From contig CAXWPJ010000010.1 of NCBI GenBank assembly GCA_963664115.2, positions 64,001 to 128,000 on the forward strand: a stretch of DNA of 64,000 nt, read 5' to 3'. Shown one piece after another: positions 1-64,000 of this stretch. The translations under genes were made by a program, and so were the position numbers. The DNA comes from Terriglobia bacterium (GTDB lineage: Bacteria > Acidobacteriota > Terriglobia > 20CM-2-55-15). The stretch's first letter is position 1, and each line of letters begins with the position of its first letter. The notes below the pieces were generated by a model. The model saw only the letters and a program-made list of their open reading frames with translations, was not told where the DNA came from and searched no databases.

Positions 1-716
1 ACCCCACGGGGCCGGATCTTCTCAAACGACGCCCGGAACCCCACCCGTGGCGCCGGCAGCGTCACTTCCGTCAATATCTCGTTGTACCGCACCACATGCG
101 ACTGGATCCGGCCGTCCACCATCATGTCTCCCGGTACCAACTGTTCCACACTCAACTCCTTCGTCCCCAACGGTCCCACCAGCTTCACCGTCGCATCAAA
201 CGGGATCAGGGCCGGCGCCGCATCCCCCGGATACACCGCGTAGCACAACCGTCCCCCCATCGCCGAGTGGTAATAGCTGTTGTCTCCGATCGCTCCATGG
301 CAGATGTAGCCCCCGTTGCGATAGCACGCATACCCCCCTCTCAGGTACTGGCACCACACCTCCTGCAACAGGTCCCCGCCCAACGTCGACGCGTTCCTCA
401 ACTCGGGCGAGGAAATCATATTCATCGCTTCTATCAGCATCGGGTACTTCCGCCCCACCAACGCCGAATCCGCAATCTCCGACAGCTTGGTCAGCGCCCC
501 GATATCCACGCCCCCCGTCGCATTCTCCCGGATGTAGCTCAGGTTTGGAATTCCCTTCACATCCACCAGATAACTCGGCGCCTGATCCAAGCGGTTCTTC
601 AAGCGGATCAGCAGGTCCGTCCCCCCCGCATACACCCCCGCTTCCGTTCCATGCAGCGTCAATATCTGGATCGCTTCATCCATGCTCGTCGGCCGATATA
701 TCGATACTTTCTTCAT
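1..716 (-). CDS. Molybdenum hydroxylase FAD-binding subunit (PaoB/YagS-like, with 4Fe-4S insert), copy A; 3' end runs off the window
   Basis: Near-identical to 7096..7811. ATG at 716 overlaps the stop of the upstream Mo subunit (ATGA). AGGTDL FAD motif and Cys-rich insert are present. Confidence 0.9.
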   Translation of the reverse strand, partial: MKKVSIYRPTSMDEAIQILTLHGTEAGVYAGGTDLLIRLKNRLDQAPSYLVDVKGIPNLSYIRENATGGVDIGALTKLSEIADSALVGRKYPMLIEAMNMISSPELRNASTLGGDLLQEVWCQYLRGGYACYRNGGYICHGAIGDNSYYHSAMGGRLCYAVYPGDAAPALIPFDATVKLVGPLGTKELSVEQLVPGDMMVDGRIQSHVVRYNEILTEVTLPAPRVGFRASFEKIRPRG

Positions 717-3229
717 GCCCCCGCCTCCCTCTCTTTCAATCCCGCCATGATCTTGTCCCGCGTGATCGGATGCTCCCGGATTCGAACCCCGCACGCGTTG
801 TAAATCGCGTTCGACAATGCGCCGGGCACGGACCCGATCGATGTCTCACTGAAGCTCTTGGTCCCAAAGAACCAGCGAGGCTCCAAACTGTCCACGAACA
901 GGTTCGTCTGGTCGTCGGGAGCATCCATGATCGTCGGCAGCCGATAGGACAGATAGCCGACGCTGTAGTGACGCGTACCCGGAAATTCTCTATCCCACGG
1001 AAGCGGATCCGTCGCGATCTGAACGCTCTGCATCAGGGACCCGTGCATATCGGCTGCGCCCACCAGGGGGTTGACGATCAACCCGGTATCGTGACCATAG
1101 ACCGACCTCAGAAAGCGCCAGTCGCCTGTAAAGGTGTCCACTTCCACTTCGACAAAGCAGGCTCCAACGCCCTTGTTGTTCACCCTTCCTTCACGGCTGC
1201 CGCCTCCCCGACCCGTTTGACTCACGACGCCTCCATTAGCCAGGGCCAGTGCGGCGAAGGTCGTTCGCTTTTGGGGGTCTTCTGTCGATGAAATGACGCC
1301 GTCGCGGATCTGGAGCGTAGACGCATCCACGTTCAGCGAATTCGCCGCGCGGTTGAGAAGGGAGTTCTTCAGCTTGTCCGCGGCGATACAAATCGGCCCT
1401 GCCTGCTGGGTGATGGTTCGGCCGGCAAACCAGCGCCCGCTTTCCGGTGCCGTCTCCGTGTCTCCCCATACGACCCGGATATAATCCCGAGTTGTGAATC
1501 CGAGGATTTCGGCGACCATGTGAGCTGGCGCGGTGGCATGGTTCGTGCCGCTGTCAGGAAGAGCGAAGCGCATGGTCACGTAACCGTCGGCATCCACTTC
1601 CACCTGAGCGCCGTAGGATCCGCCGAAGCCGCCGAACTCGGCGCCCGTCACCCTCTCGAAGTAGAGCTCTTCTTCGGTGTAACCGCACTGGCCCCCATGG
1701 TGCTGAGACATCGCCATACCCAACCCCCTTTTGAACCTCCCGGGGTTACCACCCGGCACCGGATTCCTCTGATCCCAGCCAAAGGCCTTCGCGCTCTCTT
1801 CGAGCACTTCGATGCCGGCGTGCGAGTCATACGTATATTGATCTTCCCCGGGCCCTCCAATGCTTACCAGGCCGGGATCGCCGGGCTTTGCGACGTTGAT
1901 CAGGCGGAACTCGACGGGATCCATCCCCAAAGCGACCGCCATTTCGTCGATCATGTTTTCCCAGGCCCATTTGGATTCCTGCTGCTGATAGCTCCGAGAC
2001 GGACCGATTCGGATCGAGTTGGTCTTGTAGCAGTACCACGTGGATTTAATGTGAGCCACCCGAGCGCCGTACAATTCGATCGGAGTCGCGCAGTGGCCTC
2101 CGCCCCATGTGTCGTTTGTGTCTCCGGTGCCCATGTAGACGTTGCTTTCGATCGCTGTGATGCGCCCGTCATTCATGGCGCCCACCTTGAGCACCGCTAT
2201 ATTTTCCGGCTTGACCTGGAGACGCGCCAGTTCCTGATCCTTTGAGAGCATCAACTTGACAGGCCGACCCGCCAATTTCGCCAGATGAGCGATAAATGGA
2301 TTGAGGTAGGATCCTTCCATCGCGGATCCGAACGTACAGCCGTTGTACTTGTTGATGTAATGGATGCGCTCCGGATCGATACCCAGCCCTCGGGCCATCT
2401 CGGCACGGTAGGGGTGAATGCCCTGATTCATGGCCCAGAAAGTGAGCTGGTCGCCGTCCCACTTGGCAACACCGCCGAGGGGCTGCATGGGAACCGAAAC
2501 CCCTCCAGCAAAGTAATACGTGAACTCACGGACGACATCCGCTTCCGCAAATCCCTCTTCGACGTTGCCCTGTTGACCCACCCAGCTCGCATTCGGATCG
2601 TAGAAGAAGTCATCCGGTCGACGTTGATTGAGATTCCCTCTTCCCTGATTGAGATCGGGTGCGTCAGGAGCCATGGCCTGCTCGACGGTCGACGCGGACG
2701 GAAGGACCTCGTAGTCCACTTCGATTGCGGCGAGAGCGTCCGCGGCGAGATCTTCCGTCTCTGCGGCAACGAAGGCTACGATCTCGCCCTGAAAGTTGAG
2801 ATCGCGGGACAAGGGGTGGTTGGCGGGGCCGTTTTCATACGTCAGTATTGCCGAAACACCTGGCATCCGCTCCGCCCTGGAAATGTCGAGGTTCCGAATC
2901 CTCGCACGCGGATGAGGACTGATCAGGACTTTCGCGTACTGCATGTCGGGCAGCCACACGCGGGTGGCATACTGAGCCGTCCCGAGAAACCGTGGTACGG
3001 AGACCTCGGGCATAGGCGGCATCGGCTTTCCAACTACGTTGAGATTCTCAGGCGCGTAGCCCTGCCACTTCTTCGTCACGATATTCGCATCGGCTCCGCG
3101 ACCCTCCATCAGGTCCGGACCGGGCGCGTGGCCGCCACCTGTGGAAAAGTCGCGCACCATGGGCAGCTTGATCTGAATAATGTGATCCAGACTGGCTTCG
3201 ATTTTCGGTATACCGTTTTCCTGACTCAT
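713..3229 (-). CDS. Xanthine dehydrogenase-family molybdopterin-binding subunit, copy A (838 aa)
   Basis: SPHPRARI hammerhead region, GQIVA-like GEIVAFVAAE, DPVEFR, EVEVD-TG-W and NAIYNACGVRIREHPIT C-terminus are typical of the family. Confidence 0.93.
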   Translation of the reverse strand: MSQENGIPKIEASLDHIIQIKLPMVRDFSTGGGHAPGPDLMEGRGADANIVTKKWQGYAPENLNVVGKPMPPMPEVSVPRFLGTAQYATRVWLPDMQYAKVLISPHPRARIRNLDISRAERMPGVSAILTYENGPANHPLSRDLNFQGEIVAFVAAETEDLAADALAAIEVDYEVLPSASTVEQAMAPDAPDLNQGRGNLNQRRPDDFFYDPNASWVGQQGNVEEGFAEADVVREFTYYFAGGVSVPMQPLGGVAKWDGDQLTFWAMNQGIHPYRAEMARGLGIDPERIHYINKYNGCTFGSAMEGSYLNPFIAHLAKLAGRPVKLMLSKDQELARLQVKPENIAVLKVGAMNDGRITAIESNVYMGTGDTNDTWGGGHCATPIELYGARVAHIKSTWYCYKTNSIRIGPSRSYQQQESKWAWENMIDEMAVALGMDPVEFRLINVAKPGDPGLVSIGGPGEDQYTYDSHAGIEVLEESAKAFGWDQRNPVPGGNPGRFKRGLGMAMSQHHGGQCGYTEEELYFERVTGAEFGGFGGSYGAQVEVDADGYVTMRFALPDSGTNHATAPAHMVAEILGFTTRDYIRVVWGDTETAPESGRWFAGRTITQQAGPICIAADKLKNSLLNRAANSLNVDASTLQIRDGVISSTEDPQKRTTFAALALANGGVVSQTGRGGGSREGRVNNKGVGACFVEVEVDTFTGDWRFLRSVYGHDTGLIVNPLVGAADMHGSLMQSVQIATDPLPWDREFPGTRHYSVGYLSYRLPTIMDAPDDQTNLFVDSLEPRWFFGTKSFSETSIGSVPGALSNAIYNACGVRIREHPITRDKIMAGLKEREAGA

Positions 3230-3840
3230 AGTTCTGCCTCCCCGCGCATGACTTTACCCGCATCCACCACCGTCCGTATGATCGCCGGGTAGGCCGCGCA
3301 CCGGCAGATATGCCCCGACAGCGCCATCTTGACTTCGTCCACCGTCGGGTCCGGGTTCTCGTCGAGCAGACCCTTCGCCGTCACTTCCCATCCCGGTGTA
3401 CAGAATCCGCAGTCGGCCGCCACGTACCGGTGCCCCACCGCCTGGATCGGATGCAGATTGTCTGCGTCGCCCAGGCCTTCCACCGTGAATATGTCTTTCT
3501 CCCTCGCCTCCGTCGCCAGGGTGTGGCAGGAATAATAGGGCGTCCCATCGATCAGGACGCTGCAGGCCCCACAACTGGCCCGGTTGCAGCTCCGGTTCGT
3601 CCCCGTCAGCGCCAGCTTCATCGCGATCACTTCCCACAAGGTCGTCCGGGCCTCGTATTCAGCCTGGTAGGTGGCTCCATTGATTATGAACGTCCCGATC
3701 TCCACCGTCATCGGTGCGGCGATACCCGCCGCCTGGGCCGGGGCCGCCGATGCTGTCACCGAGCGGTAACCGCCCACCGTCGTCAGGACGACCGCACCCG
3801 AGCCGGCCGCCTTCAGGAAATGTCTCCGGGAATACCTCAT
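3226..3840 (-). CDS. Tat-exported 2x[2Fe-2S] subunit (PaoA/YagT-like), copy A
   Basis: MRYSRRHFLK Tat signal; CNRASCGAC, DCGFCTPG and ICRC motifs; GGAGG RBS before ATG 3840. Confidence 0.92.
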   Translation of the reverse strand: MRYSRRHFLKAAGSGAVVLTTVGGYRSVTASAAPAQAAGIAAPMTVEIGTFIINGATYQAEYEARTTLWEVIAMKLALTGTNRSCNRASCGACSVLIDGTPYYSCHTLATEAREKDIFTVEGLGDADNLHPIQAVGHRYVAADCGFCTPGWEVTAKGLLDENPDPTVDEVKMALSGHICRCAAYPAIIRTVVDAGKVMRGEAEL

Positions 3841-4253
3841 CTTCAAACCTCCATCGGTTCGCGAAATACTCAGAAAACGAAGGATTTTTTGGTAAGTGTG
3901 AACTCTGGCCATACTCCCAAAATCCCGCTCTCGTGTCTACTAGTTTCACCCCCTTCAGGCCGAAATGTCGCAATGGAACTTCCTGGAAGATGGCCCCGCA
4001 GGAGCGGGCCGAATCCAGAACTCTGATTGACCTAAACCTTTCCCTTTTGTAGACTTCTGCCCATCTCAAGCCGCGACACCAACCATAAGATGCCGTGTTG
4101 GCAATGCTTCGAGTGGGCAGCGTACAAGAGACGATCATTCATCGGAAGTTAGTGTTGATTCCCTTCAAACCGAATTTTGGGCGATGTCGACCCCAGCCCC
4201 TCTGCACAGGAGCGTCCGGATGGACTCCGTACGGTCGGCGATTGAAAGCCCAT

Positions 4254-6701
4254 ATGATCTGGTGTTCGGTTCTGCTGGCGGTTTTGTTGACAACCCCGAC
4301 TCACGGCCAGTTCACCGTTACGAACCCGCTGTATGAGGTCCGAGACCAGGTGGCCCAGGTACTGGCGGATGCGGAGCTTCCCTTTACCCCAGACCAGGAG
4401 AGGCAGCTGGCGCTGCTGTTGGAGGACCAACGCCAGGCATCAGAGGACCTGTTTGACGTCATCATGGATTTCAGTGCGGGACCACCGCAGGGTGAGGATC
4501 TGGACCGTGCACTCGCCGGCATCCAGTGGATGCATGACGAATTCAGAATGCGCCTCCCCGAGTTCTTGACGGCGGAACAAAGGGCCGTGTGGGAAGAGTT
4601 CGAATCCGATGGAAGCGTCATCGGAGCCGAGATCGAAGGGGCCGGAGTCGGCGGCGCTCAGACGGAACGGATTCAGCAAATTCGAATCGTCAACAATCCG
4701 TTCAACTCGGAAACAGCGAGAAGCGGTAGCCGGGGACCCAGTGGTGGAGGAGAGCGCACCGAAGTCATCCAGCGCGGCGGAACAGGAGCGTACCACGGCA
4801 ATTTCATGGCGATGTTCCAGGATGAAGCGCTCAACGCTCGAAACCCTTTCGCCGCCAACAAGCCTCCCTACTACGAACGGACGATCAATGGCAACTTCAG
4901 TGGGCCCTTGCTCCAGAATCGGCTGACGATTGATCTGACGTATAACGACAACCGGCAGGAAAACGTCGGAACCGTAAAAGCCGAAACCCCGGATGGGCCG
5001 TTTTCGCTCGGGATCACGCGGCCCAACGTCAATCGATTCTTCGAGGGTCGCGGCATCCTGCAGCTCTGGGAATCGCATTCGCTGCACTTCGGCTTCACAT
5101 ATGGAATGGACACCCAGGAAAATCAGGGCATCGGCGACTTCACCCTGCCCGAACGAGGCTCGAATTCAGAGGGTCGCAACTATGACTTCGATGTGCGTCA
5201 GATCTCGGAACTTTCCCCACGAACGGTTCACGAAACCCGCTTCTCATGGCGAAAGGTAAGGGACGAGACCCTTCCGATTACGGACGGGGTTGCATTCAAC
5301 GTTCTGGACGCATTCAACGGAGGTGGCGCGCAAAGCCGGGTGGAGAGCGACGTGCGGAGCTACGAATTCGGCAACCTTCTATACCATGTCGGCGACCGAC
5401 TGACCTTGAGAGCCGGGTTCACCGGTTCCTACGGCCGCGAGCACCTGATCCGCGAGAACAACTTCGTCGGCGAATTCACCTTCTCAGACCTGGACAGCTA
5501 CCGGGAGGGAAGGCCTCTCCAATTCCGGGTGACCCGAGGCGACCCCGAGCTCGACTGGAGCCAGTTTCGGGCCGGCCTGTTTGTCCAGAACGACCTGCGC
5601 CTGACGAATCGATTCACGCTATTTCTTGGCCTGCGCTACGAAAGCCAAAGCGGCATGGAGGACAATCACAATCTGGATCCGCGCCTGGGTTTCGCCTATG
5701 CCGTTGGGAGTGCGACGGTCATCCGGGGAGGCATGGGCATGTTTCATACGCGTCTGGGATACCCCGACGTCCGCACTCTGCTCCGACTCGACGGCACCCG
5801 ACAGTTCGACGTCCAGATCGATAATCCGGGTTTTCCGGATCCATTCGTTTCCGGCGACGTAAGGATCAATCCACCGTCTTCACGACGCATCGCTTCGGCC
5901 GAACTCGGCACCCCGTACTACATCTCCACGGCCGTTTCGCTGGAACAGAGTCTCCCCGCCAACCTCTTCATCACCGTAGGCTTTAACCACAATCGAGGAA
6001 TCCGCTTGCTGCGAAGCCGGAACCTGAATGCTCCCTTACCCGACACGGGGGAAAGGCCCTTTCCGGACCAGGGACAGATATTCGAGCTGGGATCGGAAGG
6101 GTACGGAGTTCACAAGAACTTCACCGTCGATCTGAGGCAGCGTTTCAGCATCTTCACCGTTACGGCGAGCTACAGGCACGGTTCCAGTCACAACGACGAT
6201 TCCATAGGCGGCAATGCGGGGACGGAAGGTATCGGCTTCAGAATACCCGCGAACAGCTATGATCGCCTGGCGGACTGGGGGCCTTCGGGATTCCTGCTGA
6301 GTCGTCAATTCAGTGCGGGCATCAATTCCAGATTACCCTTCGATGTGTATGTGAATACGGCGATCGCAGCCAACAGCGGCCGCTTCTACACGATCACAAC
6401 CGGAAGAGACGACAACAACGATGGTGTTTTCAATGACCGTCCACCCGGAGTCACCAAGCACAGCGAGAACGGACCCCACTTTTTTAATGTCAGCTTCAAC
6501 GTCTCCAAAGCGTTCGAACTGGGCGCGACCCGACGCGGCGCCTCCGGTCCCCAGGTCAATGTTTTTGCAAACTTCAACAACGCGTTCAATATGACGCACC
6601 TCGGCACGCCAAGTGGCGTTCTCACCTCACCTTTCTTCGGACGATCCTTCAGCGCGCAACAGCCCCGCGAAATCGAAGCCGGGCTGCGGTTTCAGTTCTA
6701 A
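4254..6701 (+). CDS. Oar-like / TonB-dependent-receptor-like outer-membrane beta-barrel protein
   Basis: Signal peptide from ATG 4254 (ORF is open from 4095); ALNARNPFA, PRLGFAY and C-terminal QPREIEAGLRFQF motifs. Confidence 0.82.
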   Translation: MIWCSVLLAVLLTTPTHGQFTVTNPLYEVRDQVAQVLADAELPFTPDQERQLALLLEDQRQASEDLFDVIMDFSAGPPQGEDLDRALAGIQWMHDEFRMRLPEFLTAEQRAVWEEFESDGSVIGAEIEGAGVGGAQTERIQQIRIVNNPFNSETARSGSRGPSGGGERTEVIQRGGTGAYHGNFMAMFQDEALNARNPFAANKPPYYERTINGNFSGPLLQNRLTIDLTYNDNRQENVGTVKAETPDGPFSLGITRPNVNRFFEGRGILQLWESHSLHFGFTYGMDTQENQGIGDFTLPERGSNSEGRNYDFDVRQISELSPRTVHETRFSWRKVRDETLPITDGVAFNVLDAFNGGGAQSRVESDVRSYEFGNLLYHVGDRLTLRAGFTGSYGREHLIRENNFVGEFTFSDLDSYREGRPLQFRVTRGDPELDWSQFRAGLFVQNDLRLTNRFTLFLGLRYESQSGMEDNHNLDPRLGFAYAVGSATVIRGGMGMFHTRLGYPDVRTLLRLDGTRQFDVQIDNPGFPDPFVSGDVRINPPSSRRIASAELGTPYYISTAVSLEQSLPANLFITVGFNHNRGIRLLRSRNLNAPLPDTGERPFPDQGQIFELGSEGYGVHKNFTVDLRQRFSIFTVTASYRHGSSHNDDSIGGNAGTEGIGFRIPANSYDRLADWGPSGFLLSRQFSAGINSRLPFDVYVNTAIAANSGRFYTITTGRDDNNDGVFNDRPPGVTKHSENGPHFFNVSFNVSKAFELGATRRGASGPQVNVFANFNNAFNMTHLGTPSGVLTSPFFGRSFSAQQPREIEAGLRFQF

Positions 6702-6818
6702 ACAAGCCACTACCGGGGTTTCGCCATCGGCTGGTGGGAAGAATTCAGGCCAAAAACAAAAGCGAGGCAAGCGGCCCGTTTTGGGAGTTGCCTCGCTTCA
6801 GGTAGACCTCGCGACCGT

Positions 6819-7811
6819 CTATGCCGTCGCCAGCTTTTCCAGGCCGGATCGCAACAGGCCCTTCGCCATGTCGATCTTCATCGCGTTGTACTTGAGCGGG
6901 GCCGCCTCCGTCAGTGCCGTCGACTGTGCTTCCAGGGCCAACTCCGGGCTCAAGGCTTTCCCTCTCAGAAAGTCCTCCACCGCACGTTCTCTCCATGGCC
7001 TTCCGGCGATCCCGCCGAAGACCACACGCGAGTCCGTGATCGTCCGCCCGCTCATCTCCAGTCCCATCGCCAGCGACGCCATCGCGAAGTCCCACACCCC
7101 CCGGGGCCGGATCTTCTCAAACGACGCCCGGAACCCCACCCGTGGCGCCGGCAGCGTCACTTCCGTCAATATCTCGTTGTACCGCACCACATGCGACTGG
7201 ATCTTCCCATCCACCATCATGTCCCCCGGTACCAACTGTTCCACACTCAACTCCTTCGTCCCGAGCGGCCCCACCAGCTTCACCGTCGCATCAAACGGGA
7301 TCAGGGCCGGCGCCGCATCCCCCGGGTACACCGCGTAGCACAACCGTCCCCCCATCGCCGAGTGGTAATAGCTGTTGTCTCCGATCGCTCCATGGCAGAT
7401 GTAGCCCCCGTTGCGATAGCACGCATACCCCCCTCTCAGGTACTGGCACCACACCTCCTGCAACAGGTCCCCGCCCAACGTCGACGCGTTCCTCAACTCG
7501 GGCGAGGAAATCATATTCATCGCTTCTATCAGCATCGGGTACTTCCGCCCCACCAACGCCGAATCCGCGATCTCCGACAGCTTCGTCAGCGCCCCGATAT
7601 CCACGCCCCCCGTCGCATTCTCCCGGATGTAGCTCAGGTTTGGAATTCCCTTCACATCTACCAGATAACTCGGCGCCTGATCCAAGCGGTTCTTCAAGCG
7701 GATCAGCAGGTCCGTCCCCCCCGCATACACCCCCGCTTGGGTTCCATGCAGCGTCAATATCTGGATCGCTTCATCCATGCTCGTCGGCCGATATATCGAT
7801 ACTTTCTTCAT
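6819..7811 (-). CDS. Molybdenum hydroxylase FAD-binding subunit with 4Fe-4S insert, copy B (330 aa)
   Basis: AGGTDLL; RNASTLGGDL; four Cys in WCQY..ACYR..ICHG..LCYA as in PaoB/HcrB; WDFA motif. Confidence 0.93.
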   Translation of the reverse strand: MKKVSIYRPTSMDEAIQILTLHGTQAGVYAGGTDLLIRLKNRLDQAPSYLVDVKGIPNLSYIRENATGGVDIGALTKLSEIADSALVGRKYPMLIEAMNMISSPELRNASTLGGDLLQEVWCQYLRGGYACYRNGGYICHGAIGDNSYYHSAMGGRLCYAVYPGDAAPALIPFDATVKLVGPLGTKELSVEQLVPGDMMVDGKIQSHVVRYNEILTEVTLPAPRVGFRASFEKIRPRGVWDFAMASLAMGLEMSGRTITDSRVVFGGIAGRPWRERAVEDFLRGKALSPELALEAQSTALTEAAPLKYNAMKIDMAKGLLRSGLEKLATA

Positions 7812-10360
7812 GCCCCCGCCTCCCTCTCTTTCAATCCCGCCATGATCTTGTCCCGCGTGATCGGATGCTCCCGGATTCGAACCCCGCACGCGTTGTAGAT
7901 GGCATTCGCAATGGCACCGGGCACAGAGCCGATACTGGTTTCGCTGAAGCTCTTGATCCCATAAAACCAACGGGGCTCCAGGCTATCCACAAAAACCTGG
8001 GTCTGACGTTCCGGCACATCCATGATCGTTGGTAGCCGGAACGAGAGATAGCCGACGCTGTAGTGACGCGTACCCGGAAACTCCCGATCCCAAGGAATAG
8101 AATCCGTCGTCATCTGGGTGCTCTGGATCAGAGATCCCAGCATGTCAGCTTCTGCGACCATCGGATTGACGACCTTGCCGGTGTCATGGCAGTAGGCCGA
8201 ATTGACCATCCGCCAATCGCCGGTCCAGGTGTCGACTTCCACCTCCAGAAAACACGCGCCGACACCTTTCGCGAGCGCACGCCCCTGATCCTTGTGGACA
8301 CCCCTGCCCGTATGGATTATGGAACCTCCGTTAGCCAGCGCCAGCTCCGCAAACGTGGTGGTTTTTTCCGGGTCCGCTGTTGAAGAAATAACGCCATCTC
8401 GAAATTCGAGCGTTGCCGGGTCCACCCCGAGTGCGCTTGCCGCACGTTCGAGAAGATCGGCACGGAGTTTATTCACCGCACTACAGATGGCCGCCCCTTG
8501 CAAGGTGATCGTCTTACCCGCGAGCCACTGCTGGCTCAGAGGGGTCAGGTCCGAATCCCCCCAGACGACCCGGATCTGGTCCCGGGTGGTGAACCCCAGC
8601 ATTTCCGCAACAACATGAGCGAGTGCGGTGTCGTGGTTGGTGCCGCTGTCGGGAAGCGCGTTTTTCATGATGACTTCGCCGTCGGTGTTCAGTTCCAGGT
8701 CCGCCGTAAAGATCCCGAACTGGGGGCCACCTCTGTCGCCGTCTATCAACCGCTGGAAAGCGAGTTCGCCTTCGTGATAGCCCATGTGTCCGGGATGATG
8801 CTGGGACATGGCAACGCCAAATCCTCTCTTGTACCGACCGGGGTTGCCACCGGGAACCGGATTCCGCTGCTCCCATCCAATGGCCTTCGCGCCCTCATCG
8901 ATAACTTCCACAGAAGCGAACGAATCGTAAGTTACTGCTCCGTTCTCCGACTCGTATCGTGATCCAAAGTCGGAGTGCCAGGCCATGGTGAGACTTTGCC
9001 CTGGCTTTGAAACGTGCAGCCGACGGAACGGCACGGGGTCCATTCCCGCAACTTCGGCCATTTCATCAATCATGCTTTCCCAGGCCCACTTGACCTCCTG
9101 TTGGGTGCAACTCCGGGAACAACCCGATCGGATCACGTTGGTCTTGTACGCGTAGCTGAGGGTCTTCCAATGCGGCACATCCGCGGTGTAGAGTTCCATG
9201 TTGTTCTTGGAAATCTCCGCGGTGGCCGCGATCCCGGCGCCGTCCATATCCCCACTGCTCATGTGCATTTCGTACAATATGGTGCTGATTCGCCCGTCTT
9301 TAAGACCCACCCGGAACCGCGTCATGTTTTCCGGTTTGATGTTGAGGTGCGCCAGTTCCTGGTCCTTCGGAAGCATCAGTTTGACGGGGCGGTCTGTGAC
9401 CTTTGCCATGTGGGCCAGGAAGCTGTTGAACTTGCTTGTCGACATCGCGGACCCGAACGTGCAGCCGTTCCACTTGTTGATGTAATGAATATCTTCCGCG
9501 TCGATACCGAGGCCCCGCGCTATGTCGGCACGGTAGGGGTAGATGCCCTGATTCATACCCCAGAACGTCAACTTGTCGCCCTCCCAACGGGCCACCCCGC
9601 CACAGGGTTGCATCGGAACGGGTATCGCCCCTCCGAAGTAATAGCTGAATTCCCGGATCTCGTCGGCTTCTGCAAACCCCTGTTCGATATTGCCGCGCTC
9701 GGAGACGAACGTGGCATCCGGGTCGTAATGAGGGCTGTTCGGGTTCATCAGCAGGAGGTTGCCGCGTCCCTGCCGGAGATCCGGTGCATCAGGCGCCATC
9801 ACCTGCTCCAGATTTCCCGCGCCGGGTAGGATCTCATAGTCCACCTTGATCGCTGCGGCTGCGTCCTCGGCCAGATCTTCAGTTTCGGCGGCCACAATAG
9901 CCACGATGTCCCCAACATAGTCGAGTTCGTCTCCATTGAGCTCCAGGCGCGCGGGATTCCCGTTCGGAGCGTTCAGATGGGTGAGGATATAGGCCACCCC
10001 CGGCATCCGTTCCGCTTCTGCAGTATCCATACTCCTGATCCGGGCGTGCGGATGAGGAGACGCAAGGACCTTCGCGTAGAGCATGCCGGGCATCCACACT
10101 CGGGTGGCATACTGGGCCGTTCCCAAGTACCGTGGTATCGCGACTTCCGCCATCGGCGGCATCGATTTCCCGACCACATTGAGGTTCTCCGGCGGATAGC
10201 CCTGCCATTTCTGCGTAACGATTTGTTCGTCGCCTTCAATGAGGGTGTCTTCTGGACCGTGACCTCCACCTGTGGAGTAATCGCGCACCATGGGTTGTTC
10301 GATCATGATTACGTCATGCGGCCCTGTTTCGATCTTCGGTATACCGTTTTCCTGACTCAT
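7808..10360 (-). CDS. Xanthine dehydrogenase-family molybdopterin-binding subunit, copy B (850 aa)
   Basis: Same family motifs as copy A; ATGA overlaps on both sides. Confidence 0.93.
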   Translation of the reverse strand: MSQENGIPKIETGPHDVIMIEQPMVRDYSTGGGHGPEDTLIEGDEQIVTQKWQGYPPENLNVVGKSMPPMAEVAIPRYLGTAQYATRVWMPGMLYAKVLASPHPHARIRSMDTAEAERMPGVAYILTHLNAPNGNPARLELNGDELDYVGDIVAIVAAETEDLAEDAAAAIKVDYEILPGAGNLEQVMAPDAPDLRQGRGNLLLMNPNSPHYDPDATFVSERGNIEQGFAEADEIREFSYYFGGAIPVPMQPCGGVARWEGDKLTFWGMNQGIYPYRADIARGLGIDAEDIHYINKWNGCTFGSAMSTSKFNSFLAHMAKVTDRPVKLMLPKDQELAHLNIKPENMTRFRVGLKDGRISTILYEMHMSSGDMDGAGIAATAEISKNNMELYTADVPHWKTLSYAYKTNVIRSGCSRSCTQQEVKWAWESMIDEMAEVAGMDPVPFRRLHVSKPGQSLTMAWHSDFGSRYESENGAVTYDSFASVEVIDEGAKAIGWEQRNPVPGGNPGRYKRGFGVAMSQHHPGHMGYHEGELAFQRLIDGDRGGPQFGIFTADLELNTDGEVIMKNALPDSGTNHDTALAHVVAEMLGFTTRDQIRVVWGDSDLTPLSQQWLAGKTITLQGAAICSAVNKLRADLLERAASALGVDPATLEFRDGVISSTADPEKTTTFAELALANGGSIIHTGRGVHKDQGRALAKGVGACFLEVEVDTWTGDWRMVNSAYCHDTGKVVNPMVAEADMLGSLIQSTQMTTDSIPWDREFPGTRHYSVGYLSFRLPTIMDVPERQTQVFVDSLEPRWFYGIKSFSETSIGSVPGAIANAIYNACGVRIREHPITRDKIMAGLKEREAGA

Positions 10361-10974
10361 AGTTCTGCCTCCCCGCGCATGACTTTACCCGCATCCACCA
10401 CCGTCCGTATGATCGCCGGGTAGGCCGCGCACCGGCAGATATGCCCCGACAACGCCATCTTGACTTCGTCCACCGTCGGGTCTGGGTTCTCGTCGAGCAG
10501 GCCTTTCGCCGTCACTTCCCATCCCGGTGTACAGAATCCGCAGTCGGCCGCCACGTACCGGTGCCCCACCGCCTGGATCGGATGCAGATTGTCTGCGTCG
10601 CCCAGGCCTTCCACCGTGAATATGTCTTTCTCCCTCGCCTCCGTCGCCAGGGTGTGGCAGGAGTAATACGGCGTCCCCTCGATCAGGACGCTGCAGGCTC
10701 CACAACTGGCCCGGTTGCAGCTCCGGTTCGTCCCCGTCAGCGCCAGCTTCATCGCGATCACTTCCCACAAGGTCGTCCGGGCCTCGTATTCAGCCTGGTA
10801 GGTAGCGCCATTGATTATGAATGTCCCGATCTCCACCGTCATCGGTGCGGGAATACCTGACGCCATCTGAGTCGAAGCCGCGGAACCGGCGACCGAGCGG
10901 TAACCGCCCACCGTCGTCAGTACGACCGCGCCCGAGCCGGCCGCCTTCAGAAAATGCCGTCGAGAATACTTCAT
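10357..10974 (-). CDS. Tat-exported 2x[2Fe-2S] subunit, copy B
   Basis: MKYSRRHFLK Tat signal; Cys motifs identical to copy A. Confidence 0.92.
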   Translation of the reverse strand: MKYSRRHFLKAAGSGAVVLTTVGGYRSVAGSAASTQMASGIPAPMTVEIGTFIINGATYQAEYEARTTLWEVIAMKLALTGTNRSCNRASCGACSVLIEGTPYYSCHTLATEAREKDIFTVEGLGDADNLHPIQAVGHRYVAADCGFCTPGWEVTAKGLLDENPDPTVDEVKMALSGHICRCAAYPAIIRTVVDAGKVMRGEAEL

Positions 10975-11215
10975 AACCTCAAACCTCCATCGGTTTGCGC
11001 GATACCCGGAACAACCGGGATTTTTAGCTGGAATTGACTCGTGCCACGCTCGCAAATTTACCGGCCAGGGCTTTGATCGATCAGCAATCGGCCTTAGGCC
11101 AGTGATCCCCTTATTCTTGAAGCACCCGCTCCCGCGACGACCAACTCTCTACAAATGGCACGCTGGGCGGTGCTCACGAGGCGCGTTGTCATCGCGCCGC
11201 ACTACGGCCACACGC

Positions 11216-11644
11216 TCACTCGGCAGGTGGATGCACATCGGGCCGAAACTGCTTGTGACAGTTGACGCACGATGCGTCAAGCCGTTCACTGAGTGCAGCA
11301 AGCGCATCCACATCCCTGTCAGCCACCGCCCGGTATGCTGCGTCTCCCACGTCCACGAGGGCTCTTGAAGCCTGTACCCATTCGCCGCCTCGATCACGCA
11401 TCGTGAGCACGTTTCCTGATTCCGCCAAAAGGATAGCGCTCCGCTGAACTTCCATCCACTCGGCCTCAGAAGCAGGCCCGCCCCGGTTGATGTGCAACAG
11501 TATCCCGTTCGCTCCCGGGTAGACCATGCCTACCATGAGTTCGCTCATCGTGCCGACGGGCTGATACGACGCTTGAGGGGCCAGCGCCCGGGTTGGACTG
11601 GCCAGTAGCAGAATTCCGATGGACAGCAATCCGATATTTCGCAT
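11216..11644 (-). CDS. Periplasmic monoheme cytochrome c (class II / c'-like)
   Basis: Sec signal peptide, helical-looking sequence, C-terminal CVNCH; AAGGAG RBS. Confidence 0.8.
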   Translation of the reverse strand: MRNIGLLSIGILLLASPTRALAPQASYQPVGTMSELMVGMVYPGANGILLHINRGGPASEAEWMEVQRSAILLAESGNVLTMRDRGGEWVQASRALVDVGDAAYRAVADRDVDALAALSERLDASCVNCHKQFRPDVHPPAE

Positions 11645-11967
11645 CTCGACTCCTTAGTATTTAGAAAGGCAGTTTCGTTTTGTACCCGTTCCGCCATGAG
11701 GCACCACCCTCACGGGTCGGCCGAAAATTTCCCCGCAGCGCTTTCGCCGAACTTCGAACTTTCGTTCGAAGGCGTGCGCACATGCGTTAAGGATCAGCAA
11801 TACAGCAATTTAGCAAACGCATAATCGAGTCTCGGGGCTTTGTTCTTCGGTGTAGTTCGGAGACTATCGTGACATGCTATCGTCTGCCGAAGCGCCTGTC
11901 AATTTCGGAGCGGCCCCGGGGCTGTTCACGTTGATTTCGCTATTGCCCTTGGGTAGGATGACACTCG

Positions 11968-13125
11968 ATGGAAGATCTGTGGAACAATACCGAAAAACTC
12001 CTGGCTGACGGAAAACCCTTGGTGTTGGCAACGATTATCCGGACTCGTGGTTCGGTTCCACGGGAAGTCGGTGCCAAGATGGTGATCGGGCGCACCGGCC
12101 ATCCTTTCGGGACAATTGGCGGGGGCTGTGGAGAAGGCGAAGTTTTACGACGCGCCTACCCTCTTTTTGAAGAAAAAATGCCGTCTCGGGTGGTGCAAGT
12201 AGATCTAACCGGGGACTTTGACCAGGAAGAAATTCAGGTCTGCGGTGGCTTGATGGATGTCGCACTCGACCTGTGGCAACCCAACGAGCACAGAGATCTG
12301 GCGCATGCTTTAGCCGAAGCCACCCGTACCCACCGACCCGCTGCACTGGTGACGGCTATTACCGCCATGGCTGATATACCCGCGGGAACCAAGTGCTGCC
12401 TATCGATCGGTTCAAAAGGCGCAACCCTAACGCCTTCACTGGAGCTGGATCCGGAAATTCTGCAAGCGCTGGCGGACTCACTTGCTGCGGGAACACCACA
12501 ACTGTTTTCGATTTCCCCGGAGGGCAAAGTCGTCAAGGATGCGGCGGCCAACGGAAAGCAGTGGCCACAGATATTCGTCGACGTGCAACCGGGTCTCCAG
12601 ACACTTCTGATCGTTGGGGCCGGTCATATCGCCCAGCCGCTGTGTGACATGGGCCACCTGCTCGGTTTCCGAACGGTAATCGTGGACGACCGCTGGGCGT
12701 TCGCCAATCGTGAACGTTTCCCGAAAGCCACAGCGATTGAGGTGGGCTCGTTCGTTGAGACCCTGGAGAAACTTGACATCAACAACCAGACTTTCGCCGT
12801 GGTCGTTACCCGCGGCCACAACTGGGACGAGGCCTCAGTCCGGACCATTCTCGGAAAGAAGCCTGCCTACCTCGGCATGATCGGCAGCAAACGGCGGTCG
12901 CGGGCAACGATCGAGCGTTTGGCCGAACAGGGTTTTAGCCCTGAAGAACTGAGTCGAATCCACACGCCTATGGGATTGGATCTATCCGCCGAAACACCTG
13001 CGGAGATTGCCGTCGCGATCGCTGCGGAGATCGTGAGGATTCGTCGTCATGGGCCTCTGGAAACGATTTCTCTGGCAGCCAAGGCCCGCCCGGGCGGCGC
13101 GTACAAGTTCGCGAGTGTGGAGTAG
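11968..13125 (+). CDS. xdhC: XdhC/CoxI-family Moco insertion chaperone
   Basis: GSVPREVGAKM, GTIGGGCGE, CGG, GAGHIA, YLGMIGSKRR and ETPAEIAVAIAAE motifs. Confidence 0.92.
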   Translation: MEDLWNNTEKLLADGKPLVLATIIRTRGSVPREVGAKMVIGRTGHPFGTIGGGCGEGEVLRRAYPLFEEKMPSRVVQVDLTGDFDQEEIQVCGGLMDVALDLWQPNEHRDLAHALAEATRTHRPAALVTAITAMADIPAGTKCCLSIGSKGATLTPSLELDPEILQALADSLAAGTPQLFSISPEGKVVKDAAANGKQWPQIFVDVQPGLQTLLIVGAGHIAQPLCDMGHLLGFRTVIVDDRWAFANRERFPKATAIEVGSFVETLEKLDINNQTFAVVVTRGHNWDEASVRTILGKKPAYLGMIGSKRRSRATIERLAEQGFSPEELSRIHTPMGLDLSAETPAEIAVAIAAEIVRIRRHGPLETISLAAKARPGGAYKFASVE

Positions 13126-13166
13126 GCCGATCGGAGCGGCCCCTTTGAAAGGAACCGGATCGTATC

Positions 13167-13751
13167 GTGGTCAGTAGACGCCAATTTTTCTCGGGTTTTA
13201 TAAAGGGGCCACAGGGGGTTCCTCTTTCGGAAGAGGACCGGGAGGCACGCTACCAGGCGCTGGAAACTCATGTTCAGACAAAACTGCTCCCGACTCGTTT
13301 CGCGCTCACCGAAACAGAACAATCCCAATTGTCATCTCGTATTCGCGCTTTCCTCGGCAGGACGAGCGATGCGGACCTCCTGTCAACGGGCATCATCACT
13401 CGCTTGAAGCTGTTGGTTGAGGATGTCCTCGAACCCTGGCAGATGTCGGGCGACGCAGTCACGGCCCGGAAAAAACCCCAGGAATTAATGTTCGCGGCCA
13501 TAGAAAGCGTGCCGTTATTTTTGAAGGCGGCGACTCAGGAACAAATCGATTCTCTGATGAAAAGGTTTGAACTCATCAACAGACTCGACCTTGAAGTGCG
13601 TCTTCGAGAAGACGTCGCAATCTGGATCCAGAGCATGGAGGAGACAGAGCTGCGCGAATGCGACACCGAGAGCATCCAGGAGTCCGCTTTCGCTCATCTC
13701 AGCGAGTTAATTCAAGGGGACGTACACTTCAGAATCGATTCTCGATTCTGA
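13167..13751 (+). CDS. Hypothetical helical protein with an N-terminal SRRQFF motif
   Basis: 194-aa ORF directly after xdhC, with an AAGGA RBS-like sequence. Confidence 0.65.
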   Translation: MVSRRQFFSGFIKGPQGVPLSEEDREARYQALETHVQTKLLPTRFALTETEQSQLSSRIRAFLGRTSDADLLSTGIITRLKLLVEDVLEPWQMSGDAVTARKKPQELMFAAIESVPLFLKAATQEQIDSLMKRFELINRLDLEVRLREDVAIWIQSMEETELRECDTESIQESAFAHLSELIQGDVHFRIDSRF

Positions 13752-13766
13752 AGTGTACGTCCCCTT
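13714..13766. repeat. Perfect 25-bp inverted repeat (REP-like; possible bidirectional terminator)
   Basis: AAGGGGACGTACACTTCAGAATCGA-ttc-TCGATTCTGAAGTGTACGTCCCCTT between convergent genes. Confidence 0.9.
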
Positions 13767-13781
13767 TTCGGCACGCCTGCA

Positions 13782-14375
13782 TCAGCCGCCCGAAGACTTA
13801 CCCAAATACCGCACGATGAGCAAGGTCATGTCGTCCCCCTGCTGGGCGCCCTGACAAAATTTCGCGACTGCGTTAAGGATGGCGTTCTGTAGTCCTTCCG
13901 CCGACTGACCCGCGTTCGAGCGAACGACCTCCGATAAGCGATCCATGCCGAATTCCTCGTCATGGACGTCAGTGGCTTCGTTGATCCCGTCGGTAAACAT
14001 CACCAGAGTGTCACCGGGTTCGAGCTGGGTGGATTTCGAAGAGAATTCCGCATCTGGAAACAGTCCGATGGGGAAACTCTCCGACTCAAAAGGCGCCGTC
14101 ACCTCAGTTCCTCGAAGCAACAGGGCCGAATGATGACCGGCGTTGATGAATTCGGCACGACCATCCTCGCCCATGACCCCCAGGAAAACAGTGGCGTAAT
14201 TGTGGGGTTCCGAGCGCGTCCAGAGGTACTGATTGAAGTAATTAACCAGTCGTGAGGGATCGGGCGTCAGCGTGATTCCAGAAAACCCGCCCTGCAACAT
14301 CGCAGTCAGCAATGCCGCCGACAATCCCTTACCCGACACGTCAGCAATAACGAAAGCCGCACGTTGGGCCTCTAG
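13782..14375 (-). pseudogene. 3' fragment of FHA-GAF-SpoIIE (PP2C) phosphatase, split by an IS
   Basis: ADVSGKG, NAGH, FTDGINEA and DDMT PP2C motifs. Joins in frame to the 5' part when the IS is removed (DVVEL|EAQRAAF). Confidence 0.9.
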
Positions 14376-16224
14376 TCCCAAAACAAGCGCATAACCAGTC
14401 CGCCGAGGCCCAGTTCGCGCCGATAGAATTCGAGGCATAGAATCCCGTTCCCGGATGGCCTGTTCCAGGTATCGAGTTTCTGTTGAATCTGTTTCAGTTC
14501 AGCCTCGCTGGTGTTGGACGGTTGACAGAAACCGGGACCTCGATCGCCCGGGCTCAGAGTCATGATCGGGTCAACATCGCAGAGGCTGACGCAACACATC
14601 CACCCCGCGGAACAAGACCGGCAACCACCGGTTCCAGGCCAGGATCCGGAACAGAATGCGCCGCCCGGTGCGCACGAGTTGGCACGGCACAAGCATGAAA
14701 GCGTTCAAGAAGGTTTTGAACTCCATGCGCAGCACGGTTTGCTTCTCAGCCTGATATTTTTGGCCCCAACGTCCGGTTTCGGGAAGCAGCAATGCAAACC
14801 ACGCTTTCAGTGTCCAGGCCAGTGACGCGATCACCATGTAGGCCCAGTTGCTGGTCTGATCTCCGACCGGCATCCGCAACGCCTGAACGCCGTTCTTCAA
14901 CTGCTCAATGAGATTCTCCTGATTGCACCGTTGATTGGCACGCATCACAATCTGGTCGGCCGGATCCGAACGGTTGGTAATGTAGAAGAAGTACCGGATG
15001 TCGTCAAACAACACCTGCTCTCCTTTGGCCACCGACAGATTCTTCCGCACCACGACGACACGGTAGTCCCGATCGCAGGCTCCGGGTCGATACCGAAACT
15101 CGGCCACATCCTCACCCTGCAAGCGGATATTGTCGAAACCGCGCTGCCGAACGATCTCTTCCTTCACGTTGTCGGGACGTTGGCGCGGTTCGGTCGCCAC
15201 GTCGTATTTCGCGGGCCGTTCCAGGCGCTTCCACTGGCGCGGCTCCAGTTCATCGGCCCGGGCCTTCAGGTTCGCCATCGCGTCAATCCCGAATATGAAA
15301 CCCACCTGCTGGTCGTCCCATCCGTCCAGATGCCGGGTCTGGCTGAAGTCCGTGTCCCCGCGCAGCAGGATCTGGCGAAACCCCGCATGCCGGCACAATG
15401 CGATGGCTTGGTCGAACCGGACCGCGGCTCCTTCATGCGACGGCCGGTTGCCGCTACGATTGACCAGATACAGCGGTTCGGCGGTGTTGGCCAGCGAGAT
15501 CATCAGCGGGTGATATCCCCACGTCCCGTCGTAGGCCACGTCCATCCCTTGCTTGCATTCCCCCGTGGTTTCGGCCAGTGTCCCGTCCGCGTCCAACACC
15601 GCTTCTTCGAAAAACGCCGCCGGTTGCTGTCGCCAGACTCCGAGCCGGACTTGATTGGTTGCCTCCATCAGACACTCCACGTCGTCGGCCTCGAATCTCC
15701 GGCAGAAGTCTCCCGCCGTCGTCGGATCCGGAATCCGTTGCGCTCCCAGCGCATCCAGATACACCGCATCGTTGCGCCGCAGTTCGATGTCTTCCAGGCA
15801 CGTTCCTCCGCTCAAGGCGTTGTAGGCGATGTTCAGCACGTGATCCGACTCGTGATACGGCAGGTGCCGCTTCAACACATGCACGCCCTTGTCGATGGCT
15901 TCGATCAGCCCGGTCCGCCGCGCCACCAGTTGCATCGTCCCGATACCACCAACCGATGTGCCCCGCGTCCGCTCTCCCATCTCGTACTGAATGTTGCTCG
16001 CCGAAAACATCGGCTCTACCTGATCCGTCCAATGCCGGTCCCCAAGCCGACGTTCGATTCGCCGCTTGCGGTTCCTCATGTTCTTGCGCGTATAATCGTT
16101 CATCTGAAATGCCTCCTTTTCCGAAGAATCTGTTCAAGGTTTTTTTCGCACGGAGAGGGGGCATTTCGGGTACTTCCGCTCTTATTGCACTATCATTTCC
16201 TCGTCAATCACGCTTGTTCAGGGG
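14376..16224 (-). mobile_element. IS1380-family insertion sequence
   Basis: Imperfect terminal IRs (TCCCAAAACAAGCG / CGCTTGTTCAGGGG); CTAG(T) target duplication at 14372 and 16225. Confidence 0.88.
14571..16103 (-). CDS. IS1380-family DDE transposase (510 aa)
   Basis: LDADGT, GYHPL, LLRGDTDF and RCNQENLIEQLK motifs. Confidence 0.88.
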   Translation of the reverse strand: MNDYTRKNMRNRKRRIERRLGDRHWTDQVEPMFSASNIQYEMGERTRGTSVGGIGTMQLVARRTGLIEAIDKGVHVLKRHLPYHESDHVLNIAYNALSGGTCLEDIELRRNDAVYLDALGAQRIPDPTTAGDFCRRFEADDVECLMEATNQVRLGVWRQQPAAFFEEAVLDADGTLAETTGECKQGMDVAYDGTWGYHPLMISLANTAEPLYLVNRSGNRPSHEGAAVRFDQAIALCRHAGFRQILLRGDTDFSQTRHLDGWDDQQVGFIFGIDAMANLKARADELEPRQWKRLERPAKYDVATEPRQRPDNVKEEIVRQRGFDNIRLQGEDVAEFRYRPGACDRDYRVVVVRKNLSVAKGEQVLFDDIRYFFYITNRSDPADQIVMRANQRCNQENLIEQLKNGVQALRMPVGDQTSNWAYMVIASLAWTLKAWFALLLPETGRWGQKYQAEKQTVLRMEFKTFLNAFMLVPCQLVRTGRRILFRILAWNRWLPVLFRGVDVLRQPLRC

Positions 16225-17320
16225 CTAGTTCCACAACATCGAAATAGTCACCGCCTACGGAATAGCACGACTCGTTGAGTCCCGACACGTCAAGGAAATC
16301 GATTTGCTTGAAGCCTTTGGGCAGTAGGCGTTGCTGGATCTCGCGTGCGACCGTCAGATCCTGCTCAATCTGGCGACGTTCGCGCTCACGCTCCATCAGT
16401 CGGGCATTGTCCATGACGCTGGCCGCTTCGATGGCAAGCGCGTCCAGTATCTGTGACCCGAGACCTGAAAATGCCGCAGGCTTCCGGCTGTCCAGATACA
16501 GGAGTCCGAGCAATGAGCTGCCTGAGGAAATGTTTGTCGTGTCTGAAGCATCGCTCTCGGCATGCGCGTAGAGAGGGATCGCTATCACCGACCGCAGTTG
16601 CTGATTGACGATGCTGGCGGCCTGTTTGACTGATTCATCTGCGAGTTCGATATCCTTCTGAATGAAACCTCGACGCTCTCGAAGGGCGTGTTTGATCGCC
16701 GTCTCGCTCGGTGCCAGGGATTTAACGGGCAGATTAAATCCACCCCGGCTCCGGGCTACAACGGGTTCCCGCTTCCCTTCCCCATCCGAAGCCAGCAGCA
16801 ATCCGCGGTCTGCTTCCGTGATCAGGATCGCCCGGTCCACCATGGCTCCAAGGACTTCAAGATAGGGCATGCGCGACTGCAGAAGCGTCGTGGCCTCGAG
16901 CAGAAGACTCAGGTGGCGCAGGTCGTGCCCACCCGTGTCGTCAGCCTCTATTGTTCCAAAACGCGAAAGGAGATCGCTGAGCGACTCCTGAGTCGCGCCG
17001 ACACGAAAAATCAGTTGAATCGCTTCAGTGTTGGAGAACGTAACGACGGCCCCGGACATTAGAGCCATGGACCCCTCGACCTGGACGCCGTTCACGAACA
17101 GTCCGCGGCGTTGGCCGAGATCCTCGATAAAATACTCATCACCACGGCAGACGATGGCCGCGGACTTCCGGGACACGCGAACATCATTGATATCAAGATC
17201 GTTACCGTCCCCACCACGTCCTACGTGGAACGGATATCGGCTTACTGGTACGGAACGTACGATTTCGCCATCTTCGACAATGTCGATAACCGTTTCTTGT
17301 GAGGGGGCAACCTTGGACAT
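16225..17320 (-). pseudogene. 5' fragment of FHA-GAF-SpoIIE phosphatase (RsbU-like)
   Basis: FHA (VGR..VSR..DLG..G.FVNG), GAF (SVIAIPL..LGLLYLDS), AREIQQRLLP and VGGDYFD. Start could be 17320 or 17380. Confidence 0.88.
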
Positions 17321-17409
17321 ATTGCTCGCATGGTTTGGACGCCGCAGGCGGAGGTTCCCAGCGACGGCGCCCGTCATCATATGCGGGAAATTACAAAGAC
17401 ATGACTGCG

Positions 17410-17757
17410 TCAGCTACTGAGCGCACTGACCGCTGCCGCTTCATCTTCATAGGTATCGAAAACCGTCAGCAGCTTCGTCATTTGAAGGAGGTCTTTCGCT
17501 CTCTTGGTGAGGTTCAGCAGATTGACATTGCCCTCTCTGTTCTTAAGCGACGTATATGTGGTCACCAACTCCCCGAGGCCGGAGCTGTCGATGTAGGACA
17601 CGTCACCCAAATTGAGGACGAACTTGCGGCTGCCATCGTCAACGAAGCGCTTGACCGCTTGCCTGAACGACAACACAGGCTCACCTATCGTCAGCTTGCC
17701 TGACATGTCAATGATTACCACCCCATCCACTTTGCGCGTGTTCAATGATAACGACAT
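17410..17757 (-). CDS. STAS-domain anti-sigma factor antagonist (RsbV/SpoIIAA-like)
   Basis: VSYIDSSGLGELV motif. Confidence 0.93.
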   Translation of the reverse strand: MSLSLNTRKVDGVVIIDMSGKLTIGEPVLSFRQAVKRFVDDGSRKFVLNLGDVSYIDSSGLGELVTTYTSLKNREGNVNLLNLTKRAKDLLQMTKLLTVFDTYEDEAAAVSALSS

Positions 17758-17938
17758 AGATATCTCCTGATGAATTGGCCAAAGCTACTGACACTCTATG
17801 GCGCGCCGCCGAACATTCGCAACCAAAAACACCTGAACGAAAACGGGATTTCCAAGCTGAGCCAAATCAGGCCGTCCCTGGCCACACCGACTTTAATTGA
17901 TCCTGATTCCTTCCTTCCGTATGATTTACCATACCAGC

Positions 17939-17985
17939 GGACGTACACTTCAGAATTTGGGACGAATTCTGAAGTGTACGTGCCC
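17939..17985. repeat. Second copy of the REP-like palindrome
   Basis: ACGTACACTTCAGAATT-7nt-AATTCTGAAGTGTACGT; same arms as 13714..13766. Confidence 0.88.
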
Positions 17986-18014
17986 TAATCGAAATTTCAA
18001 CGCAGGAGATCTCT

Positions 18015-18611
18015 ATGAAAAGCTTGGCTGCCATCACAATCGGGTTCCTTATTGTCGGATTCGTGAGTGGTCAACTTTCGCCGCTGGCATTTGGACAGAC
18101 CGGCGACGGGTGGATCACGCTGTTTGACGGTTCTAACCTCGATGGCTGGAACATGATCGGTGACGCCAATTGGGAGCTGGCCGACGATGGTTCCGTTGGA
18201 GCCGACAGCGGCAACGGATTTCTCGTGACGGCAGCCTCGTATGGAGACTTCGAACTCCGCTTGGAGTTCTGGGTGGACGAACCCGCCAACAGCGGCATCT
18301 TCATCCGCTGCGCCGATCCAGGGAATGTCTCACCCGCAAGTTCCTACGAAGTGAACATCTTCGACACCCGCCCCGACCAAACATACCGAAGCGGCGGCAT
18401 CGTGAACGTTGCGGCGCCTGATTCTGTTATCAACACTGGAGGTCAGTGGAACACATACGAGATCAGAGCCGATGGGCCACGCCTTATGGTGACTCTCAAT
18501 GGGGTACAGACAGTCGACGTCGAGCACGGTGAATTCGCAGCAGGCGCCATCGCACTCCAATATGGGGCGGGTATTGTGAAGTTCCGGAACGTCGCCATCC
18601 GGCCTCTGTAA
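18015..18611 (+). CDS. Secreted DUF1080 (3-keto-disaccharide hydrolase-like) protein
   Basis: GWITLFDGSNLDGW, YGDFELRLEF, NSGIFIR, GQWNTYEI, IALQ and FRNV motifs. Confidence 0.9.
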   Translation: MKSLAAITIGFLIVGFVSGQLSPLAFGQTGDGWITLFDGSNLDGWNMIGDANWELADDGSVGADSGNGFLVTAASYGDFELRLEFWVDEPANSGIFIRCADPGNVSPASSYEVNIFDTRPDQTYRSGGIVNVAAPDSVINTGGQWNTYEIRADGPRLMVTLNGVQTVDVEHGEFAAGAIALQYGAGIVKFRNVAIRPL

Positions 18612-18622
18612 ATTACCTGAAA

Positions 18623-18655
18623 TCCGCAGGTGCGATCATGAACCGCACCTGCGGT
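18623..18655. terminator. Hairpin after the DUF1080 gene (terminator or REP-like)
   Basis: CCGCAGGTGCG-9nt-CGCACCTGCGG; a related arm occurs at about 35731..35759. Confidence 0.5.
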
Positions 18656-18823
18656 AGAAAAACATCAGGACTCGTAATACGTCCCGCCATTGCGAAGCCC
18701 TCTCATCTGTAGGTGCGCTCTGTGAGCGGACGGTGTCTTGCCTATAACTCCTTTCTTCAATATCCTGTACCGAGTTCTCAGGAAATCTTTTCATTTTGTC
18801 CGACTCGGAGGTTTGCGCCCCCC

Positions 18824-20425
18824 ATGTTTCCATCCATTATTCGCCACATTTTGTTCGCTCTAGTCCTCATCGCTCCCAATATATCGATAGCGGGGGCGCA
18901 GGACGGCGAGACTCCCCAACTGCCTGATGTTTTCAACGACCCGCTGCCGCTCTACACGAAAGCCCTTGGAAACTTTACCCGTCCGATCTCTTCGACCAAC
19001 CCGGAAGCACAAGCATATTTTGATCAGGGTTATCAGATGATGTACGCCTTTGCCACAGAGGATGCCGCCCGGTCGTTCCGGGAGTCGTGGAAACGTGATC
19101 CGGACTGTGCGATCTGTTACTGGGGAGAGGCCTGGGCGTGGGGCTCCTATCTCAACCGCCCGATGCCGCCATCCGAGGCCCCGCACGCCTACACCGCTAT
19201 CCGGAAAGCGCTCGACCTCGCGGACGATCATGCCGACGGTAGAGAAAAGGATTTGATCGAAGCGATGTCCCTACGTTATATCGAGGACTTTGATCCCGAA
19301 AGACGCCTCGAATACGTACAGGCCTATGCCGAGGCGATGCGGCCGCTCTATGAAAAGTATCCGGATGATCTCGATATCGCGACCCACTATGCGGATGCGC
19401 TTTTCCTCCTGGAACCCCGCCGTGGTACCCGGGACCTCGACGATCCCAACGTAATGCGGCTTCACGGTGTGCTGGAGGGCATTCTGGCCACGGACATCCG
19501 GCACACGGGCGCATGTCATCTCTACATCCACGCCACCGAGTCAACCGCTGACCCGGGGAAGGCGGAGGCCTGCGCCGAGTACATCGGGAGCTCGATACCC
19601 GGCGCGAGCCACATCAACCACATGCCGTCGCACACCTGGAATGAAATCGGCCGATGGGGGGATGCGGTCCGCGCCAACATCCAGGCCTGGCACTCGGACC
19701 TGAAAGCGCCCATCGGAGAAGGGTTCGCGATCTACCCCGAGCACAACCTGCACATGCTGCTATTCGCCGGGTCGATGGACGGGCAGGGTGCCATCGCCAT
19801 TCAGGCCGGCAGAGACTACGCCAAGCTGGCGGAAACGAACATGTACCATGTCCTGACGCTGGTCCGGTTCGGCCGGTTCGACGAAATTCTGGAGATCACC
19901 GAGCGTCCCGAGACGGGGATCTATGCCGGCATGTGGAATTTCGCGCAGGGTTATGCGCGTCTTCGTATGGACGAGATCGACTTCGCGCGAGCGTACCTGA
20001 ACCGCGTACTTGAAAGCGCACAATCCGACGCGAATTTTCGGCGTCATTCGGCCGAGCAGCTTTTGGGAACGGTTGCGGGCATCCTTGAAGGAGAGATTCA
20101 TCGCGCGGAAGGCGATCTCGAAGCGGCGATTGTTGCCTTCCAACGCGCGGTTCTCATCGAGGACGCACTCGAGTACGACGAGCCCGAGCCCCTGCCTTTT
20201 GCCGCCCGTCACTGGCTGGGGGCAGCGCTTCTTGAACAGGGGAGATACCCCGATGCGGAACGCGTCTACCGCGAAGAACTCGAAGACCACCCTCACAACG
20301 GATGGTCGCTGTTTGGCCTGAAAGCCGCGCTCGAAGCCCAGGGCCGGACATCTCAAGACGTTGATGCCGACTTCGAGGCCAGCTGGGCAAGATCGGACAC
20401 CTGGATTACGGGGTCGAGGTTTTAA
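18824..20425 (+). CDS. Secreted TPR-repeat protein with a His-rich conserved core
   Basis: Signal peptide; AQAYFDQG, HLYIHA, HINHMPSH and HPHNGWSLFGL; GGAGG before ATG 18824. Confidence 0.82.
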   Translation: MFPSIIRHILFALVLIAPNISIAGAQDGETPQLPDVFNDPLPLYTKALGNFTRPISSTNPEAQAYFDQGYQMMYAFATEDAARSFRESWKRDPDCAICYWGEAWAWGSYLNRPMPPSEAPHAYTAIRKALDLADDHADGREKDLIEAMSLRYIEDFDPERRLEYVQAYAEAMRPLYEKYPDDLDIATHYADALFLLEPRRGTRDLDDPNVMRLHGVLEGILATDIRHTGACHLYIHATESTADPGKAEACAEYIGSSIPGASHINHMPSHTWNEIGRWGDAVRANIQAWHSDLKAPIGEGFAIYPEHNLHMLLFAGSMDGQGAIAIQAGRDYAKLAETNMYHVLTLVRFGRFDEILEITERPETGIYAGMWNFAQGYARLRMDEIDFARAYLNRVLESAQSDANFRRHSAEQLLGTVAGILEGEIHRAEGDLEAAIVAFQRAVLIEDALEYDEPEPLPFAARHWLGAALLEQGRYPDAERVYREELEDHPHNGWSLFGLKAALEAQGRTSQDVDADFEASWARSDTWITGSRF

Positions 20426-20609
20426 GCGGCAAGGTTAGCCCTATTCCAACGCAGCCCCAACTCCGGCCCGAATCAACGTCGCCGAAACTGGTGCGAACAT
20501 TGCAGGAACGCGTGCCGGTGCTGCATGGGTTAAGCGCTGGCTGAACCAGCATTTCACACAATTCGCAGGCAGGAGGAATTCCCTCTCTCGGGCCCGAGGG
20601 CCGGGCGGC

Positions 20610-20990
20610 TCAATCTGGAAGGGCGTCTTTGGGCGAGCGGTAAACGCAAACGGATCGAACACGGGTCGTGATAATTGTGTCTTCACTCGATACGATTTCC
20701 AGACTGAAGCCAACATAGATGCCACCGAGCTTCAGAAACCCTCCACCCAGCGAACTGCCTGCAAGATGGGCGCGTGTTTTTTCTGGAAAGAAACGACCGC
20801 CTCGAACGAGGATTTGCCGGGAGAACCCATCGATGGCGGTGATCTCATAAATACTGTTGCGCGTCTGAACATGAATCTCTGTGAAATCATCCACAGACTC
20901 TAACTGGAGTCCGTCGCTCCAGTCATGGTTCACCCACGTGTCAAGAATGCGGGAGGCAGGGTAGGTGCCCGTGTCATTCATGTTTCCCAT
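20610..20990 (-). CDS. Hypothetical protein (126 aa)
   Basis: Natural-looking composition (VQTRNSIYEI, VRGGRFFP, GSSLGG). Confidence 0.7.
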   Translation of the reverse strand: MGNMNDTGTYPASRILDTWVNHDWSDGLQLESVDDFTEIHVQTRNSIYEITAIDGFSRQILVRGGRFFPEKTRAHLAGSSLGGGFLKLGGIYVGFSLEIVSSEDTIITTRVRSVCVYRSPKDALPD

Positions 20991-21527
20991 CCGCTATGTT
21001 TACTATCCTCTATCGCAATTTTATCAGCCCGCCTGCCCAGCAGGCTCGGCAATTCGAAGTTCAGAAAGAGTTTGCCCGCGGGTCTGGGCCTTGGCCGATA
21101 TCGCGCTCATAGAAATCGCCAATACAAGTCCGACGTAAGTGGGAGTAGAGTTCATAGCTCTTTTAACAAGATAATCCGGTGACCGCTGGATCGTAAAGAT
21201 AAATCTCTCCCGGAAGTCTTTGTACTGGGTCAATCCACGGCAGGATCGTTTTCGCTTCGGAATCCATTCGGCACGCATCTTGCAGTTTGACGTTCGCAGC
21301 TTGACGTGCTCGCTTGCCCGGACGCCGGGCAACAACATGATGGACCAGTGGGGTGCGGATGAAAAACACTTGTGTTTCTTTGAGAACTGAAGTAACACGC
21401 ACTTCAATCCACCTTCTTGTCGAAGGGCCGGCGATCTATAGCGAGCCATGAGGAAGAACGTTTTTACGTCAATGTCATAGTACATCTGGTTGTATAAGGG
21501 ACTGGGTTTCAGAATAGAAAGCGAGGA

Positions 21528-21977
21528 ATGAAATTTATGGCGAAAACGACGATACGAGTTGCCTTGTCGCTGACTCTGGGCTTGTGGGTAGCTTCAACGC
21601 CGACGTTTGCACACCACGGAAGAGCAGGCACGTACGCCGGCGCAGAACCGGTAACCTCAGAAGCAACAGTAATTCGTTTCGACTATAAAAATCCTCATGT
21701 GCGAATCTATTTTGAAACCAGGGACGATAACGGCGACGTCACGCGCTGGAGTGGGGAAATGGCAAACATATCCCAATTTGTCAGAGCCGGCTGGACTAAG
21801 GTGCGTATGGAAGAACAGTTACAAGCGGAAACAATACTTACATTTACCTACGTGCCATCCACTGTGCCCTATTCTCCCGGCGACACCCGCGAGTCGATCG
21901 TAATGAGGATGATCAATGCGGACAACGAAGTCGTCGGTTTGGTGCGCGGAGGACTGGCCGAGGCGTTGGCGCCGTAG
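21528..21977 (+). CDS. DUF6152-like secreted protein
   Basis: Signal peptide ending AHH; F.YKNPHV and W.GEM motifs. Confidence 0.75.
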   Translation: MKFMAKTTIRVALSLTLGLWVASTPTFAHHGRAGTYAGAEPVTSEATVIRFDYKNPHVRIYFETRDDNGDVTRWSGEMANISQFVRAGWTKVRMEEQLQAETILTFTYVPSTVPYSPGDTRESIVMRMINADNEVVGLVRGGLAEALAP

Positions 21978-22037
21978 CTTCGAACTCATTTGTTCTCGAG
22001 TGTCCACAACATCTGAATTCGCAACGAGGGTATTACA

Positions 22038-22937
22038 ATGCGCGGTTTCTTCACGATTTTGATGGGCTTGTTTGGCGTTTTGATCGTCGTGTCGGCCACA
22101 CCTGTAGAGGGTCGTCAGAGCGCCGATCGGCCGACGGCGAGCTCGACGGATTCGGATACGTTCGATCCCCGGGACTTCTCTGGAGTTTGGGGCCGTTTTG
22201 GAGGACGCGAAGGACGCGGGAATGCCCAGGGCGGCGCCCCATTCCCAGAAAAGGGAGACGATGGCTTCGGGATTGAAGTACCCCCCTTTACACCAGAAGG
22301 ACAAGCGAAGTTCGACAGCTATAAGCCCGGCTACGGTCGGCCCCTGGGCAGCGCGGCCGCTGCGGCTCGACCCGACGAACATATCGGCCGTCGTAGAGCC
22401 GTCCCTCCAGCAGAACAAAACGATCCCGCGTCCCTCTGCTCGCCATACGGCGTCACACGCCTCATCCTGACCAGTTATTTCTCCACGGTTGAGTTCGTTC
22501 ACGCAAGTGACAGGATCATCCAGAACTTCGCGTGGATGAAGGACTTCCGAAACATTTGGACGGACGGACGGGAGCTTCCCACGGAAATAGATCTTCCGAA
22601 TTGGAACGGCTACTCGATTGGCCGCTGGGAGGGAGACACGCTCGTCGTCGAGTCATACGGCTTCGAAGAAAGCACCTGGCTGGATCGCTATGGCTATCCA
22701 CATAGCGGCGAAATGAGGTTGGAAGAGCGCTACCGTCGAATCGCCACGGACCGGTTGGAGCTCATTATGACCGTCACCGATCCGCTGATATATACCGAAC
22801 CCTGGGTCAGCGGACGCAAAGTCTTCCGGAAACTGGCGAGAGAAGAATCGAGCATCAACGGATGGTACGAGCTTTTCGACGAACGATGCGTACCGGTGGA
22901 CGAGATCGATTTCAACGAAAACGTTCGCGCGGGCTAG
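22038..22937 (+). CDS. Secreted hypothetical protein, partner of the DUF6152-like gene
   Basis: Signal peptide; DFSGVW, DP...C.P.G, R.IWTDGR, GYSIGRWEGDTLVVES and DP.IYTEPW. Confidence 0.8.
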   Translation: MRGFFTILMGLFGVLIVVSATPVEGRQSADRPTASSTDSDTFDPRDFSGVWGRFGGREGRGNAQGGAPFPEKGDDGFGIEVPPFTPEGQAKFDSYKPGYGRPLGSAAAAARPDEHIGRRRAVPPAEQNDPASLCSPYGVTRLILTSYFSTVEFVHASDRIIQNFAWMKDFRNIWTDGRELPTEIDLPNWNGYSIGRWEGDTLVVESYGFEESTWLDRYGYPHSGEMRLEERYRRIATDRLELIMTVTDPLIYTEPWVSGRKVFRKLAREESSINGWYELFDERCVPVDEIDFNENVRAG

Positions 22938-23026
22938 AAGGGAACGGACAGTTCCGGCGAAACGCACTAGCCAGGCCACAATGTTGCATGAAGTGTCCGT
23001 CCCTTGCCTGAAGTATCCGTCCCCTT
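22938..23026. repeat. Degenerate copies of the REP-like arm
   Basis: TGAAGTGTCCGTCCCTT and TGAAGTATCCGTCCCCTT between convergent genes. Confidence 0.6.
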
Positions 23027-23027
23027 A

Positions 23028-24830
23028 CTACACACGCAGCAATTCTCCGCCGCTCTGCACGGCCCATAGATCCGAGTATGTGCCTCCGTGAGTGACCAGT
23101 TCGTCGTGGCTTCCCTCTTCTTCAACCTGACCATCCCGGATGACAACGATACGGTCGGCCTTGCGGATCGTGCTGAGGCGATGCGCGATGACCAGCGCCG
23201 TCCGGCCGGCTGTCAGCTCTTCAAGGTTCTGTTGAATCATGCGCTCGGTCTCGGTGTCGACACTGCTTGTGGCTTCGTCCAACACCAGGATCGGTGCATT
23301 CTTCAATAGGGCGCGGGCGATGCTCAAGCGCTGCCTTTGGCCGCCCGACAGTTTGATACCGCGCTCGCCCACAAGCGTTTCGTATCCCTCAGGCAGGCTG
23401 GCCACGAAATCGTGGAGCTGGGCGTGACCCGAGGCCTCGATGACCTGCTCGATCGGCACGTCGATACCCGGGTAGGCGATGTTTTCGCGAATCGTACCGT
23501 GGAACAGAAACACGTCCTGGCTTACCAGTGCGATCTGCTGCCGCAAGTCGTGCTGACTCAGTTCCCGTACGTCGATACCGTCAATTCGTATGGCACCCTC
23601 GTTCACGTCATAGAGGCGCAACAGCAGCTTCACCAGCGTGCTCTTGCCCGCACCTGTGGTACCCGCAATTCCGACCATCTCTCCAGCCCTGATGGTTAGC
23701 GACAGGCCGTTCAGTACAGGAGCACGGTCCCCATAGCGGAAGAACACCTTGTCGAACCGGACATCGCCGCGCGCACGCTCCATACGGGCGGGGTGTTCCG
23801 GATCCCGCACCGTGCTCGGTGTATCCAGCAACCCGAAGATCCGTCTGGCGCTGGCTTTCGCCCTCTGATATTCATCGAAAGTCTGGCCCAACCGTGTCAA
23901 CGGCCACAACAGTCGCTGAATCATCATGCAGAACAACACAAGCTCGCCGGCAGTCAGCGTTTCCCGCATGACGAACCACCCGCCCAAGATAATTATCGCC
24001 GCGAACCCCAGAGCGATTCCCATACGGATGATCGGGACGAATATCGCGGTCAGCTTGATCGCATCGTAATTGGCCTTCCGGTAGCCCTCGCTGGCGGACT
24101 CGACCCGGTCTGCCTCGTAACGCTCAGCCGTAAACGATTTGATGACCGTCATGCCGCCGATGTTGTTCTCTAAACGCGAAGCGACATCGCCCACGCTTGC
24201 GCGCACCTTGCGGTACCGCGGCTCAAGAATGCGGGAAAATTTCAGGCTACCCAGGACGATGATAGGCAGCGGTAGCATGCCCAAGGCCGCAAGGCCGGGA
24301 CTGATGCTGAACAATACGGCGCCGGCAAACAACACCAACACGCAAAGCTGTACGATTTCGTTGAAGGCATTGTTGAGAAACCGCTCAAGCTGATTGACGT
24401 CGTCGTTGAGCATGGCCAGGGTTTGGCCCAGACGTTGCTCTTCAAAGAAGCGAATCTCCCTGGACTGCATGCGACTGTAAGCGTCCACACGCAGACGGTG
24501 CTGTGCGTCCTGCGCGATCGTCATGAACCCGTAGGCGTATCCCCATTGGGACAGGCTCTCCACACCGAAAATCAAGACCGTCAGGATCGCGACAAACACG
24601 ATCTGAGGAAACATCTCGGTCAGTCCAAAGCCGGACATCCAGGCCGGGGCGTTGCCGGTGACACTGTCAATCAGCCAGGCCACAAGGATCGGTGGCGCCA
24701 GGTCGAACACTTTGTTCACCACGGAGAAACCGACGGAAGCGGACAGGCGGCCCCGCATGGGACCCAGGTATGAAAACAGCCGGCGCATGGGACGGGTCGC
24801 CGGTTGTAATAGAAGCGTAGTATCAGTCAT
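23028..24830 (-). CDS. ABC exporter, fused permease/ATPase (MsbA-like)
   Basis: TM domain; GTTGAGKST, LSGGQRQR, LDEATS and AHRLST. Confidence 0.95.
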   Translation of the reverse strand: MTDTTLLLQPATRPMRRLFSYLGPMRGRLSASVGFSVVNKVFDLAPPILVAWLIDSVTGNAPAWMSGFGLTEMFPQIVFVAILTVLIFGVESLSQWGYAYGFMTIAQDAQHRLRVDAYSRMQSREIRFFEEQRLGQTLAMLNDDVNQLERFLNNAFNEIVQLCVLVLFAGAVLFSISPGLAALGMLPLPIIVLGSLKFSRILEPRYRKVRASVGDVASRLENNIGGMTVIKSFTAERYEADRVESASEGYRKANYDAIKLTAIFVPIIRMGIALGFAAIIILGGWFVMRETLTAGELVLFCMMIQRLLWPLTRLGQTFDEYQRAKASARRIFGLLDTPSTVRDPEHPARMERARGDVRFDKVFFRYGDRAPVLNGLSLTIRAGEMVGIAGTTGAGKSTLVKLLLRLYDVNEGAIRIDGIDVRELSQHDLRQQIALVSQDVFLFHGTIRENIAYPGIDVPIEQVIEASGHAQLHDFVASLPEGYETLVGERGIKLSGGQRQRLSIARALLKNAPILVLDEATSSVDTETERMIQQNLEELTAGRTALVIAHRLSTIRKADRIVVIRDGQVEEEGSHDELVTHGGTYSDLWAVQSGGELLRV

Positions 24831-24858
24831 TAGATATTTTTAATCGACTCTAGGAGCT

Positions 24859-24885
24859 TGCATCTTTTTCGGCCCTTCCGCGTCT
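24859..24885 (+). promoter_or_regulatory. Candidate ECF-type promoter (TGCATC-N16-CGTCT)
   Basis: ECF-like -10 element (CGTC) upstream of the VOC-sigZ pair; inferred only. Confidence 0.35.
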
Positions 24886-24937
24886 CTGCTATTGAGAAAA
24901 CAAACGTGTCTTCTTGACTTGAAGGAGGATCGAAGAA

Positions 24938-25432
24938 ATGCACGAGCACACTAAGTCCGCGATTGACTTTAAAGGCAACTCACGCATCCACATCGGCCTT
25001 GCCGTGAGCGACATGGACAGCGCCAAACGATTCTACCAGACCCTCCTTGGCCACGCCCCGGCCAAAGAGCGCCGTGGATACGTCAAGTTCGAGACTGAGG
25101 ACCCCTCTGTCAACTTGTCCTTGAATCAAGTAGAAGGTGGGGCCGGGCTGAAAGACAAGCTACCAGCCCACTATGGGATTCAGGTCCAGTCTTCAGACGC
25201 AGTCATTGAAGCGGTCGAGCGCTTCAAGAAGGCAGGGCTGGATGTTAGAGTCGAAGAGAGGACTACCTGCTGCTACGCGGTACAGGACAAGGTCTGGACA
25301 CATGATCCGGACGGAAACCAGTGGGAAGTCTTCGTCGTCACAGATGCTGATGCGGAATCGGGAATGGACTCCGGCTCTGCATGCTGCCAGAGGGAGGATG
25401 AGACAGCGAGTCCGTGCTGTGCCCCTTCGTAA
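24938..25432 (+). CDS. ArsI/CadI-family VOC metalloenzyme
   Basis: RIHIGL, HYGIQV, TTCCYAVQDKVW and DPDGNQWEVF. Confidence 0.88.
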   Translation: MHEHTKSAIDFKGNSRIHIGLAVSDMDSAKRFYQTLLGHAPAKERRGYVKFETEDPSVNLSLNQVEGGAGLKDKLPAHYGIQVQSSDAVIEAVERFKKAGLDVRVEERTTCCYAVQDKVWTHDPDGNQWEVFVVTDADAESGMDSGSACCQREDETASPCCAPS

Positions 25433-25465
25433 TTTTCACAGGCAGCCCGTGCGCGCGAGGTATAT

Positions 25466-26095
25466 ATGACAACGACGATCGCCACCGAGGAAGTCTGGGA
25501 GCTTCTGAGCACTCGACTCGGACGTTTCATCCGCGCGCGCGTCGAAGACGACCCGACTGCGTCGGATTTATTGCAGGAAACGTTTCTGCGGATCCATAAG
25601 AAGTTGGGAACGCTTGAAGATGAGGAACGCTTGCCGGCATGGGTGTTTCAGATCGCGCGCAATGTGATCGCAGATCACTACAGGTCAAAGAAAAGCCCCT
25701 CTAGCCTGGCCATGTATCCGCCGCCACGACCGGAATCCGAAAATCTCAATGAAATCATTTCCGGGTGGATTCCCGGCGCGATCGAGAGTCTTCCGGAATC
25801 TTACCGTGATGCCGTAACACTCTATGAACTGGAAGATCTGCCACAAAAAGAAATCGCACAGCAGCTCGGTCTATCTTTGAGTGCCGTAAAATCGCGAGTC
25901 CGTCGCGGACGGGAGAAGCTTAAACAAGTACTGAACGACTGTTGTGCGTTCGAGTTGGACCGCCGGGGCAACGTGCTCGATTGGCAGGTCCGTAACGGGG
26001 CCGACTGTGGCTCCTGTTCCGATCCGACTTCTGCCGGATCAGATCGGATTGGCCTTGAAAGCACACGATCGAATCGCGATTCTAACCGGCAATAA
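25466..26095 (+). CDS. sigZ: ECF sigma factor, SigZ-like
   Basis: DLLQETFLRIH, AWVFQIARN and KSRVRRGR; C-terminal CC..D.RGN tail. Confidence 0.85.
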   Translation: MTTTIATEEVWELLSTRLGRFIRARVEDDPTASDLLQETFLRIHKKLGTLEDEERLPAWVFQIARNVIADHYRSKKSPSSLAMYPPPRPESENLNEIISGWIPGAIESLPESYRDAVTLYELEDLPQKEIAQQLGLSLSAVKSRVRRGREKLKQVLNDCCAFELDRRGNVLDWQVRNGADCGSCSDPTSAGSDRIGLESTRSNRDSNRQ

Positions 26096-26180
26096 GACGT
26101 CTTCCTGGTTTAAAAGCAACAACGGACGATTGCTGCTTGCCGAGTTTCATCACCTCTGATACGATCCTCTCGTTTTTAAC

Positions 26181-26340
26181 GTCGACAGGCGCCCGCCGAT
26201 AGGGGACGGGCAGCAAGAGGGAAGCGGGTGCCAATCCCGCACGGTCGCGCCACTGTGATCAGCGAGCGCTCCGGAATCAAAAGTCGAAACCCAGACTTCC
26301 GGTAGCGCGATGACCTGTAAGTCAGGAACCTGCCTTCGAC
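26181..26340 (+). ncRNA. Cobalamin riboswitch
   Basis: AAGAGGGAAGCGGGTG..AATCCCGCACGGTCGCGCCACTGT and the B12 box AAGTCAGGAACCTGCC; closing GTCGA/TCGAC stem; upstream of cobU. Confidence 0.93.
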
Positions 26341-26471
26341 AGATACGACTCACGGAGAGCTTCGCAAGAAAGCGCCGGGTCGGTACGAAGGTCGGTTTCC
26401 CAACCGCCTCACCCACCTAGTCCTTCCGGACGAAGCCCCCAGAAAATCTACACCTTGAGGTGACCATTAGG

Positions 26472-27011
26472 ATGCTAACCCTCGTTACCGGTGGCGCGCG
26501 TAGCGGTAAGAGCCGTTTCGCCCAGTCGCTGTGTTCCCCGGCGGCTCGGACCTGCTTTCTCGCCACAGCCAGAGTGGAAGACGAGGAAATGCGGCGCCGG
26601 GTCCAGCAACACCGGACCGATCGCCCTCCCGGCTGGACCACGGTCGAGGAACCTCTCGGGATCTCGAAGGCGGCGCTCGGGCTGAAGGGCCAGGTGGACG
26701 TCATTCTGCTCGACTGCCTCACGCTCTGGACCAGCAATCTCCTCCTGAAAATGTCCGATGCGCCGCTTGAGCGCGTTGAAACAGCGGCGTTTCGTGAGCT
26801 GGACGCACTCATCGATCAGGCCAAAGAAACGCGAATGGTTCTGGTCACGAACGAAGTCGGCTCAGGCATTGTTCCCGAATCAGCCCTGGGCCGCCATTTC
26901 CGCGATCTGCACGGCTGGATCAATCAGCGCGTCGCGGCCCAGGCCAACGAAGTCTATTTGATGGTTTCTGGCGTGGGGCTGCGAGTCAAGTCCGACACGG
27001 AGCAAGCATGA
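26472..27011 (+). CDS. cobU: Adenosylcobinamide kinase/guanylyltransferase
   Basis: GGARSGKSRFA, LLDCLTLW and NEVGSGIVP. Confidence 0.95.
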   Translation: MLTLVTGGARSGKSRFAQSLCSPAARTCFLATARVEDEEMRRRVQQHRTDRPPGWTTVEEPLGISKAALGLKGQVDVILLDCLTLWTSNLLLKMSDAPLERVETAAFRELDALIDQAKETRMVLVTNEVGSGIVPESALGRHFRDLHGWINQRVAAQANEVYLMVSGVGLRVKSDTEQA

Positions 27012-27922
27012 CTTGCAATCGCTTTGGTCTGATCGTGACTCATCGGGCGTGGGTTCTGCCGCTGGCACTGAATCTGTTGACCGCTTGTGGAGCCCAACCG
27101 GTGGAGAAACTCGTTGAATCGGTCCCGAACCCCGCTCGCATTGTTTCTCTGACTCCCGCAGCGACTGAGATTCTCTTTGGACTCGGAGTGTTCGATCGGG
27201 TTGTCGGAATTTCGGACTACTGCACCTACCCCCCGCAAGTGGATACCTTGCCTCGTTTGGGAAGCTGGCAAGACGCGGATTTGGAACGGCTGACGCGCCT
27301 GGCTCCCGATCTGGTTGTGACCGGCGGCGTCGAATCCTCCATCCTGTCCGGCCAATTAGCTGCTCTGGAGATTCCCACGGTAACGATCGCAGTCGACACA
27401 CTGGACGACGTCTTCCGTAACATCGAGCGCATCGGTCTTGTGGTCGGACGTTCCGATCGTGCGAGGGCGCTGGCGGAAGAAACACAAGCTGAGCTCGGAG
27501 ACATCCGGACGGATGTTCAAGGAGTGGACCGACCCCGCGTGCTGGTGGTCGTGGATCGAATTCCGGGCACCCTCAGAAGCATCTACACGGTCAGCGAAGA
27601 TAGTTTCCTTGCCGAGCTCATTCAAATAGCAGGAGGCGAGCCCGTTCAGGTGACGAACGCGATCGGCGGCTACGCGCAGGTCAGTCTCGAGGCATTGGTG
27701 TACCTGGACCCGGAAATCATCATCGACATGATTCAGGGTGTGCCCGGCCGGTTTAGGGAAAACTCGATGGAGGTTTGGGGGCAGATTCCCAACCTTAGGG
27801 CGGTTCAAACAGGGCGGGTGCATCCCATACGGGACACATCGGTACTGCATCCCTCTCAAAGAGTATCCGTGACGGCCCGTCGTTTCGCCGAAATCATTCA
27901 TCCCGAAGTGTTCCAACAATGA
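27008..27922 (+). CDS. btuF: Corrinoid ABC transporter substrate-binding lipoprotein
   Basis: LTAC lipobox; RIVSLTPAATEILF; operon context. Confidence 0.85.
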   Translation: MTCNRFGLIVTHRAWVLPLALNLLTACGAQPVEKLVESVPNPARIVSLTPAATEILFGLGVFDRVVGISDYCTYPPQVDTLPRLGSWQDADLERLTRLAPDLVVTGGVESSILSGQLAALEIPTVTIAVDTLDDVFRNIERIGLVVGRSDRARALAEETQAELGDIRTDVQGVDRPRVLVVVDRIPGTLRSIYTVSEDSFLAELIQIAGGEPVQVTNAIGGYAQVSLEALVYLDPEIIIDMIQGVPGRFRENSMEVWGQIPNLRAVQTGRVHPIRDTSVLHPSQRVSVTARRFAEIIHPEVFQQ

Positions 27923-28731
27923 ACTCTCGAATGGACACGGCGAAAGACTCTGGTCCGATGTTCACGCTGTCGGACGTCTCCTTCAACTACGCCGCGGGTC
28001 GAACTGGAGTGCGCGATGTATCTCTCCGGATTCCCGCGGGGGCCCTGGTCGCTGTGATCGGGGCCAATGGCAGTGGAAAGTCAACGCTCCTGCGTCTGAT
28101 CGCAGGGATTCTCAGCCCTCAAAAAGGAACCATTCTGCTTGGCGGACGCGACCCGCTCAGACGCACGCGGGCCTTGGCCAGGCGAATCGCTTACGTTCCT
28201 CAAACACACGACATCGTCTTTCCTTTCCCGGTACTGGATGTCGTTCTTGCAGGACGGGCTCCGCACACCTCACGCTTCCGCTTCGAAACAGACGAAGACC
28301 GCAGGATCGCTCTCACATGCCTCCGCGAGGTCGGCGTGGATCATCTCGCCCACCGACCGGTCACCGAACTCTCCGTCGGCGAACGGCAGCTTGTTTCCAT
28401 TGCACGTGGGCTGGCACAACAACCCGAATGCCTGCTTCTGGACGAACCCACGGCGGCTCTGGATTTGACGCACAGATGGCGGGTCATAAGGATCGTGCAG
28501 CGCCTGCGATCCGACCGCCGGCTGACCACACTGTTTGTGACTCATGATGTGGAGTCGCTCGATGAGTCCTTCGATCAGGTCATTGCGATGCAGTCGGGAG
28601 CCATTGTTGCAGTGGGCACGCCATCAAGCGTCATCCGGCAAGACAGGTTGAGGCAGATCTATGGGGATTCGACCCTGGCCACGCGGCGTATCGAAGGGAG
28701 GACCTTCATATGGTCGAGGCCGGACGCATGA
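27919..28731 (+). CDS. btuD: Corrinoid ABC transporter ATPase
   Basis: GANGSGKST, LSVGERQ and LLDEPT. Confidence 0.85.
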   Translation: MNSRMDTAKDSGPMFTLSDVSFNYAAGRTGVRDVSLRIPAGALVAVIGANGSGKSTLLRLIAGILSPQKGTILLGGRDPLRRTRALARRIAYVPQTHDIVFPFPVLDVVLAGRAPHTSRFRFETDEDRRIALTCLREVGVDHLAHRPVTELSVGERQLVSIARGLAQQPECLLLDEPTAALDLTHRWRVIRIVQRLRSDRRLTTLFVTHDVESLDESFDQVIAMQSGAIVAVGTPSSVIRQDRLRQIYGDSTLATRRIEGRTFIWSRPDA

Positions 28732-29771
28732 CACAGGCTGCTTCCCCGCCGGAAACTCTGGACGGCTCATTAGTTTCGGACGGTAATCTCACCTTCGTCC
28801 GCGCAATGTGTGGGCTCGTGTTGCTGCTGATTCTAGTTGCGAGCTTGTCCCTATGGTTGGGCTACCGCAATCTGGATTTCGAAGAACTTTGGAACAATGA
28901 CGCCACACGGACGGCATTCTTCAGCCTGAGATTGCCACGGGTCGTGTTAGGAGCGATCGTAGGCGCTTCACTGGGGACGGTTGGCACCGCCCTCCAGGCC
29001 ATGTTCAGGAATCCGCTGGCGGAACCTTTCACCTTGGGCGTCTCGGGGGGCGGGACGCTCGGCGCCAGTATTGCGATCGCCCTTGGATGGGGAGCGTCTA
29101 TCCTCGGCGTGCCAGCCATCTTCTTGGCAGGGTTCGCCGGATCCGGCATTGCGGTAGTTGTTGCCTATCGCATCGGGAGCCGCTTGAGCGTCGTCATCCC
29201 GGGAACGATTCTGCTGGCGGGCCTGGCAATCAATCTGACCGCGACGGCAGGCGTCATTATCCTGCAGTATCTCGCCGACGCTACGCGGGCGCTCCAGATT
29301 CTGCGGTGGTCGATCGGAAGTCTCGAAATCGTAGGCTTCGGCCTTGTCCAGCAAATGCTGATCCTCCTGGTTCCGGGATGGATCGTTCTCTTGTTTTCAC
29401 TGAAGGATCTGCATCTCTTGGCCATGGGCGAAGAAGTGGCTCTCAGCCTGGGAGTCAATGTGGCGCGGCGCGAACGGTGGGTATTCTTTGCGGCGTCGCT
29501 GATCGTCGGAGTCACCGTTTCCATCGCAGGCACGATTGCCTTCGTCGGATTGGTGGTTCCGCACATCGTCCGAATGCTTTACGGAGAGGATCTCCGAATG
29601 GTTATGCCGTGCTCGTTCCTGCTGGGCGCATCGTTTCTGATGGGCGCTGACACGGTGGCCAGGGTCATTCTCAGTTCGGGTGAACTGCCGGTTGGCGCCG
29701 TGACTGCCTTGTTGGGAGGGCTCATGTTTCTGTGGCTGCTTCAGAGGCACCCTACCCAAACCGCAATGTAA
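28728..29771 (+). CDS. btuC: Corrinoid ABC transporter permease (FecCD family)
   Basis: RLPRV, FRNPLAEP, FVGLVVPH and ELPVG. Confidence 0.87.
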   Translation: MTQAASPPETLDGSLVSDGNLTFVRAMCGLVLLLILVASLSLWLGYRNLDFEELWNNDATRTAFFSLRLPRVVLGAIVGASLGTVGTALQAMFRNPLAEPFTLGVSGGGTLGASIAIALGWGASILGVPAIFLAGFAGSGIAVVVAYRIGSRLSVVIPGTILLAGLAINLTATAGVIILQYLADATRALQILRWSIGSLEIVGFGLVQQMLILLVPGWIVLLFSLKDLHLLAMGEEVALSLGVNVARRERWVFFAASLIVGVTVSIAGTIAFVGLVVPHIVRMLYGEDLRMVMPCSFLLGASFLMGADTVARVILSSGELPVGAVTALLGGLMFLWLLQRHPTQTAM

Positions 29772-29813
29772 GAACTGGCGGCCAACGAACGCCAGAAAAG
29801 GGAGATCGAACAT

Positions 29814-30389
29814 ATGACCATAGTGACCAAACGTGGAGATCGGGGGCAAACCGATCTTGCGGGACAGGTTCGAACCTCGAAAGCCAGCCTGCGCGTCGAG
29901 TGTTACGGAACACTTGACGAGTTGATATCCCAGTTGGGTTTTGTTCGATCGATATGCGCCCACGTTCCGACTCAGACTCTCGTCAAAGACATTCAGCGCG
30001 TCCTGTTCCGTGTCGGGTCTGGGGTAGCCACCGATCCCAACGCGGCTGTTGAAGCGCCTGAGATCAGCACACAGTTTGTGGAATCGCTCGACGAGCATAT
30101 CAGGCAGATCGAGTCGACGGGCACCATTGCCTCGGACTGGTCCATCCCCGGAGAGGATGCGGCTGGGGCTGCCATGGACCTTGCCCGCACGGTGTGCCGC
30201 CGTGCGGAGCGCCAGGTGGTCCGGCTGGCCGCCAGCGGGGAAAGCGTCGATCCAAACGTCCTTGTCTATCTCAACCGTTTGTCAGATCTTCTGTGGCTGC
30301 TTGCACGTCAATTGGAATCATCCGCCGGTGTGGACAGTCGCCTCCGGGACGCGGACCATCCCGGCAAGCCCTGGTCATCCGCGTGGTAG
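29814..30389 (+). CDS. pduO: PduO-type ATP:cob(I)alamin adenosyltransferase
   Basis: TKRGDRGQT, YGTLDEL, RTVCRRAER and YLNRLSD. Confidence 0.93.
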   Translation: MTIVTKRGDRGQTDLAGQVRTSKASLRVECYGTLDELISQLGFVRSICAHVPTQTLVKDIQRVLFRVGSGVATDPNAAVEAPEISTQFVESLDEHIRQIESTGTIASDWSIPGEDAAGAAMDLARTVCRRAERQVVRLAASGESVDPNVLVYLNRLSDLLWLLARQLESSAGVDSRLRDADHPGKPWSSAW

Positions 30390-30425
30390 ACCTGGAGCCG
30401 CGTACTATGACCGGAGCCGCATACT

Positions 30426-31490
30426 ATGAATAGTAAAGCCCTGTTGGCGTCGACACTCGAGGCCATCGTTCCAGTCGATCACACGTGGATTGAACGCGCC
30501 AGAGGGAGGCAGAAGGAGTTAACGAAGCCTGAGGGCAGCCTGGGGAGACTCGAAGAGATCGCGAATCGATTGTGCGGAATACAAAAAACCCTCACGCCCT
30601 CCGCCGCCAATCCTCAAATTCTGTTGTTCGCCGCCGACCACGGTGTGTGTGCGGAAGGGATCAGCGCTTTTCCCCAGTCCGTAACCGCTCAGATGGTCCT
30701 CAATTTTCTGCGCGGCGGCGCAGCCATTAATACCCTCGCACGAGCAAACAATATCAAGCTGCGCATCGTCGACGTGGGCGTCGAATCGCCATTGCCGGAG
30801 TCTCCGGCGCTGATCCAGCGCCGAATCGGAAACGGCACCAGGAATCTCGCCCGCCATCCGGCAATGACGCGTCGCGAGGCGATAGACGCCATCGCCGTCG
30901 GCATCGAGTTGACTCAAGAAGCCGCCCGGGAGGGCTCAGGAGTTGTCGGAATTGGCGAAATGGGTATCGGCAACACGACTTCAGCAGCAGCTATCACTGC
31001 CGCGCTAACCCAACGGCCGGCGGCGGAGGTCGTTGGGCGGGGCACCGGCATCGACGACATAACGCTAGCGCGAAAGATCGATGTAGTCGCCCGTGCTGTA
31101 TCCCTTCACCGGCCTCAGATCCACGACGCTATCGATATTCTTTCCACGCTGGGCGGATTCGAAATCGCGGCAATGTGCGGCGTCTGTATCGCAGCCGCTT
31201 CACTGAATATCCTTGTCATCGTCGATGGCTTCATATCGACGAGTGCGGCTGCACTAGCGACACGCGTGCACCCCGACATCCGGGAATACCTGCTTGCCGC
31301 TCACAGGTCGAGGGAATCCGGTCACGGTGCGCTTCTCGAGCTGATCGACGATGCGCCGTTGCTGGATCTGGGAATGCGTCTAGGTGAAGGGACAGGAGCG
31401 GCCTTGGGTGTCGGACTTATTCGATCGGCGATTGCTGCTTTTAACGAAATGTCGACCTTCGCCGATGCCTCAGTCTCGGAAAGCAACTAG
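30426..31490 (+). CDS. cobT: Nicotinate-nucleotide:DMB phosphoribosyltransferase
   Basis: TKPEGSLGRLE, GEMGIGNTT and MRLGEGTGA. Confidence 0.96.
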   Translation: MNSKALLASTLEAIVPVDHTWIERARGRQKELTKPEGSLGRLEEIANRLCGIQKTLTPSAANPQILLFAADHGVCAEGISAFPQSVTAQMVLNFLRGGAAINTLARANNIKLRIVDVGVESPLPESPALIQRRIGNGTRNLARHPAMTRREAIDAIAVGIELTQEAAREGSGVVGIGEMGIGNTTSAAAITAALTQRPAAEVVGRGTGIDDITLARKIDVVARAVSLHRPQIHDAIDILSTLGGFEIAAMCGVCIAAASLNILVIVDGFISTSAAALATRVHPDIREYLLAAHRSRESGHGALLELIDDAPLLDLGMRLGEGTGAALGVGLIRSAIAAFNEMSTFADASVSESN

Positions 31491-31495
31491 GTCCC

Positions 31496-32242
31496 ATGGG
31501 TGAATTCATATCCGCCATCTCTTTTCTAACACGGCTCCCAGTGCCGGGACAGGGGGCATTGAGGGCCGTCGACATTGGACGGGCCACTGCGTGGTTTCCG
31601 GCCGTTGGACTGATCGTTGGAGCCTCGCATCTGCTCACGCTTGAACTCCTCAGCGGTATTTTACCGCCTGCGATGGCCGGAATCTTTGTCTTGATTGTGG
31701 ACGTCCTGATCACGGGCGCGCTTCATATGGATGGTCTGGCGGACACCGCGGACGGATTCGGTGGCGGCTGGACGAAGAGCGAGGTACTCAGGATCATGGG
31801 CGATCATGCTATCGGCGCCTATGGAGCAACGGCACTGATACTCTGCCTCGCTCTAAAAGGGGCCATGATCGCCACGCTTATAGATGCTCCAGACCGGCTC
31901 GGGTTGTTTCTGGCTGCCCCGGTCATCGGGCGCTGGTCCAGCGTAGTGCTCAGCTTTGCCCTGCCTAACGCCAGAAACTCAACTGATTCCACCGGGTCAG
32001 TGAGCGCCCTTGTCGGGGTTCGCGAACTGACGATTGGAACCACAATTTGTCTGGTCGTGCTCATAGCGGCCTTCGATCGGTGGTCCATCCTTTTCGCCGC
32101 GGCCGCACTACTGGTCACAGGCAGCTGGGGAATCATCTGTTACCGTAAAATTCAGGGCGTTACCGGAGATACCCTTGGGGCATCCATCGCAGTCAATGAA
32201 ATAGTCGTCCTGTTCATCGGTGTCGTGGGCATCGTCCGATGA
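31496..32242 (+). CDS. cobS: Adenosylcobinamide-GDP ribazoletransferase
   Basis: FLTRLP, GALHMDGLADTADG and GVTGDTLGA. Confidence 0.95.
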   Translation: MGEFISAISFLTRLPVPGQGALRAVDIGRATAWFPAVGLIVGASHLLTLELLSGILPPAMAGIFVLIVDVLITGALHMDGLADTADGFGGGWTKSEVLRIMGDHAIGAYGATALILCLALKGAMIATLIDAPDRLGLFLAAPVIGRWSSVVLSFALPNARNSTDSTGSVSALVGVRELTIGTTICLVVLIAAFDRWSILFAAAALLVTGSWGIICYRKIQGVTGDTLGASIAVNEIVVLFIGVVGIVR

Positions 32243-32880
32243 GTCAGGTGAGCCATAGAGCGGCAGCTCTTCGAATCTGGCTCATCCGGCACGCCGAACC
32301 GCTTCGAAATAGAATGGGATATTTAGACAGCCGGGATGGAATCCCCTTGTCGGAGGCCGGCCACGTGCAGGCAGCCAGACTAGCCGCACGACTCGCCAGA
32401 GAGCCCTTGGCAGCCGTGTACAGCAGTCCCATGCGGCGCGCCATGGACACAGCCACGCCCATCGCGAACGCGGGCCGACTTTCTGTAATTCAAAACAATG
32501 GTTTCAGGGAGATCGACTTCGGGGATTTTGAGGGACGCGAGTTCGATGATCTGCAGATCACCTACCCTGAACTCTACGAACAGTGGATGGCGCGGCCCAC
32601 AGAGATGACCTTTCCCAATGGGGAAAGCTTCAGCGGGTTCAAGCAGCGGGTTATGCACGCCTTCAAAGGCTTGACCCGGCGGAAGGCGCCCGCCACGATA
32701 GCCGTCGTCTCGCACGCGGGCGTGAATCGACTCCTGATCGCAAACGCGCTTTCGCTCTGTGACGACTGCCTTTTTCGAATCGGACAGAACTACGCGTCTT
32801 TGAGTCGCATCGCATATTTCGACAACTCAGCCGTTGTCGAACTTCTCAACGGTTCGGCCGGGGATTCGGCCGGAACTTAG
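32239..32880 (+). CDS. cobC: Histidine phosphatase, probably alpha-ribazole-phosphate phosphatase
   Basis: LIRHA, SSPMRRA, EIDFGDFEG, PNGES and SHAG; operon context. Confidence 0.8.
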   Translation: MSQVSHRAAALRIWLIRHAEPLRNRMGYLDSRDGIPLSEAGHVQAARLAARLAREPLAAVYSSPMRRAMDTATPIANAGRLSVIQNNGFREIDFGDFEGREFDDLQITYPELYEQWMARPTEMTFPNGESFSGFKQRVMHAFKGLTRRKAPATIAVVSHAGVNRLLIANALSLCDDCLFRIGQNYASLSRIAYFDNSAVVELLNGSAGDSAGT

Positions 32881-32932
32881 TCGATCTGGCACTCACAATT
32901 ACGCGCCAACCAGGATAATTCTGCGGTTTCTA

Positions 32933-34083
32933 GTGGTCCCCGTTAAACAGACTGTAACTTATCAAGATTTCGCCGGCCGCGCTGGACTTTAGCAAGGATG
33001 TCGGAAGCCGTTGCAGTCCAGATGAAGGGTTTCGGGTCTTCATTGTGACGAGCGAGGTAGTCCTCCACGGCCTGGATCAACTCGGGGACCGAGCGGAAAA
33101 CGCCACGCCGGAGTCGTTGCTCGGACAGATCCCGGAAAAAGCGCTCGACCATGTTGAGCCACGACGCACTGGTTGGCGTGAAGTGCACATGAAAACGCTT
33201 GTTACGCTTGAGCCAGTTGACGACTTTCTGATGTTTGTGAGTCGCATAGTTGTCGCAAATAATGTGGATCTCCTTATCTTTCGGCATGGCGCGTTTGATC
33301 TGATTCAGAAACCGGATCCATTCCTGATGGCGATGCTTTGGCATGCAGGTTCCGATGACCGAACCGTCCAGGATGTTGAGCGCGGCGAAAAGCGTGGTTG
33401 TCCCGTTACGTTTGTAATCGTGGGTCATGGTGCCACACCGCCCCTTCTTCAGAGGTAACCCGGGTTGCGTGCGGTCCAGGGCCTGCATCTGGCTCTTCTC
33501 ATCGCAGGACAAGACAATGGCGTTTTCCGGTGGGCTCAGATACAGACCGACCACATCCTCCAGCTTTTCGGCGAATCGTTTGTCGTTGGATAGTTTGAAG
33601 GTTCGTGACAGATGAGGCTTCAGTCCATGGACCCGCCAGATTTTCCCGACCGTGGACTCGCTCACGCCAACGGCCTTCGCCATCGAGGCCCGACTCCAGT
33701 GCGTCGCGTTCGGGGGCTTCTCTTCCAGTGTCTTCTTGACGATCCGGGCTCGCTTCCGGCGACTGATCGTGGGAATCCGTCCGCTTCGCGGCGCATCCTT
33801 TTCGATCCCAGCCAAGCCCTGTTCCACAAAACGATTGCGCCAGCGGCCCGCTTTCTGGCGCGTGATCTCCAAGCGGGCGGCGATCTCATAATTGTTCCGA
33901 CCTTCAGCGGCCAGTAATACAATTCGGGATCGTTCCGCCAACCGGACCGATGTACTCCGGCTTCGACTCAGTCGCTCCAACTCCATCCGCTGCTTGTCAT
34001 CCAATTCAATGGTCGGTGCTTTCCTCATTCTCTATTGGACGTTGGAAAGCTATTTTAGTTACATTACTTCGAGCGGGGTACAC
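32933..34083 (-). mobile_element. IS630-family insertion sequence
   Basis: Ends (TA)GTGGTCCCCG ... CGGGGTACAC(TA); TA duplication within CTAG. Confidence 0.88.
32943..34028 (-). CDS. IS630-family transposase (361 aa)
   Basis: CDEKSQ, HDYKRNGT, ICDNYATHK and SWLNMVERFF. Confidence 0.95.
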   Translation of the reverse strand: MRKAPTIELDDKQRMELERLSRSRSTSVRLAERSRIVLLAAEGRNNYEIAARLEITRQKAGRWRNRFVEQGLAGIEKDAPRSGRIPTISRRKRARIVKKTLEEKPPNATHWSRASMAKAVGVSESTVGKIWRVHGLKPHLSRTFKLSNDKRFAEKLEDVVGLYLSPPENAIVLSCDEKSQMQALDRTQPGLPLKKGRCGTMTHDYKRNGTTTLFAALNILDGSVIGTCMPKHRHQEWIRFLNQIKRAMPKDKEIHIICDNYATHKHQKVVNWLKRNKRFHVHFTPTSASWLNMVERFFRDLSEQRLRRGVFRSVPELIQAVEDYLARHNEDPKPFIWTATASDILAKVQRGRRNLDKLQSV

Positions 34084-34955
34084 TAGATCCCGGCAAGATC
34101 TTCCATAGGCTGTCCTCGCATTTGCTCCACGAAGGCCACCGGATCGCCCATGGGAACCACATATACCTCTTCGATCCCGAGCGCTGTGTAGTCTTTCATT
34201 TCAGCTATGAAAGCGTCCGGCTTGCCTTGACCCAGGGCCTGCCCTCTGTAGAGGACAGTCTTCGTGATGGCGTCATAGTTGGTTCCTTCGTTCTCACAGT
34301 GTCCCCGAAGTATCTCAAGCTTGTGCTTCGCCTCGTCCGCAGTCTCCGTGATGAGGTTGCAGGCGTCAGCGTACCTGGCAACGAGCCGGAGGGTCTTCCG
34401 CTCGCCCCCACCCCCGATCATGATCGGCGGATGGGGCTTCGTGATCGGCTGCGGCGAGCAGAGGGTTTCGGCGAGTTGGTAGTGCTTGCCTTCGAAGGGT
34501 CCATTGTTATCGCTCCACATCTGCTTGCAGATCTGAAGCGTTTCCTCCAGACGCTCGAAACGCTCCGAAATCGGCGGGAACCCCACGCCCAAACCCACGT
34601 GCTCGCGCTCATACCACGCCGCTCCAATGCCCAATTCTGCCCGGCCCTCAGATAGGACATCAGCGCTGGTTACGATCTTGGCCAAAAGGCCCGGATGCCG
34701 ATAGGTGACGCCGGTCACGAGGAGCCGCAGTTGAACTCTTTCGGTACATGCGGCGAGAAATCCGAGCGTTGTGTACCCCTCCAGCATCTCGTGTTCGGCC
34801 GGGAACAGGAAATCCATTTGAAAATAGTGATCCATGGCGGACACCGAAGAGCACCCAATCTCTTCGGCCGTCTCCGCAATCCGCCGGAGCGTCGGTGCGA
34901 TGCTGTGAGGACTGCCCGGCCAGGTGAAGCTGACTAGGTGGATTCCCAGTTTCAT
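34083..34955 (-). CDS. LLM-class, probably F420-dependent, oxidoreductase
   Basis: MDHYFQ, EGYTTLGFLAA, TYRHPGLLAK and GGGGERKTLRLVARYADACN. Confidence 0.9.
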   Translation of the reverse strand: MKLGIHLVSFTWPGSPHSIAPTLRRIAETAEEIGCSSVSAMDHYFQMDFLFPAEHEMLEGYTTLGFLAACTERVQLRLLVTGVTYRHPGLLAKIVTSADVLSEGRAELGIGAAWYEREHVGLGVGFPPISERFERLEETLQICKQMWSDNNGPFEGKHYQLAETLCSPQPITKPHPPIMIGGGGERKTLRLVARYADACNLITETADEAKHKLEILRGHCENEGTNYDAITKTVLYRGQALGQGKPDAFIAEMKDYTALGIEEVYVVPMGDPVAFVEQMRGQPMEDLAGI

Positions 34956-35223
34956 TAGAGTCTCCCTTCTTGGATCAAACGCGGCGAATTCGCGGGACGA
35001 CTAGAATACCGTTTTCACATTGCTGCCGCTTTTCAAAATTCGGCGAACAAATGAGGTGTCCGTTGTTCAGACCTGATTATCCGCACAACCAAAGCCCAAC
35101 CTCAAGGCCTGATGACGGAGGGAAAATAAATTGACCCCCACTTGAACCCTGGTGTTACATGTAATTAGTTTTCATAAGAATCATCGTATGTTCTCAGAGA
35201 CATCACGCCGGAAAGGAACAACA

Positions 35224-35727
35224 ATGCAAATCCTAAAAATGTTTTCGATATTACTGCTGCTCGCCATGACCGTAACCGCACAGGGGCCTGAACCTAAAAT
35301 CCATGGAACCGTAAACGACGTCATGATCGGCATCATCTACCCGAGTTCCAATAACGTCTTTGCTGCCCAGTCGGAGGATCCGAACGCTCCATCCGATGAT
35401 TTTTCGTTCGACTATTATGGAGGCTGGATCGAGGTCGGAAGCGCCGCAATCGCCGTAGCGGAATCCGCCAACCTCATTACAATTCCCGGACGCCAGTGCG
35501 CGAACGGAACGCCTGCTCCGGAGGGTGCCGAAGATTGGCTGGGTTGGGTTGAGGATATGCGGGCATCTGGATTGGCCGCCTACGAGGCCGCACAGTCGGA
35601 GAGTCAAGACGCCCTAATCGAGATTACCGATCAACTCGCCGCATCGTGCAGTAACTGTCATGCCAGGTATGTGGACGTGTCGGATCGTTGTGTGGGGTTA
35701 GGAGCCGTCAGCTTTCAGACAATCTGA
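35224..35727 (+). CDS. Periplasmic monoheme cytochrome c, paralogue of 11216..11644
   Basis: Signal peptide; GTVNDVMIGIIYP vs GTMSELMVGMVYP; AESAN vs AESGN; CSNCH. Confidence 0.8.
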   Translation: MQILKMFSILLLLAMTVTAQGPEPKIHGTVNDVMIGIIYPSSNNVFAAQSEDPNAPSDDFSFDYYGGWIEVGSAAIAVAESANLITIPGRQCANGTPAPEGAEDWLGWVEDMRASGLAAYEAAQSESQDALIEITDQLAASCSNCHARYVDVSDRCVGLGAVSFQTI

Positions 35728-35763
35728 CCTGCAGGTGCGGTCGGTGCCCGCGCCTACAGAACA

Positions 35764-38700
35764 TCAATCACCTGCCGGGGCTGCGTCGGCGCCTTGGTCC
35801 AAACCTTCATCCCACACTTCCTCTTCCTGACGCCCGTATCTCAGATACAGGGTCGGCATGACGATCATGTTAAGAAACGTAGACGTCAGCATTCCACCCA
35901 GAATCACAGCGGCCATCGGCTGCTGAATTTCCTGCCCTGGAATCCCGACTCCCAGGGCCAACGGTATCAGGCCGACTCCTGTCACGAGAGCGGTCATCAG
36001 GATGGGGCTCAAACGTTCCATCGATCCCTGAATGACAGCCTGACGGAAGGCCACGCCTTCCTCGATCAAATGACGATAGTGGGTGACCAGCATGATGCCG
36101 TTGCGCGTGGCAATGCCGAAAAGCGTAATGAAACCGACCAGCGAAGCCACCGAAAGCGTGCCGCCCGAAAGAAACACGATGAGAACGCCACCGATGAGGG
36201 CTAAGGGCAGGTTCACCATCACCAGCAACGAGGCACGCAGGGACTTCAACGCGATAAACAGGAGAAGAAATATTCCGCCGATCGCAACCAACGACAGCCA
36301 GAATATTCTCAGCGACGCCTGCTCCTGCGCCTCAAACTGGCCGCCATATTGAACGAAGTAACCTTCGGGAAGGGCGACTTCCCTGCCCACCGCTGCCCGA
36401 ACGTCATCGATCACACTGCCCAGATCCCTTCCTGAAACATTGGACTGCACTATGATCCGGCGCTGTCCGTTTTCGCGGTTGATCGTGTTCGGCCCCTGGT
36501 CGGAACGTACGTCGGCTACTTGTGCGATGGGGACCTTCGCGCCCATCGGGGTCTCAATAAGCGTGTTCCGGATTGAATCGAGCGATTCACGGGCTTCGTC
36601 TTCGAGACGGACAACGAGATCGTAGCTTCGCTGCTGCTCCAGGACCTGACCCACCACCCGACCGTTAAAGGCAGTTTCCACTAACTCAGCCAGGTCACCC
36701 GCCGACAGACCAACAGCCGCCGCATTGGCTCGGTCGATATTCACCTGAACCTGTGGCACGCCCACCTGAGGTTCGACCAGCAAGTCGACTACTCCGGGAA
36801 TATTTTCTATCGAAGCCCGGATCTCTTCGGCCTTGTTTCTCAATATTGGCAGGTCGGGCCCGAACAGTTTGATCGCGATCTGCGCCCGGGTGCCCGACAA
36901 CAGGTGGTCGATGCGATGCGATATCGGTTGACCTACCTCCGACGCTGCGCCGGGAATGGGAGCCAGGCTCGCCCGTACCTCGTCCATGATTTCGAACTGC
37001 GACCGCTCGGACGGCCGGATGACGACCTCCAGCTCGCTCGCATTAACTCCCGCGGCATGTTCGTCCTGTTCGGCACGTCCGGTTCGCCTCGTGGTCGAGA
37101 CAACCTCGGGAATTTCGTGGAGCGCACCCTCGACAACGTTACCGATACGGTTCGACTCCTCTAAAGATGTTCCCGGAGGCAGCGTCACATTAATATTCAC
37201 GGCTCCTTCGTTGAAGGGCGGTAGAAATTCACGACCCGTCAGCGGAAGCAAGGCAATGGATGTCACGAGTAATAGAACAGATACAGCAATGACTTCGAAC
37301 GGACGGGCCAGGGCCCACCCCAGTACCTTGCTGTATCGCCGTTTGCTAAACGCCACCAATCGCGAATCACCCGTGCTCTGCCCTCGGGCGAACCGTCCGA
37401 GCATCAAGTAGCACAGGACTGGCGTAACCGTAAGCGCCACGAGTAGCGAGGCCGCTATCGAAAAGATGTATGCGAACGCCAGCGGTGCAAACATACGTCC
37501 TTCAAATCCGGCGAGCGAAAACAAGGGCAGGAAGACGAGAATGATGATCAGCGTCGCATAGTAAATGGAATTCCGAATTTCACTGGACGCTTTAAATACG
37601 ACAGTCGAAATCTTCTCCGGATTTCCCATTGCGACGTTTTGTTTGAGCCGTCGGAATACATTTTCTACATCCACAATCGCGTCGTCCACGAGTTCCCCGA
37701 TGGCGATCGCCAACCCACCCAGCGTCATCGTGTTGATGCTTATTCCGAAATAGCTCATCGCGCAGATGGCGGTCACCAAAGACAGCGGAATGGCGGTCAA
37801 ACTGATGAATGTCGTCCTGAAGTTCCAAAGAAAGAGGAAGAGCACGACGCTCACCAGCACGCCGCCTTCAATCAGCGCGCGACGGACGTTGCCGACCGCA
37901 AGCTCGATGAAGTTGGCCTGCTGAAAAGCCTCAGCGTCGATAGATACGTCGTCGGGCAGCGTCAGCTCGAGGGATTCGAGTATCGTTTCGATCTCCTCGG
38001 TCAGCTCAAGAGTGTTGGCATTCGGCTGCTTCTGGATCGTGACGACGATCGCAGGCTCCATATTGAAGCTTCCGTCGCCCCTCTTGATCGCAGCGCCCAG
38101 GCGGACTTCGGCAACATGTTCGATCAGCACAGGTCGGCCGTCGCGGATTGTGATGACCGACTGAGCCAGATCTTCAATCTGACTCACGCGGCCGCGCCCG
38201 CGAATCAGGAATTCTTCGTTGGTTCGTTCCATAAAACCGCCAGGGCTGACGGCGTTCGCATCCTCGACCGCGTGACTGACGTCTTCGAGAGACAGGTCGT
38301 AATCAACGAGCCTCGTGGGATCAACGATCACCTGGTATTGCTTCAGGTCGCCTCCGATCACAATGACCTGGGACACACCCGTAATCGCGAGCAGGCGTGG
38401 CCTTACGATCCAATCTGCTAGTGAACGAAGATCCATGTTGGATGTTTCGCCCGTCGAGATCATGGATACGAGCATGATCTCGCCCATCGTCGAAGAGATT
38501 GGACCCAACACCGGCGACTCGATTCCGTCAGGCAGTTCCACCTGCTGGAGCTTCTCCGTTACGAGCTGACGCGCCCGGTATATGTCGGTTCCGAGCTCGA
38601 ACTCGGCGAAGATCAACGAGAGTCCTACCGCCGAATTCGAACGGACACGAAATACTCCCGACGTACCATTAAGGACGGATTCGAGCGGCACCGTAACAAG

Positions 38701-38889
38701 CGCTTCCACCTCTTCCGGTGCCAGGCCGTGAGCCTCCGTAAGGACAGTTACCGTAGGGACCGTCAGATCAGGAAAAACATCAATTGGGGTCCGGGCCGCG
38801 ACGATACCGCCGTAAATAAGGAGGCCGACCGCTCCGACGACAACCAGCAGGCGATTGTCCAAAGACCATTGAATAATTCGATCTAGCAT
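35764..38889 (-). CDS. Heavy-metal RND transporter (CusA/CzcA family)
   Basis: PIDVFPDL, AIGELVDDAIVDVEN, FGIATRNGI and ERLSPILMTA. Confidence 0.95.
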   Translation of the reverse strand: MLDRIIQWSLDNRLLVVVGAVGLLIYGGIVAARTPIDVFPDLTVPTVTVLTEAHGLAPEEVEALVTVPLESVLNGTSGVFRVRSNSAVGLSLIFAEFELGTDIYRARQLVTEKLQQVELPDGIESPVLGPISSTMGEIMLVSMISTGETSNMDLRSLADWIVRPRLLAITGVSQVIVIGGDLKQYQVIVDPTRLVDYDLSLEDVSHAVEDANAVSPGGFMERTNEEFLIRGRGRVSQIEDLAQSVITIRDGRPVLIEHVAEVRLGAAIKRGDGSFNMEPAIVVTIQKQPNANTLELTEEIETILESLELTLPDDVSIDAEAFQQANFIELAVGNVRRALIEGGVLVSVVLFLFLWNFRTTFISLTAIPLSLVTAICAMSYFGISINTMTLGGLAIAIGELVDDAIVDVENVFRRLKQNVAMGNPEKISTVVFKASSEIRNSIYYATLIIILVFLPLFSLAGFEGRMFAPLAFAYIFSIAASLLVALTVTPVLCYLMLGRFARGQSTGDSRLVAFSKRRYSKVLGWALARPFEVIAVSVLLLVTSIALLPLTGREFLPPFNEGAVNINVTLPPGTSLEESNRIGNVVEGALHEIPEVVSTTRRTGRAEQDEHAAGVNASELEVVIRPSERSQFEIMDEVRASLAPIPGAASEVGQPISHRIDHLLSGTRAQIAIKLFGPDLPILRNKAEEIRASIENIPGVVDLLVEPQVGVPQVQVNIDRANAAAVGLSAGDLAELVETAFNGRVVGQVLEQQRSYDLVVRLEDEARESLDSIRNTLIETPMGAKVPIAQVADVRSDQGPNTINRENGQRRIIVQSNVSGRDLGSVIDDVRAAVGREVALPEGYFVQYGGQFEAQEQASLRIFWLSLVAIGGIFLLLFIALKSLRASLLVMVNLPLALIGGVLIVFLSGGTLSVASLVGFITLFGIATRNGIMLVTHYRHLIEEGVAFRQAVIQGSMERLSPILMTALVTGVGLIPLALGVGIPGQEIQQPMAAVILGGMLTSTFLNMIVMPTLYLRYGRQEEEVWDEGLDQGADAAPAGD

Positions 38890-38892
38890 TCA

Positions 38893-39279
38893 ATTAGCGT
38901 CGGGCCCACCGGCCCCGATTTCCCCTCCATTAAGAGTGCACTTACGATCCGCCATTGCCTCTGTTGTGGGAGCTCGAACGCCGGCCGGTCCCCCCACGCC
39001 CGCATTAGCGTCGGGCCCACCGGCCCCGATTTCCCCTCCATTAAGAGTGCACTTACGATCCGCCATTGCCTCTGTTGTGGGAGCTCGAACGCCGGCCGGT
39101 CGAACGCCGGCCGGTCCCCCCACGCCCGCATTAGCGTCGGGCCCACCGGCCCCGATTTCCCCTCCATTAAGAGTGCACTTACGATCCGCCATTGCCTCTG
39201 TTGTGGGAGCTCGAACGCCGGCCGGTCCCCCCACGCCCGCATTAGCGTCGGGCCCACCGGCCCCGATTTCCCCTCCATT
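38893..39279. repeat. Tandem array of a 111-bp unit (3 full units + 39 bp)
   Basis: Unit starts at 38893, 39004, 39130 and 39241; the second unit has an internal 15-bp duplication. Confidence 0.97.
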
Positions 39280-39291
39280 GACTCTGACGTC

Positions 39292-40566
39292 CTATACCTC
39301 ATGGGTATGCGCGCCGGGATCCGCCGGTTGTAGCTCCTGTAGCTTCAACTGGTAGGCTCCTTGCGTCACCACACGCTCGCCCGGTTCCACGCCGGTCAAT
39401 ATCGACACTTCATCGCCGTAGCGCTCTCCCAGAACGACGTTACGGCGTTCGAACTCTTCGCCCGAGAGCAGGACATAAACAATGTCGCGGCCCTCGTGTT
39501 CCATAACGGCTTCAGCCGCAATCGAAACGACTCCCCGCGGAGGTCCGGTAGCCAATCGAATGTTGGCCTGCATACCAATGCGAAGCCGGCCATCCCGATT
39601 CGGTATCGAAAATATCACCGTCGCCGTTCGGGTCTCCTCATCAATGCGCGCACTCACATCCACGAGTTCACCTACGAACTCGACGCCCGGGTAAGCGATC
39701 GTCTCGAAGATCACCTCACCGGTATCGAGCACAGCAGCGAGATCCTTTTCAAAGATCGGGGCTTCGACCCAGACCACGTCGAGGTTCACGATGTCGAGCA
39801 CTGGCTCTCCGGGTTGAACCAGCTCACCCACCTCTTTAAAAATCTGGTTAACGCGGCCTGCGATCGGAGCGGAAAGCACCTGGCGCGGTGCCGTTGTTCG
39901 CATGGCGTTATCCAGATTTGGGGCCTCGGCGAGTGCGGCTAACTGTTCGGAGTAGGAGGCAACGACGGACTCGGCTGCATCGTATTCGGTTTCCGCAGCC
40001 TCTACTGCCTGAAGTGCCATCAATTCTTCTTCGTGCAAACGTCTCGCCCGGGTCCATTCCCGCTCGGCTTGACGCAGGCGTATCTGGGCCTCGGCCCTGG
40101 ACTGCTCCAGACGACGGCGTTCCGACTCGGTGCGGATGGCCTCCAGGCGAAGCAGCGCGGCCTGAGCGGCATCCGCTACCTGGGGCATTTGCTCTATGGT
40201 CAGAACGTCCTCGCCCGAGCGCACCCGTTGTCCGAGAACCGGCAAATTCGCGTCCTTGACCAACCCCGTCACGGGAGAGGAAATGATCGCCGTGTAATTG
40301 TCTGCGGGTACAACGCGGCCTACCGCGCGAACCTGAGGCGACAGTTCCCGACGCTGGGCCTCGGCAAGCTTCATACCGATGAGCCACTGCTGCTCCATCA
40401 AAAAGGTCACGGTACCGTTCGACGCCGGCTCGCCGGCCTCTTCCTCCGCAACGAGTTCCACAGCCTGATTCCGGTAGAGCGTCACCAGCAGCGCCAGAAT
40501 TGCGACTCCCATCAAGGCAATCCATATGGGCCCGGACCGGCGTCGTATCGCATTGGATTCCGTCAT
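39292..40566 (-). CDS. RND periplasmic adaptor (CusB/CzcB-like)
   Basis: N-terminal TM, coiled coil, SAPIAG and GERVVTQGAYQL; GAHTHEV tail; GGAGG before ATG 40566. Confidence 0.92.
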   Translation of the reverse strand: MTESNAIRRRSGPIWIALMGVAILALLVTLYRNQAVELVAEEEAGEPASNGTVTFLMEQQWLIGMKLAEAQRRELSPQVRAVGRVVPADNYTAIISSPVTGLVKDANLPVLGQRVRSGEDVLTIEQMPQVADAAQAALLRLEAIRTESERRRLEQSRAEAQIRLRQAEREWTRARRLHEEELMALQAVEAAETEYDAAESVVASYSEQLAALAEAPNLDNAMRTTAPRQVLSAPIAGRVNQIFKEVGELVQPGEPVLDIVNLDVVWVEAPIFEKDLAAVLDTGEVIFETIAYPGVEFVGELVDVSARIDEETRTATVIFSIPNRDGRLRIGMQANIRLATGPPRGVVSIAAEAVMEHEGRDIVYVLLSGEEFERRNVVLGERYGDEVSILTGVEPGERVVTQGAYQLKLQELQPADPGAHTHEV

Positions 40567-40595
40567 GTCGTCTATTCCTCCAGTTCTCCTATTTT

Positions 40596-41042
40596 TCACT
40601 CCACCTCAAATCCGCTAAGAGTCATCAGCTCGTCGATCCCGTCGTTCTGAACCCGAAACTCAATGTCGTAAATCCCGGGGTTTGGCGCCGTCAACTCGGC
40701 AACGTAGATACCCGTAACCCGTCCAACCAACGCCGTCGTCCCCGCAGCCTCGTTGGCGCTGCCTTGTGACCGTAGGGACAACCGGACCTGCGCCGCCTGC
40801 ACAGGAGAACCGTCAAGGAGATCGGTCAGATGGATCAAGAACGCGCTCGTCTCACCAGATTTCAAGGGATCGTATTCGAAAAAATTCTCGATCCGGTCGG
40901 TGAACGCGGTGCGAGACAGCACCTCGGTTTCAACTTCCTCGACGACGGCAACGGGCGTTGTACACCCCGCTAGAAACACAGCACACAAAACGAGCATTGC
41001 AGCATGGGCATGGGCAGCGAGGCACAGGTCTCTAGTTTTCAC
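40596..41042 (-). CDS. Lipoprotein with a probable Ig-like (FixH/YtkA-like) domain
   Basis: LAGC lipobox; GIYVAEL..P.PGIYDIEF. Confidence 0.72.
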   Translation of the reverse strand: MKTRDLCLAAHAHAAMLVLCAVFLAGCTTPVAVVEEVETEVLSRTAFTDRIENFFEYDPLKSGETSAFLIHLTDLLDGSPVQAAQVRLSLRSQGSANEAAGTTALVGRVTGIYVAELTAPNPGIYDIEFRVQNDGIDELMTLSGFEVE

Positions 41043-41135
41043 AGTCGTCCTTTTTACGTCGGTCTGATGAGAGAGTTCATGCGTCCAGAGTGCACTGACG
41101 CACGTCAGCGCGGACGCGCCACGGCTAAGGGAAGT

Positions 41136-41615
41136 CTAAACGGGGGGAGGTCTTGAGGACAAATTCGAACCGGGCGGGTCCCGAGCCCGGTCCGGCCGGC
41201 GCGCACCCTGGCGTGCGCTCGTCTGGAACTGCGGCGTTACATCCGCGTGCGACTGAGTGGACTCTGCAACAGGAAACGGCTTGCCAGCGAGCGAAAGAAA
41301 GAGGTCGACGTGATCGCCCTTATGAGATGCAACGTCAATGAAGGGATCATCGGTTTCTCGAGCGCCTGCTCCAGCACCCTGACCAGCGAGAGAAAAATGC
41401 GAGTGCACCTGGAGCCCGTGTGCACTTCCAGCACCGTGATGCCCTTCTTCGGAATGCACATGCGAAAAGGGTGCGTAGGCAAGCGTCGATAACATGAGAA
41501 CGAGCGCTGCCAAAGAGGTGATGCAGGAAGTCACGGAGTTCACAGTGTGTTCATTATCCGTCTGACCGTAAAGCAGTGTCAATAAACCAAACTGAGCCAC
41601 CACCCGAATTAACAC
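41136..41615 (-). CDS. His-rich exported leader protein ending RDPP...RPPPV (CzcI/DUF2946-like); start uncertain, possibly 41543
   Basis: Hydrophobic stretch followed by HVHSEEGHH..HGLQVHSH; first gene of the metal efflux operon. Confidence 0.6.
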   Translation of the reverse strand: MLIRVVAQFGLLTLLYGQTDNEHTVNSVTSCITSLAALVLMLSTLAYAPFSHVHSEEGHHGAGSAHGLQVHSHFSLAGQGAGAGARETDDPFIDVASHKGDHVDLFLSLAGKPFPVAESTQSHADVTPQFQTSARQGARRPDRARDPPGSNLSSRPPPV

Positions 41616-41981
41616 TCAGTCTGGCACTATAGGTCAGCGTGCCAACCTGTCCTACCGGACGAAATTACAATCAGTTGCCAACGGTTCGCGTGAATTAACC
41701 CGAACCTGTGTCCCCAATTTCTTACCCATCCGCAGGGCGCCGGAAAGTGATGCATCCAGATGTCAACCCCCGACACGATGATTTTTCAGAACTTGACCTC
41801 TCAAAACTACGGCACAAGCACGCGCACTTTTCGTTTCTCAAACCACTTCCCTCTGGTGATGGTCTCGTGTGACGGGATCTCGTCTGTCGTGTCTCCTTGA
41901 TCGAGACAGAATTTCGCCAGACAATGAACCCTATTCTTTAACAAAGCGCGCTTGTCGCGACTACGCTTCGGGAGACCCAAC

Positions 41982-42437
41982 ATGGAGAAGACGATTTCGC
42001 AGTTACTTGGGGACTTTGACCATGGCAAACTTACTCGGCGGCAACTGATTCAGGCGCTCACCATGCTCGCCCTTGGTGGCACATCAGCAGTTGCCGCACC
42101 TCTACCCTCTCAGAATATTGACCACGTGTCGGTGCTTGTCTCAGACCTTGCTCGTTCGATTGACTTCTACCAGAACGTGTTTGGGCTCTCTATCGCGAAT
42201 CGAGACGACGCCAATCAAATCGTGCGATTGAGTGCGGAAGGTAAGATGATCGTTTCGCTGCGGCAAGAGGCTCCTCCGGGACGGATCGACCACTTCGCAA
42301 TTAACGTCGCAGGAACTGATCGAGAATCAGTCACCCGAGACCTGCGTGATGCAAACCTGACACCGCAGGAAAATCTCGAATTTGGTTTTCACGTTACCGA
42401 CCCTGATGGTGCAGTAGTGCAGATTTCGGGTGTCTGA
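41982..42437 (+). CDS. VOC/glyoxalase-family protein with a Tat-like signal
   Basis: LTRRQLI plus hydrophobic stretch; IDHVSV, FYQNVFG, IDHFAI and DPDG. Confidence 0.82.
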   Translation: MEKTISQLLGDFDHGKLTRRQLIQALTMLALGGTSAVAAPLPSQNIDHVSVLVSDLARSIDFYQNVFGLSIANRDDANQIVRLSAEGKMIVSLRQEAPPGRIDHFAINVAGTDRESVTRDLRDANLTPQENLEFGFHVTDPDGAVVQISGV

Positions 42438-42839
42438 ACAAGCAAGATCGAAGTCCAGTCAGCAGCGACCAGTTTTCTCAACCCGTCGGCGGCAGCCGTG
42501 TCACCCTGGGATGTGCGCTGTCACCGCAATGGACGCCGAGGCGCATTCTCGCGTTGCGAACTGAGAAACCCGCGTATTTCAGCTAATTCTCAACTTCCGT
42601 AGTCGAGGGGCGGGCAAACGGCTGGATCAACCCGAGAGTGCCGCAACTCGACTAATACCGGAATTCGACGTATCCTTTGGCTGGCCGGGAGGCACACGGG
42701 CCAAGCAAATCCTGTGAGTTCGTGGTGTAGGGATCCAGAAACAGAAATCGGTTCGTGCACCGTCGACGTGCTTCGACCCGACAACGCAGCCACAATTCAT
42801 TCTATCGAGCAAGACACCTCATAGCTCTTGGAGAAGGAG

Positions 42840-43703
42840 ATGAGCGGACCCAGCACTGTCCATTCAAAATGGACGCCTTACTTGTTGAGCACTCTTAGGA
42901 TCGTCATTGGGCTTACGCTCATCCGGCATGGCCTGCAGAATCTGTTCGGCTTTCCCGGCGAGACGGACCCCAACTTTCAGGCAGTTCTCGGTGGACTGGG
43001 AGGCATGCTTGCATTCCCCGGCGGTCTGTTATTGATCCTGGGGCTTTTCACACGCCCCGCGGCACTCATACTTTCGGCCGTGATGGCCATGGCTTATTTC
43101 CTGGGATCGTTCCAACAGGGCTACCTGTGGACCTTTTTGAATGGGGGGGAGCCTGTTGTCTACTATTGCGTCGTCTTTCTCTTCCTTGCTGCAGCCGGTG
43201 GCGGATCGCTGAGCCTTGATCGAGTGTTGTCACGCAAAGGCAGCGATGACGCCCTCTACGCCTTGCCCGAGTGGGCGCCGTACCTTCTCAGTGTCGCTCG
43301 AGCCGTTATCGGTTTCCTGTTTGTTCAGCACGGCACGGAAAAGCTCTTTGCCTTCCCAGGCGGTACAGTGGATCACAATTTTGCGGCAATTCGCGCATGG
43401 GCCGGCCCCATTGAGACCATTGGAGGCATCCTGATCCTGCTCGGTCTCCTGACCCGTCCGACCGCTTTCATCCTTGCCGGTCATATGGCTGCCGCGTATT
43501 TCATACGCTTTCCGGCCCGAGGTGTTTGGAACAGTTTGATCCTCAGCGAGGCGGCAACCTACTTCTGCTGGTTTTACCTATTCATGTCCTCTGCCGGCGG
43601 CGGGCCGTGGAGTCTCGACGCTTTCATTAGCCGCAGGCGGAGCCGTCAGGCCGTTTCCCTCTCAGACGAAAAATTGAAGGAGCAAGCCATTCAAACTGAA
43701 TGA
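42840..43703 (+). CDS. Tandem two-domain DoxX-family membrane protein
   Basis: Two repeats of W.PYLLS..R..IG....HG...LF.FP...LGL.TRP.A...GGG..SLD. Confidence 0.85.
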   Translation: MSGPSTVHSKWTPYLLSTLRIVIGLTLIRHGLQNLFGFPGETDPNFQAVLGGLGGMLAFPGGLLLILGLFTRPAALILSAVMAMAYFLGSFQQGYLWTFLNGGEPVVYYCVVFLFLAAAGGGSLSLDRVLSRKGSDDALYALPEWAPYLLSVARAVIGFLFVQHGTEKLFAFPGGTVDHNFAAIRAWAGPIETIGGILILLGLLTRPTAFILAGHMAAAYFIRFPARGVWNSLILSEAATYFCWFYLFMSSAGGGPWSLDAFISRRRSRQAVSLSDEKLKEQAIQTE

Positions 43704-43765
43704 GCGCATGCCATCCAAGGGATTCGCTCGGGAGGAGTGAGCAAAGGCTATCCACCGATGTTCAG

Positions 43766-43794
43766 TTGACAATGCCCGTGGGACGCAGTAAACA
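43766..43794 (+). promoter_or_regulatory. Sigma70-like promoter TTGACA-N17-TAAACA
   Basis: Consensus -35 with 17-bp spacer upstream of the flavoprotein operon. Confidence 0.55.
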
Positions 43795-43954
43795 CAGAGC
43801 ATTGTTCTGACTTAAGTAATAGGTGGTCGAGCGCCACCTCTGGTTGGAGGCTCTCGAATCGGGAAGGCTTGGTTCGAAAGCCGTTTCAGAGATGGCTCTT
43901 TGTCACTGATCAGCGAGCAGGGTTGCCGGTGGCGACCACTGGGGAGGACGAGAG

Positions 43955-46042
43955 ATGGCCAAGCAACGCGACAATAAGCGGAACGATCCAAAGCTTCAGA
44001 ACAAGAACGGTCTCAACAGACGAGATTTCGTCAAAACAGGGGCTGCCGCCGGGCTGGGTGCGGCCGCGCTGTTCGAGCCAGAAAAGGCGCAAGCGCAAGG
44101 CTCCGCGACTGGCGCCGAAGGCATCGTATGGGACTATGAAGTGGATGTTGTCATCGCGGGGGGCGGGTGCGCAGGCCTGACTGCGGCCATTCGGGCGAGG
44201 GATCTCGGGGCCAGCGTGCTGGTGGTCGATCAGAATTTCGATCTTGGCGGCAGAATGTTGCACAGCGGGTCCTTCGTGTCGCTGGGCGGCGGCGACCCGG
44301 TCCAGCTCAGGGATATGCATGGCCAGAGTGACAAAGAGGGCTTCGTCACCGTAGATGCGGTCGAGGATCCGGAAGAACTTGACGACAGTATCGATCTCCT
44401 GTTCACCGACATCACCGACTGGTCGGTCGTCGACCCCAAGTCCCAGAGCCCTTACAGGTACAACGAGCGGGAGTTGGTGCGCGCTTGGGCCGAAAACTGC
44501 CCGGCCACCCGGCAGTTCCTGATCGACAACTATGTCCGGTTCACGCGGGTGAGCGGCACGCATGGCGGCGGCGGTTTGTCGCGCGCTCGAGGCGCGCGAT
44601 GCTTCCTCATGCTGGGCGACAAGACGGACATGAAGGCGGGAACCATCACCGCGGAGGATGCCGGCCGCGCCGATCCCGAGCGCACGAGCGCATTCGCACC
44701 GGTGCAGATGACGGATGCGAGCCGCTTTGCCGGACCCAACGCCGTAGGAAACGGAGTTGCCCTCTCCCGGCCGCTGGAGTTCTCGGCCCGTGAGAAAGGC
44801 GTGGAGTTCATGCTTCACCGTCGTTTTGACGATCTCGTGCGGGAGCAGCCATCCTCGGGCAGAATTCTGGGGATCAGGGCGCAATATTCGCCGCGGCGGC
44901 ACCCTGAGACCGGCGACCTTATGCAGAGCTATTGGCAGAACGGCAATATCGACGAGCAGCGGGAGACGGTGAACATCAGGGCTCGCCGGGGGGTCGTCCT
45001 CGCCAGCGGCGGTCACGCGGGCAATCCTGAGGTACGCAGCATGTTCTACCCTGCCTTCCGGGAACCCGCCTTCCCGACCAGCGGTGTGGCCCTGCAGGGC
45101 CCCCATGGTCAGGACGCAAGCGCCCTCAAGGCCGGCCTGAGGATTGGCGCCAACCTCGCGGGCATGCAGCAGAACCTCTCCTATGGCACGACGTTCCACA
45201 TCTCCACGCGACTGGGCACTCGGGATGCGTATACCACAATGATGCCCGGTCACCCGACTTTCGGCTTCCGCGGCTCGGCAGGGATCAATGTCGGCAACGC
45301 CGGCTTCGAAGAGTTCATCGCGGTGAACCAGGTGGGGAAGCGATTCTTCAGCGAGGTCCGCCTTCCCATCCGGCCCGGTTTAAACCGGTATCCCGGCGAC
45401 GGTGGCGCCCCGGGCCAGGGGCTTGACCACACGCCGCTCGACTGGCGCAATTGCCGGAAGGAGTGGGTCAGGCAGATGTATAGCTATGACCACGGCCTCG
45501 ACGCCGCGCTGGCAATAAACGAAGGATCGGAGCCTCCCGACTACTTCTCCGGTCCGCTTTGGGCGATCTTCGACCAGGATGCAGTCGAGCGCACCGGCTG
45601 GGAGCTTTGGTACCCCTATGTGTCCGACAACGGCTATTTCTTTAAAGCCGATACCATCGAGGATCTGGCCGCACAGATTGCCGCGGGCCACGAGTTCCAG
45701 CGCATGCCGCTAAAATATCTGGCCGAGACTGTGGCCACCTGGAACGGTTATGTGGATGCCGGTGCCGACCCCGAATTCGAGCGCGACGCCGATGCGCCTA
45801 TGAACCCCGTCGAGACGCCGCCATTCTATGCCCTCTCGATCATGGTGATCTGGCATGATTCCTACGGCGGCCTGCGGGTCAACGGCCGGCAGCAGGTCAT
45901 AGATATGGCCGGCCAGGTCATTCCCGGTCTCTATGCCGGCGGGGAGGCCGTGGGCGGCTTCAACAAGCACGGCTTGGGCAAAGGTCACGTCCATGGTTAT
46001 ATCGCCGGGACGCATGCGGTCGAAGAGCCCTCCACCGAGTAG
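43955..46042 (+). CDS. Tat-exported FAD-binding oxidoreductase (flavocytochrome c / fumarate-reductase-like superfamily)
   Basis: NRRDFVK Tat signal; DVVIAGGGCAG, LASGG, GGLRVN and IPGLYAGGE. Confidence 0.88.
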   Translation: MAKQRDNKRNDPKLQNKNGLNRRDFVKTGAAAGLGAAALFEPEKAQAQGSATGAEGIVWDYEVDVVIAGGGCAGLTAAIRARDLGASVLVVDQNFDLGGRMLHSGSFVSLGGGDPVQLRDMHGQSDKEGFVTVDAVEDPEELDDSIDLLFTDITDWSVVDPKSQSPYRYNERELVRAWAENCPATRQFLIDNYVRFTRVSGTHGGGGLSRARGARCFLMLGDKTDMKAGTITAEDAGRADPERTSAFAPVQMTDASRFAGPNAVGNGVALSRPLEFSAREKGVEFMLHRRFDDLVREQPSSGRILGIRAQYSPRRHPETGDLMQSYWQNGNIDEQRETVNIRARRGVVLASGGHAGNPEVRSMFYPAFREPAFPTSGVALQGPHGQDASALKAGLRIGANLAGMQQNLSYGTTFHISTRLGTRDAYTTMMPGHPTFGFRGSAGINVGNAGFEEFIAVNQVGKRFFSEVRLPIRPGLNRYPGDGGAPGQGLDHTPLDWRNCRKEWVRQMYSYDHGLDAALAINEGSEPPDYFSGPLWAIFDQDAVERTGWELWYPYVSDNGYFFKADTIEDLAAQIAAGHEFQRMPLKYLAETVATWNGYVDAGADPEFERDADAPMNPVETPPFYALSIMVIWHDSYGGLRVNGRQQVIDMAGQVIPGLYAGGEAVGGFNKHGLGKGHVHGYIAGTHAVEEPSTE

Positions 46043-46054
46043 TCACATTCAATT

Positions 46055-46076
46055 CCGGTGGGGGTTACCCCACCGG
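46055..46076. other. Intergenic GC hairpin
   Basis: CCGGTGGGG-gtta-CCCCACCGG. Confidence 0.6.
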
Positions 46077-46091
46077 TAGAACTCACCGCCC

Positions 46092-47036
46092 ATGACTCCG
46101 GAAGACGATATGACCCCCAAGATCAGCGTGTTGAGCTGCGAGATGTCGCCTGGTGAGGTCGATGCCGGCGCCGACATGACTCTGAAGGGCAAAGTCTCAT
46201 GCTCCCCTGCAGCAGATCTGCGGGGAACAACTTTCATGATCAAGGACCAGGACGGCGCTTTTGCGGAGAGCATTGAGCTCACCGAATTCGACGGTGAGAG
46301 CAACGAGACCCGTGAATTCGTGTTGAAGGCGCCCCTCGGGCCGGGGGCCTACACCTGGCTGGCCGTCTGCCCGGCGGATGCGAAGCCAAGTATTTCGCTT
46401 GAGGAAACGTCAGCACCGTTTTCATTCACCGTCATAGCGCACAGGATGCAGGTCGTCGTCTGGGACGCGCCGTCGACCATCGAATGCGGCCAGCGGTTCA
46501 GCATCAAGATCGGGGTCAAGTGCTCCTCCGATTGCCGACCCGACGGTTGGGCGCTGGAGGTATGCGACCACGACAAGAATAAGCTCGCGAGGGCCACCCT
46601 GAACGACGAACCCTGGCACGACACTACCGCCCTTTACTATGCGGAGGTAGACCTGAGGGCCCCTGACACGGAGGGACTCTATGCATGGGAAGCCAAGTCT
46701 GACGCGACCGGTCTGGATGTCCCGCACGCCGAGTGCGTCGCCAGTATTGGCGTGAGAGTTGTTCCCACACCCGAGTGCATCTTGACGGTCGAAGCAATCG
46801 ACATGGAAAGTCAGACTCCGGTCAAAGGCGCCAAGGTGGTTGTCCACCCCTACAGAACCCTCACGGACGAGCACGGTGTGGCTGAGGTGAGGATTCCGAA
46901 GGGCAAGTACAGGCTTTTTGTTTCCGAGAAGAATTATTTCCAGTTTCGCAGCGACGGCGACGTGCGGACTGACATAACGATCAGGGCAGAGCTTGCGTTG
47001 GACGTGGGGCTTTCGGATGCCGATATCTGGTCCTGA
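46092..47036 (+). CDS. Hypothetical protein with probable tandem Ig-like / carboxypeptidase-regulatory-like domains
   Basis: Internal repeat (LKAP..PGAYTW / LRAP..EGLYAW); PVKGAKV..TDEHGVA..GKYRL. Confidence 0.72.
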   Translation: MTPEDDMTPKISVLSCEMSPGEVDAGADMTLKGKVSCSPAADLRGTTFMIKDQDGAFAESIELTEFDGESNETREFVLKAPLGPGAYTWLAVCPADAKPSISLEETSAPFSFTVIAHRMQVVVWDAPSTIECGQRFSIKIGVKCSSDCRPDGWALEVCDHDKNKLARATLNDEPWHDTTALYYAEVDLRAPDTEGLYAWEAKSDATGLDVPHAECVASIGVRVVPTPECILTVEAIDMESQTPVKGAKVVVHPYRTLTDEHGVAEVRIPKGKYRLFVSEKNYFQFRSDGDVRTDITIRAELALDVGLSDADIWS

Positions 47037-47072
47037 TAGACGAAGCCGCCACGAATCAGGAGAGGAAGTCCG

Positions 47073-47825
47073 ATGTTGAAGATCGCGGTTGGTGTGCTCG
47101 GTCTTGCGTTTGTCATTGGACCGGTTGCCGGTGCCGGGCAAGTAATCGACACGGTCTTATTCGAGCAGGGGCAGCAACTCTACGAGGACAACTGCGCGCT
47201 TTGCCATACAGATTCCGGCACGGGGGATCCGCCAACTTTCCCGGCATTGAACGGCAATGACCAGCTCGGAGACCCTGTTCGGATCGTCATCAACATTCAC
47301 CAGGGCGAGGGCGCCATGCCTCCATTCCCTGATCTGATCGCGCAGGAAATCTCCTCACTAGCAAACTACGTTCGCAATGCGTGGGCCAACGACTTCGGCA
47401 GCGTAACCACCGAAGAAGTGGCAGCGGTACTGGAGGGACTCGCAGAAATCGGTCCGATGGCATCGGTCTGGGATGGCGTATTCACCGAGGCACAGGCAAA
47501 TCGGGGCCAGGCTGTGTATTCAGGTGCCTGCGGCGCCTGTCACGGCCGCAGGTTGAATGGCGCTCCCGACGATCCGGATATGCGGTCAACGCCTCCGCTG
47601 GCGCGGGCAACGTTCCTCCGCAACTGGGAAGGAAGATCGCTTGCCACACTGTTCGAATACACCCGGGCGAGGATGCCGGAAAGCAATCCGAGCTCTCTGA
47701 CCGACGAAGAGTATGTGGATGTCATCGCCTACATGCTCTCTGTTGGCGGGATGCCGGCGGGAGATGACGACCTCCGACCCGACCCGCAAAGTCTCGCACG
47801 CACCGTCATCCAACAGCAGCCATAA
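47073..47825 (+). CDS. Periplasmic diheme cytochrome c
   Basis: Signal peptide; CALCH and CGACH, each followed by an MP motif. Confidence 0.9.
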   Translation: MLKIAVGVLGLAFVIGPVAGAGQVIDTVLFEQGQQLYEDNCALCHTDSGTGDPPTFPALNGNDQLGDPVRIVINIHQGEGAMPPFPDLIAQEISSLANYVRNAWANDFGSVTTEEVAAVLEGLAEIGPMASVWDGVFTEAQANRGQAVYSGACGACHGRRLNGAPDDPDMRSTPPLARATFLRNWEGRSLATLFEYTRARMPESNPSSLTDEEYVDVIAYMLSVGGMPAGDDDLRPDPQSLARTVIQQQP

Positions 47826-48137
47826 AGAAGTGCAGTCAGGACAAACATGCTGACGCGGTGGCGAACGAACACAGAGCCATCAAGGAAGAGCGGTGTCTGG
47901 CTTCCGGCCCATCCGGGCGCCGGATTGCATCGGATGAAGAGACTACGGGTGGGATTTCAGGTCAATCGAAACGGCAATTCCATCCAATCATCGCATAATC
48001 GAACCCCTCTTTCTCACTTCTGGATGGTTCAACTTTCGAAAGACCTTCTCGGACCTTGAAAAACCCCAGTAATTTGTCCAACTCTTAATGTCCGAGAAGA
48101 TTGTTCGGACTTGAGAATCGTTTTCACGGTCGTTTAG

Positions 48138-49598
48138 TACTACTGTGTTACAAACGAAGCGGCCCACAGAGCGGACAGCACGGGAGCTGCTGGATGAGGA
48201 ATCGTGCGATGCGAACGCGAAGTGAGGCGATCGAGCACGGATTATGTCGCTCGGGCCGGATCCGGGGCTCCGCGGGGTTTGAAGTGTCTGGGGAGTTGGG
48301 GGACGGATAGTCCAACATGCGTGACAAATGCAGAGGGGGAAAAACGGTTCCGCTCAGCGACCAGGAACCCATAAGCTGCGATGCATAAAGCGCCATGGTG
48401 GTGAAATCCACGCCAGCCGCGACCTTCGTAATGGCCCAGTCCGAGTTCCTGCTTGAGTTCCTGATAGTCGCGTTCGATGATCCAGCGATGCTTGGCCCGA
48501 TAGACCAGATTTGAAAGAGAGGTATTGGTCTCGAGACTGGAGAGCCAGTATTGAACCGGTTCGGATTCGGTCTTGGGCCATTCGATCAACAACCATTCTT
48601 CCGGATGGGGCTCGTGGCGCTCATGATCGCGATGAGCCGTGCGAATCCGGATTGCGGCGAAGCGGGAGCGCAACGTGTCGGCCGTGCCTTCGCGCCAGGA
48701 CACGTTCTTCCATTTTTGTCGAGGCAAGGAGAGAGCCAGTTGTTTGACCGAAACAGGACGATGCTTCTTGTGACGCCTCAACAGCGTCGGCGGGCGTCCC
48801 TGGCCGGTCCACGACTTCTTGGGCAGGGGTTGCCGACCGGGCTCCCAGACCGAGGTCGAGGATTGGATGCCAACCACATAAGGCAGCCCCAGTGCGGTAA
48901 TCGTCGCGCGAAACTTACTGTCGTTGCCGTAGGCGGCATCGGCCAACACGGGAGCCGTCCCCACACCGTCCGCAATCGCCTGTCGGATTTGGTCCAGAGC
49001 AATCGCAATCTTGGTCTGGAATCCAACAGCATCCGGGACACCGGTCTTCTTGCGGCGTTCGGCATCGTTCGCCCAAAGCTTCGGCAGGTACAGCCGCCAT
49101 GCCACGGGCAGACTCGATTTCGCCGTCGCTAACTGACCGCCACCCGGCAGTTCTCCTGTTTGCCGACCTGTCCACAGTATTGCCGGGCCACGCCTACCGA
49201 GTGGGTCCCCTTCTTCACGAATCCGGTGTCGTCGACAATCCACGATTCAATCGGACCGTGCGCTTCCATCCCCGGCAACGTCGACTCCCGGACTTGTCGC
49301 AATATGGCCGCATCCTCCCAGGGGGCATCGGCCACCAGGTGATGCAACGACTGATGCATTCGGCGCACATTATCCGGAGCCAATCGCGCCGCCATCGGCT
49401 CCACGCTCTTGCGCTTGATTGGCAGCAGCAATCCCTTGCAGTACCACTTCAGCGGTTCATGACGGTCGGCGTGTCCGGCGGCCGACGCCAGGCGTTCCAT
49501 ATAGGCCGCAAAACGTTCTTCCTGAGTGCCTGGCGCCTTCGTTTTGGCGCTCATGTGCCAATGCTAACACAAGCTCGTCATTTTGTAACACAGTAGTA
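48138..49598 (-). mobile_element. IS701-family insertion sequence
   Basis: Perfect IR TAGTACTACTGTGTTACAAA (48135..48154) / TTTGTAACACAGTAGTACTA (49582..49601); flanked by TTAG and CTAG. Confidence 0.88.
48242..49554 (-). pseudogene. Frameshifted IS701-family transposase
   Basis: RKSVEPMA and DDTGFVKKGTHSVGVARQYCG in one frame; a stop near 49130; continues as LPVAWRLYLP, DAAYG and RWIIERDYQELK in another frame. Confidence 0.87.
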
Positions 49599-49602
49599 CT
49601 AG

Positions 49603-51087
49603 CAGCCCGTGGTGAAAGTCAGTTTCATAGTATTTAGAAGAAGGACCGGATGCGACCATATCGCGAGGAACATTGAGGTAAGGAGACCGCGCTATGGGAA
49701 TGGGACGAAGAAAGGACCGACAGGAGACGTTGTGGGTGGCGACGGCGGAGTTGCCGCGAACCGCGGGCCACGTGTTCTATGAACGGGTGAACCGAATCCT
49801 GAATGAGACGAATTTCGACCGGTTCGTCGAGGATGCCTGCGAGAAGTTCTACGCCGCAGTGATGGGTCGGCCGAGCCTGGCACCGGGCAGGTATTTTCGG
49901 ATGCTGCTGGTCGGCTACTTTGAAGGGATCGATTCGGAGCGGGGAATCGCATGGCGGTGTGCCGATTCTCTGAGCTTGCGGGAATTTCTGGGATTGGGAC
50001 TGAGCGACGCGGTGGCGGATCATTCGACGGTGTCGCGAACCCGACGGCTGATCGATCTGGAAACGCATGGAAAGGTTTTTTCGTGGATGTTGGGCGTGTT
50101 GGCCAGTGAGGGCCTGATCGATGGGAAGACGGTGGGCGTGGATGCATCGACGCTGGAGGCGAATGCGGCGATGCGAACGATCGTGAGACGGGATACCGGA
50201 GAAGCCTACAACGAGTTCCTGACACGGCTGGCGCAGGCGTCGGGCATTGAGACTCCGACCCAGGCCGAGCGGGCCCGGCTGGACCGAAAGCGCACGAAGA
50301 AGGGATCGAACAAAGAGTGGGAACATCCCCACGACCCGGACGCGCGAATCACGAAGATGAAGGACGGCCGGACTGATCTGGCGCACAAGGTCGCACATGC
50401 CGCCGACATGAAGACCGGGGCCATCCTGGCAGTCACCGTGCAGGGCACCGACCAGGGCGACACGACGACGATCAAAGAGACGATGATCGAAGCGGCTCGT
50501 CAGATGGAGACACTGGCGGCCGATCCTGAATCGAAGTTGCGGGATGATTGCCTCTCCGAAATCGTGGCCGATAAGGGATATCACAGTAACGATACGCTGA
50601 CCGGTTTCAGGGACCTCAATATGCGCAGCTACATCTCGGAGCCGGACCGGGGCCGGCGCAACTGGAAAGGCAAGCCCGACGAACAAAAGGCCGTCTATGC
50701 GAACCGGCGGCGGATCCGGGGTGAGCGGGGCAAGCGGTTACTCCGACAGCGGGGACTGATGTTGGAACAACCGTTTGCGCACACGCTGGAAACTGGCGCA
50801 ATGCGTCGGGTTCACCTGCGACATCGCGACAACATTCTCAAGCGTGTTCTGATTCAGTACGCTGCGTTGAATCTGAGCCTGATTCTTCGGAACAATTTCG
50901 GGAATGGCACACCGCGAGGCCTTCAGGGCCAGCATGTCACTGCCTTGTTCACCCTGATACTGCTCTGGAGCCACTATGCAACGCTCTCTTTCGATCGTCA
51001 CCGCTCCCGAAACGATTTCGCAGCCGATCCTTCCCGGAACACTCCTGTGAATTCCGGCTCAAAATATGCCACTTCTGCCACGGGCTG
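49603..51087 (+). mobile_element. IS1182/IS5-like insertion sequence
   Basis: IRs CAGCCCGTGGTGAAAGT / ACTTCTGCCACGGGCTG; no clear target duplication. Confidence 0.82.
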
Positions 51088-51088
51088 A
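49694..51088 (+). CDS. IS1182-like DDE transposase (464 aa)
   Basis: GRPSLAP, SERGIAWR, DHSTVSRTR, VDASTLEANA, DPDARI and VADKGY. Confidence 0.88.
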   Translation: MGMGRRKDRQETLWVATAELPRTAGHVFYERVNRILNETNFDRFVEDACEKFYAAVMGRPSLAPGRYFRMLLVGYFEGIDSERGIAWRCADSLSLREFLGLGLSDAVADHSTVSRTRRLIDLETHGKVFSWMLGVLASEGLIDGKTVGVDASTLEANAAMRTIVRRDTGEAYNEFLTRLAQASGIETPTQAERARLDRKRTKKGSNKEWEHPHDPDARITKMKDGRTDLAHKVAHAADMKTGAILAVTVQGTDQGDTTTIKETMIEAARQMETLAADPESKLRDDCLSEIVADKGYHSNDTLTGFRDLNMRSYISEPDRGRRNWKGKPDEQKAVYANRRRIRGERGKRLLRQRGLMLEQPFAHTLETGAMRRVHLRHRDNILKRVLIQYAALNLSLILRNNFGNGTPRGLQGQHVTALFTLILLWSHYATLSFDRHRSRNDFAADPSRNTPVNSGSKYATSATG

Positions 51089-51427
51089 TAAGCAAAGTCA
51101 CCAGACCTTTCTCCTATTCGACATAATTGCCCAGATGGACACCTGAAGACGTGGTAGTCGCTCAAGTCGAAAACGCGGACGGTATCCGAGTTCATCCAAT
51201 CAGTGACCCCCACTGACGCTACGCTCCATCCACTGACGCCTAGGCTCTGCCTTGTTGTCCATTCGCACCGGGGAAGCAGTGGGGTTCGTATGGGGACCCA
51301 TCGACAGGCAGGTGTGTCCAATAGGCTTCGCAATCAGGATGATGGTGAGAGTCGCCGGTCGTTCGGACAGGTTGTCCGAATGAACGAGGGAGCGAAATCC
51401 TTGATCGCGAAATTTGGAATCAGAACT

Positions 51428-52561
51428 CTAACGTGGGGCAATCGAGAAGGTGAGCGATTCGGTTTCACCGACGGCTTCGGTCTCGTCAACTTCAAAGACG
51501 TCGACTTCGAACAGGCCGTTCAGAGCGTTGCCGGCCAGGTCTTCCAGTTCGGCTCCGGCGACCAACTCGTAGTTACCCGCTTCCCAAGGATCATCCGGAA
51601 CGAACAGCCATCGTGTTTCATCATCGCGAATTTCCACGCTTCCCTCAAGCGTGTCTCCCTGAGGGTTAACGATAGCAATCAGTCCATCCAAGAGTCCATG
51701 ATCCAGGGGTTCGGGAAACGTGACCCTCACCGGCGCTTTGGTCCCGGCATCCGGTACATCGAGACGCCACGTCGATACGTCAGGGGCGACATCGTCGAAG
51801 GGACCGGCACGAAAGGTCTTCCGGAATTCGCTCTCAAGTGGCTGTCTGTTCGCATCTCTCCACTCCCTTCCGATAACGAGAGTATAAGTACGGCCGGGGA
51901 CAAGCGCCCTTCCCTCTTCCAGGTTCGGTACCAGGCCAGTCTTAATACGCCCGGGATCGAACAGGATCGTGAACCGACGGAAATCGCGCGTCCACAGCTC
52001 CTGGTCCAACTCCAGAAATGCGAGCTGGACTTCCGCACCTTCTGCATCGAGCAAACGGATATTGCGGTACGCTTCGCCACGTGACATCGAAGCGGAAAAA
52101 TGGATGTAGAGCTTCAACTGGTTTTCCGGCAGCACGTTCGTCGAAGGGTATACGTGCTCCACGACGGTGGGTGGCGTCTCGGGGCGAGCTACGTCAAACG
52201 TAAGGGTCGAGGACGAACCCGGCAGGTCAACTGCCCCGGGATCGACAACCACCCGATACGACACACCTGGAGCCGGGGGGTAACGCGGTTCGAAAACAAG
52301 CGCTCCGGCCTCCACACTGTAGGAACCCGTGACGGCAGGGAGTTGCCCCGTCGAGTTGCCACCCGAGACGTCCACGTACACAGCGAACAACCGGACTTGG
52401 TCCTCCCCTGAGAGTTCCGTAGCCCGCCTTACGTCATCCCAGTTGACGACGCGGAAAGTCGCGCCATCGAAACGGATCTCCTGAGCCGAAGCTGTGGGTG
52501 TCAGCGAGAAAGCCGTCGCCAGACAGACGAATACTGAGAGGAATGCGCGGTGATGGATCAC
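51428..52561 (-). CDS. Secreted hypothetical protein with Ig-like domains
   Basis: Signal peptide; YPS..VLPENQLKLYIHFS, FDPGRIKTG and LEDLAGN. Confidence 0.8.
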   Translation of the reverse strand: MIHHRAFLSVFVCLATAFSLTPTASAQEIRFDGATFRVVNWDDVRRATELSGEDQVRLFAVYVDVSGGNSTGQLPAVTGSYSVEAGALVFEPRYPPAPGVSYRVVVDPGAVDLPGSSSTLTFDVARPETPPTVVEHVYPSTNVLPENQLKLYIHFSASMSRGEAYRNIRLLDAEGAEVQLAFLELDQELWTRDFRRFTILFDPGRIKTGLVPNLEEGRALVPGRTYTLVIGREWRDANRQPLESEFRKTFRAGPFDDVAPDVSTWRLDVPDAGTKAPVRVTFPEPLDHGLLDGLIAIVNPQGDTLEGSVEIRDDETRWLFVPDDPWEAGNYELVAGAELEDLAGNALNGLFEVDVFEVDETEAVGETESLTFSIAPR

Positions 52562-52628
52562 GATTTTCGGTAGACGGCGCGGGCCTTGAAAGACCCGCGC
52601 CGTGGGAGTCGAGAGTTCCCTGATTCGA

Positions 52629-53723
52629 TTACGGCAGCGCGATCGTCTGCAGATTCATCGAACCGCTATTCGCGCGGGTCAGGATCAAGGCCAGCCCGGC
52701 ACCCAACTGATCGAGTTGTTCCACGTCATCCAGGTCAAGGGTCTCGTACGGTACGCCCGCAGTCGCTGAACTTCTCAGCGGAGCGCCGATGTGTTCGTAA
52801 CCGTTCAGGCCCTGGGCCGACATCTTCATAACGCCGCGACTGCTGTTGCTCATCAGGATATGATCGGCTCCGCCCTTGCTATAGATGATCATATCGAGCG
52901 GCCGATTCCCGCTGCCCAACTCAGCGATCGTGTGGCCCAGAATCTTCTGCCCGGGCTGCAGGTCGGCGACCGCGAACGTCACCAGGGGCGTGCAGGTGTA
53001 GGCAGCCAGAATGTGGGGCTCGTTGTCGATCGTGTAGGGTACGAAAGTCCGGACTGGGGAGTTGGTCTCCAGGCGGCCGTGGTTGCCGTGGAAGATTTCC
53101 ACACTGGTTCCATCATCGACGCTATCGAACGGAAATGGGATGGACCGCAGCTTGGAAGAAAATTCTTCGTTGGACAGGCCGGCGATGAATACGCGTCCGT
53201 CAACGAACGCCAGGTCTGTAATCGTCTGCAACCGCGCCCGCGACGCCTGGCCCGCGCCCTGTTCCGGCGCGTTCGGCAGCATCACTTTGGAGTGGGCGAC
53301 GTTGTCGAGAGAGAGTTCGTCGATGGAACCGCTGGCAGTCACGCGAAGAATGACCGGCATCGCATCCGGTCCCGTTCCGCGGGAAACGGAGAGGTAGACG
53401 TTTTTCGAGATCGGGTTGACGGCCATGTCGTTGATCAGAATCTGATCAGGCGCCGTGCCGAGCATGGCGGCAACCTGCATGTCGATTCCCTGAATGTCGA
53501 CTCTTTGGGCAGCACCGGCAGTATTGTCGCCCGTGTCTATCGCATAAACGGCGGCACCCATCGAGTCGCCGACGAAGAGAATCCCTTCCGGGCCAAAGGT
53601 CAGAATGCCGGCCGACTGCAACTCGGCTTTGCCGGTCTGCAGGCTGTCCGTGTACTGCGCGGTCGCGGGAACCGCAAACAGGGCCACGATGCACAGAACG
53701 CTTAGGATTGTGCGTGATTGCAT
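52629..53723 (-). CDS. Secreted hypothetical protein, possibly beta-propeller-like
   Basis: Signal peptide; FGPEGILFVGDS, GLSNEEFSS, EIFHGNHGRLET and AAYTCTPLV; AGGAGG RBS. Confidence 0.82.
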   Translation of the reverse strand: MQSRTILSVLCIVALFAVPATAQYTDSLQTGKAELQSAGILTFGPEGILFVGDSMGAAVYAIDTGDNTAGAAQRVDIQGIDMQVAAMLGTAPDQILINDMAVNPISKNVYLSVSRGTGPDAMPVILRVTASGSIDELSLDNVAHSKVMLPNAPEQGAGQASRARLQTITDLAFVDGRVFIAGLSNEEFSSKLRSIPFPFDSVDDGTSVEIFHGNHGRLETNSPVRTFVPYTIDNEPHILAAYTCTPLVTFAVADLQPGQKILGHTIAELGSGNRPLDMIIYSKGGADHILMSNSSRGVMKMSAQGLNGYEHIGAPLRSSATAGVPYETLDLDDVEQLDQLGAGLALILTRANSGSMNLQTIALP

Positions 53724-53872
53724 TATTTTCCTCCTGGAAAATGGTTGATGAAATATGGCTATATCTCTGTTCTTAAAGGCAGAAGGATGTCATCCGTGCA
53801 CGGGCGAGTCAAGTTCTAAAGACTCTCAGGCTTCGTGGTCCGAACACTGACGACAAGCCTGCAGCGTTTCCA

Positions 53873-54325
53873 TTAAACCCGCTGATAGTCGCCCTGCCAG
53901 TCGTGCACCATCTTCTTTATCGCCGTAGAGTTCTGGATGTCCTCGTTTACGATCTTTCTCAGCAGAGCAGGCAGCTCCGCATCCGAGGCGAAACGAATTC
54001 CAATAAGTTGTTTCATTGCAAGCTTTTGAATATCCGCTTGCTGCTCCGTGGGCAGGATCTGCCGCAGTCGCTGGTGCATTTCAGCGCGAATAATTCTATC
54101 CTGCAATTTCAGGGCATAGATACGGACGAGTCCGACCCCGACGAAGCTGCCGACACAATTGAGCAACACGCCGGCACCGACGAGATACGGGCCCACACTA
54201 CGGCCCTCAAAAAACAGTCCCACACAAGCTGCAACGAAACCCGTCAGAATGAGTAGGAGGGCCAAAAGCCACGAACTGGGCCGGACTGTATGATTTTCGA
54301 AATTCTGCGGAACTTGGTCTGCCAT
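53873..54325 (-). CDS. DUF6526-like membrane protein
   Basis: QNFENH, LQDRIIRAE, RFASDAEL and W.GDYQRV. Confidence 0.75.
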   Translation of the reverse strand: MADQVPQNFENHTVRPSSWLLALLLILTGFVAACVGLFFEGRSVGPYLVGAGVLLNCVGSFVGVGLVRIYALKLQDRIIRAEMHQRLRQILPTEQQADIQKLAMKQLIGIRFASDAELPALLRKIVNEDIQNSTAIKKMVHDWQGDYQRV

Positions 54326-54626
54326 GAAAGTGTCTCCTTTTGAATCCATTTGAATCCATCGCATGGACGGCGGTTCCTCGCGAATCTGGGGTCAACGGAC
54401 CACGATCAAATTCGCTATGAACATCTGCCGATTGTCCAAACTCAAAGCCGATGGTAAAGCATCGCTGCAATCGCTCCGCACGACGCACCTCAACTCTGGA
54501 ATATAGCTATTGAAGGCCGGTGCGAACAACGTCCTTAGCCCGTGCCTCAGTGCAAGTTTATGATCGATGCGATTACGATGATCACTCGGCCGACTTTGGC
54601 CAGCGATTCCTTCAGAGTCATAGAGC

Positions 54627-55517
54627 GTGAGTCCGGAAAGAACAATAAGCGAGACCCGGCGAGGCTACGTCCAACTCTGCGTTGGCGCGGCGCTGATCAG
54701 CTTTTCTGCGGTATGGGTTCAGCAAGCCGACCTTGGGCCTACCATATCGGGCTTCTATCGGAATCTTTTCGGCGGCATATTCCTGCTGTTCCTCGTGATT
54801 TTCAGGAGAGAAGCCCTGTGGCGAGGGGGGCGTCCCTTCCTGGTGGCGCTCGCCGCGTCGGTTTTCTTCGCGGCAGATCTCAGTTTCTGGCACCGTTCGA
54901 TCCTGTTCGTCGGGCCCGGGTTGGCGACGCTGATCGCCAATTTTCAGGTCTTTTTTCTGGCGGGCGTTGGAACTCTGGTCTTCAAAGAGGCTTTGGGATG
55001 GCGTTTTCTGATTTCGATTCCATTAGCGGTGACCGGACTGTTCATGGTGGTTGGAATCGACTGGAACGCGCTCGGGGCCAACTATCAACTGGGTGTTTAT
55101 CTTGGGCTGGCTTCGGCGCTCGCCTATGCGCTTTACCTGCTGGTCTTGCGTAAATCCCAGTCCGACACTCCTCGGCTGTCGGCATCAGCCAACCTGTTGA
55201 TCATTTCGTTCGTTGTCGCCGCGATCATGGGCGCAGAGGCTTATGTGCTGGGCGAAAGCTTCCGTATTCCCAACCTCTCGAGTTGGGTCTCCATGGCCGC
55301 TTATGGAATTTTCAGTCATGGTCTGGGCTGGATTGCCATCAGCCGTGGAATCGCGAAGATGGACGCATCGCGCGCCGGGTTGATCCTGCTGTCGCAGCCG
55401 ACGCTGACCTTCGTTTGGGACAGACTCTTTTTCGGAAGAGTCATGAGCCTCACCGCTATCAGTGGCGTGGCCCTGGCGCTGGGAGCTATCTACCTGGGAA
55501 GTACGCGGAATCGCTAA
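54627..55517 (+). CDS. DMT/EamA-family transporter
   Basis: About 10 hydrophobic segments in two repeats. Confidence 0.88.
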   Translation: MSPERTISETRRGYVQLCVGAALISFSAVWVQQADLGPTISGFYRNLFGGIFLLFLVIFRREALWRGGRPFLVALAASVFFAADLSFWHRSILFVGPGLATLIANFQVFFLAGVGTLVFKEALGWRFLISIPLAVTGLFMVVGIDWNALGANYQLGVYLGLASALAYALYLLVLRKSQSDTPRLSASANLLIISFVVAAIMGAEAYVLGESFRIPNLSSWVSMAAYGIFSHGLGWIAISRGIAKMDASRAGLILLSQPTLTFVWDRLFFGRVMSLTAISGVALALGAIYLGSTRNR

Positions 55518-55925
55518 GAGCCGCAAACGTGACCCTTTCGGCACCTGACTTAATCGGCTTTCAATATATCGGTTTCGGGCGGCTCCTGGCAGGCCGTCCA
55601 TACAACGCATGCGACCTCGCCACTATTACCTGAATGTGTAAGCAATACCGACGATGATGGCGTAGAACAATCCGCCATTCCAATCCGGTCGGAGCGTGCG
55701 GTCAACGTGCCAATGCGACTGAGTTACGGGCTTATGGACTTGTCAGATTGACCGTGCGGAGCAACGCGCCCTAACGCCCAAACCAGGCCAGAAATATGTC
55801 GCGGCGAGATTAAGTGCCGGCCCGTTTGTCGCCTTCGACCGCCGGCAAACCTCGCCAGTTACCTGTCAAAACGAAATCGTTCACTCCGAACGTTATCCAC
55901 TCCGGACTCAGTGCATGTCGAAGCG

Positions 55926-57281
55926 TCATTTGCTTCCTCCGGAGCCGGACACCCCGGCCACCTCACCCGATTCCGGATCATAGTGAAACGTCGCACTTCT
56001 ATACTCCTCATTGATCTCCAAATTGCCAGGTCCGATCTTGACGTCGACCCCCGGATAGGCATTCTTGCGAATCTTGATGAAGCACTCTTTCAGGTCGGGG
56101 TTTCCCGCCTGTAACCTAGCCAGTTCTTCAGTTCTCTTTTCTTGCATCGAAAGCTCAGTCGAAAGAAGCTTTTCCATGTGCTCGATTCGCTCTGGAGAAA
56201 CCGGCTCTTTGATTTTTTTGATCTTCGCCTGAACGGACTCTCCCTCCTGGATTCGGTCCAACAGCTTGGCCGCTTCCAGTCTCTTAGTCGGATCAACTCC
56301 AGCGCTCAGCACCGTCCGACGCCCATTGAGGTCTCCGGCAACGCCCACCTCAATATTTTTCTGGGCTATCAGAGAACCACCGACCACCCTGCCTGTTGCG
56401 GGCGTCGTGATGCTGGTCTTAGATAAGACGGTACTGTGAAGGACTTCCTTCAAGATCGAGACATCGCCATCACATTCCACATACGAGTTGCTGATGTAGG
56501 CGACTTTGACGTTTCCCTTCGCCGTTACACGACTGTCCCGTATGAGCCCCTGGCGGACGACCACGTCACCGCCCGCGATCACTTCGGCACCATCGACAAC
56601 GCCGCCGATAGTCACGTCGCCACCCGCGCGGATATGAAATTCAGGAAGGACGTCACCTTCCACACGCACCGAACCTTCGCATTCAATGCTTCCCAGATCG
56701 AAATCCAGATTTCCGGGGACCCGTATGACTTCGGCCACCTCGATGCGGTCGTCCGTTCGGCGCAGGTCACCGTCGCGCGTCGCACGCAATTCGGTTCCCC
56801 CGGCAACGACGCTGGCTCCTTCGCCGGCGTTCAGGGCAGCGCGTTCACCGGCTCGGGCCGGGATGACCCCACCACAGACATTCTTCCCGACCGTTCCGGA
56901 AGTGTGCGGGACAATTTTGGCTATGAGTTGGCCCTTTTCGACGAATGTGAAGGATCCACGGTTATGAAAATCGATGACACCCGAATCGTTGGCCACGCCG
57001 ATCGCATCTCGGTGGGATTCGATGATCATCCGGACCGACCCTACCTCCCCATCGACCTGGAGGGTCCCACGAGCGACCGCCAGGCGAACGGGACGGCCCG
57101 GGGGCCCTTCGTTGATGAGTTGGACCAGTTCCTCACAGGACTCGTCGCTGACACCGTGACTGACGCCAGCGGTCTCTAATGCGGCCTTGATCGCAGAAAC
57201 ATCGACCGCCTCGTCCTCGGAGGTCTTGACCTCGGCGACGGCCTCCATCTTGTCGTGGCTGATTCTGATGTTTATCGACAT
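55926..57281 (-). CDS. FapA (DUF342) family protein
   Basis: VEKGQLIAK, G.NV.G, GSVRVEGDV, I.AGGDV repeats and YPGV.VKIG. Confidence 0.85.
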   Translation of the reverse strand: MSINIRISHDKMEAVAEVKTSEDEAVDVSAIKAALETAGVSHGVSDESCEELVQLINEGPPGRPVRLAVARGTLQVDGEVGSVRMIIESHRDAIGVANDSGVIDFHNRGSFTFVEKGQLIAKIVPHTSGTVGKNVCGGVIPARAGERAALNAGEGASVVAGGTELRATRDGDLRRTDDRIEVAEVIRVPGNLDFDLGSIECEGSVRVEGDVLPEFHIRAGGDVTIGGVVDGAEVIAGGDVVVRQGLIRDSRVTAKGNVKVAYISNSYVECDGDVSILKEVLHSTVLSKTSITTPATGRVVGGSLIAQKNIEVGVAGDLNGRRTVLSAGVDPTKRLEAAKLLDRIQEGESVQAKIKKIKEPVSPERIEHMEKLLSTELSMQEKRTEELARLQAGNPDLKECFIKIRKNAYPGVDVKIGPGNLEINEEYRSATFHYDPESGEVAGVSGSGGSK

Positions 57282-57515
57282 CGGCAGGCCAATCGTATCG
57301 CACTGAGAGGGAATCGTAAAAACTCCGCGCCGGAGCTGAAGAACGAAAAATCAGGCACTGGCATCGATTTCCGTGAGTTAGAAATTCGGCGTTTAACAGT
57401 CTTGCCATGGTCCGATCCGTTCATCCCGGCCGACGATGGCCAAAGGCTGCGGCCCATACCCTCGGGCAAGATCGGAATCCGGAGCAAACAGGAGGGTGCC
57501 CACCCCATAGCAACG

Positions 57516-58352
57516 CTACTTCTTCGCCCCACCCTTAACGTCATCAACGGGCGCGAGCCGTGAGACCTTTTCGTGAGCACTCCGAAAAGCGTTGATCACA
57601 GTCGCCCGGAATTTTCCTTCCTCCATCACAAGGAGCGCTTCGGCCGTGATACCTCCGGGCGTGATGACTTCCTGCTGAAATTGAGCGAGTGCGCGGTCGC
57701 TGGCAGCGTTCCTAAGTTCCACCGTGCCCCGAAGCAGCGACAGAATGCCGCGCTCCGCCAGATCGTGCGGCATCCCCTGGGTCACCATCGCGCGCGTCAA
57801 GGCCTGGACGAATTCAATAACGAGTGCGGGCCCCGAACCGACGCCGACGATCGCGATATCCAAAAAGGATTCCTCGTCGCATTCGATTTCGTCACCCCAG
57901 ATACTCACGATCTTCGCAGCACGGTCCCGGGCATCAGACGTCACATCCGGACCGGCGATCCAGTAAGTCGTTGCCGCACCGACGCCGACACAGATGTTCG
58001 TGCTGGTACGGACGACGTTCGGAACACCCAACTGTCTTTGCATCGTCCCGAGATTCAGTCCGGTGACCACGGAGATGACAAGCGCATCGTCGCGGATCTT
58101 ATCTTTCAGTTCGGCGCTCACCGGTTCAAAAAACTTCGGCTTGACCGCGAGCACGACTATTTCCGCGTTATCAACGGCCTCAGCGTTGTCTGTGAGGATC
58201 CGGGCCTGTGGCAGGGCACGTTCCACCTCCGCAAGGCGTCTGGGTTCTACTCGACACAACCGGAGGTTCTCAGCTTTGCAAACCCCCTCGCCAACAAATC
58301 GCTGCGCGATCATCAGGCCCATGGTTCCGGGCCCGATCACGGCTACTTCCAT
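57516..58352 (-). CDS. proC: Pyrroline-5-carboxylate reductase
   Basis: IGPGTMG, VLAVKP, GSGPA and VITPGGIT. Confidence 0.88.
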   Translation of the reverse strand: MEVAVIGPGTMGLMIAQRFVGEGVCKAENLRLCRVEPRRLAEVERALPQARILTDNAEAVDNAEIVVLAVKPKFFEPVSAELKDKIRDDALVISVVTGLNLGTMQRQLGVPNVVRTSTNICVGVGAATTYWIAGPDVTSDARDRAAKIVSIWGDEIECDEESFLDIAIVGVGSGPALVIEFVQALTRAMVTQGMPHDLAERGILSLLRGTVELRNAASDRALAQFQQEVITPGGITAEALLVMEEGKFRATVINAFRSAHEKVSRLAPVDDVKGGAKK

Positions 58353-58478
58353 CGCAATACTCCTCAGTCAGGTTTCGGCACGTATTCCTATCTTAGCAGT
58401 CCCTGCCATGAGTCTGCGAGTTCACCCCGACGATGCTTCCGAGCCATGGACACCAGGGGGGGGGCGTAAAATATATCG

Positions 58479-59348
58479 GTGGAAGTTCATTTGATCGATG
58501 GAACCTACGAACTGTTTCGGCATTTCTTCGCCCTACCATCTTCGTCCGACGAGGGCGGTAATGAAATCGGAGCGATTCGTGGCGTACTGAACTCGTTGCT
58601 CGGCATGCTCGAGACCGGGGCCACGCACATAGGCGTGGCAACCGACCACGTGATCGAATCTTTCCGCAACGATCTGTATCCAGGCTACAAGACGGGTGTC
58701 GGCATCGATCCTGCACTGTTCTCTCAATTCGTCCCCCTCGAAAATGCCCTCCGAGCCATGGGTATCGTGGTTTGGCCAATGGTGGAACAGGAGGCCGATG
58801 ATGCCATGGCCGCGGCTGCACGACGCGCTTGGGCAGACGCCCGTGTCACACGTGTATTGATCTGCACACCCGACAAGGATCTGGCCCAATGCGTGGTTGG
58901 AGACCGAATCGTTCAATTCGAGAGACGGAAACAGGAGATTCGCAACGAAGAAGGCATACGTGCGAAGTTTGGAGTCTCACCGGAGTCCATACCGGACTAT
59001 CTGGCGCTGGTCGGCGATACGGCCGACGGCTTCCCGGGTTTGCCCGGTTGGGGGGCCAAATCCGCGGCAGCAGTGCTTGCTCAATACCCACACTTGGAAG
59101 ACGTTCCTAAGTATGCCCAGGAGTGGGACGTGTCCGTCCGGGGTGCGGACAAATTGGCCAAGACACTTGTCAGCCACTGGGATGACGGCCTGTTGTTTCG
59201 ACGGCTCGCCACGCTCCGCACAGACGCCACAGTCTTCGATACAGTGGACGCTCTCGCTTGGACGGGGCCCCGACCGGAATTTAAAGCTCTGTGCGCGTCA
59301 ATGCGCGCCGCCTATCTGTGGGAGAGAGCGAAGGGACTGGAGAGTTAA
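58479..59348 (+). CDS. Stand-alone 5'-3' exonuclease / flap endonuclease
   Basis: LIDGT, FRNDLYPGYK, EADD, PDKDLAQ and LVGDTADGFPGLPGWGAKSA. Confidence 0.92.
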   Translation: MEVHLIDGTYELFRHFFALPSSSDEGGNEIGAIRGVLNSLLGMLETGATHIGVATDHVIESFRNDLYPGYKTGVGIDPALFSQFVPLENALRAMGIVVWPMVEQEADDAMAAAARRAWADARVTRVLICTPDKDLAQCVVGDRIVQFERRKQEIRNEEGIRAKFGVSPESIPDYLALVGDTADGFPGLPGWGAKSAAAVLAQYPHLEDVPKYAQEWDVSVRGADKLAKTLVSHWDDGLLFRRLATLRTDATVFDTVDALAWTGPRPEFKALCASMRAAYLWERAKGLES

Positions 59349-59390
59349 CAGTTGTGAGTTCTGAGTTAAGAGTTATAGCTTAAGAGTTGT
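59342..59390. repeat. Degenerate 7-bp tandem repeat (NNGAGTT-like)
   Basis: gagttaa cagttgt gagttct gagttaa gagttat agcttaa gagttgt. Confidence 0.75.
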
Positions 59391-59451
59391 GGCTGGGCGA
59401 ATTGGCACTAATAATTAAATCGTCTCAACAAGACACTAGACGGGAGGTCTC

Positions 59452-59907
59452 ATGAAAGCACGACTGAAAAAGAAGGTCATCGATACAATAAATAAGATAC
59501 TGGAGATGGAACTCGCCGGTGCGATCCACTACACGCACTACTCTTTCATGGTGTTTGGCTATAACCGGATCCCCATTGTCAGCTGGCTTGGCACACAAGC
59601 CGACGAGTCACTGGCACATGCCCGGGCAGCAGGTGAACTCGTCACCCAGCTCGGTGCCCATCCTTCTCTCGCCATTGGGCCTCTCCTCGAAACCCAAAAA
59701 CACGATATCGGCGACATACTCCGGGAATCGCTGGGTCACGAACAGGCGACACTGAAGCACTACGAAAGCCTGCTCAACCTAGTGGAAGGGAACGACGTCA
59801 TGCTCGAAGAGTACGCCAGGGAGCATGTTGCCCTTGAAACGCAGCACATCGGTGAAGTGGACAAAATGCTCCGCAGGCCGGGCGACATCGAACAGTTCGA
59901 AAAATAG
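59452..59907 (+). CDS. Bacterioferritin-like ferritin-family protein
   Basis: E..G...Y, ESLAH, E and ETQH di-iron ligand pattern. Confidence 0.85.
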   Translation: MKARLKKKVIDTINKILEMELAGAIHYTHYSFMVFGYNRIPIVSWLGTQADESLAHARAAGELVTQLGAHPSLAIGPLLETQKHDIGDILRESLGHEQATLKHYESLLNLVEGNDVMLEEYAREHVALETQHIGEVDKMLRRPGDIEQFEK

Positions 59908-59931
59908 GTAAGCGAGAAGAGAAGAAGTTCC

Positions 59932-60001
59932 ACCGCAAAGGCGCAAAGGTCTCAGGTCAGCCTCTTGGAAAACTTTCTTTGCGTCTTTGCGCCTTTGCGG
60001 T
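59932..60001. repeat. 17-bp perfect inverted repeat (REP-like / bidirectional terminator)
   Basis: ACCGCAAAGGCGCAAAG ... CTTTGCGCCTTTGCGGT between convergent genes. Confidence 0.85.
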
Positions 60002-60037
60002 TCACCGGATTTCCTTCCTTTCCGAATGGAGAGGCAA

Positions 60038-61174
60038 CTAGCCCAGAAGTGAGAGGAGGAAACCGGCGGCGACTGCGGAACCGATGACGCCGGCCACATT
60101 CGGGCCCATCGCGTGCATAAGCAGATGGTTGTGGTGGTTGGCTTCCAATCCTACCTTGTTGACTACGCGCGCCGCCATCGGAACGGCGGAAACGCCGGCC
60201 GCTCCAATCAGGGGATTAATCTTGCCGCCGGTCAGGCGGTGCATGGCCTTTCCCATGAGAAGGCCGGCGGACGTACCTACCGCGAAGGCTACCAACCCGA
60301 TTAAGAGAATCCCTATCGTCTCGACGTTCAGAAATTCCTGGGCACTCAGCCGGGAACCCACAGCCAGCCCGAGGAGGATCGTCACGGTGTTGATGATTTC
60401 GTTCTGCGCCGCCTTCGACAACCGATCAACGACACCGCACTCTTTTAGAAGGTTTCCAAACACCAACATTCCGATCAACGGTGAGGCCGCAGGCAACAAC
60501 ACGACCACCAACAGGAGGACCGTAAAAGGGAACATGATCCGTTCTGTCCGCGTGACTGGCCGGAGTTGTTTCATGACGACAGCTCGCTCGGATTCCGTCG
60601 TCAACGCTCTCATTATGGGGGGCTGGATGATCGGGACCAGAGCCATGTACGAATACGCAGCAACGGCAATGGCTCCCAATAAAGAAGGGCTCAAACGGGA
60701 CGCCAGAAAGATCGCCGTCGGACCGTCTGCGCCGCCAATTATTCCAATCGCAGCGGCGTCGGTGAGCGAAAAGTCCAGGCCAGGAATCACGTTCATGGCC
60801 AGCGAACCAATCAATGTAAAGAAAATCCCGAACTGTGCGGCCGCGCCCAACAACAGCGTGGGTGGATTGGCAATCAACGCTCCGAAGTCCGTATGAGCGC
60901 CTACACCCATGAAGATGAGCAGAGGGAAAATACCGGTCGACACGCCGCCAGCGTACAAATAACCCAACAATCCTTCGGGGCCGCTGATTTCGGCCAGCGG
61001 TATGTTGCTCAGGATCGCCCCAAAGCCTATAGGAACCAACAGGAGCGGCTCAAATTTCTTCGCGATCGCGAGATAAATCAGCACACCGCCGATGGCGATC
61101 ATGAGGATCTGGCCGATTTCGAAATGCGCGACTCCGGTAGCAGCCCAAAGTCTTGAAAGAAGGTCGGATTGCAT
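60038..61174 (-). CDS. oadB: Na+-translocating decarboxylase beta subunit
   Basis: [30 protein letters not shown] and [13 protein letters not shown]. Confidence 0.96.
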
Positions 61175-61188
61175 CAGGTTTCGGTCAA

Positions 61189-63006
61189 CTAACCGATATG
61201 GAGAAGGGCGTCGCCGGCCTGAACCGAATCGCCTTCTCGTACAGCTATGGAAACGATCGTACCCGACCGGTCGGCTCGGATCTCGGTCTCCATCTTCATG
61301 GCTTCAAGAATAACAACCACCTCATCCGACCCAACCGCCTGTCCCGCCTCACAACACAGGCGGACGACTGTTCCCGTCAGGGGCGACGCCAGGGGCGATC
61401 CACCGCCCGTGGGTTCGGCGACGGGAGCCGCAGCAACGGCGGAAGCGGGCGCGGCCACAGGCGCCAATCCGGCCGTCCTCATCGATGTGATGGCTCCTTC
61501 CGGGGTCACGTCGACTTCGTATTGCTGCCCGTTGACCGCAACCCGGTACCGTGTGGGCACGCCTGCGGTGCTCGTTCGAGCAGCGGTTTTCGCCTCGGGC
61601 GCGGAGGGCACCTCCTCCAGCCAAGGCGGGGGCTCGAAAGCGTCCGGATTGTCCCGATTCTTCAGGAAGCGTAGACCGATCTGCAGAAACAAAGCATAGA
61701 TCAAAACATCCTCGACCGGATTATCGGAACGTCGGATTTCTTTATCTTTTGCAATCTGGTCCAGTTCCTTCGACAGTCGATCCATCTCAGGTTTCAGAAG
61801 GTCGGCCGGGCGGCAAGTCACCGGGTCGGCACCGTTAAGGACGCGCTTTTGCAGTGCTTCGTCCACCTTTCCCGGTGTGCGCCCGTACTCGCCCTTGAGC
61901 ACCGCAGCGGTTTCTTTAGTAATTGTCTTGTAGCGTTCGCCGGCCAGAACGTTGACGATGGACTGACTACCTACGATCTGCGACGTGGGGGTGACGAGCG
62001 GAATGAATCCAAGTTCTTCGCGAACGCGAGGCATCTCTTCGAGCACTTCGTCCATGCGGTCGGTCGCGTTCTGTTCCCGAAGCTGGTTTTCCATGTTGGT
62101 GAGCATGCCACCAGGAACCTGGGCAACGAGAATTCTAGAGTCTACACCCCGGAGCGAACCTTCAAACTTGGCGTACTTCTTGCGAATTACCCGGAAATAA
62201 CCGGCGATGTTTTCGAGAAGCTTGAGATCAAGCCCCGTATCCCGGTCCGTGCCTTCGAGGATGGCGACCACCGATTCAGTGGCCGAATGTCCGTAGGTGT
62301 GACTCATCGACGAAATCGACGTGTCGACCATGTCCAGGCCCGCTTCCACAGCCTTGACAACTGTCGACGTGCTCATTCCGGTAGTCGCATGGGACTGCAT
62401 GGCGATAGGTACCGACACCGCATCCTTCAAACGTGAAACCATATCTTCGGCCACGTAGGGTCGCAGCAGACCCGCCATGTCTTTAATACATATCGACTGG
62501 CATCCCAGGTCTTCCAGTCGCTTACCCATCTCCACCCACATGTCCATGGTGTGAACCGGGCTGATCGTATACGCGATGGTTCCCTGAGCATGCTTTCCCA
62601 CGTTTAAGGTCGCCCGAACGGCCGTCTCAAGATTCCGGATGTCGTTCATCGCATCAAAGATGCGAAACACGTCCATTCCGTTTTCGGCCGCCGACGCAAC
62701 GAAAGATTCGACGACATCGTCGGCGTAGTGTCGATACCCCAGCAGGTTCTGTCCCCGGAGCAGCATTTGCATCCGGGTGTTCGGCATTGCCTTCCGGAAC
62801 TGGCGCAATCGTTCCCAGGGGTCCTCGCCCAGGAAACGGATGCATGCATCAAAAGTGGCGCCACCCCAAACTTCCGCCGACCAAAACCCGATTTGATCCA
62901 GACGGCCACAAATCGGGAGCATGTCTTCGATCCGCATACGGGTAGCCAGCAAGGACTGGTGAGCATCCCGCAACACTAATTCTGTAATACCCAACGGTTT
63001 CTTCAT
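61189..63006 (-). CDS. oadA: Oxaloacetate decarboxylase alpha subunit (carboxyltransferase + biotin carrier)
   Basis: [20 protein letters not shown] and EAMKM. Confidence 0.95.
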
Positions 63007-63014
63007 TAGTGGTT

Positions 63015-63260
63015 CTATTTCTGCGCTTCTTCTCGGTTCGCCCGAATAGCTGCAGTTACGGCGGCAATCAGTTCCGGATCATCGACCACGCGCCCAAGCC
63101 CGCCACCGGAAGTCTCAGCGACCGCTTGCGGAGGTTCCAACATAGCAGCCACGCGTGACATCACCTTGAGAGCAATCACAAGGAGTCCCAGAAGGGAAAA
63201 GACAACGCCCATTCCGGCCAGCATCAACTGCACACCTTGTTGCAACAATTCCGACGGCAC
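63015..63260 (-). CDS. oadG: Decarboxylase gamma subunit
   Basis: [11 protein letters not shown] segment; [10 protein letters not shown]. Confidence 0.88.
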
Positions 63261-63510
63261 CGATCGCTCCTAGATCTATTTCAAGTGAATCCTACTACCA
63301 TCTCGTACATGTCAGAACACACCATCGTCCACTGACATACAAGCCACTATATCAGTGCACTTTGGAGGCTGTCAGGGAGGCACATATTAGCACAAGCTTA
63401 GGTAGAGAGAACTCCGATCCCGGACTCTTACAACCACCGACAATACGGACGCGGAGCAGTTCAGGGCAAGACGAAGGCTTCGGCAGGCGGTCCCGATTGT
63501 CGCTGACTCA

Positions 63511-64000
63511 TTAGAAAGTAAACTTGAGCCCGAACTGCGCCTGGAAGGGTCGCAATACCGATCGTGCCTGCCCAAAAGAAACCGATGACTCGTTACCGTT
63601 GAAACGAAGCAGGTTGGCTGTGTTGAAAACATTGAACATCTCCCACAAGACCTCGATGTTCTTCGTTTCGTCGATGAAGAACCGTTTGCTCAGCCGCAGA
63701 TCCGTATTGAAGAAGCTGTCACCCCGCTCCGAATGGACCGCCACGCCTGGAGAGCGGTCGTTGCGGGCACCGTCGCCGTTGTTATCGCGACCTGTCGTCC
63801 GATCGTAGGGCGCCGCGCTGTTGGCTGTGACGATCGTGCTCACATTAATGTCGTAAGGCAGTTCGTATATGAGGTTGGCCGTCAAGCGGTGCCGCACGTC
63901 GTTTTCGGTGGGGCCAAAGTGTATGTCTCCGAATTTGTCGTTCGGGTCAGATGGGGCGACACCGATGATTACGGGGAACCCGCCCCGATTGAACTCCTTT
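63511..64000 (-). CDS. C-terminal part of an Oar-like / TonB-dependent-receptor-like protein (5' end outside the window)
   Basis: TGRDNNGDG..NDR, DLRLSKRF, FNVFN and QAQFGLKFTF terminus. Confidence 0.85.
   Translation of the reverse strand, partial: KEFNRGGFPVIIGVAPSDPNDKFGDIHFGPTENDVRHRLTANLIYELPYDINVSTIVTANSAAPYDRTTGRDNNGDGARNDRSPGVAVHSERGDSFFNTDLRLSKRFFIDETKNIEVLWEMFNVFNTANLLRFNGNESSVSFGQARSVLRPFQAQFGLKFTF

Follow-up and report, generated by a model that had tools for sequence, protein, structure and literature searches.

Diverged Mo subunits between near-identical Fe-S and FAD genes: probable gene conversion in xanthine-oxidase-family operons of an Acidobacteriota genus

How can adjoining genes of one operon come to look so unequal in age? 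The window studied here (64,000 nucleotides of a Terriglobia bacterium, genome G000) holds two minus-strand operons, A and B, separated by about 7.1 kb and each encoding a 2x[2Fe-2S] subunit, a catalytic Mo subunit and an FAD subunit in that order (Table 1). A sequence-only reading of this DNA had described the pair and counted by hand 15 differences over 716 nt of the FAD genes and 11 over the 3′ 492 nt of the Fe-S genes; the pair was borne out and both counts proved exact, the Fe-S signal-peptide region being more diverged and the whole Fe-S gene differing at 33 positions. Further copies, suspected to the left of the window, do exist: a third operon lies immediately there (G000:C10:59312-63479) and a fourth is found on contig C9 together with an orphan Mo gene, which brings the genome to four FeS-Mo-FAD operons and one orphan.

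Table 1 Features at the left end of the window (positions within the window)
Feature	Position	Strand	Size	Remarks
FAD subunit, operon A, 5′ part	1..716	-	330 aa	Gene end outside window, leftward, at C10:63724
Mo (catalytic) subunit, class A	713..3229	-	838 aa	Without Tat motif
2x[2Fe-2S] subunit, operon A	3226..3840	-	204 aa	N-terminal twin-arginine motif
Identical tract	646..802 = 7741-7897		157 nt	Covers FAD start and last 29 Mo codons
Identical tract	3204..3320 = 10335-10451		117 nt	Covers first 8 Mo codons and Fe-S 3′ end
Outer-membrane beta-barrel gene (PF25183)	4095..6701	+		Class-A locus marker, 4/4 genomes
FAD subunit, operon B	6819..7811	-	330 aa	Operon C FAD protein identical
Mo (catalytic) subunit, class B	7808..10360	-	850 aa	Glu807 aligned with Glu in PaoC KGVGE motif
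2x[2Fe-2S] subunit, operon B	10357..10974	-	205 aa	Twin-arginine signal; match to PF10518 below cut-off (E 9e-4)
Cytochrome c′-like protein, small, secreted	11216..11644	-		C-terminal CxxCH; PF01322 E 0.003, below cut-off
XdhC-family maturation chaperone	11968..13125	+		Adjoins operon B

Enzyme family, cofactors and export

The proteins carry xanthine-oxidase-family domains—a Mo hammerhead and two Moco-binding domains, next to 2x[2Fe-2S] and FAD subunits—with PF01315, PF02738, PF20256, PF01799, PF00941 and PF03450 all above cut-off. Two Mo residues, E807 and R416, are invariant in 91 of 91 sequences; we take them to be the active-site Glu and a Moco-binding Arg, respectively. A structure model of the Mo subunit (pLDDT 87) matched 1RM6 and 5G5H with E<1e-65, and in the FAD subunit the four Cys of a [4Fe-4S] insertion aligned with those of PaoB and 5Y6Q_B. 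A Tat signal had been assigned to the electron-transfer chassis, and SRRxFLK indeed occurs in all four Fe-S genes of the genome, on no Mo or FAD gene, and alongside a genomic TatC. Two XdhC matches were found in the genome, of which only the one in Table 1 adjoins FeS-Mo-FAD operons; this neighbor is consistent with a predicted sulfurated Mo-MCD/MPT cofactor. In each of G000, G001 and G002, the cytochrome c′-like gene lies upstream of operon B, and its product is a candidate electron acceptor. A scan for promoters and terminators returned chance-level numbers (8 promoters versus 5.4 expected; 5 terminators versus 13).

Mo, Fe-S and FAD proteins all scored below the cut-offs of any named NCBIfam family: 230-243 versus 1180 for PaoC and 128-130 versus 322 for PaoA in the PaoABC equivalogs, and 295-306/995, 165/405 and 123-125/258 (score/cut-off, Mo scores in bits) for 4-hydroxybenzoyl-CoA reductase (hereafter 4-HBCR) alpha, beta and gamma. 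For aerobic CO dehydrogenase (form I CoxL), 162-173 bits compared with a cut-off of 991, and the aligned motif region read RS[YCN][QTAEM]QQE in place of AYxCSFR, the Cu-binding motif of CoxL. The best sequence and fold match being a reductase (4-HBCR), catalysis could run in either direction.

Unequal divergence of the subunit genes

The earlier reading had argued that a single duplication would age evenly, and the three genes do not: between operons A and B, Nei-Gojobori dS/dN was 1.45/0.275 for Mo (65% amino acid identity), 0.18/0.018 for Fe-S and 0.076/0.006 for FAD, and across all four operons of the genome dS spanned 1.17-1.50, 0.12-0.21 and 0.03-0.08, respectively. The Mo cores differ at about 36% of nucleotides, and all 11 exact A/B matches of at least 40 nt fall outside them. 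Identical tracts run across both the Fe-S/Mo and the Mo/FAD junction and reach into the Mo ends very nearly as far as had been proposed (Table 1); positions 490-802 of operon A are moreover identical to operon D over 313 nt. As an internal control, orphan E shared no exact match of at least 40 nt with any operon, versus 9-15 for each operon pair. The longest identical run exceeded that of 2000 shuffles in 6/6 pairs, which restates the gene-level contrast. What did not hold throughout is the abruptness of the drop in identity: some pairs show lowered silent divergence over 60-90 codons at the 5′ end of Mo, so that the edge is partly graded.

The relatives of this bacterium place these figures in context. 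Genomes of this uncultured Acidobacteriota genus encode five to nine Mo genes, with 3/4 congeners holding six to nine, while G003, of the same genus and 95% complete, gave no match to these queries; sequence carriers include seawater metagenomes. The Mo genes fall into old classes, A-I, whose loci are kept across species: class A adjoins the barrel gene in 4/4 genomes, class B adjoins XdhC in all three genomes that have it, and class D follows E and a HAD gene in 4/4. Fe-S and FAD genes cluster mostly by genome. Among 15 complete operons from four species (21 pairs per category), the median dS of same-genome paralogs versus same-class orthologs was 0.27 versus 0.52 for FAD and 0.34 versus 0.58 for Fe-S, but 1.42 versus 0.68 for Mo. 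The anticipated incongruence of the subunit trees followed the same lines. Constraining the FAD tree by Mo class cost 839 lnL and by genome 15 (p-AU 0.24); for Fe-S the costs were 478 and 11, strict by-genome grouping being marginally rejected (p-AU 0.027, from 2000 replicates, flagged by the program as too few; p-SH 0.45). The class tree was itself the maximum-likelihood tree of Mo, and grouping by genome cost 6897 lnL. Syntenic orthologous loci are older than the similarity of the paralogs, the pattern by which concerted evolution is recognized, and Mo classes keep their loci while Fe-S and FAD group largely by genome, which argues that the flanks were converted rather than the cores swapped. 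Paralogs are clearly closer within the genome in G000, partly so in G001 and G002, weakly in G004 and not at all in G010. Homogenization is thus uneven: within-genome FAD dS reaches 0.33-0.49 in G004, roughly what is seen between species; it is 0.59-0.66 for operon A of G001 and 1.9 in G010, where Fe-S dS is 2.0-3.4.

Could the three genes be equally old, with Fe-S and FAD merely slow under purifying selection? G010 would fit (FAD dN 0.085, dS 1.9), as would E. coli dmsB/ynfG, our control for selection alone, in which the proteins are 94% identical and silent sites are saturated (pS 0.74). However, silent sites in G000 differ about 7- to 50-fold between the genes, orthologous FAD genes in other species show dS of 0.39-0.71, so that FAD silent sites are free to change, and GC3 is 0.70-0.82 in Mo, Fe-S and FAD genes alike; the low within-genome dS refutes this account for G000 and part of G001 and G002, and we hold it to be highly improbable overall. 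Still harder to credit is an assembly collapse or chimera, which the earlier reading had named as a way to be wrong. It is true that none of the short-read contigs listed spans an entire operon and that one short-read run may be the source sample. Yet the arms are non-identical, each of the four copies carrying its own alleles in a mosaic of sharing, the pattern recurs in other assemblies, and in short-read contigs of four studies the Mo B core is a single 2233-nt contig with 0-1 differences in 4/4 runs. The summed contig depth of the FAD arm is mostly 2.5-4x that of unique flank, as for near-identical DNA in several copies, although depth does not equal copy number.

As to mechanism, the earlier reading had left a choice between conversion of the flanks and exchange of the Mo core between constant arms; the former is favored, and of the latter only same-class replacement and a single chimera were seen. 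The Mo A cores of G000 and G002 share about 97-98% identity (dS 0.13 versus a median background of 0.44), which their flanks do not, and for Mo C the dS between G002 and G004 is 0.19. IS genes between these species show dS of 0.12-0.13, arguing that gene flow is not peculiar to Mo. At G004:C20:981436, an in-frame chimera joins 221 nt identical to C with 2367 nt identical to F across a 20-nt crossover window, with the C/F junction at 981636-981656, so that the core of orphan F comes to follow an Fe-S gene; it is, however, a deletion that also removed FAD, and it lies inside a mostly 100% identical inverted duplication close to two contig ends, so that it may be a haplotype or an assembly product. 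Routine swapping that changes the class of a locus is improbable: wherever a class occurs, it occupies its own locus—one that does not differ among four species, the classes predating the species—and the cross-species replacements put same class for same class. Among 40 of 118 variant rows of sequencing run X5, 23 positions lie in Mo A, of which only 5 match G002 whereas 14 carry the allele of G004, hinting at a further class-A allele in that sample or a co-occurring relative; the Mo B core contig of the same run was identical. Gene conversion of the Fe-S/FAD flanks, with Mo cores that are not routinely swapped between loci, is the most likely explanation.

Orphan Mo genes and a putative common chassis

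Orphan Mo genes of classes E-G are conserved in 2-4 species with dN/dS of 0.05-0.14 (10 pairs), similar to the 0.04-0.12 of classes A-D, which argues for purifying selection, and no twin-arginine motif was found at their N-termini. The related genomes G041 and G042 encode three and four Mo genes, respectively, but in each of them the family has a single Fe-S and a single FAD gene, a count that may be too low since these are incomplete MAGs and assemblies drop near-identical repeats. Orphans that are under selection and lack export signals, together with three to four Mo genes per chassis, make a Tat-exported chassis common to several Mo subunits likely. Such a chassis with substrate diversification is likely on comparative grounds. 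Of the 41 class-fixed variable Mo columns, 20 fall within six motif-anchored segments that make up 75 of 850 residues; these presumed pocket segments were placed by xanthine oxidoreductase positions after inspection of the alignment, and the enrichment is partly circular. Fe-S/Mo fusions of about 1030-1055 aa are also present in the enzyme family. RNA runs contained only 0.16-0.26 of the words.

Conversion might nonetheless be real and yet a neutral by-product, each Mo subunit working only with its co-translated partners and the orphans acting alone or with others. Every full operon does retain its own Fe-S and FAD genes, with stop and start codons overlapping, conversion has lapsed in G004, in operon A of G001 and in G010, where the operons nevertheless show no visible loss, and sequence similarity alone suffices for conversion. 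Against this speak the maintenance of orphans by purifying selection, the 3-4 Mo genes per chassis in G041 and G042, and the remaining xanthine-oxidase-family Fe-S genes of G000, each of which adjoins its own distant Mo gene; we consider the by-product account unlikely, though the most serious of these rivals.

We therefore regard as probable that these uncharacterized operons combine diverged Mo subunits of differing substrates with one interchangeable, Tat-exported Fe-S/FAD module homogenized by conversion. An ancient duplication of the whole operon would have been followed by the split of Mo into classes A-I before the species diverged. Purifying selection could keep Fe-S and FAD alike enough for non-allelic recombination, which would repeatedly overwrite these genes and the adjoining 8-29 Mo codons, the Mo cores being presumably too diverged to convert; occasionally, a Mo core may be replaced by the same-class allele of a related species. 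A uniform module could then assemble with any Mo subunit, so that chassis copies would become dispensable and orphan Mo genes persist. The trimer would hitchhike to the periplasm on the Fe-S twin-arginine signal in PaoABC-like fashion, most likely to oxidize (hydroxylate) aldehydes or heterocycles, with electrons probably passing from Mo through 2Fe-2S and FAD/4Fe-4S to a periplasmic acceptor. More doubtful is a further step, in which the uniform chassis exports and wires up to nine Mo subunits, several of them orphan-encoded, while the converted arms act as homology landing pads for core transfer between species or orphan capture; this tentative extension would give a so far unstudied subfamily of Acidobacteriota a periplasmic substrate range that recombination can reshape.

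Comparison with known systems

The operons offer a clear natural example of subunit-selective concerted evolution, in which the genes of one operon are of very unequal apparent age, and by which small-subunit-based dating and functional annotation can be misled. If the chassis is common to all, a single expression construct could screen many uncharacterized xanthine-oxidase-family catalysts by one-gene swaps; in one marine symbiont survey, going by the available text, more than half of such proteins had no known substrate (PMC8941161). Those CoxL/COG1529 expansions likewise comprise many paralogous Mo subunits with varied organic substrates proposed; the available text makes no mention of common or homogenized partner subunits.

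Closest in composition is E. coli PaoABC(D) (PDB 5G5G/5G5H; PMC3958847, PMC4273604, as far as their accessible text goes), a like set of Tat-bearing 2x[2Fe-2S], four-Cys FAD, Mo and XdhC-type chaperone, in which the twin-arginine signal is likewise limited to the Fe-S subunit and, as described there, signal-less partners are exported by Tat hitchhiking (PMC4273604). The Mo subunits share the fold (TM 0.75/0.87) and the aligned Glu, but identity is only about 25%, the gene order here is FeS-Mo-FAD, a family-specific N-terminal extension of about 60 aa is present, an invariant His521 occupies the position of PaoC Arg440, and each genome has 3-9 paralogous Mo subunits. The best Mo match, 4-HBCR of Thauera aromatica (PDB 1RM6; 26% identity, TM 0.77/0.85), also has a [4Fe-4S]-type FAD subunit, its score here falling short of the family cut-off as given above. 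The 4-HBCR-related urolithin dehydroxylase Ucdh is described as cytoplasmic in the text available (PMC12771579), unlike the twin-arginine-bearing operons here. In E. coli/Salmonella ynfEFGH versus dmsABC (PMC5203670, available part), two diverged Mo subunits (YnfE, YnfF) likewise accompany one Fe-S subunit, and the Fe-S paralog is 94% identical while the catalytic paralogs are 67-71% identical; these are, however, DMSO-reductase-family enzymes with the Tat signal on the catalytic subunits, and their silent-saturated likeness is due to selection only.

Prokaryotic concerted evolution by conversion has been described for 26 genes (PMC6053082) and, limited to a domain, for mtrA (PMC4632066); in the text available from both, paralogs of complex subunits are likewise closer within species than syntenic orthologs, and one part of a unit is converted while another stays distinct. 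The literature covered (mostly non-subscription, main texts) contained no account of this subfamily and none of gene conversion affecting the small subunits of molybdoenzymes, and "molybd" is absent from the main text of PMC6053082. The cases in that text are mostly whole-complex, whereas here only the electron-transfer subunits are affected, the catalytic gene escapes and the process is intermittent. The evolutionary process itself is thus of a known, ordinary kind; new are the subfamily and its putative design of many catalysts on one chassis.

Gene copies in the genome under study and its relatives

The supposition from the sequence-only reading that further copies exist beyond operons A and B was borne out: operon C lies directly left of the window, which is C10:64001-128000 of G000 (the genome under study). 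G000 also carries operon D and an orphan gene, E, for the catalytic molybdenum (Mo) subunit. Pairs of these four operons share 9–15 exact matches of at least 40 nt, nearly all within the Fe-S and FAD genes (the arms) and the Mo ends, and orphan E shares no such match with any of the four. G000 retains two short Mo 3′-end remnants, and the congener G001 has a partial FAD gene; both are consistent with copy birth and death.

Location of the gene copies and other features
Feature	Location	Strand	Remarks
Operon A	window 3840..(left of 1)	minus	order Fe-S, Mo, FAD; stop/start codons overlap
Operon B	window 10974..6819	minus	order Fe-S, Mo, FAD; stop/start codons overlap
Operon C	C10:63479..59312		complete; immediately left of window
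Operon D	C9:1083568..1079449		complete
Orphan Mo gene E	C9:1087023..1084474
Mo 3′-end remnants	C2:983724-983870; C10:24917-24994		two, short
Partial FAD gene	G001:C41:338772-339380
Fe-S/Mo fusion L015	G010:C455:42486-45578
Array neighbours L001	G000:C10:50010-58948
Inverted duplication	G004:C20:977403-989515 and 29139-8001		near-perfect; near both contig ends
IS gene	G000:C4:289-1263
FHA-GAF-SpoIIE phosphatase gene	window 13782-17380		interrupted
DDE transposase gene	window 14571-16103		PF13701
Palindromic elements	window 13714-13766; 17936-17986		two, related, ~50 nt
Tandem repeat	window 38893-39279		111-nt unit

The family was present in 6 of 41 genomes searched, G000 counted. The congeners G001, G002, and G004 carry nine, six, and seven Mo genes and four, four, and three complete operons, respectively; G003, a further congener in this set, gave no match. 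A class-wide sample, with two candidates scored per genome, matched in 15 of 401 genomes, and a protein search returned 535 of 7998 scored candidates at E<=1e-150, the two rows that carry a taxon name being Acidobacteriia and Bryobacteraceae. Many of these matches are Fe-S/Mo fusions of about 1030–1055 aa belonging to the same family, a form also seen in genome G010.

Elsewhere in the window, a transposase gene interrupts the phosphatase gene, upstream of which lies an anti-sigma-antagonist (STAS) gene. The tandem repeat comprises about 3.5 copies, exact except for a short internal duplication.

Probable conversion of the arms and age of the Mo genes

Recounting showed the hand-counted differences between operons A and B to be exact (FAD 15/716, Fe-S 11/492), and the three genes have indeed aged unevenly, with Nei-Gojobori silent divergence (dS) of 1.45 for Mo, 0.18 for Fe-S, and 0.076 for FAD. 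Across all four G000 operons, the ranges were 1.17–1.50, 0.12–0.21, and 0.03–0.08, respectively. The subunit trees disagreed: Mo genes fell into classes A–G, each with 100% support across species (H and I being singletons), whereas Fe-S and FAD genes grouped largely by genome. Median dS was compared over 15 complete operons of G000, G001, G002, and G004, a set that excludes orphans, a chimera, G010, and G019. Paralogs within one genome gave 0.27 for FAD and 0.34 for Fe-S, and orthologs of one class gave 0.52 and 0.58, respectively; for Mo the medians were 1.42 (paralogs) and 0.68 (orthologs). In tree tests (lnL cost and p-AU, 2000 replicates), forcing the class tree cost 839 lnL for FAD and 478 for Fe-S, compared with 15 (p-AU 0.24) and 11 (p-AU 0.027) for by-genome grouping; Mo behaved in the opposite way, by-genome grouping costing 6897 lnL.

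Most Mo ortholog dS values agree with the background of neighbouring and housekeeping genes, whose medians against G000 were 0.72 (G001), 0.44 (G002), and 0.55 (G004), from 54, 27, and 34 ORFs, some being shadow frames or mobile genes. Since the neighbours of each Mo class are also kept across genomes and the arms group largely by genome, the Mo genes are old residents whose arms were overwritten. Thus, of the two mechanisms originally offered, homogenisation of the flanks is favoured and routine exchange of Mo cores is not supported; gene conversion of the arms is highly probable, and the pattern itself is real and well supported. In a selection-only control, the E. coli dmsB/ynfG proteins are 94% identical with saturated silent sites. 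Conversion is intermittent and strongest in G000, as within-genome FAD dS reaches 0.33–0.49 in G004, 0.59–0.66 for operon A of G001, and 1.9 in G010. PMC6053082 and PMC4632066 already describe gene conversion among paralogs and domain-limited conversion, respectively. A literature search (supplements and most subscription papers lay outside its scope) found no paper on this Mo enzyme subfamily.

Exchange between species and assembly checks

Mo genes are nonetheless exchanged between species. Between G000 and G002, Mo A has a dS of 0.13, with identity mostly 97–99% at window 1000-3000 and 98% at 401-600 (FAD), against 75–91% across both the Fe-S gene and the 3′ half of FAD; between G002 and G004, Mo C has a dS of 0.19. 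Because the FAD 5′ half shows low divergence in both cross-species pairs compared (operons A and B) and the four FAD genes of G000 are near-identical, an imported tract, whichever genome gave it, appears to have spread by conversion. G004 further holds an in-frame C/F Mo chimera with a 20-nt crossover window in one copy of the inverted duplication; this chimera may be a true recombinant, or a haplotype or assembly product. The two duplication copies also differ in the paralog of a tandem outer-membrane barrel gene, which suggests a second recombination between paralogs. Separately, the IS gene has a dS of 0.12–0.13 to its copies in G002 and G004, below a background of about 0.45–0.55, so mobile DNA has moved recently among these three genomes.

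Collapse of the arms during assembly, which would make them look alike, is very unlikely given short-read contigs from four runs of four studies (one possibly the source sample of the assembly) aligned to window 1-11300, copy-specific alleles in the G000 arms, and recurrence of the pattern in other assemblies. The Mo B core was recovered as a single 2233-nt contig with 0–1 differences in all four runs and the Mo A core (2100 nt) free of differences in two; summed contig depth over the FAD arm, which does not equate to copy number, was mostly 2.5–4 times that of unique flank. None of the contigs listed from the four runs spans a whole operon.

A proposed shared chassis and likeness to known enzymes

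The orphan Mo classes E–G evolve at dN/dS 0.05–0.14 across species and keep the conserved Glu and Arg; the twin-arginine motif is absent from them. In five further genomes the gene counts vary. Single Fe-S and FAD genes of the family accompany three Mo genes in G041 and four in G042; G043 has one gene of each kind, G044 four Mo with matches for two Fe-S and two FAD, and G045 four Mo, three Fe-S, and two FAD, counts to be read as those of incomplete MAGs. Assembly of the Mo subunits in trans with a common Fe-S/FAD module would be the simplest reading. Such a shared chassis seems fairly likely, and its combination with converted arms slightly less so.

Domains and predicted fold place the enzyme in the xanthine oxidase family; no named-family model reaches its cut-off for Mo, Fe-S, or FAD. 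Of 41 class-fixed variable columns, 20 fall within 75 of 850 residues adjoining cofactor-binding motifs, a concentration that is suggestive only, because these segments were picked from pocket positions after the alignment was viewed. The conserved array neighbours at L001, mostly secreted-looking, encode outer-membrane barrels, cytochrome c, and DUF6152, metallo-beta-lactamase-fold, and Sel1-repeat proteins, and would fit a periplasmic uptake and conversion cluster.

The closest structures to the Mo subunit are 4-hydroxybenzoyl-CoA reductase and PaoC (25–26% identity). An invariant Glu lines up with the KGVGE motif of PaoC, and the Mo subunit lacks the Cys motif of CO dehydrogenase. The enzyme would work like the E. 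coli periplasmic aldehyde oxidoreductase PaoABC, but it is not a member of that family. It resembles PaoABC in the twin-arginine motif on its Fe-S subunit (TatC is present in the genome), in four FAD-subunit Cys that align with those of PaoB, and in an XdhC gene flanking operon B, alongside a cytochrome c′-like gene; it differs in its ~25% identity to PaoC and an invariant His at the position of PaoC Arg440. In PaoABC, subunits without a signal hitchhike on PaoA (PMC4273604) and aromatic aldehydes are preferred (PMC3958847). The proposed assembly of several catalytic subunits with one common module has a likeness in YnfE and YnfF, which are encoded with one YnfG (PMC5203670).

Follow-up and report, generated by a model that had tools for sequence, protein, structure and literature searches.

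Two operons for a predicted three-subunit molybdenum hydroxylase of an uncharacterised clade, with a remodelled predicted cofactor pocket, in a Terriglobia genome

HcrABC is a cytoplasmic anaerobic reductase. The described systems closest to the enzymes considered here are HcrABC of Thauera aromatica (PDB 1rm6), E. coli PaoABC (PDB 5g5g/5g5h), form I CoxL (PDB 1n5w, 8uem) and the Desulfovibrio aldehyde oxidoreductase (AOR; PDB 1dgj, 1sij). The reaction of 4-hydroxybenzoyl-CoA reductase is described as the reductive dehydroxylation of a CoA ester (PMC11760930). The hydrogen-bond network at the pyranopterin is reported to be the same in each of the seven XDH-family proteins whose structures have been analysed; the same source gives the pterin's part in catalysis as still undefined (PMC10673323).

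The window, that is, the whole 64,000-nucleotide stretch analysed here, carries two operons with a PaoABC-like make-up: a Tat-motif Fe-S subunit (S), a molybdenum-binding large subunit (L) and an FAD subunit (M) with four [4Fe-4S] cysteines, in the order S-L-M. The genes of the locus are as follows.

1..716, minus strand: FAD subunit (M) of copy A, running past the window start; 99% identical to copy B M by tblastn; ATGA overlap with the stop of the copy A large subunit
713..3229, minus strand: Mo-binding large subunit of copy A, 838 aa; PF01315, PF02738 and PF20256; under every NCBIfam cut-off
3226..3840, minus strand: 2x[2Fe-2S] small subunit of copy A; Tat motif SRRHFLK at 3811-3831, DCGFC at 3400-3414
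4095..6701, plus strand: outer-membrane beta-barrel protein (PF25183), between both operons
6819..7811, minus strand: FAD subunit (M) of copy B; four Cys at 7317-7448 match the PaoB/HcrB [4Fe-4S] insert
7808..10360, minus strand: Mo-binding large subunit of copy B, 850 aa, from domain, profile and model evidence
10357..10974, minus strand: 2x[2Fe-2S] small subunit of copy B; Tat motif at 10945-10965, DCGFC at 10531-10545
11216..11644, minus strand: cytochrome c'-like protein; signal-peptide-like N-terminus, C-terminal CxxCH at 11255-11269
11968..13125, plus strand: XdhC-family Moco chaperone, divergently oriented, from profile matches

Both large subunits are intact open reading frames and share 66% identity. 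Contigs from other public runs match A at 956-3055 and B at 8051-10283 with 0-1 letters differing, which rules out sequencing error or a chimeric ORF; these spans include the large-subunit motifs save KSFSETSIG, which is identical in A and B. Contigs from four RNA-library runs also map to the genes of the operons, among them pieces specific to the L of each copy, a record of presence that is no proof of transcription. The beta-barrel protein has many paralogs within the genome and a close homolog in 5/78 related loci, and could possibly provide a route of substrate entry. RNA-library contigs are absent over 4141-6440 of its gene in 4/4 runs, a region covered by other runs; this gap proves nothing.

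The genome has five paralogs, copies A and B among them, all of one clade of 195 sequences from uncultured genomes, mostly Acidobacteriota. Clade counts exclude an unrelated paralog (L032_10326) and proteins under 700-750 aa. Members score 916-1676 bits, other full-length proteins do not exceed 432, and the split on an unrooted tree has support 1.0 and a stem of 0.73; the named references on that tree are E. coli PaoC, XdhA and XdhD only, with HcrA, CoxL and AOR compared through HMMER alignment and NCBIfam. In NCBIfam, the clade stays below one third of the best cut-off. Membership of the PaoC, HcrA, CoxL, XdhA/B, PucD, AOR and selenium-dependent XDH families was rejected on scores that all lie far under cut-off: 230 and 243 of 1180 bits for the PaoC model NF041671, 279-331 of 995 for nine clade members against the HcrA model TIGR03194, 162-173 of 991 for form I CoxL, and 190-340 of 1100 for the AOR model NF045668. 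Features of the xanthine oxidase family at large are present, namely the hammerhead and two Moco-binding domains, the XO fold, and the 2x[2Fe-2S] and FAD subunits; absent are the pterin-contacting Gln of Fe-S cluster I and that of Q-x-x-GG, both replaced by acidic residues. The earlier note had proposed an uncharacterised molybdenum hydroxylase subfamily, and these scores and the tree support it: the branch matches no characterised subfamily tested.

Elsewhere, 400 sampled genomes of the phylum, with two large-subunit candidates scored in each, gave zero clade matches, and a plasmid collection gave no clade member among the best 40 of 1121 matches, the best of which were below 30% identity. 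In the ESM Atlas, all clusters returned were generic XDH-family ones. No description of the clade or its HAD-fold partner (below) turned up in the literature searched, which included few subscription papers; a label for the clade could stand in the supplementary files of CoxL surveys, PMC13203968 being one example. Automatic pipelines name these proteins CO/xanthine dehydrogenase, a label that the motifs do not support.

The motifs on which the earlier note built its case (NGCTFGS, KSFSETSIG, SQHH, the differing A and B loops, and DCGFC in the Fe-S subunit) are all present. Its alignment by eye was right, since HMMER alignments to solved enzymes put the motifs on GGGFG, the R-loop, K-x-x-x-E and QCGFC, on the cofactor-binding loops. 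In the following list, cofactor contacts are assigned through such alignments, and the outgroup for residue counts is the 128 nearest full-length outsiders.

833..859, minus strand: KSFSETSIG of A, catalytic Glu motif; Glu equivalent to PaoC E692 (via B E807)
1697..1708, minus strand: SQHH of A, by motif location
1976..2005, minus strand: GPSRSYQQQE, active-site loop of A; aligns 1:1 with GAAFRGYGAPE of Desulfovibrio AOR
2324..2344, minus strand: NGCTFGS of A, GGGFG equivalent by alignment
7928..7954, minus strand: KSFSETSIG of B, catalytic Glu E807; E in 195/195, equivalent to PaoC E692
8132..8149, minus strand: ADMLGS of B, D739 in place of the Q-x-x-GG Gln; D in 195/195, outside Q in 125/128 and N in 3/128; equivalent to PaoC Q625
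8510..8527, minus strand: WLAGKT of B, G615 in place of the S-R motif Ser; G in 193/195 versus S in 112/128
8633..8650, minus strand: DSGTNH of B, in place of (I/M)G(Q/T)G; S572 in 194/195, N575 in 191/195 versus G in 111/128
8795..8806, minus strand: SQHH of B; H522 aligns with PaoC R440 (PDB 5g5h is the R440H variant)
9095..9124, minus strand: GCSRSCTQQE loop of B with C414 and C418, coupled by co-occurrence and on the tree
9449..9469, minus strand: NGCTFGS of B; N298 in 195/195, position 300 Cys in 111, Ser in 62 and Gly in 22
9545..9556, minus strand: MNQG of B, Q271 at the apical-oxo Gln position; Q in 195/195, equivalent to PaoC Q211

The catalytic core is kept throughout. Q271, R416, K803 and E807 are invariant in all 195 members and correspond to PaoC Q211, R350, K688 and E692, the role of the apical-oxo Gln being that of Q197 in R. 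capsulatus XDH (PMC10673323). Around this core, the pterin and phosphate shell is changed clade-wide: two near-universal Gln become acidic, IGQG becomes SG(T/S)N, S becomes G, and the R-loop is of an RSxxQQE type. The loop RSxx[QN]QE occurs in 195/195 members and 0/128 outsiders, so the motif is not a product of chance. In the Fe-S subunit, D or E precedes the first Cys in 68 of the 70 ORFs with the motif, and the two with Q are unrelated neighbours. The nucleotide-end elements D-x-G-x3-N-P and Lys are retained, and some of the motifs have a precedent in part, in that HcrA carries KEASE and not KGVGE. SQHH is as the earlier note described it; the hypervariable insert behind that motif begins about 10 residues further on, since G524, G527, Y528 and E532 just after SQHH are 96-100% conserved. 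The earlier note had missed that the changes are fixed clade-wide rather than confined to these two copies, as well as the second Gln-to-Asp swap (D739), the other three paralogs and two conserved operon partners, one cytochrome c'-like and one a degenerate HAD.

Because all the canonical cofactor loops are altered, it could be argued that these large subunits have lost the ability to bind molybdenum cofactor and now act as sensors or as scaffolds for electron transfer. We consider this extremely unlikely: the catalytic Glu, Gln and Arg are invariant (195/195), the Fe-S and FAD subunits are intact, an XdhC gene adjoins, and the changes are fixed rather than drifting. The two Asp in place of pterin-contacting Gln are likely to retune cofactor binding and potential. 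In R. capsulatus XDH, the Q102G substitution of the equivalent Gln is reported to shift vibrations and kinetics with Mo-product bonding unchanged (PMC10673323, PMC9370002), and the Asp swaps may therefore amount to modest tuning. The clade offers a natural experiment, in which several positions of the pterin network have changed together without loss of the catalytic core, so that protein tuning of Moco becomes directly testable by comparison with PaoABC.

The reading we favour, with a probability of roughly 0.62, is that the two operons encode a three-subunit molybdenum hydroxylase of a separate clade, with a remodelled pocket, exchangeable catalytic heads and a HAD-fold maturation factor. 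The branch likely oxidises periplasmic small molecules by means of a cofactor that is tuned or matured in a special way, given that the catalytic residues are kept while the predicted cofactor-holding loops are changed. Export of the enzyme to the periplasm is predicted, and its substrates are likely aldehydes or aromatic heterocycles, which would be hydroxylated at the Mo centre: E807 would activate the Mo-bound hydroxide, the hydroxide would attack the substrate carbon, and hydride would pass to Mo=S. Electrons would then run from the pterin through two [2Fe-2S] clusters and FAD/[4Fe-4S] to the cytochrome c'-like protein.

Among described systems, PaoABC shares the same three subunits, though in the order S-M-L, as well as the Tat leader on the Fe-S subunit (PMC3958847), the [4Fe-4S] Cys in the FAD subunit and the residues Q211, R350 and E692. 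The Tat motif is found in 66/68 clade-type Fe-S ORFs, and the four-Cys pattern in 58/61 related M ORFs, the three misses being truncated or frameshifted. The copy B large-subunit model (pLDDT 87, least confident at 299-301 and 758-774) has the XO-family fold, with PaoC as top structural match (Z 35.9, rmsd 2.5 Å over 706 residues). Identity to PaoABC is, however, only about 30%. The clade has RSxxQQE where PaoC has MRAPGEAP, D for Q625 and H at R440, an N-terminal extension and two inserts; its partners are cytochrome c'-like and HAD-like proteins, with no co-transcribed paoD, and S is often fused to L. The Desulfovibrio AOR resembles many clade members in their S-L fusion plan, and its AFRGYGAPES agrees with PSRSYQQQES of copy A at R, Y, E and S, but the clade differs in having an FAD subunit and a Tat motif.

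HcrABC presents a counterpoint to the oxidase reading. HcrA is the best match by both HMM and Foldseek (TM 0.77-0.78 by query), and the common S-E before the catalytic Glu, the acidic end of the R-loop and the [4Fe-4S] insert of the FAD subunit would also suit periplasmic reductive dehydroxylases like 4-hydroxybenzoyl-CoA reductase, in which added carboxylates would lower cofactor potentials. Such a reversal of direction is quite unlikely in our estimation. The match reaches only 306 of 995 bits; HcrA retains GGGFG, IGQG, SSR and Q-T-Q-GG; the VIA ranking leads with PaoC and aldehyde oxidases (Z 35.4-35.9 versus 33.6); and the cluster insert also occurs in the oxidases PaoB and 5y6q. Further, the clade has a Tat motif and a c-type cytochrome partner, and no ferredoxin or CoA-pathway gene recurs among neighbours present in at least 4 loci.

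The cytochrome c'-like and HAD-fold operon partners are newly found in this analysis. Across 78 related loci, the former occurs in 49, the latter in 51, and both in 43. PF01322 is weak on the window's cytochrome (E 0.003) and above cut-off in a homolog (L048). The cytochrome c'-like protein is likely the electron acceptor; its gene was not found in 5/21 clade genomes, including both alphaproteobacterial ones, and looser homologs occur in 35/400 genomes without the clade. The HAD-fold gene is present, as one copy or one split gene, in 18/21 clade-bearing genomes and in 0/400 sampled phylum genomes. Its product has a Rossmannoid HAD fold with a cap (Z 20.0, rmsd 3.5 Å over 201 residues) and no NCBIfam match at 1e-10. 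It shares with HAD family IA phosphatases and dehalogenases the fold, the Ser of motif II, the Lys of motif III (106/120) and the Asp of motif IV, but differs in motif I, which reads (E/D)PVGCL and not DxDGT (EPV in 104/120, DPV in 16/120), the second, general-acid Asp being missing in 120/120. Because 16/120 homologs retain Asp at the nucleophile position, the protein may be a working hydrolase. We think it a likely cytoplasmic cofactor-handling factor that would bind a phosphate group without being an ordinary phosphatase, and hence a candidate new maturation factor, a role drawn solely from co-occurrence among related genomes.

It is also conceivable that the clade binds a chemically different cofactor, one that differs at its pterin, phosphate or nucleotide end and that the HAD-fold protein makes or trims, and that the loop changes are a recognition code for it. 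That both pterin-side Gln are acidic, that the S-R and (I/M)G(Q/T)G phosphate loops are changed together across 195 sequences, and that the clade is linked to a phosphate-binding HAD fold whose motifs II-IV keep their Ser, Lys and Asp would all agree with this. We nonetheless judge it unlikely, as the nucleotide-end elements are unaltered, XdhC and a MocA-like gene are present, the general acid is lost from the HAD, and Asp should, on chemical grounds, be able to take the hydrogen bonds that the pterin amino edge gives to Gln. The genome's Moco genes comprise moaA above cut-off, MoCF-domain genes and two XdhC genes; the best MocA-like match is 142 bits, under the 186 cut-off, and XdhC lies within 6 kb in just 2/78 related loci.

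The earlier note had suggested an extra metal or disulfide at the Cys-containing loop of copy B, and this stands in the form of a coupled pair. C414 and C418 co-occur in 25/25 members that have them, never alone, with 5 changes on the tree, and, of 1654 residue states with at least 5 tree changes, no other pair co-occurs perfectly; the two Cys are gained and lost together, and reconstruction gives the CxxxC as the ancestral state. One explanation would be a second metal, e.g. Cu(I), beside the Mo-sulfido group, as a two-Cys analogue of the Mo-S-Cu centre of CO dehydrogenase. The two Cys lie on either side of the conserved Arg, in the loop that in CoxL holds the Cu ligand Cys388 (PMC9310835), and C300 is present in each of the 21 CxxxC proteins in the first set. 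Form I CoxL shares with copy B a Cys in the Arg loop, with all members the Glu that ends it, and the fold. A second metal is very unlikely, however. The clade lacks AYxCSFR; the position of the CoxL Cys is an invariant Ser (S417, 195/195), and the two Cys lie at R-2 and R+2; 170/195 members have no pair and an unchanged core; and the order is S-L-M rather than M-S-L (coxMSL; form I as defined in PMC13203968). Among recurring neighbours within 6 kb of the loci, none was recognised as a CoxD/CoxE Cu-insertion helper or as an AAA/VWA helper. The idea that a metal would need C300 as its third ligand was rejected on the residues seen at that position: the four deepest CxxxC members have Gly there, so no third Cys is required. 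For copy B, a disulfide is likelier than a metal; C414-C418 would most likely fill the space of the small-plus-aromatic pair (P/A with Y/H/N) of other copies. A broader proposal, that of a new Moco form in which the HAD-fold protein is maturase or carrier, the Asp swaps and phosphate loops read a modified pterin, and the CxxxC adds a redox-active dithiol or second metal for novel chemistry, seems to us rather unlikely.

Under the favoured reading of a tuned or specially matured hydroxylase, the paralogous large subunits would be exchangeable catalytic heads, mounted on electron-transfer subunits that hardly differ, and each head would likely have substrates of its own. Among paralogs, the S and M genes are 94-99% identical, the L cores are about 50-80% identical per 150-nt window, and pocket positions of the large subunit differ. 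On this evidence, the earlier suggestion of different substrates for A and B is plausible, although inferred; no substrate pathway recurs around the loci. The maximum of nine paralogs on a common electron-transfer chassis suggests diversified periplasmic oxidations in uncultured Acidobacteriota, and this diversity may also be a source of new C-H hydroxylation catalysts. Genomes carry up to nine paralogs, and the relatives within the genus gave 0, 6, 7 and 9 matches.

Two operons lie on the minus strand of the window, each encoding an Fe-S subunit (S), a molybdenum-binding large subunit (L) and a FAD subunit (M), with an outer-membrane barrel gene between them; a cytochrome c'-like gene lies upstream of copy B, and xdhC is divergent.

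713..3229, minus strand: large subunit, copy A
4095-6701: beta-barrel protein, family PF25183
7808..10360, minus strand: large subunit, copy B
13167-13751: protein of 194 aa with no Pfam match, following xdhC
26460-32880: gene cluster for cobalamin salvage (cobU, ABC transporter, adenosyltransferase, cobT, cobS, phosphatase)

The host genome contains some 15 close paralogs of the beta-barrel family, which also occurs beside L paralogs in close relatives. The 194-aa protein has a paralog on contig C12 (49% identical) and adjoins xdhC in locus L008 too. The non-canonical motifs reported in the earlier note were all found where it had placed them, and they align to the matching loops of HcrA, PaoC, CoxL and Desulfovibrio AOR. 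In their unique cores, A and B differ by 0-1 letters from contigs of other public sequencing runs, one of which is possibly the window's own source. Contig depth over A (956-3055) and B (8051-10283) reverses by run (4.2 versus 12.3 in X1; 8.8 versus 2.7 in X10), hinting weakly at strain differences in paralog content.

The proposal that these enzymes form an uncharacterised molybdenum hydroxylase subfamily was supported by three lines of evidence. Searched with a profile, 1.84 billion representatives yielded five full-length proteins at 916-1676 bits, the next full-length match scoring 432; FastTree, run on 330 large subunits of which only three were named references, placed 195 in a single split (support 1.0, stem 0.73 substitutions per site); and no clade member tested reached an NCBIfam cut-off, the best attaining 331 of 995 bits (HcrA). 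The A/B clade is a real, well-delimited subfamily outside each named subfamily tested. Its members share at best 33-37% identity with outsiders and 28-32% with PaoC, and all of the at least 120 database relatives listed for B fall at 60-90%. The layout resembles that of PaoABC, yet the clade falls outside it. No description of the clade was found in the open-access literature searched. The 78 GTDB loci analysed, from the best 80 of 156 matches, derive from uncultured genomes throughout (75 titled Acidobacteria or subgroups, two Alphaproteobacteria, one unclassified). A search of 400 genomes sampled evenly across the phylum found no clade member; of 40 close relatives, 5 carried the clade, with at most nine matches per genome. 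The host genome (G000) holds five full paralogs: A, B, a third immediately upstream of the window, and a pair on contig C9, of which one lacks an Fe-S or FAD gene of its own. Near an IS transposase (G000 C2:983724-983867) lies a short remnant of the C-terminus of a clade large subunit. A further Tat-type S-L-M operon (L003:6308-8800; G000 C4:58307-60799) carries GSGYG, PYRCVSHPN and HGIGE, with Cys at the CoxL Cu-ligand position though outside form I CoxL, and is under all NCBIfam cut-offs.

Loop changes were scored against the 128 nearest full-length outsiders, in copy B numbering. Position 298 is N in all 195 members and V, I or M outside; position 300 is C, S or G in the clade and G in 120 outsiders. 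The RSxx[QN]QE loop occurs in 195/195 members versus 0/128 outsiders, S572 and N575 stand where outsiders have (I/L/M)-G-(Q/T)-G, and position 615 is G in 193/195 versus S in 112/128. K-(S/G)-F-(S/A)-E-T replaces KG[VILA]GE, the latter found in no member versus 63 outsiders. Position 739 is D throughout the clade versus Q (125) or N (3) outside; placed by alignment, D739 would presumably face the pterin by equivalence to bovine Q1194. The Fe-S subunit is changed too: the residue preceding the first Cys of cluster I is D (62) or E (6), and Q in the four solved proteins compared, a Gln that PMC10673323 describes as a conserved link from the pterin amino group to the Fe-S cluster. Single departures from GGGFG and KGVGE exist in known enzymes (HcrA, KEASE; AOR, RGYGAPE) and in the genome's other family members, and GG[GA]FG occurs in only 87/128 outsiders; the distinguishing mark of the clade is the fixed combination of changes, not any individual departure.

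The reading we favour, at a probability of about 0.62, is that A and B work as oxidising Mo hydroxylases in the periplasm, with the shell around the cofactor remodelled and an accessory protein dedicated to them. Modelled with AlphaFold (pLDDT 87), B has the xanthine-oxidase fold, with HcrA as top Foldseek match (TM 0.77-0.78) and PaoC as top VIA match (Z 35.9; 706 residues superposed at rmsd 2.5 A). Q271, R416, K803 and E807, equivalent to PaoC Q211, R350, K688 and E692, are invariant in all 195 members; the roles of Q271 as apical-oxo Gln, R416 as loop Arg and E807 as catalytic base are well established for the family. Reversed chemistry appears quite unlikely, and a cofactor-free scaffold extremely so. 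PMC9310835 and PMC10673323 confirm, respectively, the conserved Glu of the family and the Gln at the oxo ligand. A Tat motif marks the Fe-S subunit in 66 of 68 clade-type ORFs, and the FAD subunit carries all four cysteines found in the PaoB/HcrB cluster insert; periplasmic PaoABC likewise has both, according to PMC3958847. The genome encodes Moco synthesis, two XdhC proteins, and MocA-like and MobA-like transferases, both below cut-off. Its selD (G000 C9:453301-454224), unlinked to the Mo operons, has an in-frame TGA, probably selenocysteine.

The candidate accessory protein is a HAD-fold protein. Within 6 kb, a HAD gene occurs in 51 of 78 loci, a cytochrome c'-like gene in 49 and XdhC in two, the usual order being cyt-S(L)-L-M-HAD. 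The HAD family is present in 18 of 21 clade-bearing genomes (three of these with HAD already in the locus) versus 0 of 400 sampled phylum genomes, an association rather than a statistical test, as the genomes are related; the cytochrome is looser (16/21, with weaker homologs in 35/400 others). Linked to the enzyme clade, the HAD gene frequently accompanies the cytochrome gene, also at sites away from L. The host copy (L002:11730-12386; G000 C9:1083729-1084385) has the family IA fold, and in motifs II-IV it retains Ser, Lys and Asp; motif I reads (E/D)PV where DxD is expected ((E/D)PVGCLAEF for DxDGT), and the C-terminus is a conserved MMNDPDE...GGIVSLHELPD. It is single-copy against five large subunits and has no evident export signal. 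Because one apparently non-exported protein accompanies many diverged, exported paralogs that share a cofactor, action on that common part would fit better than action on substrate. That the cofactor itself is chemically altered is unlikely; the favoured reading places the remodelling in the surrounding shell. In 24 of 78 loci there are secreted proteins of roughly 285 aa that match no Pfam family (L015:379-1236, L001:4003-4794, L002:16969-17829), frequently close to DUF6152 genes.

An extra metal or disulfide had also been proposed for copy B. Of 195 sequences, 25 carry both C414 and C418 and none carries just one; the 25 fall into six groups that include the deepest branches. Parsimony makes the pair ancestral, with five changes, and no other pair co-occurs perfectly among the 1654 residue states that change five times or more. 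The two sit at R-2 and R+2, presumably bovine A910 and F914, which line the substrate pocket; members without the pair have a small residue plus Y, N, H or F. Since the CoxL Cu-ligand position is an invariant Ser in the clade and C300 is not required alongside the pair, a C414-C418 disulfide is the simpler reading. The coupling of the cysteines is supported, and a second metal in B, though conceivable, is very improbable.

The operons appear modular. Among four compared (G000 C10:59312-75055 and C9:1079449-1083568), DNA identity is 97.8-99.2% for M genes and 93.9-96.8% for S genes; L genes are 93-100% identical over their final 150 nt and about 50-80% per 150-nt segment in their cores. The homogenised tract extends into the 3' end of L, which suggests gene conversion or cassette exchange. 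Stand-alone L genes recur, and pocket positions 306, 382, 414, 418, 419 and 613 vary among paralogs. These patterns would fit interchangeable catalytic subunits with differing substrates on one electron-transfer chassis. Contigs from RNA libraries of four runs map to S, L, M, cytochrome and xdhC sequence, indicating presence only.
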